DNA of 37,640 bases from positions 1 to 37,640 of IMG/VR virus record IMGVR_UViG_3300020045_007473. One strand, given 5' to 3'. Below are positions 1-37,640 of the stretch, one piece after another; the first letter of the stretch is position 1; every line of letters starts with the position of its first letter. The stretch comes from a virus. Lineage: Duplodnaviria; Caudoviricetes. The position numbers were made by a program, and so were the translations under genes. The notes under the pieces were generated by a model. The model had not been told where the DNA came from. It did no database searches and was given only the letters and a program-made list of their open reading frames with translations.

Positions 1-2
1 GT

Positions 3-359
3 CAGCCACATACACGTGGAGGAACTAAATTCTACGGAACAGATGGAACACGTTTTGAAGCAGAGCGAGGTGAACTGTTGACGGTGGTGAATAAGCGTTC
101 TACTGCTATGCTGCAATCACTTTCAAACTTGAATCAACTTGGCGGAGGTGTTGACTTCTTTAAGAGCGGAGGAGTAAAGCATTTGGAAGATGGTGGATTT
201 GCTTCACGAGGTGTAACAAGTCCAGTTCAGTTGGCATTTGAAACACAGCAAGCAAACGAGCAGGCTCTTACAAATTTGCGTCCGATTGTTTTGGTGCAAG
301 ACATCAACGAAGCGCAGGGAGTTATCAGTGAAGTGGAATCAAAAGCGGTGATCAGATAA
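3..359 (+). CDS. tail tape measure protein, C-terminal end (5'-truncated by the window)
   Basis: Frame is open from base 3 (QPHTRGGTKFYGTDGTRFEAERGELLTVVNKRST...DGGFA...PIVLVQDINEAQ). Resembles C-termini of Bacteroidota phage tape measure proteins. The 78..359 ORF is only its tail. Confidence 0.7.
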   Translation, partial: QPHTRGGTKFYGTDGTRFEAERGELLTVVNKRSTAMLQSLSNLNQLGGGVDFFKSGGVKHLEDGGFASRGVTSPVQLAFETQQANEQALTNLRPIVLVQDINEAQGVISEVESKAVIR

Positions 360-374
360 ATAACAATAAATATT

Positions 375-647
375 GTGATAGAAATAATTTCTGACCTTGA
401 AAAAAAGGGGATATTAAAAAAACTTATTCAGGCAGGGTTCATCAGTACAAAACTGCTTTTGTATTACGAAGTCTATTTGGATTTTGATGCGTACAAAAAA
501 ACAGGCAAAGGAAATACTGAAATCATTATTTTAATTTGCGACAAGTTCAATATTTCGGAGCAAACCGTTTACAGGATATTAAGATTATTTTCAGATGAAA
601 ACAGGTGTATTGATTCCAACAAGGGGCGACCGAGAAAAGTTTCTTAA
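375..647 (+). CDS. small helix-turn-helix protein
   Basis: ICDKFNISEQTVYRILR HTH-like motif. Confidence 0.6.
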   Translation: MIEIISDLEKKGILKKLIQAGFISTKLLLYYEVYLDFDAYKKTGKGNTEIIILICDKFNISEQTVYRILRLFSDENRCIDSNKGRPRKVS

Positions 648-1815
648 CTTTGCGCAGCAACAAATCCAAGAGCAAACCGTCAAGCCTGACGAGGTTTGTA
701 TAGTGGATTACAAACCAGTGAACTCCGCACCCGATATCACGAAACGCTATAAGGATGGTTTAAACGAACTCAAAAAACGAGGGTGTGAAATAGTACTCTT
801 TTGGGAAGATGATGACTTTTATGCACCCTATTACATCGAGGAGATGCTTAGACTGCATCAGCAGCATGGTTCACCTGACATCTTTGGCGTAGATTCAACT
901 ATTTACTACAATATCTTCACCCGAAAATGGGCTATGTTCAAGCACCCTGGAAGATCCAGTATGATGAATACTTTGGTGCGCACAAAAGCACTGGAAGGAA
1001 TAAAATGGTGCGATGATTCGTATTCGTTTACCGATATGCACCTTTGGAAAACCTTAAAAGGAAAATCCATTTCAGTTGACAAACCATTAGCAGTAGGAAT
1101 CAAACATGGAATCGGATTATGCGGTGGAGGCGGTCATGTAAATAACTGGAAAGCGTTTAGTAATTATGATGCAGATTATAGCGAATTACTTAAATTTACA
1201 AACGCAAAAGCACTGAACTTCTATCAAGGTATGACAGCCGAAATAAAATCGTACAAACTTACTCACAAGCCTTTCCTGACAATCGTGACGCGAGTGATGG
1301 CAGGTAAACGAAACGGATTATTTGCAAAGCACAAACAAAGCATCAGCGCACTAAACTCAACCGACTACGAACAAATCTTTGTTATTGACAGGCATCAATC
1401 TGGATTACTGGCAGCCAACACTTCATTCCAATTTGTAAAACCAAAAGGTGAATTCGTTTATCTGTTGGATGATGATGATTTTATTGTTGAACATGATTTC
1501 GTTGACCTGCTAAAAACAAAACGCGATGCAGATGTGATATTCTTTAAAATGAAAATTCTTACTGGTGACGGTGATCAAATATACCCAAAGCCACAATCAT
1601 GGGGAACAAGACAACCAAAGCGCGGTCAGATCGGGGGAAGTTGTTTTGCTGTAAAGCGATGGGTGTACGAAAGATACATTCACCACTTCGCGCATCCTTC
1701 ATTCGGAGATTGGAATTTCATTACAAAAGTTTTATCGGATAACGATGTAAAGATTGAACTGATAGATACTATGATGGCTGAAACTGGTAAAGTATCAAGA
1801 GGGCAAGCTGAATAA
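595..1815 (+). CDS. two-domain family 2 (GT-A fold) glycosyltransferase
   Basis: N-domain VLIPTRGDR...FWEDDDFY; second domain FLTIVTR...YLLDDDDF...GDWNF. Confidence 0.8.
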   Translation: MKTGVLIPTRGDREKFLNFAQQQIQEQTVKPDEVCIVDYKPVNSAPDITKRYKDGLNELKKRGCEIVLFWEDDDFYAPYYIEEMLRLHQQHGSPDIFGVDSTIYYNIFTRKWAMFKHPGRSSMMNTLVRTKALEGIKWCDDSYSFTDMHLWKTLKGKSISVDKPLAVGIKHGIGLCGGGGHVNNWKAFSNYDADYSELLKFTNAKALNFYQGMTAEIKSYKLTHKPFLTIVTRVMAGKRNGLFAKHKQSISALNSTDYEQIFVIDRHQSGLLAANTSFQFVKPKGEFVYLLDDDDFIVEHDFVDLLKTKRDADVIFFKMKILTGDGDQIYPKPQSWGTRQPKRGQIGGSCFAVKRWVYERYIHHFAHPSFGDWNFITKVLSDNDVKIELIDTMMAETGKVSRGQAE

Positions 1816-1825
1816 TATTATTCAA

Positions 1826-2011
1826 ATGAATATTAAAGATATTCCAAAAGAATTTTTGGCGAGTAAAGAAGTAAGAAATGAACGGTTGAAAAAATGTTTA
1901 ACATGTCCACATCTAAATGTATTGAATCAATGCAAATTCTGTTTCTGTTTCGTTCACTTAAAAACATGGGTAAAAAATGAAACCTGCGAAGACTCCGAAC
2001 CAAGATGGTAA
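1826..2011 (+). CDS. small Cys-rich protein (DUF6171-like)
   Basis: RLKKCLTCPHL...QCKFCFCFVHLKT...C...RW pattern. Confidence 0.6.
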   Translation: MNIKDIPKEFLASKEVRNERLKKCLTCPHLNVLNQCKFCFCFVHLKTWVKNETCEDSEPRW

Positions 2012-2076
2012 AAATTTATTAATCGGCTTAGCGATTGCCTTTGCTGTGAGTGCTTTAATCTGGACTTTGATTATTT

Positions 2077-2826
2077 ATGGAATCTATTCATTTTGAAATT
2101 GTCAGCACTGGCTTCAACTGTCAGGCTAACATTGAGAACTTAGTTCGCTGCTTACAAAAGCAAACCTACAAAAACTGGAACGCGACATTGGTTTCAGACG
2201 GATCAACCGACAGCACTGCGCGAAGATTGGCAAACGTGTTCAATAAAAAAATTACCTGTAAAGCATACAAAAAAAATACTGGAGCAGCGTATCGCAGATG
2301 GCAAGTCATAAGTAATTTACCAAATAAAAATTCCGTTATCTTATTGCTTGGTCTTGATGACCTGTTAATGGCTAACTGCTTAGAAGTTATTGCAACTGCT
2401 TATCGTGATGGCGCGATGGTTACGTACGGAAACTGGATAAACCAAAACGGATCAGGACTTCCAAAAGATTTCATGCTTGACTTTCCTGATCATGTTCACG
2501 CTGAAAGAAACTACCGAAAAGAAATTTACAGATCCACTGCTCCGAATACGTTTTACAAATATCTTTTTGACGCAATCCCTGTTGAAGATTTTATGATTGA
2601 AGGTTCGTGGATACAAACGACCACAGAATCTGAACTGATGTTTAGCTGCTTAGAGATGGCAGGGAAAAATCGCATTAAGTTTTTTACTGAACCTCTTTAC
2701 ATTTACAATCAAGGGAAGCACAGTGTCGCCTATCGTTTGGGGCAACAGTATAAAAATAATATCCTTGAAATAATAAAGTCACGACCTAAAAAACCATTGT
2801 ATGAAAGTATTGAATGTTTGTCGTGA
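2077..2826 (+). CDS. family 2 glycosyltransferase
   Basis: IVSTGFNC...QTYKNW...VSDGSTD...LGLDD...PLYIYN. Confidence 0.85.
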   Translation: MESIHFEIVSTGFNCQANIENLVRCLQKQTYKNWNATLVSDGSTDSTARRLANVFNKKITCKAYKKNTGAAYRRWQVISNLPNKNSVILLLGLDDLLMANCLEVIATAYRDGAMVTYGNWINQNGSGLPKDFMLDFPDHVHAERNYRKEIYRSTAPNTFYKYLFDAIPVEDFMIEGSWIQTTTESELMFSCLEMAGKNRIKFFTEPLYIYNQGKHSVAYRLGQQYKNNILEIIKSRPKKPLYESIECLS

Positions 2827-3712
2827 TGACTGGTCGAATTTTATGTATGATAATATGAAGTCACTGAAGGCTGTCGGGGTTAACTGTGACGCAGTAAAGT
2901 TATCACCACACCTGTTCCACTATACTGAAGAGGCAAAGGTGCGCAATGAAAAGATAATTCATTCTATGATTGATCAGGCAGACGTGATTCAGATCTTTCA
3001 TTCGGATACAACTTTCCTTGGATACTGTGTTTCGCGTTTCAAAAAAATAATCGTGTACCATACTGGCAGCGTCTATCGTGACAATCCAAGTTGGTTCAAT
3101 GAAAAGTTTAATCAGCACGTGAACAGGAGTGTTATTGCGCTTGGTGAATTCTATGAAAGCGGAGCAAAGAATGAAACCTACATTGTCGGAGCAATTCCAA
3201 CTGATTACGAAATAAAATATTCTTCAAAACATCCTTACAACTTTGCACACTATCCGAGCAACCCAAAGGTGAAGGGAACGAGTAGAATCATAAACACGAT
3301 GGCGTTCTTTGACGATCATAGACTATTGAATTTTGAATGGTCAACAATCATACTGGATTATCCTGAACAGGTAAAGCGAATGCAGCGATGCGATGTTTAT
3401 GTTGAATTATTGATGGGTGAATTGAACGGTAAAAAATACGGATCATTCGGAATGACAGCACTTGAAGCAGCAGCGATGGGAAAGATTGTACTGACTATGA
3501 ACAATAGTCTTGAAGTATATGAAAAGCACTATGGGAAATGTCCGTTCCTTTTACATACGGATGAATTAAGTTTAGCGACAAACATTATGAAGTTAATGAT
3601 GTCCACACCTGCATTCATGAACCAGTTAAAAAAAGAAACTCGCGACTGGGTTGTTCGGAACCACAGTTACGAAGCGACAGGAAAATACATTCTAAAAAAT
3701 ATTTTAAACTGA
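2801..3712 (+). CDS. GT-B fold (family 4-like) glycosyltransferase
   Basis: AHYPSNPKVKGT...CDVYVE...FGMTALEAAAMGKIV motif typical of GT-B C-terminal domains. Confidence 0.8.
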   Translation: MKVLNVCRDDWSNFMYDNMKSLKAVGVNCDAVKLSPHLFHYTEEAKVRNEKIIHSMIDQADVIQIFHSDTTFLGYCVSRFKKIIVYHTGSVYRDNPSWFNEKFNQHVNRSVIALGEFYESGAKNETYIVGAIPTDYEIKYSSKHPYNFAHYPSNPKVKGTSRIINTMAFFDDHRLLNFEWSTIILDYPEQVKRMQRCDVYVELLMGELNGKKYGSFGMTALEAAAMGKIVLTMNNSLEVYEKHYGKCPFLLHTDELSLATNIMKLMMSTPAFMNQLKKETRDWVVRNHSYEATGKYILKNILN

Positions 3713-3719
3713 CAGTTTA

Positions 3720-4274
3720 ATGATTAGCTACAAAGAAAAGTTAATGCAGTTCAACGCGACCGAAAAGTATAAACGCGAGCAAAGTTTTTTTATTAACCTA
3801 ATGAATCCACAGCAGAATGAGCGGATCTTGGATTATGGATGCGGACTTGGTAGAATGGTTCATGTGTTAAGAAGTAGAGGTTGTTGTTCGTTTGGATATG
3901 ACGTGAATAATCTTGTTGAAAGCAGCAATGAATTTCTATTTAAGAATTCGTTCCATATTAAATTCAGTAAAGTATATTTCATGCACTCGTTCAGTCACAT
4001 TCCTTCTGTGAATAAATTAATTTCGGAAACATTAAAACAAGTTCTTGATGATAGCGGAAAGGTGTTTATATTTTCACCGAATCCAGACTGGTTAAAAATG
4101 ATGCCGTCAAATAATTACATTCCTGATCCAACTGTGGTAAGACATTATTCACTGAACGAACTCCAATACATGTTCGGTAAGGAAGGTTATCTGATTGAAA
4201 GTTGTGGACAATACGGACCAACCTGTTCGGCAGGTTTCAATGAGCGACTGTTTTTTAGTGCTAAACTTAAATAA
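3720..4274 (+). CDS. class I SAM-dependent methyltransferase
   Basis: ILDYGCGLG motif I; ...HSFSHI...GKVFIFSPN...HYS. Confidence 0.85.
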   Translation: MISYKEKLMQFNATEKYKREQSFFINLMNPQQNERILDYGCGLGRMVHVLRSRGCCSFGYDVNNLVESSNEFLFKNSFHIKFSKVYFMHSFSHIPSVNKLISETLKQVLDDSGKVFIFSPNPDWLKMMPSNNYIPDPTVVRHYSLNELQYMFGKEGYLIESCGQYGPTCSAGFNERLFFSAKLK

Positions 4275-4280
4275 AAGCGA

Positions 4281-4934
4281 ATGAGCGTGACTGGTATTGT
4301 TGTTAGTTGTAATACACCCGACCTGATTCGTGATGCAGTAGAATCGCTTAAATCGTTCCACAGCAAAATGAATATCATTATCGTGGATGGTTCTGATAAA
4401 GGGAACTCGTGTCAATACGTTGTAAAGAATCTTTGTAATAAACACAAAGGAGTAAAAGCATTTTTATTTGGCAGTAATATCGGACATGGTATTGGACTTG
4501 ACTTTGGGATTAAGCAAGCAACTTCAAAAAATGTTTTGATCTTTGACAGTGACATCGAAGTTAAGAAGCCAGTAATTCAAGACATGTTAATTCATGGCAG
4601 GTTTTACGGAATCGGTCAGGTTGTTTATGTTGATAACACTGGTAGAAATGCAGCGACAGGAATAAAATATTTACATCCTCACTTTGCAATTATTTCAAGA
4701 AGAGAATATTTTGCGCATCCTGGATTTAGAAACGCAGGTGCTCCACTGTTGGTGACAATGAGGTCGGTGAATAGTAATAAGATTATTGATTTTAATGTTT
4801 CTGAATATGTGTTACATAAAGAACGTGGAACGCGAATTATTTTAAAACCTGAAGAACGTTCGAGAGCGCAGAATATCCAGAGGAAACAAATAACTCAACA
4901 CCTCGCTTCTGCAGTTCAGTTCGGAGATTTTTAA
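4281..4934 (+). CDS. family 2 glycosyltransferase
   Basis: IVVSCNT...IIIVDGSD...NIGHGIGLD...IFDSDI. Confidence 0.8.
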   Translation: MSVTGIVVSCNTPDLIRDAVESLKSFHSKMNIIIVDGSDKGNSCQYVVKNLCNKHKGVKAFLFGSNIGHGIGLDFGIKQATSKNVLIFDSDIEVKKPVIQDMLIHGRFYGIGQVVYVDNTGRNAATGIKYLHPHFAIISRREYFAHPGFRNAGAPLLVTMRSVNSNKIIDFNVSEYVLHKERGTRIILKPEERSRAQNIQRKQITQHLASAVQFGDF

Positions 4935-5367
4935 AATCCGATAACACTCTTGCAAAGTTATTTATCTTACACAGCGCAGGGTGATTTTTAAAATCTGCTC
5001 CATGCATAATAATTTTCTTCGCTCCTTTTTTATACGCAACAACACAGGCAACAAAAGCGGAATTATTGGAATAACAATAGACATTCGGAGTATCTAATTC
5101 CTTCAACGAACCACGTCCAGAGCATAGCTTGAGCATCGCTGCATCACTTCTTAAAGACTGCCATTCTTTGAACGAAACGAGAAATTCTTTTGGTGTAGAT
5201 GACAGAATTATTTTTTTACGTTCTTCTGAAAATCTGTTCGGTGGATCTATAATAATCAGCGTATCCACTGGCATAAAACTAAAAACGTCATTCACGCCAA
5301 TAGTTTGATTTTCATTACGTTGGTATTGATTTTTAGACTCTCCGAGTGCGATAATTTCTATAATCAT
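4837..5367 (-). CDS. DUF115/Maf-like or GT29-like putative sugar transferase
   Basis: IIALGES...IGVND...IIID...NSAFVACVVAYKKGAKKIIMHGADF; the only convincing minus-strand gene. Confidence 0.6.
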   Translation of the reverse strand: MIIEIIALGESKNQYQRNENQTIGVNDVFSFMPVDTLIIIDPPNRFSEERKKIILSSTPKEFLVSFKEWQSLRSDAAMLKLCSGRGSLKELDTPNVYCYSNNSAFVACVVAYKKGAKKIIMHGADFKNHPALCKINNFARVLSDFKNLRTELQKRGVELFVSSGYSALSNVLQVLK

Positions 5368-5370
5368 TTT

Positions 5371-5414
5371 TGCTTAAGATATGCTTGAGCGATGCTTAAC
5401 GGTTACTCAACCAT
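5371..5414. repeat. four degenerate 11-bp tandem units, iteron-like; candidate replication origin
   Basis: TGCTTAAGATA TGCTTGAGCGA TGCTTAACGGT TACTCAACCAT. Confidence 0.55.
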
Positions 5415-5415
5415 T

Positions 5416-5445
5416 AAGATAAGATAAGATAAGATAAGATAAGAT
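5416..5445. repeat. perfect pentanucleotide repeat (AAGAT)6
   Basis: Directly visible; followed by an AT-rich stretch to about 5500. Confidence 0.95.
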
Positions 5446-5496
5446 AAAAGTACATATTTTTCTTTTATCATTTTTGGGTTAAATGTTTTAAAAAAA

Positions 5497-6489
5497 ATGA
5501 ATATATTTTTACATTCAATGGAAAAAGAACTTCATATTCAAGCATACGGTGATGTTGACAATGCACAGTTTTCTGGAGTGTCTGAATACGGTATTATCAG
5601 TTTGAAAAGTATTGCGGATCAGATTGCTTCTAATCCTGAAGCAGAAGAAATCATAGTTCATATTCATTCAAGGGGTGGTGACGTTGACGAAGGATTCGCG
5701 ATTCATGACCTGTTGCAAAATTCAGGAAAGAAAATTACCACAATCATCGAAGGACTTTGCGCATCCATAGCCACAGTGATAGCACTGGCAGGATCAACCC
5801 GAAAGATGACAGCCAACAGTTCATTCTTTATTCATAACCCTTGGACATTTGGAATGGGAAATGCAGATGAACTTGAAAGAACTTCAGAGTTAACACGAAT
5901 AGAAGAAGACAAATTAATTGACTTCTACCAAAAGAAAACTTCAGGTGATCGCGAGAAAATATCCAACATGATGAAGCAAGAAACAAAGATGACTCCAGAA
6001 GAAGCGAAGTCGCTTGGTTTTATTACTGAAGTGCTTCAGGATAGTAAAGCATTTAAGGCATACGCTAAATTCCATAACCAAAATAAAACAAACGAAATGA
6101 ACAAAGTTCTGCAACAACTTAATGACCTGCTTCAGAAGCATGGCATTAAAGCATCCACAGAAGTACAACCTCCAGTGGAAATAAAAAATCTTGATCTTGA
6201 AGTAAAAGGTGAAACCGAAAAACTTCATGTCGAAACCGAAGCTACCGAGGCAGCTATCGGAGATTTCGTTACAATGGCAGGAGCAGCCGTACCTGATCGC
6301 GAGTTTACACTTGAAGATGGAACGGTAATTAAAACCGATGCTGATGCAAAGATTTCAGCTATCACAAAACCAGTTGAAGAGCCAACAGTAGCAGCATCCG
6401 AGCTGATGCGAAAGCACTTGAACTTCAAGCGAAGTTGGAAGCAGCCGAAGCAAAGATTACTGAAATGGAAACTACCAACGCTGCAATGA
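5497..6489 (+). CDS. ClpP-like prohead maturation protease (true start probably ATG 5518); frame break near 6400-6414
   Basis: HIHSRGGDVDEG...GLCASIATVIALAG...FFIHNPW...EEAKSLGFITEV; the last ~28 residues look off-frame. Confidence 0.9.
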   Translation: MNIFLHSMEKELHIQAYGDVDNAQFSGVSEYGIISLKSIADQIASNPEAEEIIVHIHSRGGDVDEGFAIHDLLQNSGKKITTIIEGLCASIATVIALAGSTRKMTANSSFFIHNPWTFGMGNADELERTSELTRIEEDKLIDFYQKKTSGDREKISNMMKQETKMTPEEAKSLGFITEVLQDSKAFKAYAKFHNQNKTNEMNKVLQQLNDLLQKHGIKASTEVQPPVEIKNLDLEVKGETEKLHVETEATEAAIGDFVTMAGAAVPDREFTLEDGTVIKTDADAKISAITKPVEEPTVAASELMRKHLNFKRSWKQPKQRLLKWKLPTLQ

Positions 6490-6701
6490 AAACTGAACTT
6501 GAAGAAAATAAAAAGCAGTTCACTGAAATTGAAAACAAGATTTCAATTCTTGCAAAAGGAATTGGATCTAACTTCAAACCAACAGAAGAGCCAACACGTT
6601 TCCGCACACAAAAAGTTGAAGGATCAACAGATGTAACTGATGCGATTGCTAAAATGAAAGAGGAAGCGCAGAAACGAAAACTCGGGAAAGCAAAAGTGTA
6701 A
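6378..6701 (+). CDS. coiled-coil scaffold-like continuation of the protease in the -1 frame
   Basis: The -1 frame is open from 6378: ...ADAKALELQAKLEAAEAKITEMETTNAAMKTELEENKKQF... Confidence 0.7.
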   Translation, partial: RANSSSIRADAKALELQAKLEAAEAKITEMETTNAAMKTELEENKKQFTEIENKISILAKGIGSNFKPTEEPTRFRTQKVEGSTDVTDAIAKMKEEAQKRKLGKAKV

Positions 6702-6725
6702 AGCCAAACAAGAATCAATAAAAAA

Positions 6726-6755
6726 CCAAACAAAAAAACCAAACAAAAAAACCAA
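6726..6755 (+). repeat. 13-bp A-rich tandem duplication (CCAAACAAAAAAA x2.3) in the capsid gene leader
   Basis: Visible; unstructured A-rich leader as expected for Bacteroidota translation initiation. Confidence 0.7.
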
Positions 6756-6763
6756 TTAAAAAA

Positions 6764-7993
6764 ATGAAAACAAAAGCAATTCTTCTCGTGCTGTTTGGCT
6801 TACTTGCCTCAGCATTCTTTGGATCCGCAGTGGCATCCGTAACAAGTCAATCCGTAGGGATGATCGTGTTCGTTGTTTCAGCATTGTCAATGACGCTGCC
6901 GAAAAAAGCGAATGTACTTTACACACTCATCAACTTCTCTGGAGTTACGTGGAGCGGTAAAGAAGTAATGGATATGACCGAAGCCACGATGGAAGCGGTG
7001 TATTCAAATCCTGAATTAACTTCAATGAATCAGGTAGTGGAAAATATTGTTGCACGTCAACAAATTGTTTTTCTTGGATCTTTATCAAAGATTTCAAAGA
7101 AGAGCGAATCATGTGGAGGTTCAGCAGGTAGTCACACCATAACATCAACAGAAAAATATTGGGATCCAATCCGTACAAAGTTTTGGCTTGAGCAATGTGC
7201 TGATGATCTTGAGGAAACCTTCTGGGTATGGGGTTTGAATAAAGGAATCGCTCGCAAAGATTTAACTCAAGGCGACTTCGCAACCTTTATCATGACTCGT
7301 ATTGAACAGGCATTAGTTGAAGACATTCAGCGCATCGCATGGTTCAACGATGTTGATCACGATACAGTTGACAACTCTCCTGGATTGCTTACATCAGGAA
7401 TATCAATTCTTGATTACAATATGCTTGACGGTTTCTGGTCACAGATTTATGACATCGTAGGATTGGACGCTGACAGACGTTACGAAATATCCGAAAATGC
7501 TTTGAGTACATACGCACTTCAGGATGCACTGGCAACAGATCGCGCAGTTCTTGTATTGCGCAATCTTTATCAGAATGCAGATAAACGGTTGAAGCATAAC
7601 AAAGATAAATTCTTTGTGCTGACTGATAGCTTAGTTGACAACTATCAAACATGGTTGGAATCACAAGGTGTTGACAGTTCATTCACAAGGGTTCAGGCAG
7701 GTGAACGCGGTCAATTTGATACAGGGTTACGTTTCCGCGGAATCCCAATTTACTGCTTTGATTTCTGGGATCGTACTATTCGTGCAGACTTCGACAATGG
7801 TGCAAGTTACTATCAGCCACATCGTGCGATATTAACTGTAAAAGAAAACCTTCCTATCGGTGTTGACGGTGTTGAAGCAACAAAGTCAATGACACAGTTC
7901 TATCTTCCAAAAGAAGAAACCACGAACTGGAAAGGTGGATACAAAATTGACGCGAAGGTTCTGTTATCATACATGATTCAAGTAGCTTACTAA
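6764..7993 (+). CDS. major capsid protein with hydrophobic N-terminal extension
   Basis: 409 aa directly after protease/scaffold; TEKYWDP...QCADDLE...RIAWFND...DGFW...FRGIPI pattern of Bacteroidota phage capsids. Confidence 0.8.
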   Translation: MKTKAILLVLFGLLASAFFGSAVASVTSQSVGMIVFVVSALSMTLPKKANVLYTLINFSGVTWSGKEVMDMTEATMEAVYSNPELTSMNQVVENIVARQQIVFLGSLSKISKKSESCGGSAGSHTITSTEKYWDPIRTKFWLEQCADDLEETFWVWGLNKGIARKDLTQGDFATFIMTRIEQALVEDIQRIAWFNDVDHDTVDNSPGLLTSGISILDYNMLDGFWSQIYDIVGLDADRRYEISENALSTYALQDALATDRAVLVLRNLYQNADKRLKHNKDKFFVLTDSLVDNYQTWLESQGVDSSFTRVQAGERGQFDTGLRFRGIPIYCFDFWDRTIRADFDNGASYYQPHRAILTVKENLPIGVDGVEATKSMTQFYLPKEETTNWKGGYKIDAKVLLSYMIQVAY

Positions 7994-8039
7994 GGATTGT
8001 AAATTCTGAAACTATTAAATCATATAAAACAAAAATATC

Positions 8040-8621
8040 ATGGCAGAATGTGCAGTAATAAGTAACAACATTTTAGTGGATTGCGATAATCCGCTTCAGG
8101 CAGGAACCAAAGACACCCTGATCCTAATTAATTATGATGACTGGTTAGATGCAGCTGTCAGTGTGAATGGTACGAATGCAAGAATCATCGAGGACATTGT
8201 TCTTGCAAGTGGAGTCACAGGATATAAAGTTGAGGGAATAAACAACTCAACACTTCCGACACATGCTTTCGTGAAGGGAAGATTCCTTGGTTCGTTCGAT
8301 CATCAGGTGAATTTCAAATGCTTTACACTTTCACCAACTGTGAAATCAGAACTGGTAAAAATGTCAAAAGGTAGGTTCGTTGCTATTGTCGAAAACAACT
8401 TCAAAGGAGCAACTGGAAATGCTGCTTATGAAGTGTACGGAATGGACAGCGGATTGATCCTCGAGACAATGGAGCGCGATCCCGGGAATCAGGATACACA
8501 GGGTGCATACGATGTAACACTGAAGAGTTCAGAGTTCTCACGTGAGGCTCATTTACCTGCGACAATCTTCATCACTGATTACGATACAACCAAAACTCTT
8601 GTTGATGGATTGTATTCTTAA
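8040..8621 (+). CDS. major tail (tube) protein
   Basis: MAEC...VDCDNP..G...LINYDD...FDHQVNF...GRFVAIVEN...YEVYGMDSGL; followed by a strong terminator. Confidence 0.7.
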   Translation: MAECAVISNNILVDCDNPLQAGTKDTLILINYDDWLDAAVSVNGTNARIIEDIVLASGVTGYKVEGINNSTLPTHAFVKGRFLGSFDHQVNFKCFTLSPTVKSELVKMSKGRFVAIVENNFKGATGNAAYEVYGMDSGLILETMERDPGNQDTQGAYDVTLKSSEFSREAHLPATIFITDYDTTKTLVDGLYS

Positions 8622-8646
8622 GCAGTTAACCCGATGCAGTTAAAAC

Positions 8647-8686
8647 AAAAAGGAGAGCCGAGTTAAATACTTGGCTTTTCTTTTTT
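8647..8686 (+). terminator. intrinsic terminator
   Basis: GAGAGCCGAGT-TAAAT-ACTTGGCTTTTC hairpin followed by a T-run and preceded by an A-run. Confidence 0.85.
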
Positions 8687-8693
8687 ATATTTG
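8686..8693 (+). promoter_or_regulatory. Bacteroidota-type -7 promoter box
   Basis: TATATTTG matches TAnnTTTG, right after a terminator. Confidence 0.5.
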
Positions 8694-9290
8694 TACGTGG
8701 AATTTATTTTGCAAATAGGATCACGAGTTTACAACAAGAAACTTTTATCCAGTGAAGAAAAGCAATACATCAAAAAAGTTTATTATCAATACACAGGAGT
8801 TCGCATTGCGGATAACTGCGGAAACTGTTACATCACAGCCTATCAATATTTTTTAAACTATAAAACCAATAAAATGGAAAACTTAAAATTCAAACTCAAA
8901 CAAGGAAAGAAAATCATGCTTCATGGAATGTCAGACGTGTTGACAAATGGAAACCTGACAAACGAGAAAGCGATTGCAGTGTTGCGTAGAATTCCTGCTG
9001 CGATTAAATTCTTTGAAGTATTCCCTGCTGACTGGCGAACTATGATCAGCGCGAAACCTGTTAAACATGCAAAGGAATTGCATGTCAAGGAAGTTGTAAA
9101 AGAAACCGTTGAAGAAGAACCACAGAGTACTGATAAAATAGATTTAAACGCGATTAGGCGCGATAACTTACAGAGCAAGAACATAACCGAGCTGCGAAAC
9201 TTAGCTGACAACCTTGAGATCCCTGTGAGTCAATACAAGAACTTAAAGAAACCAGAACTGGTTGAACTTTTATTTGAAGCGACAAAATAA
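8691..9290 (+). CDS. hypothetical protein with CxxC and a C-terminal Rho-N/HeH-like domain
   Basis: CGNCY; LQSKNITELRNLADNLEI...KNLKKPELVELL. Confidence 0.6.
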   Translation: MYVEFILQIGSRVYNKKLLSSEEKQYIKKVYYQYTGVRIADNCGNCYITAYQYFLNYKTNKMENLKFKLKQGKKIMLHGMSDVLTNGNLTNEKAIAVLRRIPAAIKFFEVFPADWRTMISAKPVKHAKELHVKEVVKETVEEEPQSTDKIDLNAIRRDNLQSKNITELRNLADNLEIPVSQYKNLKKPELVELLFEATK

Positions 9291-9293
9291 GAA

Positions 9294-10676
9294 GTGAAAG
9301 CAACTGTCACCAAAGTAGAAAAAAGGATTATCGTCAAAGAGCGAAGAGTCGAAGGTATTCTTAGCTATGACACCGACAATAATTATCCGAACAGGGTAAA
9401 AGACATCGTATCAAATTCTGGAATGGGGAAGGCTTGCTTGTTGCTTTACAAAAAGTTTATTTTTGGCAAAGGATTCGAAGATCAGAAACTGGCAGTGCTT
9501 CCAGTTAACCGATGGGGTGATACAGCGAACAAGGTGCTTTCTAAATGTGCGGACAATCTTGCATGGTATGGTGGATTCGCGATTCATGTGAATTACAATG
9601 CCGACTACAAAATCACAGATATAAGCCACATTTCATTCGCAACCATACGCAAAGCAAGCAACGAATCAGAGAATGCTGGAATGTTCGCAGTTCATAAAGA
9701 CTGGGGATTGAAGTACGTCAAGAAAACGGATATCAATTTTATTGATGCTTTCAATCCTGATCCAACAGTTATTCAAGCGCAGGTTGAACGAGCAGGTGGT
9801 TGGAATTCATACAAAGGACAGATCTTTTATTATTCAGGAACAGATGATCAGTATCCACTTACAACTTACGATGCAGTGTTGGAGGATATGCAAACCGACA
9901 GTCAGGCGAAGACCTATAAATTCAGGAACGTAACTACTTCATTCATGGCTTCGCATATTTTGTTCGTGGATAAAATGGAAGCGGATGAAAGTGAAACCAA
10001 CGGTAACGAGAGGAACTTGATGGTAGATGGGATAAAGGATTTTCAAGGTGCGGACGATGCACAAAAAATAATGATCATTGAACGCAGTCATCCAGATCAA
10101 AAATTCGAACTTCAAAAAGTAGATCAGCAGACAGGCGACAAGCAATTCGAGTGGACAGAAAACAGCACTCGTGATAATATCCGTCAAGCATTTTTTATTC
10201 CTTCTGTTTTGATTATGCAAACGGCAGGGAAACTTGGAACAGCCGATGAAATCATTGACGCTACTAAGTACTACAATTCAATCACAGACGATGAACGATT
10301 AACCTTAGAAAGTTCCTTTACATACATATCCACGTTCAGTGATGAATTAAGCGGATATGACTTTACAATCATGGAGCGTGAAGCAATCCGCAAAGAGGAC
10401 ATTCCGCAAAACCTGATGCAAGATTTAACCGTTGACGAGCGTAGAGCATTAATCAACTACGAACCAATTGAAGGAGGAGCAGAACAAACTCTTGCAGAAA
10501 AACTTCAGGTCGGAGGAACGCAATCTTTTATCTCAGTAATCAGTAATCCGACTTTGACAAACGATCAAAAGCGCGGAACATTAAAAGTATTATTCAACCT
10601 AAGTGACGAAGAAATAAATCAGGTAATTCCACAAGAAGATGTCGTTAATAACACTGTCGCAAATCCAGCAGTATAA
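9294..10676 (+). CDS. portal protein
   Basis: YDTDNNYP...FIFGKGF...YGGFAIHVNY...YPL..Y; size and position next to the adaptor. Confidence 0.8.
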   Translation: MKATVTKVEKRIIVKERRVEGILSYDTDNNYPNRVKDIVSNSGMGKACLLLYKKFIFGKGFEDQKLAVLPVNRWGDTANKVLSKCADNLAWYGGFAIHVNYNADYKITDISHISFATIRKASNESENAGMFAVHKDWGLKYVKKTDINFIDAFNPDPTVIQAQVERAGGWNSYKGQIFYYSGTDDQYPLTTYDAVLEDMQTDSQAKTYKFRNVTTSFMASHILFVDKMEADESETNGNERNLMVDGIKDFQGADDAQKIMIIERSHPDQKFELQKVDQQTGDKQFEWTENSTRDNIRQAFFIPSVLIMQTAGKLGTADEIIDATKYYNSITDDERLTLESSFTYISTFSDELSGYDFTIMEREAIRKEDIPQNLMQDLTVDERRALINYEPIEGGAEQTLAEKLQVGGTQSFISVISNPTLTNDQKRGTLKVLFNLSDEEINQVIPQEDVVNNTVANPAV

Positions 10677-11229
10677 ATCCATAACGGATAATCTGAACAC
10701 TGTAAAAAGTTTAGATCCGTACATTCAGGAAGCCGAACAATTTGATTTGCGAGCGTTTCTTGGGGAGGAATTATTTTTAGCACTGGTTGAAGATTACGAA
10801 GCGTCACCGTCACTGGCGACTGCTATCTATGCTGATCTTTACAACGGTAAGACATACACTTACAGCGGACGCACGTATAAACACGAAGGACTCGTTCCAG
10901 TGTTGGCATACTACACCTTCGCGCGATTCGCAGCAATGTCAGGAACACATTCAACGAAACATGGATTCGTAACTAAGCAAACAGATTTCAGTGAACCTGC
11001 ATCAGAAAAAACAATAGCACGTATGATCGGACAGGCAAAGAGTTCCGCAATGGTTTATCAGGACAGAGTCAGGTTGTTTCTTAGTCACAATTCAGAATCA
11101 TATCCTTTGTGGCATGGATCAGGAAAGCGCACCAAAGGACAACTGAAAATAATTCCAGTAGGAGGAAACAGCGCACCAAAATTTTATGATGATTGCTGTG
11201 ATGGTGATGTAACAATAATTCAAAGTTGA
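10639..11229 (+). CDS. head-tail adaptor-like protein (DUF6712-like)
   Basis: PYIQEAEQFDLRAFLGEELF...GLVPVLAYYTFARF...YPLW. Confidence 0.6.
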   Translation: MSLITLSQIQQYKSITDNLNTVKSLDPYIQEAEQFDLRAFLGEELFLALVEDYEASPSLATAIYADLYNGKTYTYSGRTYKHEGLVPVLAYYTFARFAAMSGTHSTKHGFVTKQTDFSEPASEKTIARMIGQAKSSAMVYQDRVRLFLSHNSESYPLWHGSGKRTKGQLKIIPVGGNSAPKFYDDCCDGDVTIIQS

Positions 11230-11277
11230 AAACCAAATTAAACTCAAATAAATATTAACCTTAAAACAAAATTCAAA

Positions 11278-11997
11278 ATGAAAACTAAAATTTTATTTCT
11301 ATTGACAATGTTATTCCTTTCAGCAGGAATAATTCAAGGACAAGTAAGTCAATCCGATTTCGATGTTGAAATCAAAGATGTTGGATCAGGACTATCAGTT
11401 AAAGTTATTAAAGCAAAACCATGTGGATTCACCTATACTTTTACAGTAGGGATTTATCAGAAGTTCGGTGAAGTAGCAAATCTTTGGGTTGATGGTGCAG
11501 GATGGGAAGGACAAGAAAGCATTGGAACTATCTTAGCTGCGCATCCTACATGGAACTTCTATGGGCAAGATGCTCGCGGATATTGTCAATCATTTTACAG
11601 CACAGGAACAAGGACTGGAGATTTTGTTAATGGCTATTACAAACGATACAGAGTATTCAGCGGAGGCATTATGGTATTCTACAATGTAACATTGGGACAG
11701 GAGTTCATTATTCCGTATAACGATTATCAATTTAATTATTTAGACGCGAACAATGCAGCCTATCCGATAGATATGGGATTTGGCGCAGGCATTTTAACTG
11801 ATGGTGCTGTGCATGAAATATCGGCTGTTTTCAATGGTTGTTGGGATGCAACAGGGAAATCTATTGCAGTCACCAAGTCAATTCAAATTCCTTCCGCACC
11901 ATATCAGAGGTATAATTGCACCGATGTCGTATTGCAAGCTACCGAGCCTGCTCCTGCTCCGACACAAAAAAAAAGCACTGGCAAACCAAACAAGTAA
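11278..11997 (+). CDS. secreted beta-rich hypothetical protein
   Basis: Signal peptide MKTKILFLLTMLFLSAGIIQG; Pro/Lys-rich tail. Confidence 0.7.
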   Translation: MKTKILFLLTMLFLSAGIIQGQVSQSDFDVEIKDVGSGLSVKVIKAKPCGFTYTFTVGIYQKFGEVANLWVDGAGWEGQESIGTILAAHPTWNFYGQDARGYCQSFYSTGTRTGDFVNGYYKRYRVFSGGIMVFYNVTLGQEFIIPYNDYQFNYLDANNAAYPIDMGFGAGILTDGAVHEISAVFNGCWDATGKSIAVTKSIQIPSAPYQRYNCTDVVLQATEPAPAPTQKKSTGKPNK

Positions 11998-12021
11998 AAA
12001 GACGAAACTAAAACTCTCTTA

Positions 12022-12294
12022 ATGTATATGACGCCACAAAAGAAAAGTCAATTGAATTCAATTTCTACATTCGTGTTTAGAACTTTGATGACGCTGATCC
12101 TTGCAGGTGTTTACAACAAGACAGTCGCGATACTTGAAAAGATTGACAGCACACAAACGAAGGTTGAAATCCACGAACATAGAATCAGCAATACCGAACG
12201 TGAGATTGTAGAGTTGAAATCAAACCTGAACGACAACATGAAAAAAGATGCAGATGAACATTCACGTTTATTCAATATAGTTTATGCTCGATGA
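12022..12294 (+). CDS. membrane-anchored coiled-coil protein (lysis region)
   Basis: Hydrophobic helix followed by heptads. Confidence 0.55.
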   Translation: MYMTPQKKSQLNSISTFVFRTLMTLILAGVYNKTVAILEKIDSTQTKVEIHEHRISNTEREIVELKSNLNDNMKKDADEHSRLFNIVYAR

Positions 12295-12354
12295 ATCAAG
12301 TAGAATTTTAATCGCTGCAAATGTATTGATAATATCATTAACGATACTGCCCAC

Positions 12355-12600
12355 ATGAAAGATTTCAAACTATCACTAAGTAATGTCATTGGAATAATCT
12401 TTTGGGCTTGTTCAATGGCAGGACTTTACTACACCATGAAGGCTGAAATAAATTCTTTGAAAGTTCAGTCAGAAGAAACGAAAACAAAACTGGAGCGATA
12501 CGATTTGAAATTACTGGATTACAAATTAACAACACTTGAAACGCAATTAAAAGCAATCAATGAAAAGGCTGATCGTATTACTGTTTTGCTTGACCGTTAA
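12355..12600 (+). CDS. membrane-anchored coiled-coil protein (lysis region)
   Basis: TM helix VIGIIFWACSMAGLYY followed by coiled coil. Confidence 0.6.
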   Translation: MKDFKLSLSNVIGIIFWACSMAGLYYTMKAEINSLKVQSEETKTKLERYDLKLLDYKLTTLETQLKAINEKADRITVLLDR

Positions 12601-12736
12601 GTTAAATGCAGCAGATAAAGATTCGTTGACTGTGGATTCGTGTAGGGTTAAATTGAAGATGCTTCAAGACTCCACAAAAGCAGTGAATAATAAATTTGAG
12701 CAAATAGAATTAAAACTAAAAACCAAAACAAAATGA
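12560..12736 (+). CDS. 58-aa signal-peptide protein missed by the ORF track
   Basis: MKRLIVLLFCLTVKLNAADKDSLTVDSCRVKLKMLQDSTKAVNNKFEQIELKLKTKTK; stop overlaps the next ATG (ATGA) and it fills the gap. Confidence 0.65.
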   Translation: MKRLIVLLFCLTVKLNAADKDSLTVDSCRVKLKMLQDSTKAVNNKFEQIELKLKTKTK

Positions 12737-13002
12737 ACAAAGAACTCATTATCGCAGTGGCTCTTGGAGCACTTATTTATTTCTTAATGGAATTTCGTTC
12801 AAAGCGGATTCAAGGATTCAGCGTATGGTATTGGATCAAAGACAACTGGTATAACGTAGTCCTGACATGCTTAATCATGTACGCACTTGTTTATATCGGA
12901 TACGTGACAGACAGAGTCGCAGCGTTGTTGCTCGGATATTCCGCGAATGGAATTATAGATCGCTTTCAGGACATCATGTCAAGTAAAAAAATCGGATCAT
13001 GA
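12733..13002 (+). CDS. putative holin
   Basis: 89 aa with 2-3 hydrophobic helices and a basic C-terminus, upstream of the lysin. Confidence 0.6.
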   Translation: MNKELIIAVALGALIYFLMEFRSKRIQGFSVWYWIKDNWYNVVLTCLIMYALVYIGYVTDRVAALLLGYSANGIIDRFQDIMSSKKIGS

Positions 13003-13217
13003 ATAGCTTTGTAAGGCATTGCAGATTTCAACCGTACAAATCCAAGAAGAATGGATTATGGTATTGGAGGCTGATCGCACGTAACGGAAAGAAGATTGCA
13101 ACTGGCAACGAAAGTTTCAAGCGCAGACCTACCGAAAGGGATATGATGAAATTGCTTAACAACTTAGCAAACGCGAGATATGATTATATCCCTAAAAAGA
13201 AATCCAACAGTAAATGA
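12999..13217 (+). CDS. YegP/DUF1508-family protein
   Basis: YKSKKNGLWYWRLIARNGKKIATGNESF. Confidence 0.75.
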   Translation: MNSFVRHCRFQPYKSKKNGLWYWRLIARNGKKIATGNESFKRRPTERDMMKLLNNLANARYDYIPKKKSNSK

Positions 13218-13566
13218 AGCCACATTAGGCTCACTTACATTTGGTGATTTTACCTGTGATACACTGGAGGACGCTGTTCGCGAAACTAAGATAGCAGCAA
13301 AGACAGCCATTCCAGCAGGTGAATATGAAATCGTAATCAGTTATTCCAATAGGTTCAAGAAACTCTTACCGCTTCTTTTAAGCGTCCCAAATTTTGAAGG
13401 GGTAAGAATACACAGCGGAAATACGATAGATCATACAGAGGGCTGTATTCTCTTGGGAAGACGATCAGGCGACACAGTAGTTAATAGCCGAATGGCTGTG
13501 AATCTATTCATGCAGAAACTGAATCAGGCAATTAAGAAGGAGAAGGTTTACATCCATATCCAATGA
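13180..13566 (+). CDS. DUF5675-family putative endolysin
   Basis: TLG.L...CDTLED...TAIPAGEY...VPNFEGVRIHSGNT...TEGCILLG. Confidence 0.8.
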   Translation: MIISLKRNPTVNEATLGSLTFGDFTCDTLEDAVRETKIAAKTAIPAGEYEIVISYSNRFKKLLPLLLSVPNFEGVRIHSGNTIDHTEGCILLGRRSGDTVVNSRMAVNLFMQKLNQAIKKEKVYIHIQ

Positions 13567-13567
13567 T

Positions 13568-14137
13568 ATGACTAACGTCATTAAGAATGTAGCTTTGTGG
13601 ATTGCCATTGCTCTTGGATTGTTTATTCTGTGGAATGAATTTAAGAAAGTTCCAACCGTTCCCGATACCATTGTCAACAATTACTTTTACGATACCACAA
13701 ATCACCAAGGAAGTAAACTGGTAAACTCCCAACCGATTTACATTTCAACACCTGTGATTCCGCAAATGGATAGCGCAGCCATGAGGCGAATAGTGGAGCA
13801 GTACTTTTCAACCTACTTTCAGCAAGACACCATATCCGATGATTCACTTCAGGTAGTGATATCCGATAGCCTGAATCAGAATAAAGTGTTTCACAGAAAA
13901 TGGAATTACAAATTCAAATTCCCAGTACTGAAAGAAAGTGTAATCACCATACATGAACCAGTCAAGAATAAATTTTATGTCGGAGGTATGTTAACAGCAT
14001 CAAGTGAAGCAGGGTTCTCACCTACGCTGATGATGCAAAACAAAAAAGAAAACATCTTCACACTTGGAACTGATCTGTTGAAAGGTGAAAGGAATGTTCA
14101 GGTCGGATACTTTGTTAAGTTGAGAATAAAAAAATAG
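13568..14137 (+). CDS. membrane-anchored spanin-like protein
   Basis: N-terminal TM helix, C-terminal amphipathic beta strands ending VGYFVKL; directly after the lysin. Confidence 0.5.
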   Translation: MTNVIKNVALWIAIALGLFILWNEFKKVPTVPDTIVNNYFYDTTNHQGSKLVNSQPIYISTPVIPQMDSAAMRRIVEQYFSTYFQQDTISDDSLQVVISDSLNQNKVFHRKWNYKFKFPVLKESVITIHEPVKNKFYVGGMLTASSEAGFSPTLMMQNKKENIFTLGTDLLKGERNVQVGYFVKLRIKK

Positions 14138-14139
14138 TT

Positions 14140-14154
14140 TTTACATATTGTAAT
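14140..14154. promoter_or_regulatory. palindromic operator copy 1
   Basis: TTTACA-TAT-TGTAAT, upstream of the HTH gene. Confidence 0.55.
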
Positions 14155-14175
14155 ATTTTTTATTACTTTTACATT

Positions 14176-14358
14176 ATGAAAACTGAAAACATCGGAACAG
14201 GAAAACACCTGCGCAAAATTACAAAGCCACGAATCACAAAAGAAAAACTCGCGAAGCTACTAAGCATCTCGCGACCTACGCTATACAAGAAAATAAAGGA
14301 GGATGATTTCACTTTTACGGAAATCCAGATCATGAGGAAACACCGTTTTCTGAACTAA
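14176..14358 (+). CDS. Cro/Fis-like HTH DNA-binding protein
   Basis: TKEKLAKLLSISRPTLYKKI. Confidence 0.8.
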   Translation: MKTENIGTGKHLRKITKPRITKEKLAKLLSISRPTLYKKIKEDDFTFTEIQIMRKHRFLN

Positions 14359-14404
14359 AAAATGTCCAAACAAAAACCATGCTACAGTAAATAATGGAAT
14401 TGAT

Positions 14405-14417
14405 TATCAAGCAGTTA
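14405..14417 (+). promoter_or_regulatory. IHF-consensus-like site
   Basis: TATCAAGCAGTTA matches WATCAANNNNTTR exactly; intergenic. Confidence 0.4.
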
Positions 14418-14428
14418 GCTAAATATTA

Positions 14429-14443
14429 TTTACACTTTGTAAA
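14429..14443. promoter_or_regulatory. palindromic operator copy 2
   Basis: TTTACA-CTT-TGTAAA. Confidence 0.6.
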
Positions 14444-14448
14444 AGGTA

Positions 14449-14721
14449 TTGTTATTTGATATACTATTACAGAATAATTCAAAACCAATGGCAAACTTAA
14501 TATTTATAACTTACGATAAGAACAGCAATAAAAGAGAATTGCTTGTTTATTACAGTACATGTGGTGAAAATGAATATCCTGATTTGCAAGGAATATTTTT
14601 TAAAGGTCGTAGAGTAAATCGTTTTTTATCTGATGAATTAATTCAGGAAATTCACAAGCACGTGACCGAAATTGACGAACGCTATTATGAAATCATAAAA
14701 GAAGAAAATCATGGGTATTAA
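14449..14721 (+). CDS. hypothetical protein (start probably ATG 14488)
   Basis: ORF in early-gene run, overlapping the next gene. Confidence 0.55.
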   Translation: MLFDILLQNNSKPMANLIFITYDKNSNKRELLVYYSTCGENEYPDLQGIFFKGRRVNRFLSDELIQEIHKHVTEIDERYYEIIKEENHGY

Positions 14722-14977
14722 AATCGGAACAAAAGAAGTAAGTCTTTCTTTTATCAGAGAGATTCAGGAAGCGGAGTTGGACGTTCAGTTTAAGAACCGC
14801 GCGAAGGTTCAGAACATGGAATTGAATCGGGAGTATAATTCACAGTTGAAATATTTAGAAGATCGAATTATCACAAGCTGCGAGAGAATGAGATTACTTG
14901 ATGAACTTATTCAAAACTATGCAGAAAATCAGAACGTAGGATCGGCAGAAGATATTAGTAATAAACTAACCAAATAA
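14711..14977 (+). CDS. hypothetical protein
   Basis: ORF in early-gene run. Confidence 0.6.
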   Translation: MGIKIGTKEVSLSFIREIQEAELDVQFKNRAKVQNMELNREYNSQLKYLEDRIITSCERMRLLDELIQNYAENQNVGSAEDISNKLTK

Positions 14978-14992
14978 ATAAATTAAAAATCA

Positions 14993-15235
14993 ATGGCACA
15001 AAACGAACTTCTTGACGCAAAGTTGCAAGATGCAAGATTATTAGCCTCATCCATGATTGGATATTTAGAAGGTATGGCAAAGAACAATGTTTGCATTAGT
15101 AGATATGCGAAGATGTGTATTTATAAGCATCTCATTGAACAAAACAAAAGGTATCCAATTACATGTTCTGATGAATGGATATTAGAATGGAAATTACAAC
15201 TAAAAAGACTGGAGGCTGAAGATGAAAGTATTTAA
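14993..15235 (+). CDS. hypothetical protein
   Basis: ORF with A-rich leader. Confidence 0.6.
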   Translation: MAQNELLDAKLQDARLLASSMIGYLEGMAKNNVCISRYAKMCIYKHLIEQNKRYPITCSDEWILEWKLQLKRLEAEDESI

Positions 15236-15353
15236 AGACAGGTATGGAAGGTTCATGCGAATCGTGTGGACTGGCATAAATTACATGAGGCTTCAGGATA
15301 ATCATGGAACAAATTACATAATCAAAATTTCTAAACTCCAAGACATATTATGA
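15222..15353 (+). CDS. 43-aa hypothetical protein (not in ORF track)
   Basis: MKVFKDRYGRFMRIVWTGINYMRLQDNHGTNYIIKISKLQDIL; ATGA overlap with the next gene. Confidence 0.55.
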   Translation: MKVFKDRYGRFMRIVWTGINYMRLQDNHGTNYIIKISKLQDIL

Positions 15354-15562
15354 ACTCGCACTTACATACTACTAATGAAGGTAGAGTAACAATCAAGACC
15401 GATCAAAAGACCATTGTCGGGAATGTTTACATGGACAATCACGGACATCTTTGGATGGCTGCTGATGAAGGGGAATTAGATTCACCGAAACCGCTTCCGC
15501 TTAACTTTCGTATTCCAGAATCGCTAATTGATATTTCAAAAAGTTATTTCAAAAACAAATAA
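15350..15562 (+). CDS. hypothetical protein
   Basis: Coupled ORF. Confidence 0.55.
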   Translation: MNSHLHTTNEGRVTIKTDQKTIVGNVYMDNHGHLWMAADEGELDSPKPLPLNFRIPESLIDISKSYFKNK

Positions 15563-15701
15563 TCATGCTCTACACGTATCAAGGGAAGTTCTACATGGGA
15601 ATAACCGAAATCACAGAACAGGAATATTTATCTTACATAAACCAAAAAAAAATAATTATCTTTATTCTAAACTTTAACATTAAATTAAATCTTATTTAAA
15701 A

Positions 15702-16550
15702 ATGGAAAATCAAAATCAAGTTGCGACCACAGCTAAAATGACAGGTCAGCCGAAAACAAAACTAATGATGAACCTAAGCAGTCCAGAGGATGTCATGGAG
15801 TTTTCGTTGCTGCTAAAAAAGTTTATTAAAGATAACAAGCTATCCACTGAAATACAGGGAAAGCAATATGTTCAAGTTGACGGATGGAAGTTCGCAGGAA
15901 TTAACTTTGGAATCATTCCTATTGTTGAGCAGCCAGTAAAAGACAAATCAGAAACGGTCAGCAATGTTTTTTATCAGAAGCGCAAAATAAAGAACTACAA
16001 AAATGAATGGATTGACAAAGACGTTCCAGTGCTGATTGCAGGTAAAGACGTTACGCACGCAATAAAGGAAGATCAGGAATGGACAAAGACCTACACCAAA
16101 GTGACGATCATGCCAGTGTATAAATATTCATGTGAATGTTCGCTTGTCAGAATGAGCGATGGTGTGAAGGTTGGTTACGGATCAGCGATATGTTCCAACA
16201 GTGAATTGTTGAAAATATCTTTTGACGAATACGCTGTTTCCAGTATGGCACAAACAAGGGCAATCAGTAAAGCATTCCGCAACTTACTTGGGTTCATTAT
16301 GCAGGCAGCAGGATTTGAAACTACACCTGCCGAAGAGATGGAAGAAAAGTATGCAAAGAAACCAGAAGAAAACACAGACGAACTAACTGACATTGAGTTC
16401 CAGTTAACATTGTTAAATACCGTTGAAGAACTTGGAAAGTATTTCGAACAGGAAAGTATGAAGAAACACAGGAGTGATCCAAAGGTTATCGCTTTATTCC
16501 ATGCAAGAAAAGTTCAGATTGTTAAACCAGTAAAAAAGGAAACAAAATGA
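15702..16550 (+). CDS. putative single-strand annealing protein (recombinase)
   Basis: YVQVDGW...SMAQTRAISKAFR...TTPAEEM; coupled to an exonuclease. Confidence 0.65.
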   Translation: MENQNQVATTAKMTGQPKTKLMMNLSSPEDVMEFSLLLKKFIKDNKLSTEIQGKQYVQVDGWKFAGINFGIIPIVEQPVKDKSETVSNVFYQKRKIKNYKNEWIDKDVPVLIAGKDVTHAIKEDQEWTKTYTKVTIMPVYKYSCECSLVRMSDGVKVGYGSAICSNSELLKISFDEYAVSSMAQTRAISKAFRNLLGFIMQAAGFETTPAEEMEEKYAKKPEENTDELTDIEFQLTLLNTVEELGKYFEQESMKKHRSDPKVIALFHARKVQIVKPVKKETK

Positions 16551-17389
16551 CTTACAAAGAAATGGCCGACCAGTTAACAGGAATAAAGATAACACCTGAA
16601 TTCTTAAAGACACGTCCGCTTTCATACAGTTCCTTAAAAGCGTTTAAGCGATCGCCATTACATTATCTACACTACCTGACATCAACAAAAGAAAAGACAC
16701 CTGCATTGATCTTTGGAGGGGTTGTGGATGTATTGATATTAACTCCTGATCAGTTTGAACTTAAATATGTAGTTGCGCCTGAAATTAAACGTACAACCAA
16801 AGAAGGTAAGATTCAATGGGATGAGTTAGTTAAGTTGGCAGGAGGCAAAGAAATTATCAGTCAGGAAATGTTTCAGTCTGCATGTAATATTCGGGATGCT
16901 GTAATGGAAAACAAAAAGTCAAGGGAAATTATTGATCAGGTTGGGACAGTTCAAAGAAAAATCAACTGGGATTCAGACGACCTTCCACATGTAATGTTCA
17001 GCGACATGGATAGCACTGAAGGGAATTTTATCTGCGATTTAAAAAGCGCAGCATCAGCCGAGCCTGAAGAGTTTCAGCGATCAGCATTTAACTTTGGCTA
17101 TCATATTCAGGCAGCTTTGTATCTGGAAGCATTCAGAAAGAAAATGTTTAGATTTCCTCGTTTTATTTTTATGGTTGTTGAGAAAGAACCTCCATATTCA
17201 GTAGCTGTATTTGATAAAATTTCAGAATCATTCTTTAAGTTAGGCATGCAGGAAATAGACACCCTTAGAACACAGTTTAAATATTGCATGGAGAATGATT
17301 TGTTCATGAAAAGCTACGATATAAACACAGTGGATGGAGGGCTTATACTTGATCTCCCAGGATATGCACGTCAGAAAATACAGGATTAA
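16547..17389 (+). CDS. PD-(D/E)XK exonuclease (DUF3799/RecE-like)
   Basis: LSYSSLK...SPLHY...ICDLKS...YHIQAALY...VVEKEPPY. Confidence 0.85.
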   Translation: MTYKEMADQLTGIKITPEFLKTRPLSYSSLKAFKRSPLHYLHYLTSTKEKTPALIFGGVVDVLILTPDQFELKYVVAPEIKRTTKEGKIQWDELVKLAGGKEIISQEMFQSACNIRDAVMENKKSREIIDQVGTVQRKINWDSDDLPHVMFSDMDSTEGNFICDLKSAASAEPEEFQRSAFNFGYHIQAALYLEAFRKKMFRFPRFIFMVVEKEPPYSVAVFDKISESFFKLGMQEIDTLRTQFKYCMENDLFMKSYDINTVDGGLILDLPGYARQKIQD

Positions 17390-17398
17390 ACCTATTTT

Positions 17399-17824
17399 AT
17401 GAAACAAGAATACATATCAACAGTGAAGGAAGGTAAACTTCAGATGAATGTATCTAAAATGATCGCTCATATTCTTTCTAAGTTTGAAGGAAAACGAGTA
17501 ATCATAACAATTGAGAAGCTATCCTCAAAAAGAAGTTCACAACAAAACAGGTTACTTCACATGCACATCGGAATCTTAGCAAAAGAGTTTGGATTTACAT
17601 TAGAGGAAATGAAATCAGCTTTGAAGACTAAGTTCCTAATAACTGATAAAGTATGTGAAAAAACAGGAGAGATAATGCAGTACATAAAAGATACTTCGGC
17701 ATTAAGTAAAGATGAGTTTTCAGAATTTATAGAAAGAGTAATTCAGTTTGGCGCAGAATACGGAGTAATACTTCCTTTGCCTGATGACTTGTTGGAAAAC
17801 GAACACGTGAGTGTTAATAAATAA
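17399..17824 (+). CDS. NinB-like recombination accessory protein
   Basis: KRSSQQNRLLH...TSALSKDEFSEFIERV...GVILPLP. Confidence 0.65.
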   Translation: MKQEYISTVKEGKLQMNVSKMIAHILSKFEGKRVIITIEKLSSKRSSQQNRLLHMHIGILAKEFGFTLEEMKSALKTKFLITDKVCEKTGEIMQYIKDTSALSKDEFSEFIERVIQFGAEYGVILPLPDDLLENEHVSVNK

Positions 17825-17827
17825 ATA

Positions 17828-17868
17828 TTTACATTGTGTAAAACTTAAATAAAAATATATTACATTTG
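17828..17868 (+). promoter_or_regulatory. operator copy 3 plus -7 promoter box
   Basis: TTTACA-TTG-TGTAAA at 17828-17842 and TACATTTG at 17861-17868. Confidence 0.6.
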
Positions 17869-17884
17869 ACAAAAATAAAAACCA

Positions 17885-18217
17885 ATGGCAAAATTTAGAA
17901 CAACTTTCGGAAAGGTAAAAGAACTACTCATGTCGGATATTAAATATCAGGACAGCGATGAGAAACTGGTTGTCAGAATATGGTATGACGAACTTGACGC
18001 GATGGGATACGACAGTAAAGTTATTACAACAGTAGAGTTCTTTCGTATCTACATCGCAGGTAAATTAACAACAGCGGACATCATCACGCGAGCGCGAAGA
18101 AAGTGCAATGAAGAATATCCGTTTACTCGAGGGAGGAGTTACAATGGAAGAATGAAAAATCAAAAAGAAATAATTTCACAGGTAAAAGAATTATCTAATA
18201 TAAACGGAAAGAATTAA
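17885..18217 (+). CDS. hypothetical protein
   Basis: 110-aa ORF with A-rich leader. Confidence 0.65.
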   Translation: MAKFRTTFGKVKELLMSDIKYQDSDEKLVVRIWYDELDAMGYDSKVITTVEFFRIYIAGKLTTADIITRARRKCNEEYPFTRGRSYNGRMKNQKEIISQVKELSNINGKN

Positions 18218-18220
18218 TAC

Positions 18221-18295
18221 GGGGAGGGGTCATGGTTTATTTTGCCAAAGGTTCTCCAAGATTAAATGAGTCGCCCGAACTCGCCCTCCCTTTTT
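18221..18295 (+). terminator. branched terminator or attenuator-like structure
   Basis: GGGAGGG (18222-28) pairs with CCCTCCC (18284-90), then T5; small internal hairpins. Confidence 0.45.
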
Positions 18296-18327
18296 AAATT
18301 TAACTTTAAATTAAAATTCAATTAGTA

Positions 18328-18975
18328 ATGGCAAAAGAACTCCCATACTTTCAATTTGAGCCTGCTCAATATCTTACAGGGGATATACAATTTTGTTCAC
18401 TGGCTGCGCAGGGACTTTTCGCAAATATTTGTTCTATGTACTGGCAGCGAGCCTGCGATTTAACCTTTGATCAGCTGAATAAAAAATACAAGGAACACAA
18501 AGATCTTCTGGACGAACTGGTTAAAAGTTATGTTCTTAAAAAAGATGGCGACAATGTACTGATCGAATTCTTAAATGAACAGTATAAAACAATCAGTGAA
18601 AGAAGGGATAAACATATTGAAGCAGGTCGCATCGGTGGATTGAAAAGTGCTCAAGCAAGAATGAAGCGTGGTCCAATCAAAGCATCACCTCCATTGATAA
18701 AAATAGAACCTGATTACCCATTCAAGACCGAGCGATTTAAAAAGCACTGGATTGAATATGTTTCACACAGGGCAAAGAAGCGCAGTAAGATCACAGAAGA
18801 ATCCGCTGCCAAGTTATTTAAGAAATTTAAAAAGTACACTGAAGATCAGGTCTGCGAAGCGATTACACTTTGCATAGAAAGCGGATGGACTGGAGTATTC
18901 CCGAAGCACGATGAAAAGAAAGTTTCCAAGATAATTCCAACAGACACTGAATATAAAATACCACAAAACAAATGA
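18328..18975 (+). CDS. replication initiator (DUF1376/YdaU-like N-terminus)
   Basis: ELPYFQFEPAQYL...AQGLF...YW...AGRIGG; C-terminal W..Y..HR...AI...IESGWTGVF; coupled to a helicase loader. Confidence 0.75.
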   Translation: MAKELPYFQFEPAQYLTGDIQFCSLAAQGLFANICSMYWQRACDLTFDQLNKKYKEHKDLLDELVKSYVLKKDGDNVLIEFLNEQYKTISERRDKHIEAGRIGGLKSAQARMKRGPIKASPPLIKIEPDYPFKTERFKKHWIEYVSHRAKKRSKITEESAAKLFKKFKKYTEDQVCEAITLCIESGWTGVFPKHDEKKVSKIIPTDTEYKIPQNK

Positions 18976-19715
18976 GTACTGTAATAGAGTTCGCAGAAGG
19001 CATGACGTTGAAGGCGAAATTCGTTTCATACGCGAAGTATTGCATCGAAGGTGGATACCAGTTCAGTTCCGATACTCGGACGCAGTTATCGGGCTTATTT
19101 CATTGCATAGAGAATACGAATCAGGGTGCTGTTGTTTACGGTAAAACAGGAACAGGCAAAACAATCTTGTTCCAGATGCTTGGCAGAATCATTCACCCGA
19201 AGGATCCACTGGCATTTAAGTTCAGAAATTCTCTGGACATCGTTTTAGATTTCAACATTACTGGTCACGAGATATTTAACAAAGACAATTCAGTGAACGT
19301 GTTAATTGACGATCTCGGAGCAGAGGATAAAGGTGTTCACTTTGGTGATCGCGTTGAAGTGTTTGAAAGATATATTCAAAAGCGATACGACCTATGGAAG
19401 TTGAACGGAGTGCGCACTTACTTCACTACGAACATGACTCCAGAAAAAATCACTGAACGATATGGAACAAGAGTATGGAGCAGACTTGAAGAAATGTGCC
19501 AACACTTTTTAATCAACGATTCAGACAAAAGGAATTTAAAAAACTTCAAGTCATTCCCAACGGTGCTGCATCGTAAAACAAAAGACGAACAGGAATGGGA
19601 CAGGCTTTATAAAGAGCACAAAGAGCAGGCAAAGTTGAAGGAATATAAACAACCCCCGACACTGGGCGAAAGATTAAAGAATCAATTCAAAGAATCATTT
19701 GGTGAATTTGAATAA
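18972..19715 (+). CDS. DnaC/IstB-like AAA+ ATPase (helicase loader)
   Basis: GKTGTGKT, LIDDLGAE, TTN, YGTRVWSRLEEM. Confidence 0.85.
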   Translation: MSTVIEFAEGMTLKAKFVSYAKYCIEGGYQFSSDTRTQLSGLFHCIENTNQGAVVYGKTGTGKTILFQMLGRIIHPKDPLAFKFRNSLDIVLDFNITGHEIFNKDNSVNVLIDDLGAEDKGVHFGDRVEVFERYIQKRYDLWKLNGVRTYFTTNMTPEKITERYGTRVWSRLEEMCQHFLINDSDKRNLKNFKSFPTVLHRKTKDEQEWDRLYKEHKEQAKLKEYKQPPTLGERLKNQFKESFGEFE

Positions 19716-19727
19716 AAAAATAACACC

Positions 19728-20012
19728 ATGACAAAACGAGCAAAGCAATGGAAGAATGTTCTTGAAACGTTTCATGGGGAAAGGCTAAGAGGTCGCGCGA
19801 GTGGAATATGTAGGACGATATTTTTAGTTGAGCGCATGTTAGATAAAGATTGCTTGCTTCTTATTGATGAACTTTTTTATACATTCAATAAAGATGCAGA
19901 TGAAGATATATGGATTTTCGGATTTCCATTTTCGGCAGACGAAATTAGAAGGGAAACGTCAGCAGACGAGCGTGAAACGGCAATATGTTTATTAATAGCG
20001 ATTAACTCTTAA
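19728..20012 (+). CDS. hypothetical protein
   Basis: ORF in accessory run. Confidence 0.55.
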   Translation: MTKRAKQWKNVLETFHGERLRGRASGICRTIFLVERMLDKDCLLLIDELFYTFNKDADEDIWIFGFPFSADEIRRETSADERETAICLLIAINS

Positions 20013-20023
20013 ACCAAAAACAA

Positions 20024-20290
20024 ATGACAAAGCTACCAACAGCGAAATCATTTATAATCGAAAAGGCTAAATCTAATCCTTTAATGAAAGGAATGGAAAC
20101 CAATATTGGACTATGCGAATTGCTTGATGAATATGCCAACTTAAAATCAGAATACTACGTAACCGAAGCCTTGAAAGCAGCAAGTGAGAGTGCTGTTATA
20201 TTTATGCCAACTCACGCTCATTTACATGGCTCTAAGAATGTTAGCAAAGATTCAATCCTCAACTCTTACCCACTAACTAATATAAAATGA
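20024..20290 (+). CDS. hypothetical protein
   Basis: LPTA...ALKAASE...KDSILNSYPLTNIK, a small-gene type I associate with Bacteroidota phages. Confidence 0.65.
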   Translation: MTKLPTAKSFIIEKAKSNPLMKGMETNIGLCELLDEYANLKSEYYVTEALKAASESAVIFMPTHAHLHGSKNVSKDSILNSYPLTNIK

Positions 20291-20448
20291 ATATGAAAGA
20301 ACCTGATATACTCGATAAAAAATATTCCTACTTTCACAAAAAGGCAGGAAAGAGATTTCTAAACAACCAGCTTTACGCGAAGGATGTAAAGAAATATAAT
20401 GAGTGGCTTGCATCTCAACCCAAAAGCGAACCTATTAAAACCAACTAA
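20287..20448 (+). CDS. 53-aa hypothetical protein (not in ORF track)
   Basis: ATGA overlap; MNMKEPDILDKKYSYF...; fills the gap. Confidence 0.55.
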   Translation: MNMKEPDILDKKYSYFHKKAGKRFLNNQLYAKDVKKYNEWLASQPKSEPIKTN

Positions 20449-20453
20449 CAACT

Positions 20454-20996
20454 ATGCAACTACACAAACTACCGCAGGGATTTATTGTTACAAGCGATGA
20501 ACCTATAAATAAAGGAGATTATTATTTTACAGATGGTGAAGTATTTATGAGAATGACTCAAAATGGTGCTATTTCATCGTATGCAATAAAAGTTACTTAC
20601 CAAGAACCCAACATCATACTCTCCTCTTTATCAGAAGCAGAACAGAATGTGATTGGATATTGGGATATAGAAGCATTCGCTCGTTCTTATTTAAAGGAGT
20701 GTCAAGATAAACTTTATGGCACAGGCACGCAGACCACTCACCCAATGTATAGGAACTCTTTAGATGTTCTTAATGGAGTTGTAAAAGGTGCGCACAAAAT
20801 GAATGAACTCCTATCTGATAGAATGTTTACTAAACAAGATATGGGAAAGGCTTATACAGAAGGGTGGCAAGATAGGGTATTTTCATCGGGGTATCAAAAA
20901 GATGTAGATGAATATCTCCAATCCCTCACTCCACAATCATGGAAGATAGAAGCTATTGAAGAAGATGGCAAAATTAAAGTTTTAAAATTGATATAG
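20454..20996 (+). CDS. hypothetical protein
   Basis: VTSDEPINKGDYY motif, 180 aa. Confidence 0.65.
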   Translation: MQLHKLPQGFIVTSDEPINKGDYYFTDGEVFMRMTQNGAISSYAIKVTYQEPNIILSSLSEAEQNVIGYWDIEAFARSYLKECQDKLYGTGTQTTHPMYRNSLDVLNGVVKGAHKMNELLSDRMFTKQDMGKAYTEGWQDRVFSSGYQKDVDEYLQSLTPQSWKIEAIEEDGKIKVLKLI

Positions 20997-20998
20997 TT

Positions 20999-21202
20999 AT
21001 GACAAATGAAATTTTCTCAGAAGAACAATTACAAAAAATAAAAGAAACGGAAAACTTCCTTAAAGAAGCATTTTGCATAGATGGCAAGTGTTCTTATATT
21101 GAAGATGTTAGAATAAATAGCGCCTTAAAAAATACAGTAGGTATGTTATATATTTTAAATGATACAAATCGTGGAATGTTCTTTGTAATAATAGGTAAAT
21201 AA
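20999..21202 (+). CDS. hypothetical protein
   Basis: Tightly packed ORF. Confidence 0.5.
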   Translation: MTNEIFSEEQLQKIKETENFLKEAFCIDGKCSYIEDVRINSALKNTVGMLYILNDTNRGMFFVIIGK

Positions 21203-21228
21203 AATAAAAGTGCTAAAATTATTGTAAG

Positions 21229-21435
21229 ATGGAAGTATTTAATGTAAAAGATAAATTGCCTAATGTAGAACATGGAAGTTATTTAGTGTATGCACCAAAG
21301 AATTTTCCCAAAAATAGTAGATGGTTAGTAGCTGAATATTATAATGATGTGAAAGGATTTTATAGTGAGTCCTCTGAGGAATTTTTAGATGATATTACGC
21401 ATTGGTGTGAGCTTCCTAATGATCCAAAATTATGA
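21229..21435 (+). CDS. DUF551-like protein
   Basis: VKDKLP...YLV...ITHWCELPNDP. Confidence 0.75.
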   Translation: MEVFNVKDKLPNVEHGSYLVYAPKNFPKNSRWLVAEYYNDVKGFYSESSEEFLDDITHWCELPNDPKL

Positions 21436-21659
21436 AAACAGAATTTTATTTAATTTATCTAATTGGTTTTCTGATAACGTATGGTATAATCGTTTGGAAA
21501 AACATTAAACCCCCTAACGGCAAATTAGGAATTTGGATGTGTTTTGTATGGCCAGTAGTATGGATTGCAGCAACTGCTGTATCTTTGTTTTTCTTCTTAG
21601 TATTATTTGAACCTAAATTTAAAAGAAAAAACCCTAAAAATAGAAAAGATGAAAGCTAA
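21432..21659 (+). CDS. small membrane protein
   Basis: Two hydrophobic segments, WP motif. Confidence 0.6.
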   Translation: MKTEFYLIYLIGFLITYGIIVWKNIKPPNGKLGIWMCFVWPVVWIAATAVSLFFFLVLFEPKFKRKNPKNRKDES

Positions 21660-21795
21660 AAAATTAAATCAAGATGACAGGGAAAAAATGTCTAACAGGC
21701 TTTGGAATAAGTTAGTAAAAGAACTGTCTAAGTTGAATGACAATAATTACACAGCAAGAAAGATATTTGAATATGTAGAAAGGCAAAGGCGTTAA
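21649..21795 (+). CDS. small hypothetical protein
   Basis: MKAKKLNQDDREKMSNRLW...; ATG start preferred over the upstream TTG. Confidence 0.5.
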   Translation: MKAKKLNQDDREKMSNRLWNKLVKELSKLNDNNYTARKIFEYVERQRR

Positions 21796-21805
21796 AACAG
21801 AGATA

Positions 21806-21958
21806 ATGAAAAAGAGGAAATTGATTGGCTCAAAAATATGCCCTACCTGTTGGAATAGTAGAAAGGTTACTATTTATGAAAATGGAGGATTTGAGTATAA
21901 GGGTAAGCCGTATAAAATAAAATGTCCTACTTGTAGTCCGATTAAACCAAAACACTAA
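21806..21958 (+). CDS. 50-aa zinc-ribbon protein (not in ORF track)
   Basis: MKKRKLIGSKICPTCWNSRK...KIKCPTCSPIKPKH, two CPTC motifs. Confidence 0.6.
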   Translation: MKKRKLIGSKICPTCWNSRKVTIYENGGFEYKGKPYKIKCPTCSPIKPKH

Positions 21959-22005
21959 AACTGATATAAGATGAACCTACTCGAAACATCAGACGAAAGA
22001 TTAAA

Positions 22006-22267
22006 GCATAACGGTTTCGGGCTAAGAGAAGTTTAAACCTTTTGTGCGGTGGGGTTACACTGCATTAACAATATAAATACAAAAAAGATGAAAGCAATGA
22101 CAAAAAATGAGTTCAGAGAATTTGCAAAAGTGCGTGGATTTGCGGTGGCATATTCAGGCAAGTTGAAAAAGTTTTTTATGCGTAAAGTTTCGCAAATGAA
22201 CGTGAATGAAATTATAAACTCTAAGTGCGTTGGCAAGGTTTAAATTTCTTCTTAGCCCGTGTTATAA
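22006..22267 (+). repeat. attC-like site 1 (262 bp, ORF in loop)
   Basis: GCATAAC; arms 22018-22041 and 22235-22259 pair over 24 bp with one bulge; GTTATAA. Confidence 0.75.
22088..22243 (+). CDS. 51-aa basic protein inside the loop of site 1
   Basis: A-rich leader then MKAMTKNEFREFAKVRGFAVAYSGK...; stop lies in the right arm. Confidence 0.55.
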   Translation: MKAMTKNEFREFAKVRGFAVAYSGKLKKFFMRKVSQMNVNEIINSKCVGKV

Positions 22268-22311
22268 GCTGATTGCATTGTGCGGTCGGCTTATAGCGGA
22301 GGGCAATTTGC

Positions 22312-22447
22312 TTATAACGTAATTGCTTGCCGAAGGGCAGGTAATAGAATTAATTAGTTCAATAGCAAATTAGAAAAAAGATGATAGATGTTACAAATGA
22401 TGCCAGCGGTTCCGTCAGCCTGCCTTTTGGCAAGCAAACTGTTGTAG
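22312..22447 (+). repeat. attC-like site 2 (136 bp)
   Basis: TTATAAC; arms 22323-22341 and 22419-22437 (19 bp); GTTGTAG. Confidence 0.8.
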
Positions 22448-23076
22448 GCAGTACGGTTATCCTGGGAGATTGTGTCGAAGTTATGAAAGGGTTTGAGGAC
22501 AATCAGTTTGACTTGGCAATCGTTGACCCTGAATATGGTATCAATGCGGCTTTAAAGACTTCATATCATGCCAATGCTTTGACTAATTACACAAAAAAAC
22601 ATTGGGATAAAAAGATACCCGATGAAACATATTTTGCAGAACTTTTTAGAGTAAGCAAACATCAAATAATTTGGGGTGGCAATTACTTCATTCCTTTTTT
22701 ACCTGCCACAAGGTGTTTTTTAGTATGGGATAAAGGCGAAGGTTTTTACAATAGAACTTATGCTGAATGTGAACTTGCTTGGACTTCATTTGATAAAAAC
22801 ACAAACAAGATAAAATTTGACCCATTGGCAAAAGGAAGCTATAAAGGCAAAATACACCCAACTCAAAAGCCTGTTGAATTGTATGACTACTGCTATTCAT
22901 TTGCTGGATTAGAAGAAGGTGCAAAAGTTTTAGATACAAATTTAGGGTCAGGCTCAAGCCGTATCAGTGCCAATAAAGCAAAGTTAAATTTTGTCGGTTG
23001 TGAGATTGACAAAGAATATTATGATAAACAAGAAAAAAGATATGCAAATTTCATTAGTCAGCTCCGTTTATGGTAG
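22381..23076 (+). CDS. DNA N6-adenine/N4-cytosine methyltransferase (beta class)
   Basis: GDC...FDLAIVDPEYG (DPPY variant)...HPTQKPVELY...VLDTNLGSGSS...GCEIDKEY. Confidence 0.9.
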   Translation: MIDVTNDASGSVSLPFGKQTVVGSTVILGDCVEVMKGFEDNQFDLAIVDPEYGINAALKTSYHANALTNYTKKHWDKKIPDETYFAELFRVSKHQIIWGGNYFIPFLPATRCFLVWDKGEGFYNRTYAECELAWTSFDKNTNKIKFDPLAKGSYKGKIHPTQKPVELYDYCYSFAGLEEGAKVLDTNLGSGSSRISANKAKLNFVGCEIDKEYYDKQEKRYANFISQLRLW

Positions 23077-23094
23077 GGTGTCTTTTGGAATTGC

Positions 23095-23227
23095 CTACAA
23101 CGTATCGGTGCTATACGGTGTGGCGGATTTTAATCACAAAAGTTTAATCCGAAGCACCAAAGTTGAATTTAAAATAAATGTTTAACCGAAGCACGTCAGC
23201 CGCCATATTGTATAGCACTTGTTAGCG
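23095..23227 (+). repeat. attC-like site 3 (133 bp)
   Basis: CTACAAC; arms 23108-23126 and 23200-23218 (19 bp); GTTAGCG. Confidence 0.8.
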
Positions 23228-23255
23228 GCTGCCCTTCTTCACAAATCGAAATAAA

Positions 23256-23483
23256 ATGACAGAAGAACAAATTAAAGAGCTTGGTTGGAAACTCGTTAAA
23301 CAATACAACCACGACCAATACTATACTAATCGCTACAAACTTGGATGTATGGAAATTGAGTTTACTTATGAGGGTAAAGAATTGCTTACTCACGATGTAA
23401 CGATTTCAGAATTGAACTGTATGCCAATTTCATTCAACCAAGCGAAACTGTTAACGGAACTTCTCGGACACTGGTCTGAATAG
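23256..23483 (+). CDS. hypothetical cassette protein
   Basis: MTEEQIKELGW...; fills cassette C and the stop abuts the cassette end. Confidence 0.7.
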   Translation: MTEEQIKELGWKLVKQYNHDQYYTNRYKLGCMEIEFTYEGKELLTHDVTISELNCMPISFNQAKLLTELLGHWSE

Positions 23484-23489
23484 GGTTGC

Positions 23490-23587
23490 CGCTAACGGGC
23501 GAATGCTTGTTTAGTTTGGCCGCTTTGAAATGCCGACCTGTCCACGGAGAACCGAACCGGCCAAATTGAACAAGCATGGTGTTATGA
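23490..23587 (+). repeat. attC-like site 4 (98 bp)
   Basis: CGCTAAC; arms 23503-23522 and 23558-23577 (20 bp); GTTATGA. Confidence 0.8.
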
Positions 23588-23617
23588 ACAGTTGCCGACT
23601 TTACAGATACAGAACCT

Positions 23618-24772
23618 ATGAAACACGAACAGAGTATTAATAATTTTTTTATGAGCGATGGCAAAAAGGCCGATAGGCCAAAACACCTTTTCCCCTACAG
23701 ATGGACGTTGAAAGATGCAGTATTTACCAAAGACAAAGGAACTGTATTTTCTTGTTTTGCTTGTGGTGGTGGTTCAACTATGGGCTATAAGCTGGCCGGG
23801 TTTGATGTAATCGGCTGCAATGAGATTGACCCTAAAATGATTCAAGCCTACAAAACCAACCATAACCCAAAATTTGCCTATCTGGAGCCAATACAGACCT
23901 TTAAACTGAGGCAAGATTTACCGGAGGAATTGTATAGCCTGGATATTTTGGATGGTTCACCGCCTTGCAGTAGCTTCTCAATGGCCGGAAACCGGGAATC
24001 TGATTGGGGCAAAGAAAAGGTTTTCCGGGAAGGGCAGGCCGAACAGGTTTTGGATACCTTGTTTTTTGACTTCATAGACCTTGCCAAAAAATTGCAGCCC
24101 AAAGTTGTGATAGCTGAAAATGTGAAAGGCTTAATGTTAGGTGAAGCAAAACAATATGTTCGTAAAATTTACACTGCTTTTCAGGATGCTGGCTATCAAT
24201 TAAGAATAACACCTTACTTGTTGGATGCTTCAAAAATGGGTGTACCTCAAAAACGGGAAAGGGTTTTCTTTGTGGCTCTAAGAAATGATTTAGCCGGGCA
24301 ATTCATGGAACAAATAGATATGTTTCAATCAGCTCCTAAATTGGATTTGAATTTTGATGAACCTGAAATTTCCTTTGAGGAAGCTACTAAAGACTTCTGG
24401 GATTTAGATTTTCAAAAAAATAGTATCGAGAAATATGCAGTTGGCAAAGAATGGTTAACATTAAAAGAAGGGGAACAATCAGAAAAATATTTCCAACTTA
24501 TAAGACTAGATAGAAATAAGGTTTGCCCTACAATTGTAGCGAGTTCCCAAAATAGTAGTACGGCAAGTATTACCCACCCGTTTTTATGTAGGAAACTTAA
24601 TAATAACGAATTTTGTAGTTTAGGAACTTACCCACAAGATTATAATTTTAAAGATAATTTGGCTGGTTATTTAATTGGAATGTCTGTTCCACCTTTGATG
24701 ACTGCCCAGATAGCTACACAAGTTTACCAACAATGGCTTTGCTGCATTAAAGGGGAGGAAAAAAATTATTAA
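23618..24772 (+). CDS. DNA cytosine-5 methyltransferase
   Basis: FACGGG, GSPPCSSFS, ENVKG, PQKRERVFF, GMSVPP motifs. Confidence 0.95.
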   Translation: MKHEQSINNFFMSDGKKADRPKHLFPYRWTLKDAVFTKDKGTVFSCFACGGGSTMGYKLAGFDVIGCNEIDPKMIQAYKTNHNPKFAYLEPIQTFKLRQDLPEELYSLDILDGSPPCSSFSMAGNRESDWGKEKVFREGQAEQVLDTLFFDFIDLAKKLQPKVVIAENVKGLMLGEAKQYVRKIYTAFQDAGYQLRITPYLLDASKMGVPQKRERVFFVALRNDLAGQFMEQIDMFQSAPKLDLNFDEPEISFEEATKDFWDLDFQKNSIEKYAVGKEWLTLKEGEQSEKYFQLIRLDRNKVCPTIVASSQNSSTASITHPFLCRKLNNNEFCSLGTYPQDYNFKDNLAGYLIGMSVPPLMTAQIATQVYQQWLCCIKGEEKNY

Positions 24773-24871
24773 TACGGTGATGACCTACGCCCTGTCCTAC
24801 GAAGAACGCACTAAGGCAATTGTTCATAACTACTAAATTACTGCAAGTTTTGTTATATCTTTAAAATTAAT

Positions 24872-24884
24872 TATCAATACATTA
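24872..24884 (+). promoter_or_regulatory. IHF-consensus-like site
   Basis: TATCAATACATTA matches WATCAANNNNTTR, about 40 bp after the array end. Confidence 0.4.
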
Positions 24885-24891
24885 CCTATAA

Positions 24892-25104
24892 ATGACCATT
24901 GAAATTTACACCTTCAAAACAACCAACGAAATCTATTCAGATATGAATGGTAATTTTTACAGGATGTCCGATGATTTACCGCTTCCAAAAGTTTATCAGA
25001 ACGGAAGGATAGCAATCAGGGATAAAAATAAGTTTTACGGAATAAAGAGATTGAGATTAAGCGCAATAAAGTCAAACAAAGAATTAAAAGATTGCCCATT
25101 TTAA
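24892..25104 (+). CDS. hypothetical protein
   Basis: ORF ending in DCPF. Confidence 0.55.
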   Translation: MTIEIYTFKTTNEIYSDMNGNFYRMSDDLPLPKVYQNGRIAIRDKNKFYGIKRLRLSAIKSNKELKDCPF

Positions 25105-25105
25105 A

Positions 25106-25321
25106 ATGATCAAGCTACAAAAGAATACTGGCAACGGAGGGGCGAAATTAAAATATCCGATCAACACACTTTACAAAGTTGGAAACAGTTTTGAAGTGCG
25201 ATGCGCAAAAGCAAGATTAAAAACAACCGTCACCAGTTGGATGCTTCGTCATAGTAAAGATTGGATAGTTGAATTTGAATCACTGCCGAACGGCAAAACA
25301 AAAGTCACACGAATAAAATGA
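25106..25321 (+). CDS. hypothetical small DNA-binding-like protein
   Basis: KYP...VGNSFEV...VTRIK. Confidence 0.6.
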   Translation: MIKLQKNTGNGGAKLKYPINTLYKVGNSFEVRCAKARLKTTVTSWMLRHSKDWIVEFESLPNGKTKVTRIK

Positions 25322-25932
25322 TTAAGCCAGTCAAAGAAAAGAAGTGCAGGTGGTGTCCTAAGAAATTCATTCCAAGAAATTCACTTCAGGTAGTTTGTTC
25401 TTACAGGTGCGCACTGAAGCATCAAAATAAAATGATCAAAGAAAATGAACAAAAGGAAAGGCAGCGATTTGAAGGAATAAAATTGTACGTTGAAAAGAAA
25501 GCGGAAGTAGAAGCGAAACTTCAGGCGATCATAAATAAAATAGCGAGATTACTGGACAAGCAGTGGACAGATTCTCATTGTATAAGTTGTTTTCGTTATC
25601 CAAGCAAACCACAGGGAGGTCACTTCTATACGGTTCAGGCATTTCCAGCACTGCGCTATCATCTTTGGAATGTTCATCTTCAATGTTACAAATGTAATTG
25701 CAAGATGGGAAGCAACAGAGTCGGATACGAGGAAGGAATTATTTATTTTTATGGAAATAAAAAACTATCTTACATCAAGCAAACTCTACCAAGAACATAT
25801 CCAGAACTCCGCAAATCAAAAGAGGAACTAAGGGAATACATTTTAACAGCGAGAGAATGCTTAAAGAAAGTTGAGAACTATGAAATCACAACACGTGACG
25901 CAGTAAATAAATTTATTGGAATCTATAAATAA
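25318..25932 (+). CDS. ninG: NinG/Rap-like junction endonuclease
   Basis: KKCRWC..KF.P..SLQVVCS..CA; CISC...GGHFY...LRY...NVHLQCYKCN. Confidence 0.8.
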   Translation: MIKPVKEKKCRWCPKKFIPRNSLQVVCSYRCALKHQNKMIKENEQKERQRFEGIKLYVEKKAEVEAKLQAIINKIARLLDKQWTDSHCISCFRYPSKPQGGHFYTVQAFPALRYHLWNVHLQCYKCNCKMGSNRVGYEEGIIYFYGNKKLSYIKQTLPRTYPELRKSKEELREYILTARECLKKVENYEITTRDAVNKFIGIYK

Positions 25933-26008
25933 ACTTAACATGGAAGAAGGCGCAGAAGTCGTTCCAAAAGTATTTAGTGAAATACATAAATCATATTCAA
26001 AAAAAGAT

Positions 26009-26016
26009 TAATTTTG
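26009..26016 (+). promoter_or_regulatory. -7 promoter box
   Basis: TAATTTTG just before ATG 26024. Confidence 0.45.
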
Positions 26017-26023
26017 TAATCCT

Positions 26024-26236
26024 ATGGTAGATGGATCAAACTACATTATTCCCTTCGGTCAGCACAAAGGTAAAGCAATTGGAACTGTCCCTGCTGGATA
26101 CCTGCTATTCCTTTACGACAACTGCGAATGGTTCAGAGGACTATCCAGAACCTATGTTGAAGAAAACTTGGAACAGCTAAGAATCGAAGCAAAAGAACAA
26201 TCTAAGAAACGCAAAACAAGTAATTCAAGCCAGTAG
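26024..26236 (+). CDS. DUF3820/QSregVF-like small protein
   Basis: IPFGQHKGKAIGTVPAGYLLFL. Confidence 0.75.
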   Translation: MVDGSNYIIPFGQHKGKAIGTVPAGYLLFLYDNCEWFRGLSRTYVEENLEQLRIEAKEQSKKRKTSNSSQ

Positions 26237-26321
26237 TCATCAGGCTTCAAATAAAGCGATTTAAAGCAGCCAAATAGAAGATCAATGGCAAAGTAAAGGG
26301 AAACAGTTAAAACAGCGCAGA

Positions 26322-26621
26322 ATGAAGAAAATCATCATCATGTTATTATTCGCTTCAAGCATCGCTTCAACAAGTGCTCAAGCATCGCTTGAAACAAAAG
26401 AACGGTTCTGTGAAGTAACCTGCAAGCAAAACGGATTAACCCAAAAGGTGACAGCAACTATTGACTCAGGGCAAACAACAATCAACTCCAAACAGGTATT
26501 CGAAAGTAACGTCCAAGTTCTAAACTTCATGTCCAATAACGGATGGCAGTTCGTTACCTGTTATTCAACAACTGGTGGAGGTGGATATGTGATTTGGTAT
26601 TTATTTAAAAAACGGGATTGA
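26322..26621 (+). CDS. secreted small protein (DUF4177-like)
   Basis: Signal peptide; VLNFMSNNGWQFV...YLFKK. Confidence 0.65.
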   Translation: MKKIIIMLLFASSIASTSAQASLETKERFCEVTCKQNGLTQKVTATIDSGQTTINSKQVFESNVQVLNFMSNNGWQFVTCYSTTGGGGYVIWYLFKKRD

Positions 26622-26622
26622 A

Positions 26623-26883
26623 ATGCAATACAGAATCATTCGAAGAATTTACAACAATGGAATTATAAAGTATCTTCCAGTAATGGTACTTTTCGATCAG
26701 CCGTTCCATGAATCAATTAGCAATGAAAATATGGGAGGTGGATGTATAATGAATAAATGGCTTGACAGTATGAACGAATGTATAGAAGTTATCAGAAATC
26801 ATGCTTCATCTTTCCCTGAAGAAAGTACATCTAATCCATTTACAGTAGAAGATATTGATACCAAAGGAATAGAATTCGAATAA
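26623..26883 (+). CDS. hypothetical protein
   Basis: MQYRII...Y.P pattern. Confidence 0.55.
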   Translation: MQYRIIRRIYNNGIIKYLPVMVLFDQPFHESISNENMGGGCIMNKWLDSMNECIEVIRNHASSFPEESTSNPFTVEDIDTKGIEFE

Positions 26884-26893
26884 AAAAAATGTT

Positions 26894-26901
26894 TACTTTT
26901 G
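26894..26901 (+). promoter_or_regulatory. -7 promoter box upstream of the terminase operon
   Basis: TACTTTTG. Confidence 0.5.
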
Positions 26902-26952
26902 TAATAAATAATGAACTTGAAAATCTAAAGTAGTTATTTTTAGATACTTAAC

Positions 26953-27249
26953 ATGCCAGCAGGAAAACCAAAAGGATACCCAAAAGCAGGTGGTCGTCAA
27001 AAGGGTGTACCAAATAAAAAGACCGAAGCAGTTCGCACTCGTATTAAATGGGTATTATCTTTATTAGAGCCAACACTTAAAGAGGACATTGCAAAGTTAA
27101 GTCCAACAGATCGCGTTCGAACTTGGGTAGTATTGCAAGAGTATGAACATCCAAAACTCCAACGGCAAACCATAGTTGATGACGAAGGCAAATCAGTATC
27201 AATCGTAAAACTTTATCTACCTGACAATAAGCGCGACAACCAAAAGTGA
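26953..27249 (+). CDS. terS: terminase small subunit
   Basis: GGRQKGVPNKKT motif; overlaps the terL start. Confidence 0.7.
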   Translation: MPAGKPKGYPKAGGRQKGVPNKKTEAVRTRIKWVLSLLEPTLKEDIAKLSPTDRVRTWVVLQEYEHPKLQRQTIVDDEGKSVSIVKLYLPDNKRDNQK

Positions 27250-28733
27250 CAGACATCTATCCGCAGCAGGGATTCCAGACAGACTTCCTTTCCAGTGAAG
27301 CGGACATCGTCATCGGAGGTGGAGCAGCAGGTGTCGGCAAAACTTTCGCACTGCTTTTAGAACCTGCAAGACACATTGAAAACAATCCAAAGTTCGGAGG
27401 TGTATTTTTTCGCAGAACATATCCACAGATAACAAATGAAGGTGCGTTATGGGACACCTCGGCTGAACTTTACTTTCATCTTAAAGGCAAGATGAATGAG
27501 AATAACTTGGAATGGATATTCCCCTCTGGAGCCAGTATTAAATTCAGTCACTTACAGCACGAAAAAAATATCTATGATTTTCAGGGAGCGCAGATTCCAT
27601 TCATAGCATTTGATGAACTAACACACTTTACAGAAAAGATGTTCTTTTATTTGTTGAGCCGTAACCGTTCAACCTGTGGAGTAAAACCGTACGTCCGAGC
27701 AACCTGTAATCCTGATCCTGACAGTTGGGTTGCACGTTTCATTGAATGGTGGATAAATCAAGACACTGGCTTCCCTATTTTAGAGCGATCTGGCGTCATA
27801 AGATACTTTATTCGGGATGCAGGTGTCATTGTATGGGGCGACAGCGTAAAAGAAGTCCTAAGCAAAGTTCCGCACGTACTGGAAAGTCTACCAAAAGAAT
27901 ACCGAGAGGATGAAACAGAACTTGGACATTTAGTGAAATCCGTTACGTTCATAGCAGGGAATATCTACGACAATAAAAAGTTGATGGATAAAGATCCAGA
28001 GTACATTGGAAACCTGTTGGCTCAAGACGATGCCACAAAACAACAACTCCTTTTTGGAAACTGGAAAGTAAAGCCTGACACAACTTCACTCATAGAATAT
28101 CCTGCGATACTGGATTCTTTCAGTAACGAACACGTTCCAGAAGGCAAGCGATACATCACTGCTGATATAGCTTTACATGGTTCGGATATGTTTGTCATCT
28201 TCGTGTGGAGTGGATTACGTGTGATTGATGTAGCTGTAATGAGCAAATCAAACGGAGCGCAGGTGGAGCAGCGATTAAAGGAACTGGCAAAAGTATATTC
28301 CGTTCCACAGAGTCAAATCGTTTACGATGCTGATGGTGTAGGTGGATTCTTAAAAGGATATCTGATGAATGCCGTTTCGTTTAACAATGGAGCAGCGTCT
28401 ATTCAGGTGGTCGGGAATAAACAGAACTACAAGAACCTTAAGACGCAGTGCTACTATCTACTCGCTGATGTTATTAACAAAGCTAATATCTTTATTTCGC
28501 CAAAAGTTGCAAATGAAAAAGTAAATGCTAAATTTATCCGCGACCAGTTAATCAGTGAAAGCATGGTTATTAAGAAATATAAATCCGATGAAGATGGTAA
28601 GTTACGCATCATTCCAAAGGAGCAGATGAAGAACATGCTCGGACATTCACCTGATTACATGGATGCAATGATGATGCGTATGTATTTTGAAATAAGACAA
28701 AGAGTATTCACACCTCCAAAAGTTTACGTTTAA
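27246..28733 (+). CDS. terL: terminase large subunit
   Basis: GGGAAGVGKT Walker A, IAFDELTHF Walker B, ATCNP, TADIA..GSD and SPDYMDA nuclease motifs. Confidence 0.95.
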   Translation: MTDIYPQQGFQTDFLSSEADIVIGGGAAGVGKTFALLLEPARHIENNPKFGGVFFRRTYPQITNEGALWDTSAELYFHLKGKMNENNLEWIFPSGASIKFSHLQHEKNIYDFQGAQIPFIAFDELTHFTEKMFFYLLSRNRSTCGVKPYVRATCNPDPDSWVARFIEWWINQDTGFPILERSGVIRYFIRDAGVIVWGDSVKEVLSKVPHVLESLPKEYREDETELGHLVKSVTFIAGNIYDNKKLMDKDPEYIGNLLAQDDATKQQLLFGNWKVKPDTTSLIEYPAILDSFSNEHVPEGKRYITADIALHGSDMFVIFVWSGLRVIDVAVMSKSNGAQVEQRLKELAKVYSVPQSQIVYDADGVGGFLKGYLMNAVSFNNGAASIQVVGNKQNYKNLKTQCYYLLADVINKANIFISPKVANEKVNAKFIRDQLISESMVIKKYKSDEDGKLRIIPKEQMKNMLGHSPDYMDAMMMRMYFEIRQRVFTPPKVYV

Positions 28734-28734
28734 C

Positions 28735-29421
28735 ATGGTTCACATTAAGATTGACGATTCAGATAACACGTACAAGTTTCCAACCAGTTGGTACGAAGTT
28801 ACCGTTCATCAGTTTTTGCAACTGCGCAAAAAGGATACACGTGATTTCATTGAACTGGTTTCGATACTTAGTGGAATCAGTTATGAAAAACTCTTCGTCT
28901 GTCAGCAAACCGATCTTGATGAAAAGTTATTCCCTTTCATGCAATGGTTACATGAACCGTTAACTGAAAAACAGTTAAGCAGAGTAAAACATATTTCATT
29001 CGGAACAAAGCAGTATCCAGTTCCTGATGGTAAAGTTCCATTCACATTCGGACAGAAGATTTCTTTACAAAATAAGTTGATAGAATCAAAAGAAAAGGAA
29101 GGCTCAACATTGGATTGTCTTGCATTTGCTGTTGCTGTTTACTTTCAACCGATCGTGACTGGTGAAAAGTTCAGCACAGAAGCAGCCGAGAAATTTGCAG
29201 TTGAGCAGGTGTTGCAATGCAGTATCACTGAAGCGTGGGGAGTCGCTGATTTTTTTTTGAAGAAATCAAGCGCATCATTGCACGTGACACAAAATATCTT
29301 TCAGCCAGACCAGATAAAATGGAATTGGCTGCGCAGGTTGACCGCTTGGATAAATTCAAAGAGTTCGCTACGATTGACACACTCGCAGGAGGCGATCCAC
29401 TTAAATATGAACAGATATTAG
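28735..29421 (+). CDS. tail assembly chaperone (short, gpG-like form)
   Basis: FPTSWYEVTVHQF...; T9 slippery run at ADFFL. Confidence 0.65.
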   Translation: MVHIKIDDSDNTYKFPTSWYEVTVHQFLQLRKKDTRDFIELVSILSGISYEKLFVCQQTDLDEKLFPFMQWLHEPLTEKQLSRVKHISFGTKQYPVPDGKVPFTFGQKISLQNKLIESKEKEGSTLDCLAFAVAVYFQPIVTGEKFSTEAAEKFAVEQVLQCSITEAWGVADFFLKKSSASLHVTQNIFQPDQIKWNWLRRLTAWINSKSSLRLTHSQEAIHLNMNRY

Positions 29422-29528
29422 AAATGGAATACGTCACAGTCTTTACAAAGTTATGGTTAGAAAAGGAACGGAATGATTTCAGAAAACGTTATGCAGAAGT
29501 ATTAAAGAAAACAAAAGGACATCAATAA
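29250..29528 (+). CDS. -1 frameshift extension of the tail chaperone (gpGT-like)
   Basis: The -1 frame from T9 (29250-29258) reads FFEEIKRIIARDTKYLSARPDKMELAAQVDRLDKF...TIDTLAGGDPLKYEQIL. Confidence 0.7.
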   Translation, partial: FFFEEIKRIIARDTKYLSARPDKMELAAQVDRLDKFKEFATIDTLAGGDPLKYEQILEMEYVTVFTKLWLEKERNDFRKRYAEVLKKTKGHQ

Positions 29529-29541
29529 AACATCCTAAAGA

Positions 29542-30804
29542 ATGAAGCATCCTGAAGAAATATGTGAGGAACTGGTTCTGCTGCTTGATGCGGATACGTT
29601 TACTTTTTACTATGGCTCACGTCCTGATCAGAACTTCGAAGCAGACGAGTTCACATATCCAGCAGTGTTTCTTGACAAACCGATTAAAGCAACAATCAGG
29701 AATACGATATCCAATGCACGATATGCGACAGTGAACATGGTGTTGTTCTTTGCTTACAAAGTAGAGATAGACGCTACTGAACCAGAGAAGTTCGCGCAGG
29801 CAAAACAGACAGCATGGACAGCAGCAAGGGAATTCGTATTGAGATTGCGCAGGTACGATGATTATATTACCGATGTAAAAGCGGAAACACTTACAGATGT
29901 TGATCATGTGTTCGATATAAATCTTGCAGGCTGTTTATTGGAAGTGACTGTTGAAATAAAAGACGTTGATCCAACGTGTATAGACGCTGTTGTTGTTTCA
30001 CCTCCAGTTGAAGTAAGCCCTCCAGATGTTACCCCTCCAGTGGAATACGATGCAGATGCGCAGGCTTACTTTGATGCACTGCCAGAACCGATCAGTGATG
30101 CACGAAAAGAAATCATCAACGACATGGTTCTTGATTTGAAGGCAACAGGGAATTGGGATGAATTGGAACAGTTGGCAATCTTAGCAAATGAAAACGAAGA
30201 TAATGCGCTTATTGATTTAATGCTTCCTTCGCGTTCAATGATTAATGTAAACACAGCAACATTCGTTGTGGACGAAGGATTTTATTCAGGTGGAATAAAC
30301 GGATATATTGATTGGAATCTTCCTGTTAATACAATGACTAAGTTGACAACGAACAGTTCATGTATTTTTGTTTACAATAGATTAGAACCTGCATCATCAT
30401 CTTATTTTGAATTTGGTGCAAGGGATTCTGGTTACGCAACAGTAATTTATTTAGCTTCTAAATACTTTGACGGAACAGTGTATGCTGAAAATAATTGTAT
30501 TAATGTTGGAAATTCAGGAAATTATGTTGAGGCGCTAAGATTTCATGCGTCACGAAGGGATTCATCAACACATCAAGAATACTGGCATGATGATACTTTG
30601 ATTTATACCGTATCACGTGCATCGTCAGGACGTCCGCCTGTTTCATTGCATACGAACGGATTAAACGGAAACGGAGTTCACGAGTCATCAAATTTTGCTA
30701 CTCAAAACTATTCGATCATAGGTTGCGGAAGCGGAAATGTTGATGTGGCTGCGCTTTACAACACCATACAAACATACATGACAGCAATCGGAAAACAAGT
30801 ATAA
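29542..30804 (+). CDS. tail terminator-like domain fused via a (V[S/T]PP)3 linker to a lectin/LamG-like module
   Basis: N-terminal ~150 aa YPAVFLD...AREFVLRL...AGCLLEV; C-terminal YDADAQAYF...LKATGNWDEL module. Confidence 0.55.
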   Translation: MKHPEEICEELVLLLDADTFTFYYGSRPDQNFEADEFTYPAVFLDKPIKATIRNTISNARYATVNMVLFFAYKVEIDATEPEKFAQAKQTAWTAAREFVLRLRRYDDYITDVKAETLTDVDHVFDINLAGCLLEVTVEIKDVDPTCIDAVVVSPPVEVSPPDVTPPVEYDADAQAYFDALPEPISDARKEIINDMVLDLKATGNWDELEQLAILANENEDNALIDLMLPSRSMINVNTATFVVDEGFYSGGINGYIDWNLPVNTMTKLTTNSSCIFVYNRLEPASSSYFEFGARDSGYATVIYLASKYFDGTVYAENNCINVGNSGNYVEALRFHASRRDSSTHQEYWHDDTLIYTVSRASSGRPPVSLHTNGLNGNGVHESSNFATQNYSIIGCGSGNVDVAALYNTIQTYMTAIGKQV

Positions 30805-30808
30805 AACA

Positions 30809-31072
30809 ATGGCTGAACAAATATTGACACTCGTTCCAAAGAAAGACGCAAACATGATCGGCAAGTTCATGGAAGGAAAAAAGAAAAACAAAAATAAAAT
30901 GTTTGATCCTTTCGTGAATGAAACAGACAACGGTCGGTTTGCATGGTCTGAAAAAATGGTTGAAAAGGCGACAGCATATTGCACAAAGAACAATATCCAA
31001 ATTGATTTTACTGCGATGAATACAAAGAAAATGTCGAACGTAGTATTTAAACCGAACACAGTAATCGTATGA
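30809..31072 (+). CDS. hypothetical protein
   Basis: Coupled ORF in tail region. Confidence 0.55.
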   Translation: MAEQILTLVPKKDANMIGKFMEGKKKNKNKMFDPFVNETDNGRFAWSEKMVEKATAYCTKNNIQIDFTAMNTKKMSNVVFKPNTVIV

Positions 31073-31599
31073 ATGCCGAAATAGAACAGGTGCTTACACA
31101 GTTCATAGAAACCTTACAGGTAGAGATACAGGCAGGACTTCCACGCAGCGTATCTGGAAAGACTCGCGCAGGTGTTGAGTCCAATGTTACCAGTTCAGCG
31201 GATGGAATCAGTGGAACACTTACTGCTCCTAAATATATTTTTACGTTTGAATATGGCAGACCTCCAACGAGGCAAGGTGCAACCAAAGGAAGTCCGACAC
31301 TTCAACAGGCGATTGAACAATGGGTGGAGGCAAAGAACTTCCGATGGTCACGTGAAATAAAACGCGGTGGAAGTACATTTATTAAAGTGCTTACAGCAAA
31401 GCAAATGTCATGGGCTATTGCAATCAAGATTCACAAGGAAGGGAATAAACTGTTTCGTGATTTAAAAGGAGGTAAGACAGGTGTGATAACAGGAGTCGTA
31501 ACCGATGCACGTATAAAAGCATTCACTGATGCGTTCAGTGAAAAGACTTCACGATTAATTTTGAATGATGTTTACAAAGATATCCGAATCAAGGCATGA
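31069..31599 (+). CDS. tail completion/neck protein
   Basis: SGKT...EYGRPP...AIEQWVEAK...WAIAIKIHKEG. Confidence 0.65.
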   Translation: MNAEIEQVLTQFIETLQVEIQAGLPRSVSGKTRAGVESNVTSSADGISGTLTAPKYIFTFEYGRPPTRQGATKGSPTLQQAIEQWVEAKNFRWSREIKRGGSTFIKVLTAKQMSWAIAIKIHKEGNKLFRDLKGGKTGVITGVVTDARIKAFTDAFSEKTSRLILNDVYKDIRIKA

Positions 31600-33683
31600 G
31601 CGTAACAATAACACAGCGACCACAAAGAACAGTCACAGAAGATCCTGAACAGGTATCGCGATGGAATAGCTGTTGGCATCCAACGATATTTGAGATGCAG
31701 CGCGAGGATTATCAGATTGCATCTATGGAAGAAAACACTGGAACAGGTGGAGGGGTTATGATTACAGTTGATGATTCCATTGAGGATGAAGTTGCAATCG
31801 GGGATATGATCTATGTGAATGACGGTGGATTGTATGATGGTTCTTATGAAGTGCTTGATGTGTATGCTTTATCTCCACAGACAGTAATTGTTATTGACTC
31901 CTCGATACTTACATTTGTAAGTCCTCCAACTGGTTTTATCAACTTAGTACGGAACGGATACTTTGTCGAAGTTAAGATACTGGAATACTCAACAGGCAGC
32001 GCAGTTGAAATTGATGATGCGTATCCGAGGTTCAGTCCAAATAATTCTGGGCTCATTAAAGCCGATTTACAGGTATATCTTCGCACATTGCTAAGTAGTA
32101 TCAGCACGATTGGTTATGATGCAGTAAACGAAGCCGAATCAGGTCTGGGACAGAAATACAATATTCAGTTCAGAGAGTATTGGGTTGCGAATGGAGAAGG
32201 CGAATGGAGTGTGCTATCGGATGACAATATTCACTATACCATAAATGGAGTGAAGCGCACTGGAGATCAGTACGGACAGAACTTTGGATTGTACGTTATG
32301 TTCCCTGCGGATAGTGTTTCACCAATTGAGGAAGGATCACGTGGAAAGTTTCTTACCATGTTTGAGCAGCCAGTTTTCTTTACTGGCTATCCGTTTGACA
32401 TTTCGTTTATCTATTCACAGGAGTATGAAGATAGCGGTGATCCCCTGATTAAGATTGAGGAATTGCTTGACGTGAATGAAGGTTACTTAAATGAAACCAG
32501 TACTGTTCTAAATGAGTTCGGTGGATTTGTGAATCGCATGATGCTTGAGGAGGATTATGATAGTACTGTAAAGTACATCGCGATGACACTGCGAAATCAG
32601 GGAATGGATTGTACACCTTCGGGAAATAATCTTTTACTGAATGGGGGCTTTGATGATCCGAATCCAGCGTCACCGACATTCTACTGGCAGCGTCAGGACG
32701 GTGCAGGAAACACAATGGTTGACGATTACACAAACAACCGATGCGAACTTTCTGGAGTGAATGGTTCTGAAGGATCAGCCTGTTATATCTTACAGACAGG
32801 GCTCAATATCGATTCAGATCAAGTGTTTAACTTCTCAATTCAAATTGAACAACTGCTTCAGGTTTCAGTTACATACAAAAGCAATCTTTTGTTATATCTA
32901 ATAAATTCCGATTCATCTAAGATGTGCGTCATCCAGTTTGACAGACGCAATATTGGTACGAATGGAGTATGGTTGTTATCTAGTTTTGATACTGGTCAGG
33001 TGATTAAGATAGTTGATACAGATGATATTTACGGAACATACGATTTTAATATTCCAACTTCGTACTGGTATCCGAACAGTTCATCATTAACAGAAGGATT
33101 TTATTTCAGAGCCGTTGGATCAAATGCAGGATGGGATGACGTATGGTTTGACTTGGTAGATGTTCAGGAATGTGTATTGACAAATCCTGCGGAAGTAGAA
33201 GATGGGTACTATGATTATACAGGAGCAGCAGCAATCAGTGAAACAAAAATAATTGAGGTAGATCCAGTCTGTGTTGATAATGCAGAATACTTCAGATGGT
33301 TAAACCCTTTGGGTGGATTTGATTACTGGTTGTTCCACACTGCGCAGGACGTGACTGATAAAACAGGTGATGAAAAAATATTTGAGCCATACGTTGAGGA
33401 TCTTGCAGTAGCATCCGCACGTGAAGAAGTAATCAGTAAGAACACTGAAGAGGAGATGGTTCTTGGTGCGCAGAACTTAACAGTGAGTCAGGTAAATGGA
33501 ATCCGTTACATGTTAAGGTCAATAAAAGTTGAACGATACATGGGATTGAACAGTGACAACGAACATACATGGCAGACGGTAAGAGTGAACACTGGTTCGT
33601 TCTTAATACAAAAGACAGATGAAAATAAATCTAATATTCAATTGATCGTAAAACTCCCAAGTCCGTACAATCAAATGCAGTGA
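31596..33683 (+). CDS. minor tail (distal-tail-like) protein with inserted carbohydrate-binding-like domain
   Basis: RWLNPLGGFDYWLF motif; insertion starting NLLLNGGFDD and ending VWFDLVDVQE. Confidence 0.65.
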   Translation: MSVTITQRPQRTVTEDPEQVSRWNSCWHPTIFEMQREDYQIASMEENTGTGGGVMITVDDSIEDEVAIGDMIYVNDGGLYDGSYEVLDVYALSPQTVIVIDSSILTFVSPPTGFINLVRNGYFVEVKILEYSTGSAVEIDDAYPRFSPNNSGLIKADLQVYLRTLLSSISTIGYDAVNEAESGLGQKYNIQFREYWVANGEGEWSVLSDDNIHYTINGVKRTGDQYGQNFGLYVMFPADSVSPIEEGSRGKFLTMFEQPVFFTGYPFDISFIYSQEYEDSGDPLIKIEELLDVNEGYLNETSTVLNEFGGFVNRMMLEEDYDSTVKYIAMTLRNQGMDCTPSGNNLLLNGGFDDPNPASPTFYWQRQDGAGNTMVDDYTNNRCELSGVNGSEGSACYILQTGLNIDSDQVFNFSIQIEQLLQVSVTYKSNLLLYLINSDSSKMCVIQFDRRNIGTNGVWLLSSFDTGQVIKIVDTDDIYGTYDFNIPTSYWYPNSSSLTEGFYFRAVGSNAGWDDVWFDLVDVQECVLTNPAEVEDGYYDYTGAAAISETKIIEVDPVCVDNAEYFRWLNPLGGFDYWLFHTAQDVTDKTGDEKIFEPYVEDLAVASAREEVISKNTEEEMVLGAQNLTVSQVNGIRYMLRSIKVERYMGLNSDNEHTWQTVRVNTGSFLIQKTDENKSNIQLIVKLPSPYNQMQ

Positions 33684-33988
33684 TGGTCAAGGCAGGTGAC
33701 AAAATAGTTTATCAGGGTAAAGCATATCCCAAAATAAATCTTCACTATGGTTATATCTATAAATGTCTTGGAGTCAGAGAATGCGGAGGTTGTAAAAACG
33801 GAGTTCATGTGGATATTGGTTTAGTTCATCAAGATAGATACACTATGTGCGGAACATGTAAGAATATCATAGACATGGATGAAACTTATTCTATTCCATT
33901 TGTGTTATTCCGCATGGCAACCACAGAAGAAATTGAAATCTATAACGAAGCAATTTTAAATAAAAGTTTATGTCAACAAAACAACTAA
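33680..33988 (+). CDS. Cys-rich hypothetical protein
   Basis: CGGC and CGTC; SH3-like KAGDKIVY start. Confidence 0.55.
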   Translation: MMVKAGDKIVYQGKAYPKINLHYGYIYKCLGVRECGGCKNGVHVDIGLVHQDRYTMCGTCKNIIDMDETYSIPFVLFRMATTEEIEIYNEAILNKSLCQQNN

Positions 33989-34413
33989 ACACAGAACGCG
34001 AATGGCGCAGAGCAGGCGAACGGTTCTATGCTGAAACACGTAAAAAATTACAGGATCATCTTGAGAAGTTTATCGAGGACTGCAATGGTAAAGACGAATA
34101 TGAAATCAAAAAACTTTATTCGTTCTATGAAGAGGAGTGGAAGATGTTTGCCTTAAAGAACAACACTGGCAGAAGTGTATTTACAATCTATGGTGACTCG
34201 TTTGAAGCAGCCTGCATGAATGGATACAAGACAATCAGCAAGGTTGATCCAAAGCAAGTTCCATTTGACATTAACGAAGCAAAGCGGATATTCCATTTTC
34301 TTAAAAAGAAATCGTGGATTCATAACATGGCTGATAAATTTAAAAGAAACAAGTTCAAAGAACAGGCTAAAAAGCCTTTTCAGGCTGCAAAACCTTTTGA
34401 AGTAGTGAAATGA
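33970..34413 (+). CDS. hypothetical protein
   Basis: Coupled ORF, charged and helical. Confidence 0.55.
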   Translation: MSTKQLNTEREWRRAGERFYAETRKKLQDHLEKFIEDCNGKDEYEIKKLYSFYEEEWKMFALKNNTGRSVFTIYGDSFEAACMNGYKTISKVDPKQVPFDINEAKRIFHFLKKKSWIHNMADKFKRNKFKEQAKKPFQAAKPFEVVK

Positions 34414-36356
34414 GTAAACAGTTATTCATATCTGAACAGTTAATGGATTTGTCCAGTGATACTGTTATTGCATTGACTTTACAGATACACGATATAGGCG
34501 ACATCGGGACGCGAAATGGCGATCTTACCAATCGCTTCAAGTTACCATTAACCCAAAACAATCAACGTGTTCTACAGGCTTCTAATGAAGTGCAATCAGG
34601 CAGCGCGAAACCATATCAGAAACTTCCATGTAAACTGGTTGACGATGGTGTGGAAGTTATTCCAAGCGGATACGCTGTTATTGAAAACGCTGACGAATAC
34701 TATAACGTCACAGTGTATAGTGGGAATATTGATTTCTTTGCAGTGATAGAAGATTTAACGCTGCGAGATTTAGACTTTTCAGACCTGAATCATTTGTGGT
34801 CTTTGCAAAACATTGACGATTCACGTGGGAATACTTCAGGATACAAATATCCATTCATTGATTATGGTGCTTTGCCGTTGGATTCGCGACTGGTTAATTG
34901 TTCAGATCTGAGACCTGCTTTGTTTATTAAAACTATTTTGGATAAAATATTCAGTGATGCTGGATTCACTTACAGCGGAGATATTTTTACTGATGATAAA
35001 TTTGCGAAACTACTTTTGCCACACATCGCGAATGACGAGGATAGTGTTTATTACAATAACGAAGCAGAACTTACCACAGGTGACTGGAGAGGTCTTGGTG
35101 CAATTTTTTTAGGATTGGATCCGTATGCCTATTTAACAGCGCAATCAGATGAAGAATGGGGATTTGAAGTTGTTGTCAGGTATGAAATAACGGATTGGGT
35201 AAATGGAAACAGTGTCTTTGAAATGGGAATGGCGAATCAAACATTGGGATCTTGGGATTATTTTGTCAGTCATACGGATGGTCAAGGTGATGGTGAATGG
35301 AGTGTTGATACGACTGGTATCTATGCAACTTTTACTGGATCAGTAGAAAATCATTATCCTTACATCGATGTGAAGGATTGTAAAGTCAGAATCATTGGAG
35401 GTGAAATTACAGGAACAGAACATTCAGGAACAGGGAAGAATTTCTTTGCGCACATTAAGCCGTCACAGTTATACAACACAACAGGAAGCGTGGTTAATTT
35501 ATACGGAACAGTTGGAATTGACATGCTTCCGCAACTGGATTTCAGTACATGGGATTTTGCACGTTCACTTCCAGAGATGACTCAAACGGAATTCATTACT
35601 TCAATCAGCAATATGCTTTGTTTGTTAGTTGAAACTGACAGCTATACAAAAGAACTCTCGTTTGCTACCTTCAACGAAGTAGGGATAAACAAGTATCGCG
35701 CGAAAGATTGGTCTGAAAAACTGGATATGAAAAGTTTGAAACTCCAGTATCGCATGGGGCAATACGGTAGAACTAACTTCTTAAACTACAAAGAAGATTC
35801 CAGTGATGAACAATTACTGCCAACACTTGGACAAGGTTCTTTTGAAGTGAATGATGAAACACTAAACGAGGAAGCAGTTTTATTTGAACTCCCTTTTGCA
35901 GCGACTCGCATGGGAATAAAACTGATGGCATTAAAAGTTCCTGTCATACAAAAGATAAACGAGGATGGCGAGTTTGCAATCAATGTAGAACCACGTATTC
36001 TTTATGACGATACAACAACAACGACAGGTGACAACTTTATTTTAGACGATACGGTTAATCTTGTAACGAGCGCAGCGTTCAGCACGAATGTTCCACTGGC
36101 TTATTTCATAAAGGAAGGCAAAGAAAATAATTTAGGATTTGACGATAGCCTGCTTACAAATTACGAGGAACTTATTTTGGCATTAAACAACTTAAAGAAG
36201 TTAACTGCTAAATTTAATTTAAATCAAAAAGACATTACAGGCTTCAGTCACTTTATTCCAGTTTACATTTCACAGTTGTCATCACATTTTTATGTGAACA
36301 AGATCAGTAACTACAAAGCGAACCAGTTAACAACAGTTGAATTGATACGGATATGA
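34410..36356 (+). CDS. minor tail/baseplate hub protein
   Basis: DI.DI..R...TNRFKLPLT..N; YKYPFIDYG; LRPALFIKTILDKIF; KDWSEKLD; FYVNKISNY...VELIRI. Confidence 0.75.
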   Translation: MSKQLFISEQLMDLSSDTVIALTLQIHDIGDIGTRNGDLTNRFKLPLTQNNQRVLQASNEVQSGSAKPYQKLPCKLVDDGVEVIPSGYAVIENADEYYNVTVYSGNIDFFAVIEDLTLRDLDFSDLNHLWSLQNIDDSRGNTSGYKYPFIDYGALPLDSRLVNCSDLRPALFIKTILDKIFSDAGFTYSGDIFTDDKFAKLLLPHIANDEDSVYYNNEAELTTGDWRGLGAIFLGLDPYAYLTAQSDEEWGFEVVVRYEITDWVNGNSVFEMGMANQTLGSWDYFVSHTDGQGDGEWSVDTTGIYATFTGSVENHYPYIDVKDCKVRIIGGEITGTEHSGTGKNFFAHIKPSQLYNTTGSVVNLYGTVGIDMLPQLDFSTWDFARSLPEMTQTEFITSISNMLCLLVETDSYTKELSFATFNEVGINKYRAKDWSEKLDMKSLKLQYRMGQYGRTNFLNYKEDSSDEQLLPTLGQGSFEVNDETLNEEAVLFELPFAATRMGIKLMALKVPVIQKINEDGEFAINVEPRILYDDTTTTTGDNFILDDTVNLVTSAAFSTNVPLAYFIKEGKENNLGFDDSLLTNYEELILALNNLKKLTAKFNLNQKDITGFSHFIPVYISQLSSHFYVNKISNYKANQLTTVELIRI

Positions 36357-37640
36357 GCGGAGTGATCAGGCAATTTATTTTCAAAGAGGCTGCTGACTGG
36401 GCTGTTTCGCGCACCATACTTCGTGAATGGCAGGCAGGATTAGAAACGGATACTGGAAAATATAAGATAGGAAACAACAGTTCTTTATTCAGTGCGCTTA
36501 GTTATGTAGCAACAGCAGGTGGAGGGGGTGCATTTACAGACTTAACAGATGTCCCAAGTTCATACACTGGTCAGGCATTAAAATTCCTTCGAGTCAATGC
36601 AGGTGAAACAGCTATTGAATTCACCACACTCGCAGGAGGTGGAGATATGCTTTCTACTAACAACCTTTCAGATGTAGCCAACGCTGGAACATCTCGAACA
36701 AACTTAGGAATAGATACCACAGCGAACCAAACGGATTCACTTAATAAAAGATTCGTGACGGACGCGGATTTAACGGTTCTTTCAAATACTTCAAACACGA
36801 ATACAGGCGATGAAACAGCTTCTTCGATAGGTGTTTTAATAAGTGGGGCAGCTGGTTCAGTTCCAACAGGAGCTGACACAATAGCCTTTCAACAGGGGAC
36901 TGTGTTAAATCAAATACAGTTCAGCGCATTATTACCCTATTTAACAGCTACAAAATCGCAATTCAACACCGTATGTTCAGACGGTGATTTTCTTTTCGTT
37001 GGGGATGTAACTCAATACACCGATGAGTTAGCACAGGACGCGGTCGGGGCTATGGTTGACACGACTTTGGTATATGTTGACGCGACACCATTACTGACTC
37101 GCGCAGCGTTGACAGGCGCAATCACAGCAGCGCAGGGGAGTAACACGACAGCACTCGGATCGTTTACAACTGCGCAGATAAACACAGCACTATCAGACAA
37201 TGATATTGCGACACTGGCAGGAGCAGAAAGTTTAACGAATAAAAAACTTGGATCACTTACATCAAATGGATTCGTGAAGACGTCTTCAGGCGATGGAACG
37301 TTGTCCGTTGATACGTCAACATACTTAGTAAATTCATCAACTTCGGGAGTAGGTAATACACCAACATCTTCAACAACTGTATCAATCACTCATAGTCTTG
37401 GAAGAACTCCTGTAATAATAAGGATTCACGCAAAGAGTGGATTTACAAGTAACGCTGCCGCCACGCCAACAACGTCTTCTGACGGCATTTGGAACAGTAG
37501 CGGAAACAGGTGTATCTATCAATCAATAAACGGAACAACAACAATCGCAGCAGCATCCTCAACAACTTTTGCGGTTTACATGGATACAAGTTCAGGGAAT
37601 AATATCTCTGGAATTATTCAAAACGTTGGTGCGACTACAT
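36353..37640 (+). CDS. tail fibre protein (3'-truncated; absent from ORF track)
   Basis: ATGA overlap; open to the window end. Contains GLETDTGKYKIG (Mtd_N/hyaluronidase-N-like), FTDLTDVPSSYTGQA, NNLSDVAN...RTNLGI, SLTNK and ITHSLGRTP modules. Confidence 0.85.
   Translation, partial: MSGVIRQFIFKEAADWAVSRTILREWQAGLETDTGKYKIGNNSSLFSALSYVATAGGGGAFTDLTDVPSSYTGQALKFLRVNAGETAIEFTTLAGGGDMLSTNNLSDVANAGTSRTNLGIDTTANQTDSLNKRFVTDADLTVLSNTSNTNTGDETASSIGVLISGAAGSVPTGADTIAFQQGTVLNQIQFSALLPYLTATKSQFNTVCSDGDFLFVGDVTQYTDELAQDAVGAMVDTTLVYVDATPLLTRAALTGAITAAQGSNTTALGSFTTAQINTALSDNDIATLAGAESLTNKKLGSLTSNGFVKTSSGDGTLSVDTSTYLVNSSTSGVGNTPTSSTTVSITHSLGRTPVIIRIHAKSGFTSNAAATPTTSSDGIWNSSGNRCIYQSINGTTTIAAASSTTFAVYMDTSSGNNISGIIQNVGATT

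Follow-up and report, generated by a model that had tools for sequence, protein, structure and literature searches.

We suggest that the stretch of DNA analysed here (the window, 37,640 nt) carries an integron-like gene array of a kind found in Bacteroidota, and hold it to be quite probable that the folded coding strand of this array is cut at AA|C, and units are docked at its right end, by a tyrosine recombinase of Xer-like type that the host or another phage likely provides. The array consists of four hairpin-led gene modules in tandem on the + strand, from 22010 to 24846. The contig belongs to a phage, as its terminase, portal, head protease and NinB/NinG genes show, and the host of this phage is likely a member of the Bacteroidota. 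Completeness of the contig is 88%, and the missing ~12% could encode a recombinase of its own. The features are listed below, with hairpin sites delimited from AAC to GTT.

22010..22263, + strand: site 1, 254 nt, gene in the long loop; L402-L405 have sites of this family with different genes nested in them
22012..22317, + strand: unit 1, 306 bp, made up of site 1 and a tail of 58 nt without a gene and with complementary ends; borders taken from units 2 and 3
22088..22243, + strand: 51-aa ORF nested in the site 1 loop, stop codon in the 3' arm, no PHROG match
22316..22443, + strand: site 2, whose loop includes the methyltransferase frame's first ATG
22318..23100, + strand: unit 2, 783 bp, comprising site 2 and methyltransferase
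22381..23076, + strand: N6/N4 DNA methyltransferase gene (PF01555)
23099..23223, + strand: site 3, with 15 distinct relatives in metagenome contigs
23101..23495, + strand: unit 3, 395 bp, comprising site 3 and the 75-aa ORF
23256..23483, + strand: 75-aa ORF, no family match (PHROG included), near-identical ORF in L304
23494..23583, + strand: site 4, 90 nt
23496..24829, + strand: unit 4, 1334 bp, comprising site 4 and the C5 methyltransferase; borders taken from units 2 and 3
23618..24772, + strand: C5-cytosine DNA methyltransferase gene (PF00145)
23634..23650 (+) and 24759..24775 (-): perfect 17-nt inverted repeat around the C5 methyltransferase gene
24819..24846, + strand: candidate docking (attI-like) site, comprising a cassette end, AAC 24828-24830, a 7-nt spacer and a right arm (24838-24846), with no hairpin or recombinase gene after it

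Four hairpin sites had been predicted from the sequence, and all four stand far above chance in dinucleotide shuffles and a window-wide scan: the site pattern matches the + strand of the 37.6 kb at these four places only, against a mean of 0.01 matches in 200 shuffles (one match in 2/200, two in 0/200). The limits first given for them included ~4 nt of flank, and neither the 51-aa ORF in the site 1 loop nor the docking-site-like right end had been mentioned. Each site is an imperfect hairpin bounded by AAC/GTT cores (YAAC...GTTR, with the extended consensus RYYYAAC/GTTRRRY loosely kept) and has 13-17/20 Watson-Crick pairs, or 16-19/20 counting G.T. The asymmetry expected of the spacers to the GCTW/WAGC core (6-8 versus 4-5 nt) and the mostly bulge-free stems were both borne out, with spacers of 8/4, 6/5, 8/4 and 8/5 nt in sites 1-4, stems ungapped over 20 nt in sites 2-4 and one bulge in site 1. 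Whole-site folding z-scores on the + strand, -1.75, -0.99 and -2.92 for sites 2-4, are modest taken alone.

The hairpins sit between co-directional genes, as fixed, non-recombining RNA or DNA elements (terminators, processing sites or MITE-like repeats) might do, but such a nature is hardly conceivable for them. Terminators number 4 against 3.3 expected and none lies on the long stem of a site, where a short GC stem with a T run is not found; a reading frame crosses an arm of site 2; and an Rfam search of 15000-30000 at E<=5 returned a single chance match, rli61 (E 1.2), and no relevant family. Fixed elements would also leave the chained complementarity and the exact AAC borders unexplained, and are contradicted by the borders of L001 and L304 (see below).

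Each unit starts with the reverse complement of its own end, as had been claimed: 10, 11, 10 and 11 of 12 positions are complementary in units 1-4 (14, 12, 13 and 15 of 16), whereas 0.37% of the 3755 other GTTR/YAAC pairs in the window reach 10/12 and none reaches 11/12. Such chained complementarity was seen in 64 of 96 adjacent site pairs, the within-site mean being 6.4/12. Beyond the array, neither the leftmost AAC upstream nor GTT 24852 downstream has a partner complementary at 10/12 positions at least, and therefore the array stops there. Relatives of unit 1 have tails of 53 nt (L404) and 108 nt (L405).

Complementarity of start and end fits either polarity, and it is the borders of relatives that decide between them. 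Likeness of unit 2 to L001 starts at the TATAAC of site 2, and likeness to both L001 and L002 stops at the AAC(G) of site 3; L304 and unit 3 match between AAC 23099 and AAC(G) 23497, beyond which the neighbours differ on both sides. At the L304 and L001 borders there is a 3-6-nt core and no flanking homology, and the alignments place the exchange at the AAC triplet, not at a position within it. The 15 distinct relatives of site 3 keep the hairpin and the downstream leader and differ upstream of AAC, and one of nine complete relatives (L357) lacks the complementary end; L371 proved to be a false relative and was excluded. Among 17 near-identical hairpin pairs, mean identity is 4.6/12 before AAC versus 10.2/12 after GTT, the downstream value being the higher in 16. 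By sequence comparison, a single hairpin-plus-leader platform carries many unrelated genes.

The original prediction of integron-like mobile units thus held in that hairpin-bounded units are exchanged at the AAC/GTT triplet, relatives of units 2 and 3 ending at AAC; its polarity was backwards, and the enzyme is not the one of integrons. A crossover where it had been placed, G|TT on the + strand, would give units made of a gene and its downstream hairpin. Since the borders of relatives lie at the hairpin's opening AAC, the unit is, on these alignments, an upstream hairpin plus gene, the hairpin moving with the gene behind it, which puts the docking end of the array on the right.

The folded strand is likely the coding strand, as judged from G.T bias, folding energy and the cleavage polarity of tyrosine recombinases. 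In a sample of 70 distinct oriented sites from 26 loci, 1-5 extra nt lie on the 5' arm of the coding strand, between AAC and stem, in 67; G.T numbers 124 versus 43 for A.C; and the coding strand is the better-folding one in 60. A reversed asymmetry in two L127 sites was an artefact, the ORF rule having assigned the wrong strand.

At the right end, the element at 24819-24846 is likely a docking site, to judge by its resemblance to the array ends of other phages. There, a lone AAC lies ahead of a ~290-aa tyrosine recombinase, with the gene 38-62 nt behind AAC in 17 loci, and among close relatives the right-hand sequence is kept while the left-hand sequence varies. The two array ends of P12002L have 68 nt in common to the right of AAC and 1 nt to the left. 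With a matrix from recombinase-adjacent sites, AAC 24828-24830 ranks first of the 936 AAC in the window; this matrix was built from 11 arms chosen by eye, one of which falls to -2.0 on omission from it, and array ends from P12002L (-4.7) and L309 (-2.8) depart from it. At host loci a docking-like arm was found in 8/56, against 60/1180 random windows.

The window itself has no integrase near the array, as had been noted: the contig gave no match to the cassette recombinase profile, and a scan of its 56 ORFs found no tyrosine recombinase family (a possible remnant at ORF 25106, best E 0.28, was dismissed). The structure-specific recombinase expected from the host or from elsewhere has a plausible counterpart in the tyrosine recombinase that accompanies such arrays in related phages and bacteria; enzyme and sites are linked by adjacency. 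No finding calls for a HUH enzyme. A strict scanner found upstream sites in 11/42 recombinase loci, and sites in 13/59 host loci with 1.5-kb flanks. In genome contigs a single-protein query gave no match and an alignment query did; relatives of the recombinase occur in 100/251 and 105/201 sampled host genomes. Same-class sites were present in 16-kb regions around related recombinases at 14/18 chosen loci of Bacteroidota genomes; genes at these loci mostly face the classical way.

This associated enzyme is not an IntI. Its catalytic residues (R131, K160, H224, R227, H250 and Y259) are invariant across 75 relatives, and its N-terminal domain matches PF13495. It lacks the 42-residue, I2-bearing insertion of IntI, so that the catalytic K lies 64-68 residues from HxxRH in phage and host enzymes versus 106-108 in IntI, and it scores 143.7 bits on TIGR02249 against a cut-off of 265. 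A quick tree separates a phage recombinase clade (99%) from an IntI clade (100%). The best models are NF040815 and archaeal XerA structures, and scores stay below all cut-offs (NF040815 197/220, XerD 151/330, XerC 150/335).

Could the array be a classical integron fragment (CALIN) with ordinary attC sites, in which a host IntI moves units composed of a gene and the attC behind it? The AAC/GTT cores and the chained complementarity are typical of attC (PMC5027507), methyltransferase-bearing phage CALINs have been reported, including one in a Polaribacter phage (PMC9892861), and PH101_attC2 has GCTA/TAGC too and was recombined by IntI1. We nevertheless regard this origin as improbable: with respect to the scissile arm the genes have the reverse orientation, the stems are mostly ungapped, the neighbouring enzyme departs from IntI as described above, and the sole tested site of the same class (a single site), P12002L_attC1, was the only one of six phage sites not recombined by IntI1 (Qi 2023, PMC9892861).

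The host's housekeeping XerC/XerD, acting on folded sites as they do for CTXphi-type elements, are a still less probable agent. The site arms may resemble dif, and arrays are kept in phages without an enzyme of their own; like XerA/XerC/XerD and the enzymes of IMEX elements (CTXphi among them), the associated recombinase is a short tyrosine recombinase without I2, for which a folded single-strand substrate is plausible. XerCD do recombine single-stranded folded substrates (PMC5027507, PMC4792948). However, it is a dedicated recombinase lineage, below every Xer cut-off, that lies behind the docking AAC in the 17 phage loci, in bacterial genomes its relatives occur beside sites of the same class, and its ties are to multi-cassette arrays of sequence-diverse sites, not to a single dif.

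A further reading shares the whole anatomy of our preferred one and differs solely in present activity: the array would be a frozen relic whose units an ancestral recombinase placed, similar hairpins now undergoing homologous or illegitimate recombination through the exonuclease VIII-, NinB- and NinG-like genes of the phage. The contig does contain these general recombination genes and no recombinase of the cassette type, and we treat the relic as possible but doubtful, as the L304 and L001 borders fall at a few core nucleotides between non-homologous flanks, the outer boxes of all four sites and the docking arm are intact, and complete phages without a recombinase, of which P12002L and G456 are two with arrays, keep such arrays long and intact (L168).

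No close relative of the phage was found (the best terminase match is 68% identical and a NinG search gave no match), and therefore no gain or loss could be compared at this very locus; no recombination event, circle or empty site was seen. When the array was compared by blastn with 50,697 annotated phages, 77 records were hit, and among the 40 matches listed only the C5 methyltransferase gene aligns; site 3 alone had no match in the same phages, and its exact pattern occurs in 0 viral contigs. One sequencing run is listed, at a small share; its reads yielded nothing but pieces of foreign genomes, with no joint of use, and no RNA run is listed. Methyltransferase homologues were scored in cassettes in 27/80 cases for C5 and 6/80 for N6/N4 (random control 24/358); because ~11 C5 rows are visibly false, the count supports just this, that most methyltransferase homologues lie outside cassettes. 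Counterparts of the inverted repeat around the C5 gene, 18-20 nt long, occur in 8 related cassettes.

A literature search found no description of this system. As in integrons, hairpin sites have AAC/GTT cores, exchange occurs at the 5'-arm AAC of one strand, cassette ends are complementary, the recombinase has a PF13495 N-terminal domain, and a non-hairpin docking site, a functional analogue unlike attI in sequence, lies just ahead of the recombinase gene's 5' end. Integrons order gene then attC and recombine the non-coding (bottom) strand; in phage arrays the coding strand likely recombines, so that the hairpin comes ahead of its gene and transcription reaches the docking site last. Unpaired bases of phage sites lie in the spacer and not as bulges in the stem (the window sites lack the 2-3 extrahelical stem bases near L''), the hairpin loop can hold a gene, and the site provides the gene's leader.

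Integrons are thought to be rare in Bacteroidota, the passages of IntegronFinder 2.0 on this point naming one complete case, Salinibacter (PMC9024848), and rare in phages (21/10,705; PMC9892861). Among the phage CALINs of the latter study, the array of the Bacteroidota phage P12002L is likewise integrase-less and has DNA methyltransferases, and P12002L_attC1 has the same architecture, the 'bottom strand' listed for it being the coding strand. These sites were filed there as ordinary attC, their polarity and separate recombinase unrecognised; P12002L 'attC2' is a lone-AAC terminus, and went unrecognised as a docking end.

In the proposed mechanism, cleavage of the folded coding strand would be the work of the Xer-like recombinase, likely provided by the host or another phage, and modules would be added or removed at the docking site. 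The strand would be marked by the unpaired 5'-arm bases, as it is in attC by the extrahelical bases; on excision, a unit would re-form a better-paired outer box (10-11/12 versus 6-8/12 in the array), and resolution would be replicative, as in integrons. New units would enter the transcriptionally last position and be read from upstream phage promoters, and the two methyltransferases may shield the phage from host restriction.

Beyond this array, we lean slightly towards the view that a second integron system, so far unrecognised, is shared between Bacteroidota and their phages, in which an I2-less tyrosine recombinase acts on folded single strands, phage genes are flipped relative to host cassettes and may be inserted in either of the two loops of a site shaped like a dumbbell, and the host enzyme is borrowed to collect methyltransferases. 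If this is true, a common gene-shuffling system has been overlooked because its sites and its enzyme both lie outside the standard models, and part of phage mosaicism would be explained by a site-specific route. The system would represent either a surviving form of the Xer-like integron ancestor about which PMC4792948 speculates or a separate invention. Two old questions would become testable: is the I2 insertion required when cassettes recombine as folded strands, and how are genes packaged into cassettes? The reuse of a single platform hairpin by a dozen unrelated genes would give a handle on cassette making. For such work the window is a compact test set, with four natural sites, a docking site and two units with exactly mapped borders.

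The array is made up of four units, each a hairpin site with the sequence behind it, and ends on the right in a lone AAC within a likely attI-like (docking) site. In + strand coordinates, with hairpins running from opening AAC to closing GTT and the borders of units 1 and 4 predicted from those of units 2 and 3:

22012-22317, +: unit 1, with site 1 (22010-22263), a 51-aa ORF inside the hairpin and then a 58-nt tail without a gene
22318-23100, +: unit 2, with site 2 (22316-22443)
23101-23495, +: unit 3, with site 3 (23099-23223)
23496-24829, +: unit 4, with site 4 (23494-23583)
24819-24846, +: likely docking site, AAC at 24828-24830

Unit 2 carries an N6/N4 methyltransferase, unit 3 a 75-aa ORF and unit 4 a C5 methyltransferase. 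Exactly the four sites originally predicted were recovered by a pattern scan of the window's + strand (mean of 0.01 matches in 200 shuffles), and a second, independent, strand-neutral scanner returned these four and no others. The chained complementarity is equally real: at each site the flank of the closing GTT is complementary to that of the following AAC over 10-11 of 12 positions, a score of 10 being reached by 0.37% of 3755 other window pairs and 11 by none. No extension of the array beyond four units was found to the left or right. A 22-codon ORF (21971-22039) begins before site 1 and stops within its 5' arm, and an imperfect 24-nt inverted repeat with a 2-nt loop (26349-26398) lies within ORF 26322-26621, lacking AAC/GTT ends.

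As end complementarity is compatible with crossover at either end of the hairpin, relatives were used to decide between the two. Locus L001 has hairpin 2 and the methyltransferase in common with the window, with similarity beginning at TATAAC (22313-18); in both L001 and L002 similarity to unit 2 runs as far as the AAC(G) with which site 3 opens. Unit 3 recurs near-unchanged in L304, from AAC 23099 to AAC(G) 23497, between different neighbours. A site-3 pattern, run over 10 of 64 parts of the metagenomes, picked out 119 loci, 24 with AAC in place, of which 16 were distinct with both arms and 15 true relatives. The hairpin is retained in all 15, as is most of the post-GTT leader, while the bases before AAC vary, and about 12 unrelated ORFs stand behind the hairpin; the unit end complements its own GTT in 8 of 9 relatives whose contigs extend far enough, the other 6 being cut by contig ends. 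Across 17 pooled near-identical hairpin pairs, identity was 10.2/12 after GTT vs 4.6/12 before AAC. Since borders in relatives fall at the opening AAC, the unit is a hairpin followed by a gene, the mirror image of the gene plus downstream hairpin of the original prediction. Judged from these comparisons, the window units appear mobile, with their border at the opening AAC.

Strand preference was analysed across 26 loci with 70 distinct chained sites, the direction of the genes setting that of each site. The coding-strand 5' arm carries 1-5 extra nt in 67 and none in 1, the remaining 2 belonging to L127, mis-oriented by the gene-based rule. Wobbles are biased (124 G.T vs 43 A.C, in sites detected without regard to wobbles), and in 60/70 the coding strand is the better folder. 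In classical attC, as described in PMC5027507, R' of the bottom strand carries the scissile AAC; with the border at the 5' AAC of the coding strand, that role would fall to the coding strand, and we infer that it acts in phage sites as the bottom strand does in attC.

Genes are also found within loops. Site-1 relatives L402/L403, L404 and L405 carry differing loop ORFs, behind which come tails of 53 or 108 nt or a second gene; in L401 the loop is short. In unit 4 the gene is enclosed by a perfect 17-nt inverted repeat, with 18-20-nt counterparts in 8 related cassettes whose flanks resemble hairpin-loop sequence. The excised unit would be a dumbbell with two loops, both loadable. C5-methyltransferase cassettes in L107, L123, L127, L128, L135, L142, L158 and L164 are flanked by ~60-nt nested inverted repeats whose sequence resembles that of the site 3 loop. 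The motif GWGCGNDGG (6 matches in the window, 3 within the array) occurs at 22044, 22225 and 23653, directly on the inner side of the long stems in site 1 and in the unit-4 inner repeat, and similar words adjoin stems in L401, L402 and L168; it is possibly a gene-capture signal.

The L001 array terminates in a lone AAC, followed within 60 nt by a tyrosine recombinase of 294 aa encoded in the same direction, and close relatives keep the bases right of this AAC, those to the left being variable. Hairpin sites lie upstream, on the recombinase gene's strand, at 11 of 42 recombinase loci and downstream at none; loci at 26-29% identity have no hairpin site (0/10). Recurring GC-rich, gene-less cassettes with long internal hairpins occur near the docking end, upstream of the recombinase, in L001 (1203-1500), L184 and L202. 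Under a matrix of 9 bases starting 8 nt after AAC, built from 11 distinct arms of 17 loci picked by eye, the window's last AAC ranks 1 of 936, only at spacer 7, and its hairpin AACs rank 133-862; the end of L168 fits (11.3), those of P12002L (-4.7) and L309 (-2.8) do not. The recombinase retains the catalytic R-K-H-R-H-Y, scores under every IntI and Xer cut-off and matches IntI4 as two aligned segments either side of a gap, with 64-66 residues between K and HxxRH vs 106-108 in IntI. A quick tree of 46 proteins groups the 16 phage-type enzymes in a 99% clade separate from the IntI clade and gives no firm order of the deeper branches.

The window covers an entire virus record of 37,640 nt, linear and 88% complete (CheckV), and its contig holds no match to the cassette recombinase, which the missing 12% could encode. 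None was found, with positive controls run, in the complete array-bearing phages G456 (L168) and P12002L (L400). G456 (83.9 kb) carries a long same-class array at 1342-7840 with several methyltransferases and a well-fitting docking end. The window encodes terminase, portal, head protease, exonuclease VIII-like, NinB, NinG, O-like and DnaC-like proteins. Among the terminase relatives that carry names, which are few, Bacteroidota predominate (Carboxylicivirga, Prolixibacteraceae, Flavicella), alongside a single label each of Deltaproteobacteria and Cloacimonetes, and phages of Flavobacterium, Cellulophaga and Bacteroides have matches to the C5 methyltransferase; the host is likely a member of the Bacteroidota. 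Immediately ahead of the head genes, a cluster of four glycosyltransferase genes and a methyltransferase (595-4934) possibly serves to convert the host surface or to glycosylate the virion or the DNA. Longer host relatives of the recombinase that lack the insertion, with lengths mostly of 350-430 aa, are encoded in 100/251 genomes of a Ferruginibacter family sample and 105/201 of a Winogradskyella family sample (E<=1e-62). Same-class sites accompany 13/59 host loci with 1.5-kb flanks and 14/18 regions extended to about 16 kb, hand-chosen rather than random. Gene orientation there is classical for 10 of 11 site-flanked long ORFs (exception L483, with an inverted gene; mixed L471 left out). A phage-type docking arm follows the host gene at 8/56 loci vs 1/56 on the opposite strand and 60/1180 random windows, a modest signal. 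In some host loci (L474, L478, L479) the array lies upstream and its genes are read from the other strand, in others (L466, L476, L477) downstream with a lone GTT past the stop; L467 has three sites of ~185 nt with short, gene-less spacers. It is plausible that the recombinase for the window array is supplied in trans.

P12002L, which carries two methyltransferases, is among 17 phage CALINs reported by Qi et al. 2023 (PMC9892861). The attC1 of this phage has the architecture of the window sites on the coding strand and is described there as the sole one of six phage sites unrecombined by IntI1, a result for a single site. The published 'attC2', recombined by IntI1 on one strand according to the same report, is the lone-AAC end of P12002L. 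It is present twice in the genome (NC_028924.1, 29239 and 37265), the copies agreeing over 68 nt to the right of AAC and 1 nt to its left; the phage has two arrays, each terminating in the same 68-nt sequence beginning at AAC.

The region is a real, mobile cassette array, and an integron-like mechanism is probably the best explanation as a whole, a judgement on mechanism and not on the activity of this copy. The phage system probably functions like integrons but differs in cassette polarity, stem bulges and IntI insertion; as it departs from integrons on these three defining points, we do not class the array as one. No description of the site class, its polarity or its enzyme was found in the openly available full-text literature searched. 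We conclude that the array is a variant of the integron kind, new in the literature searched.
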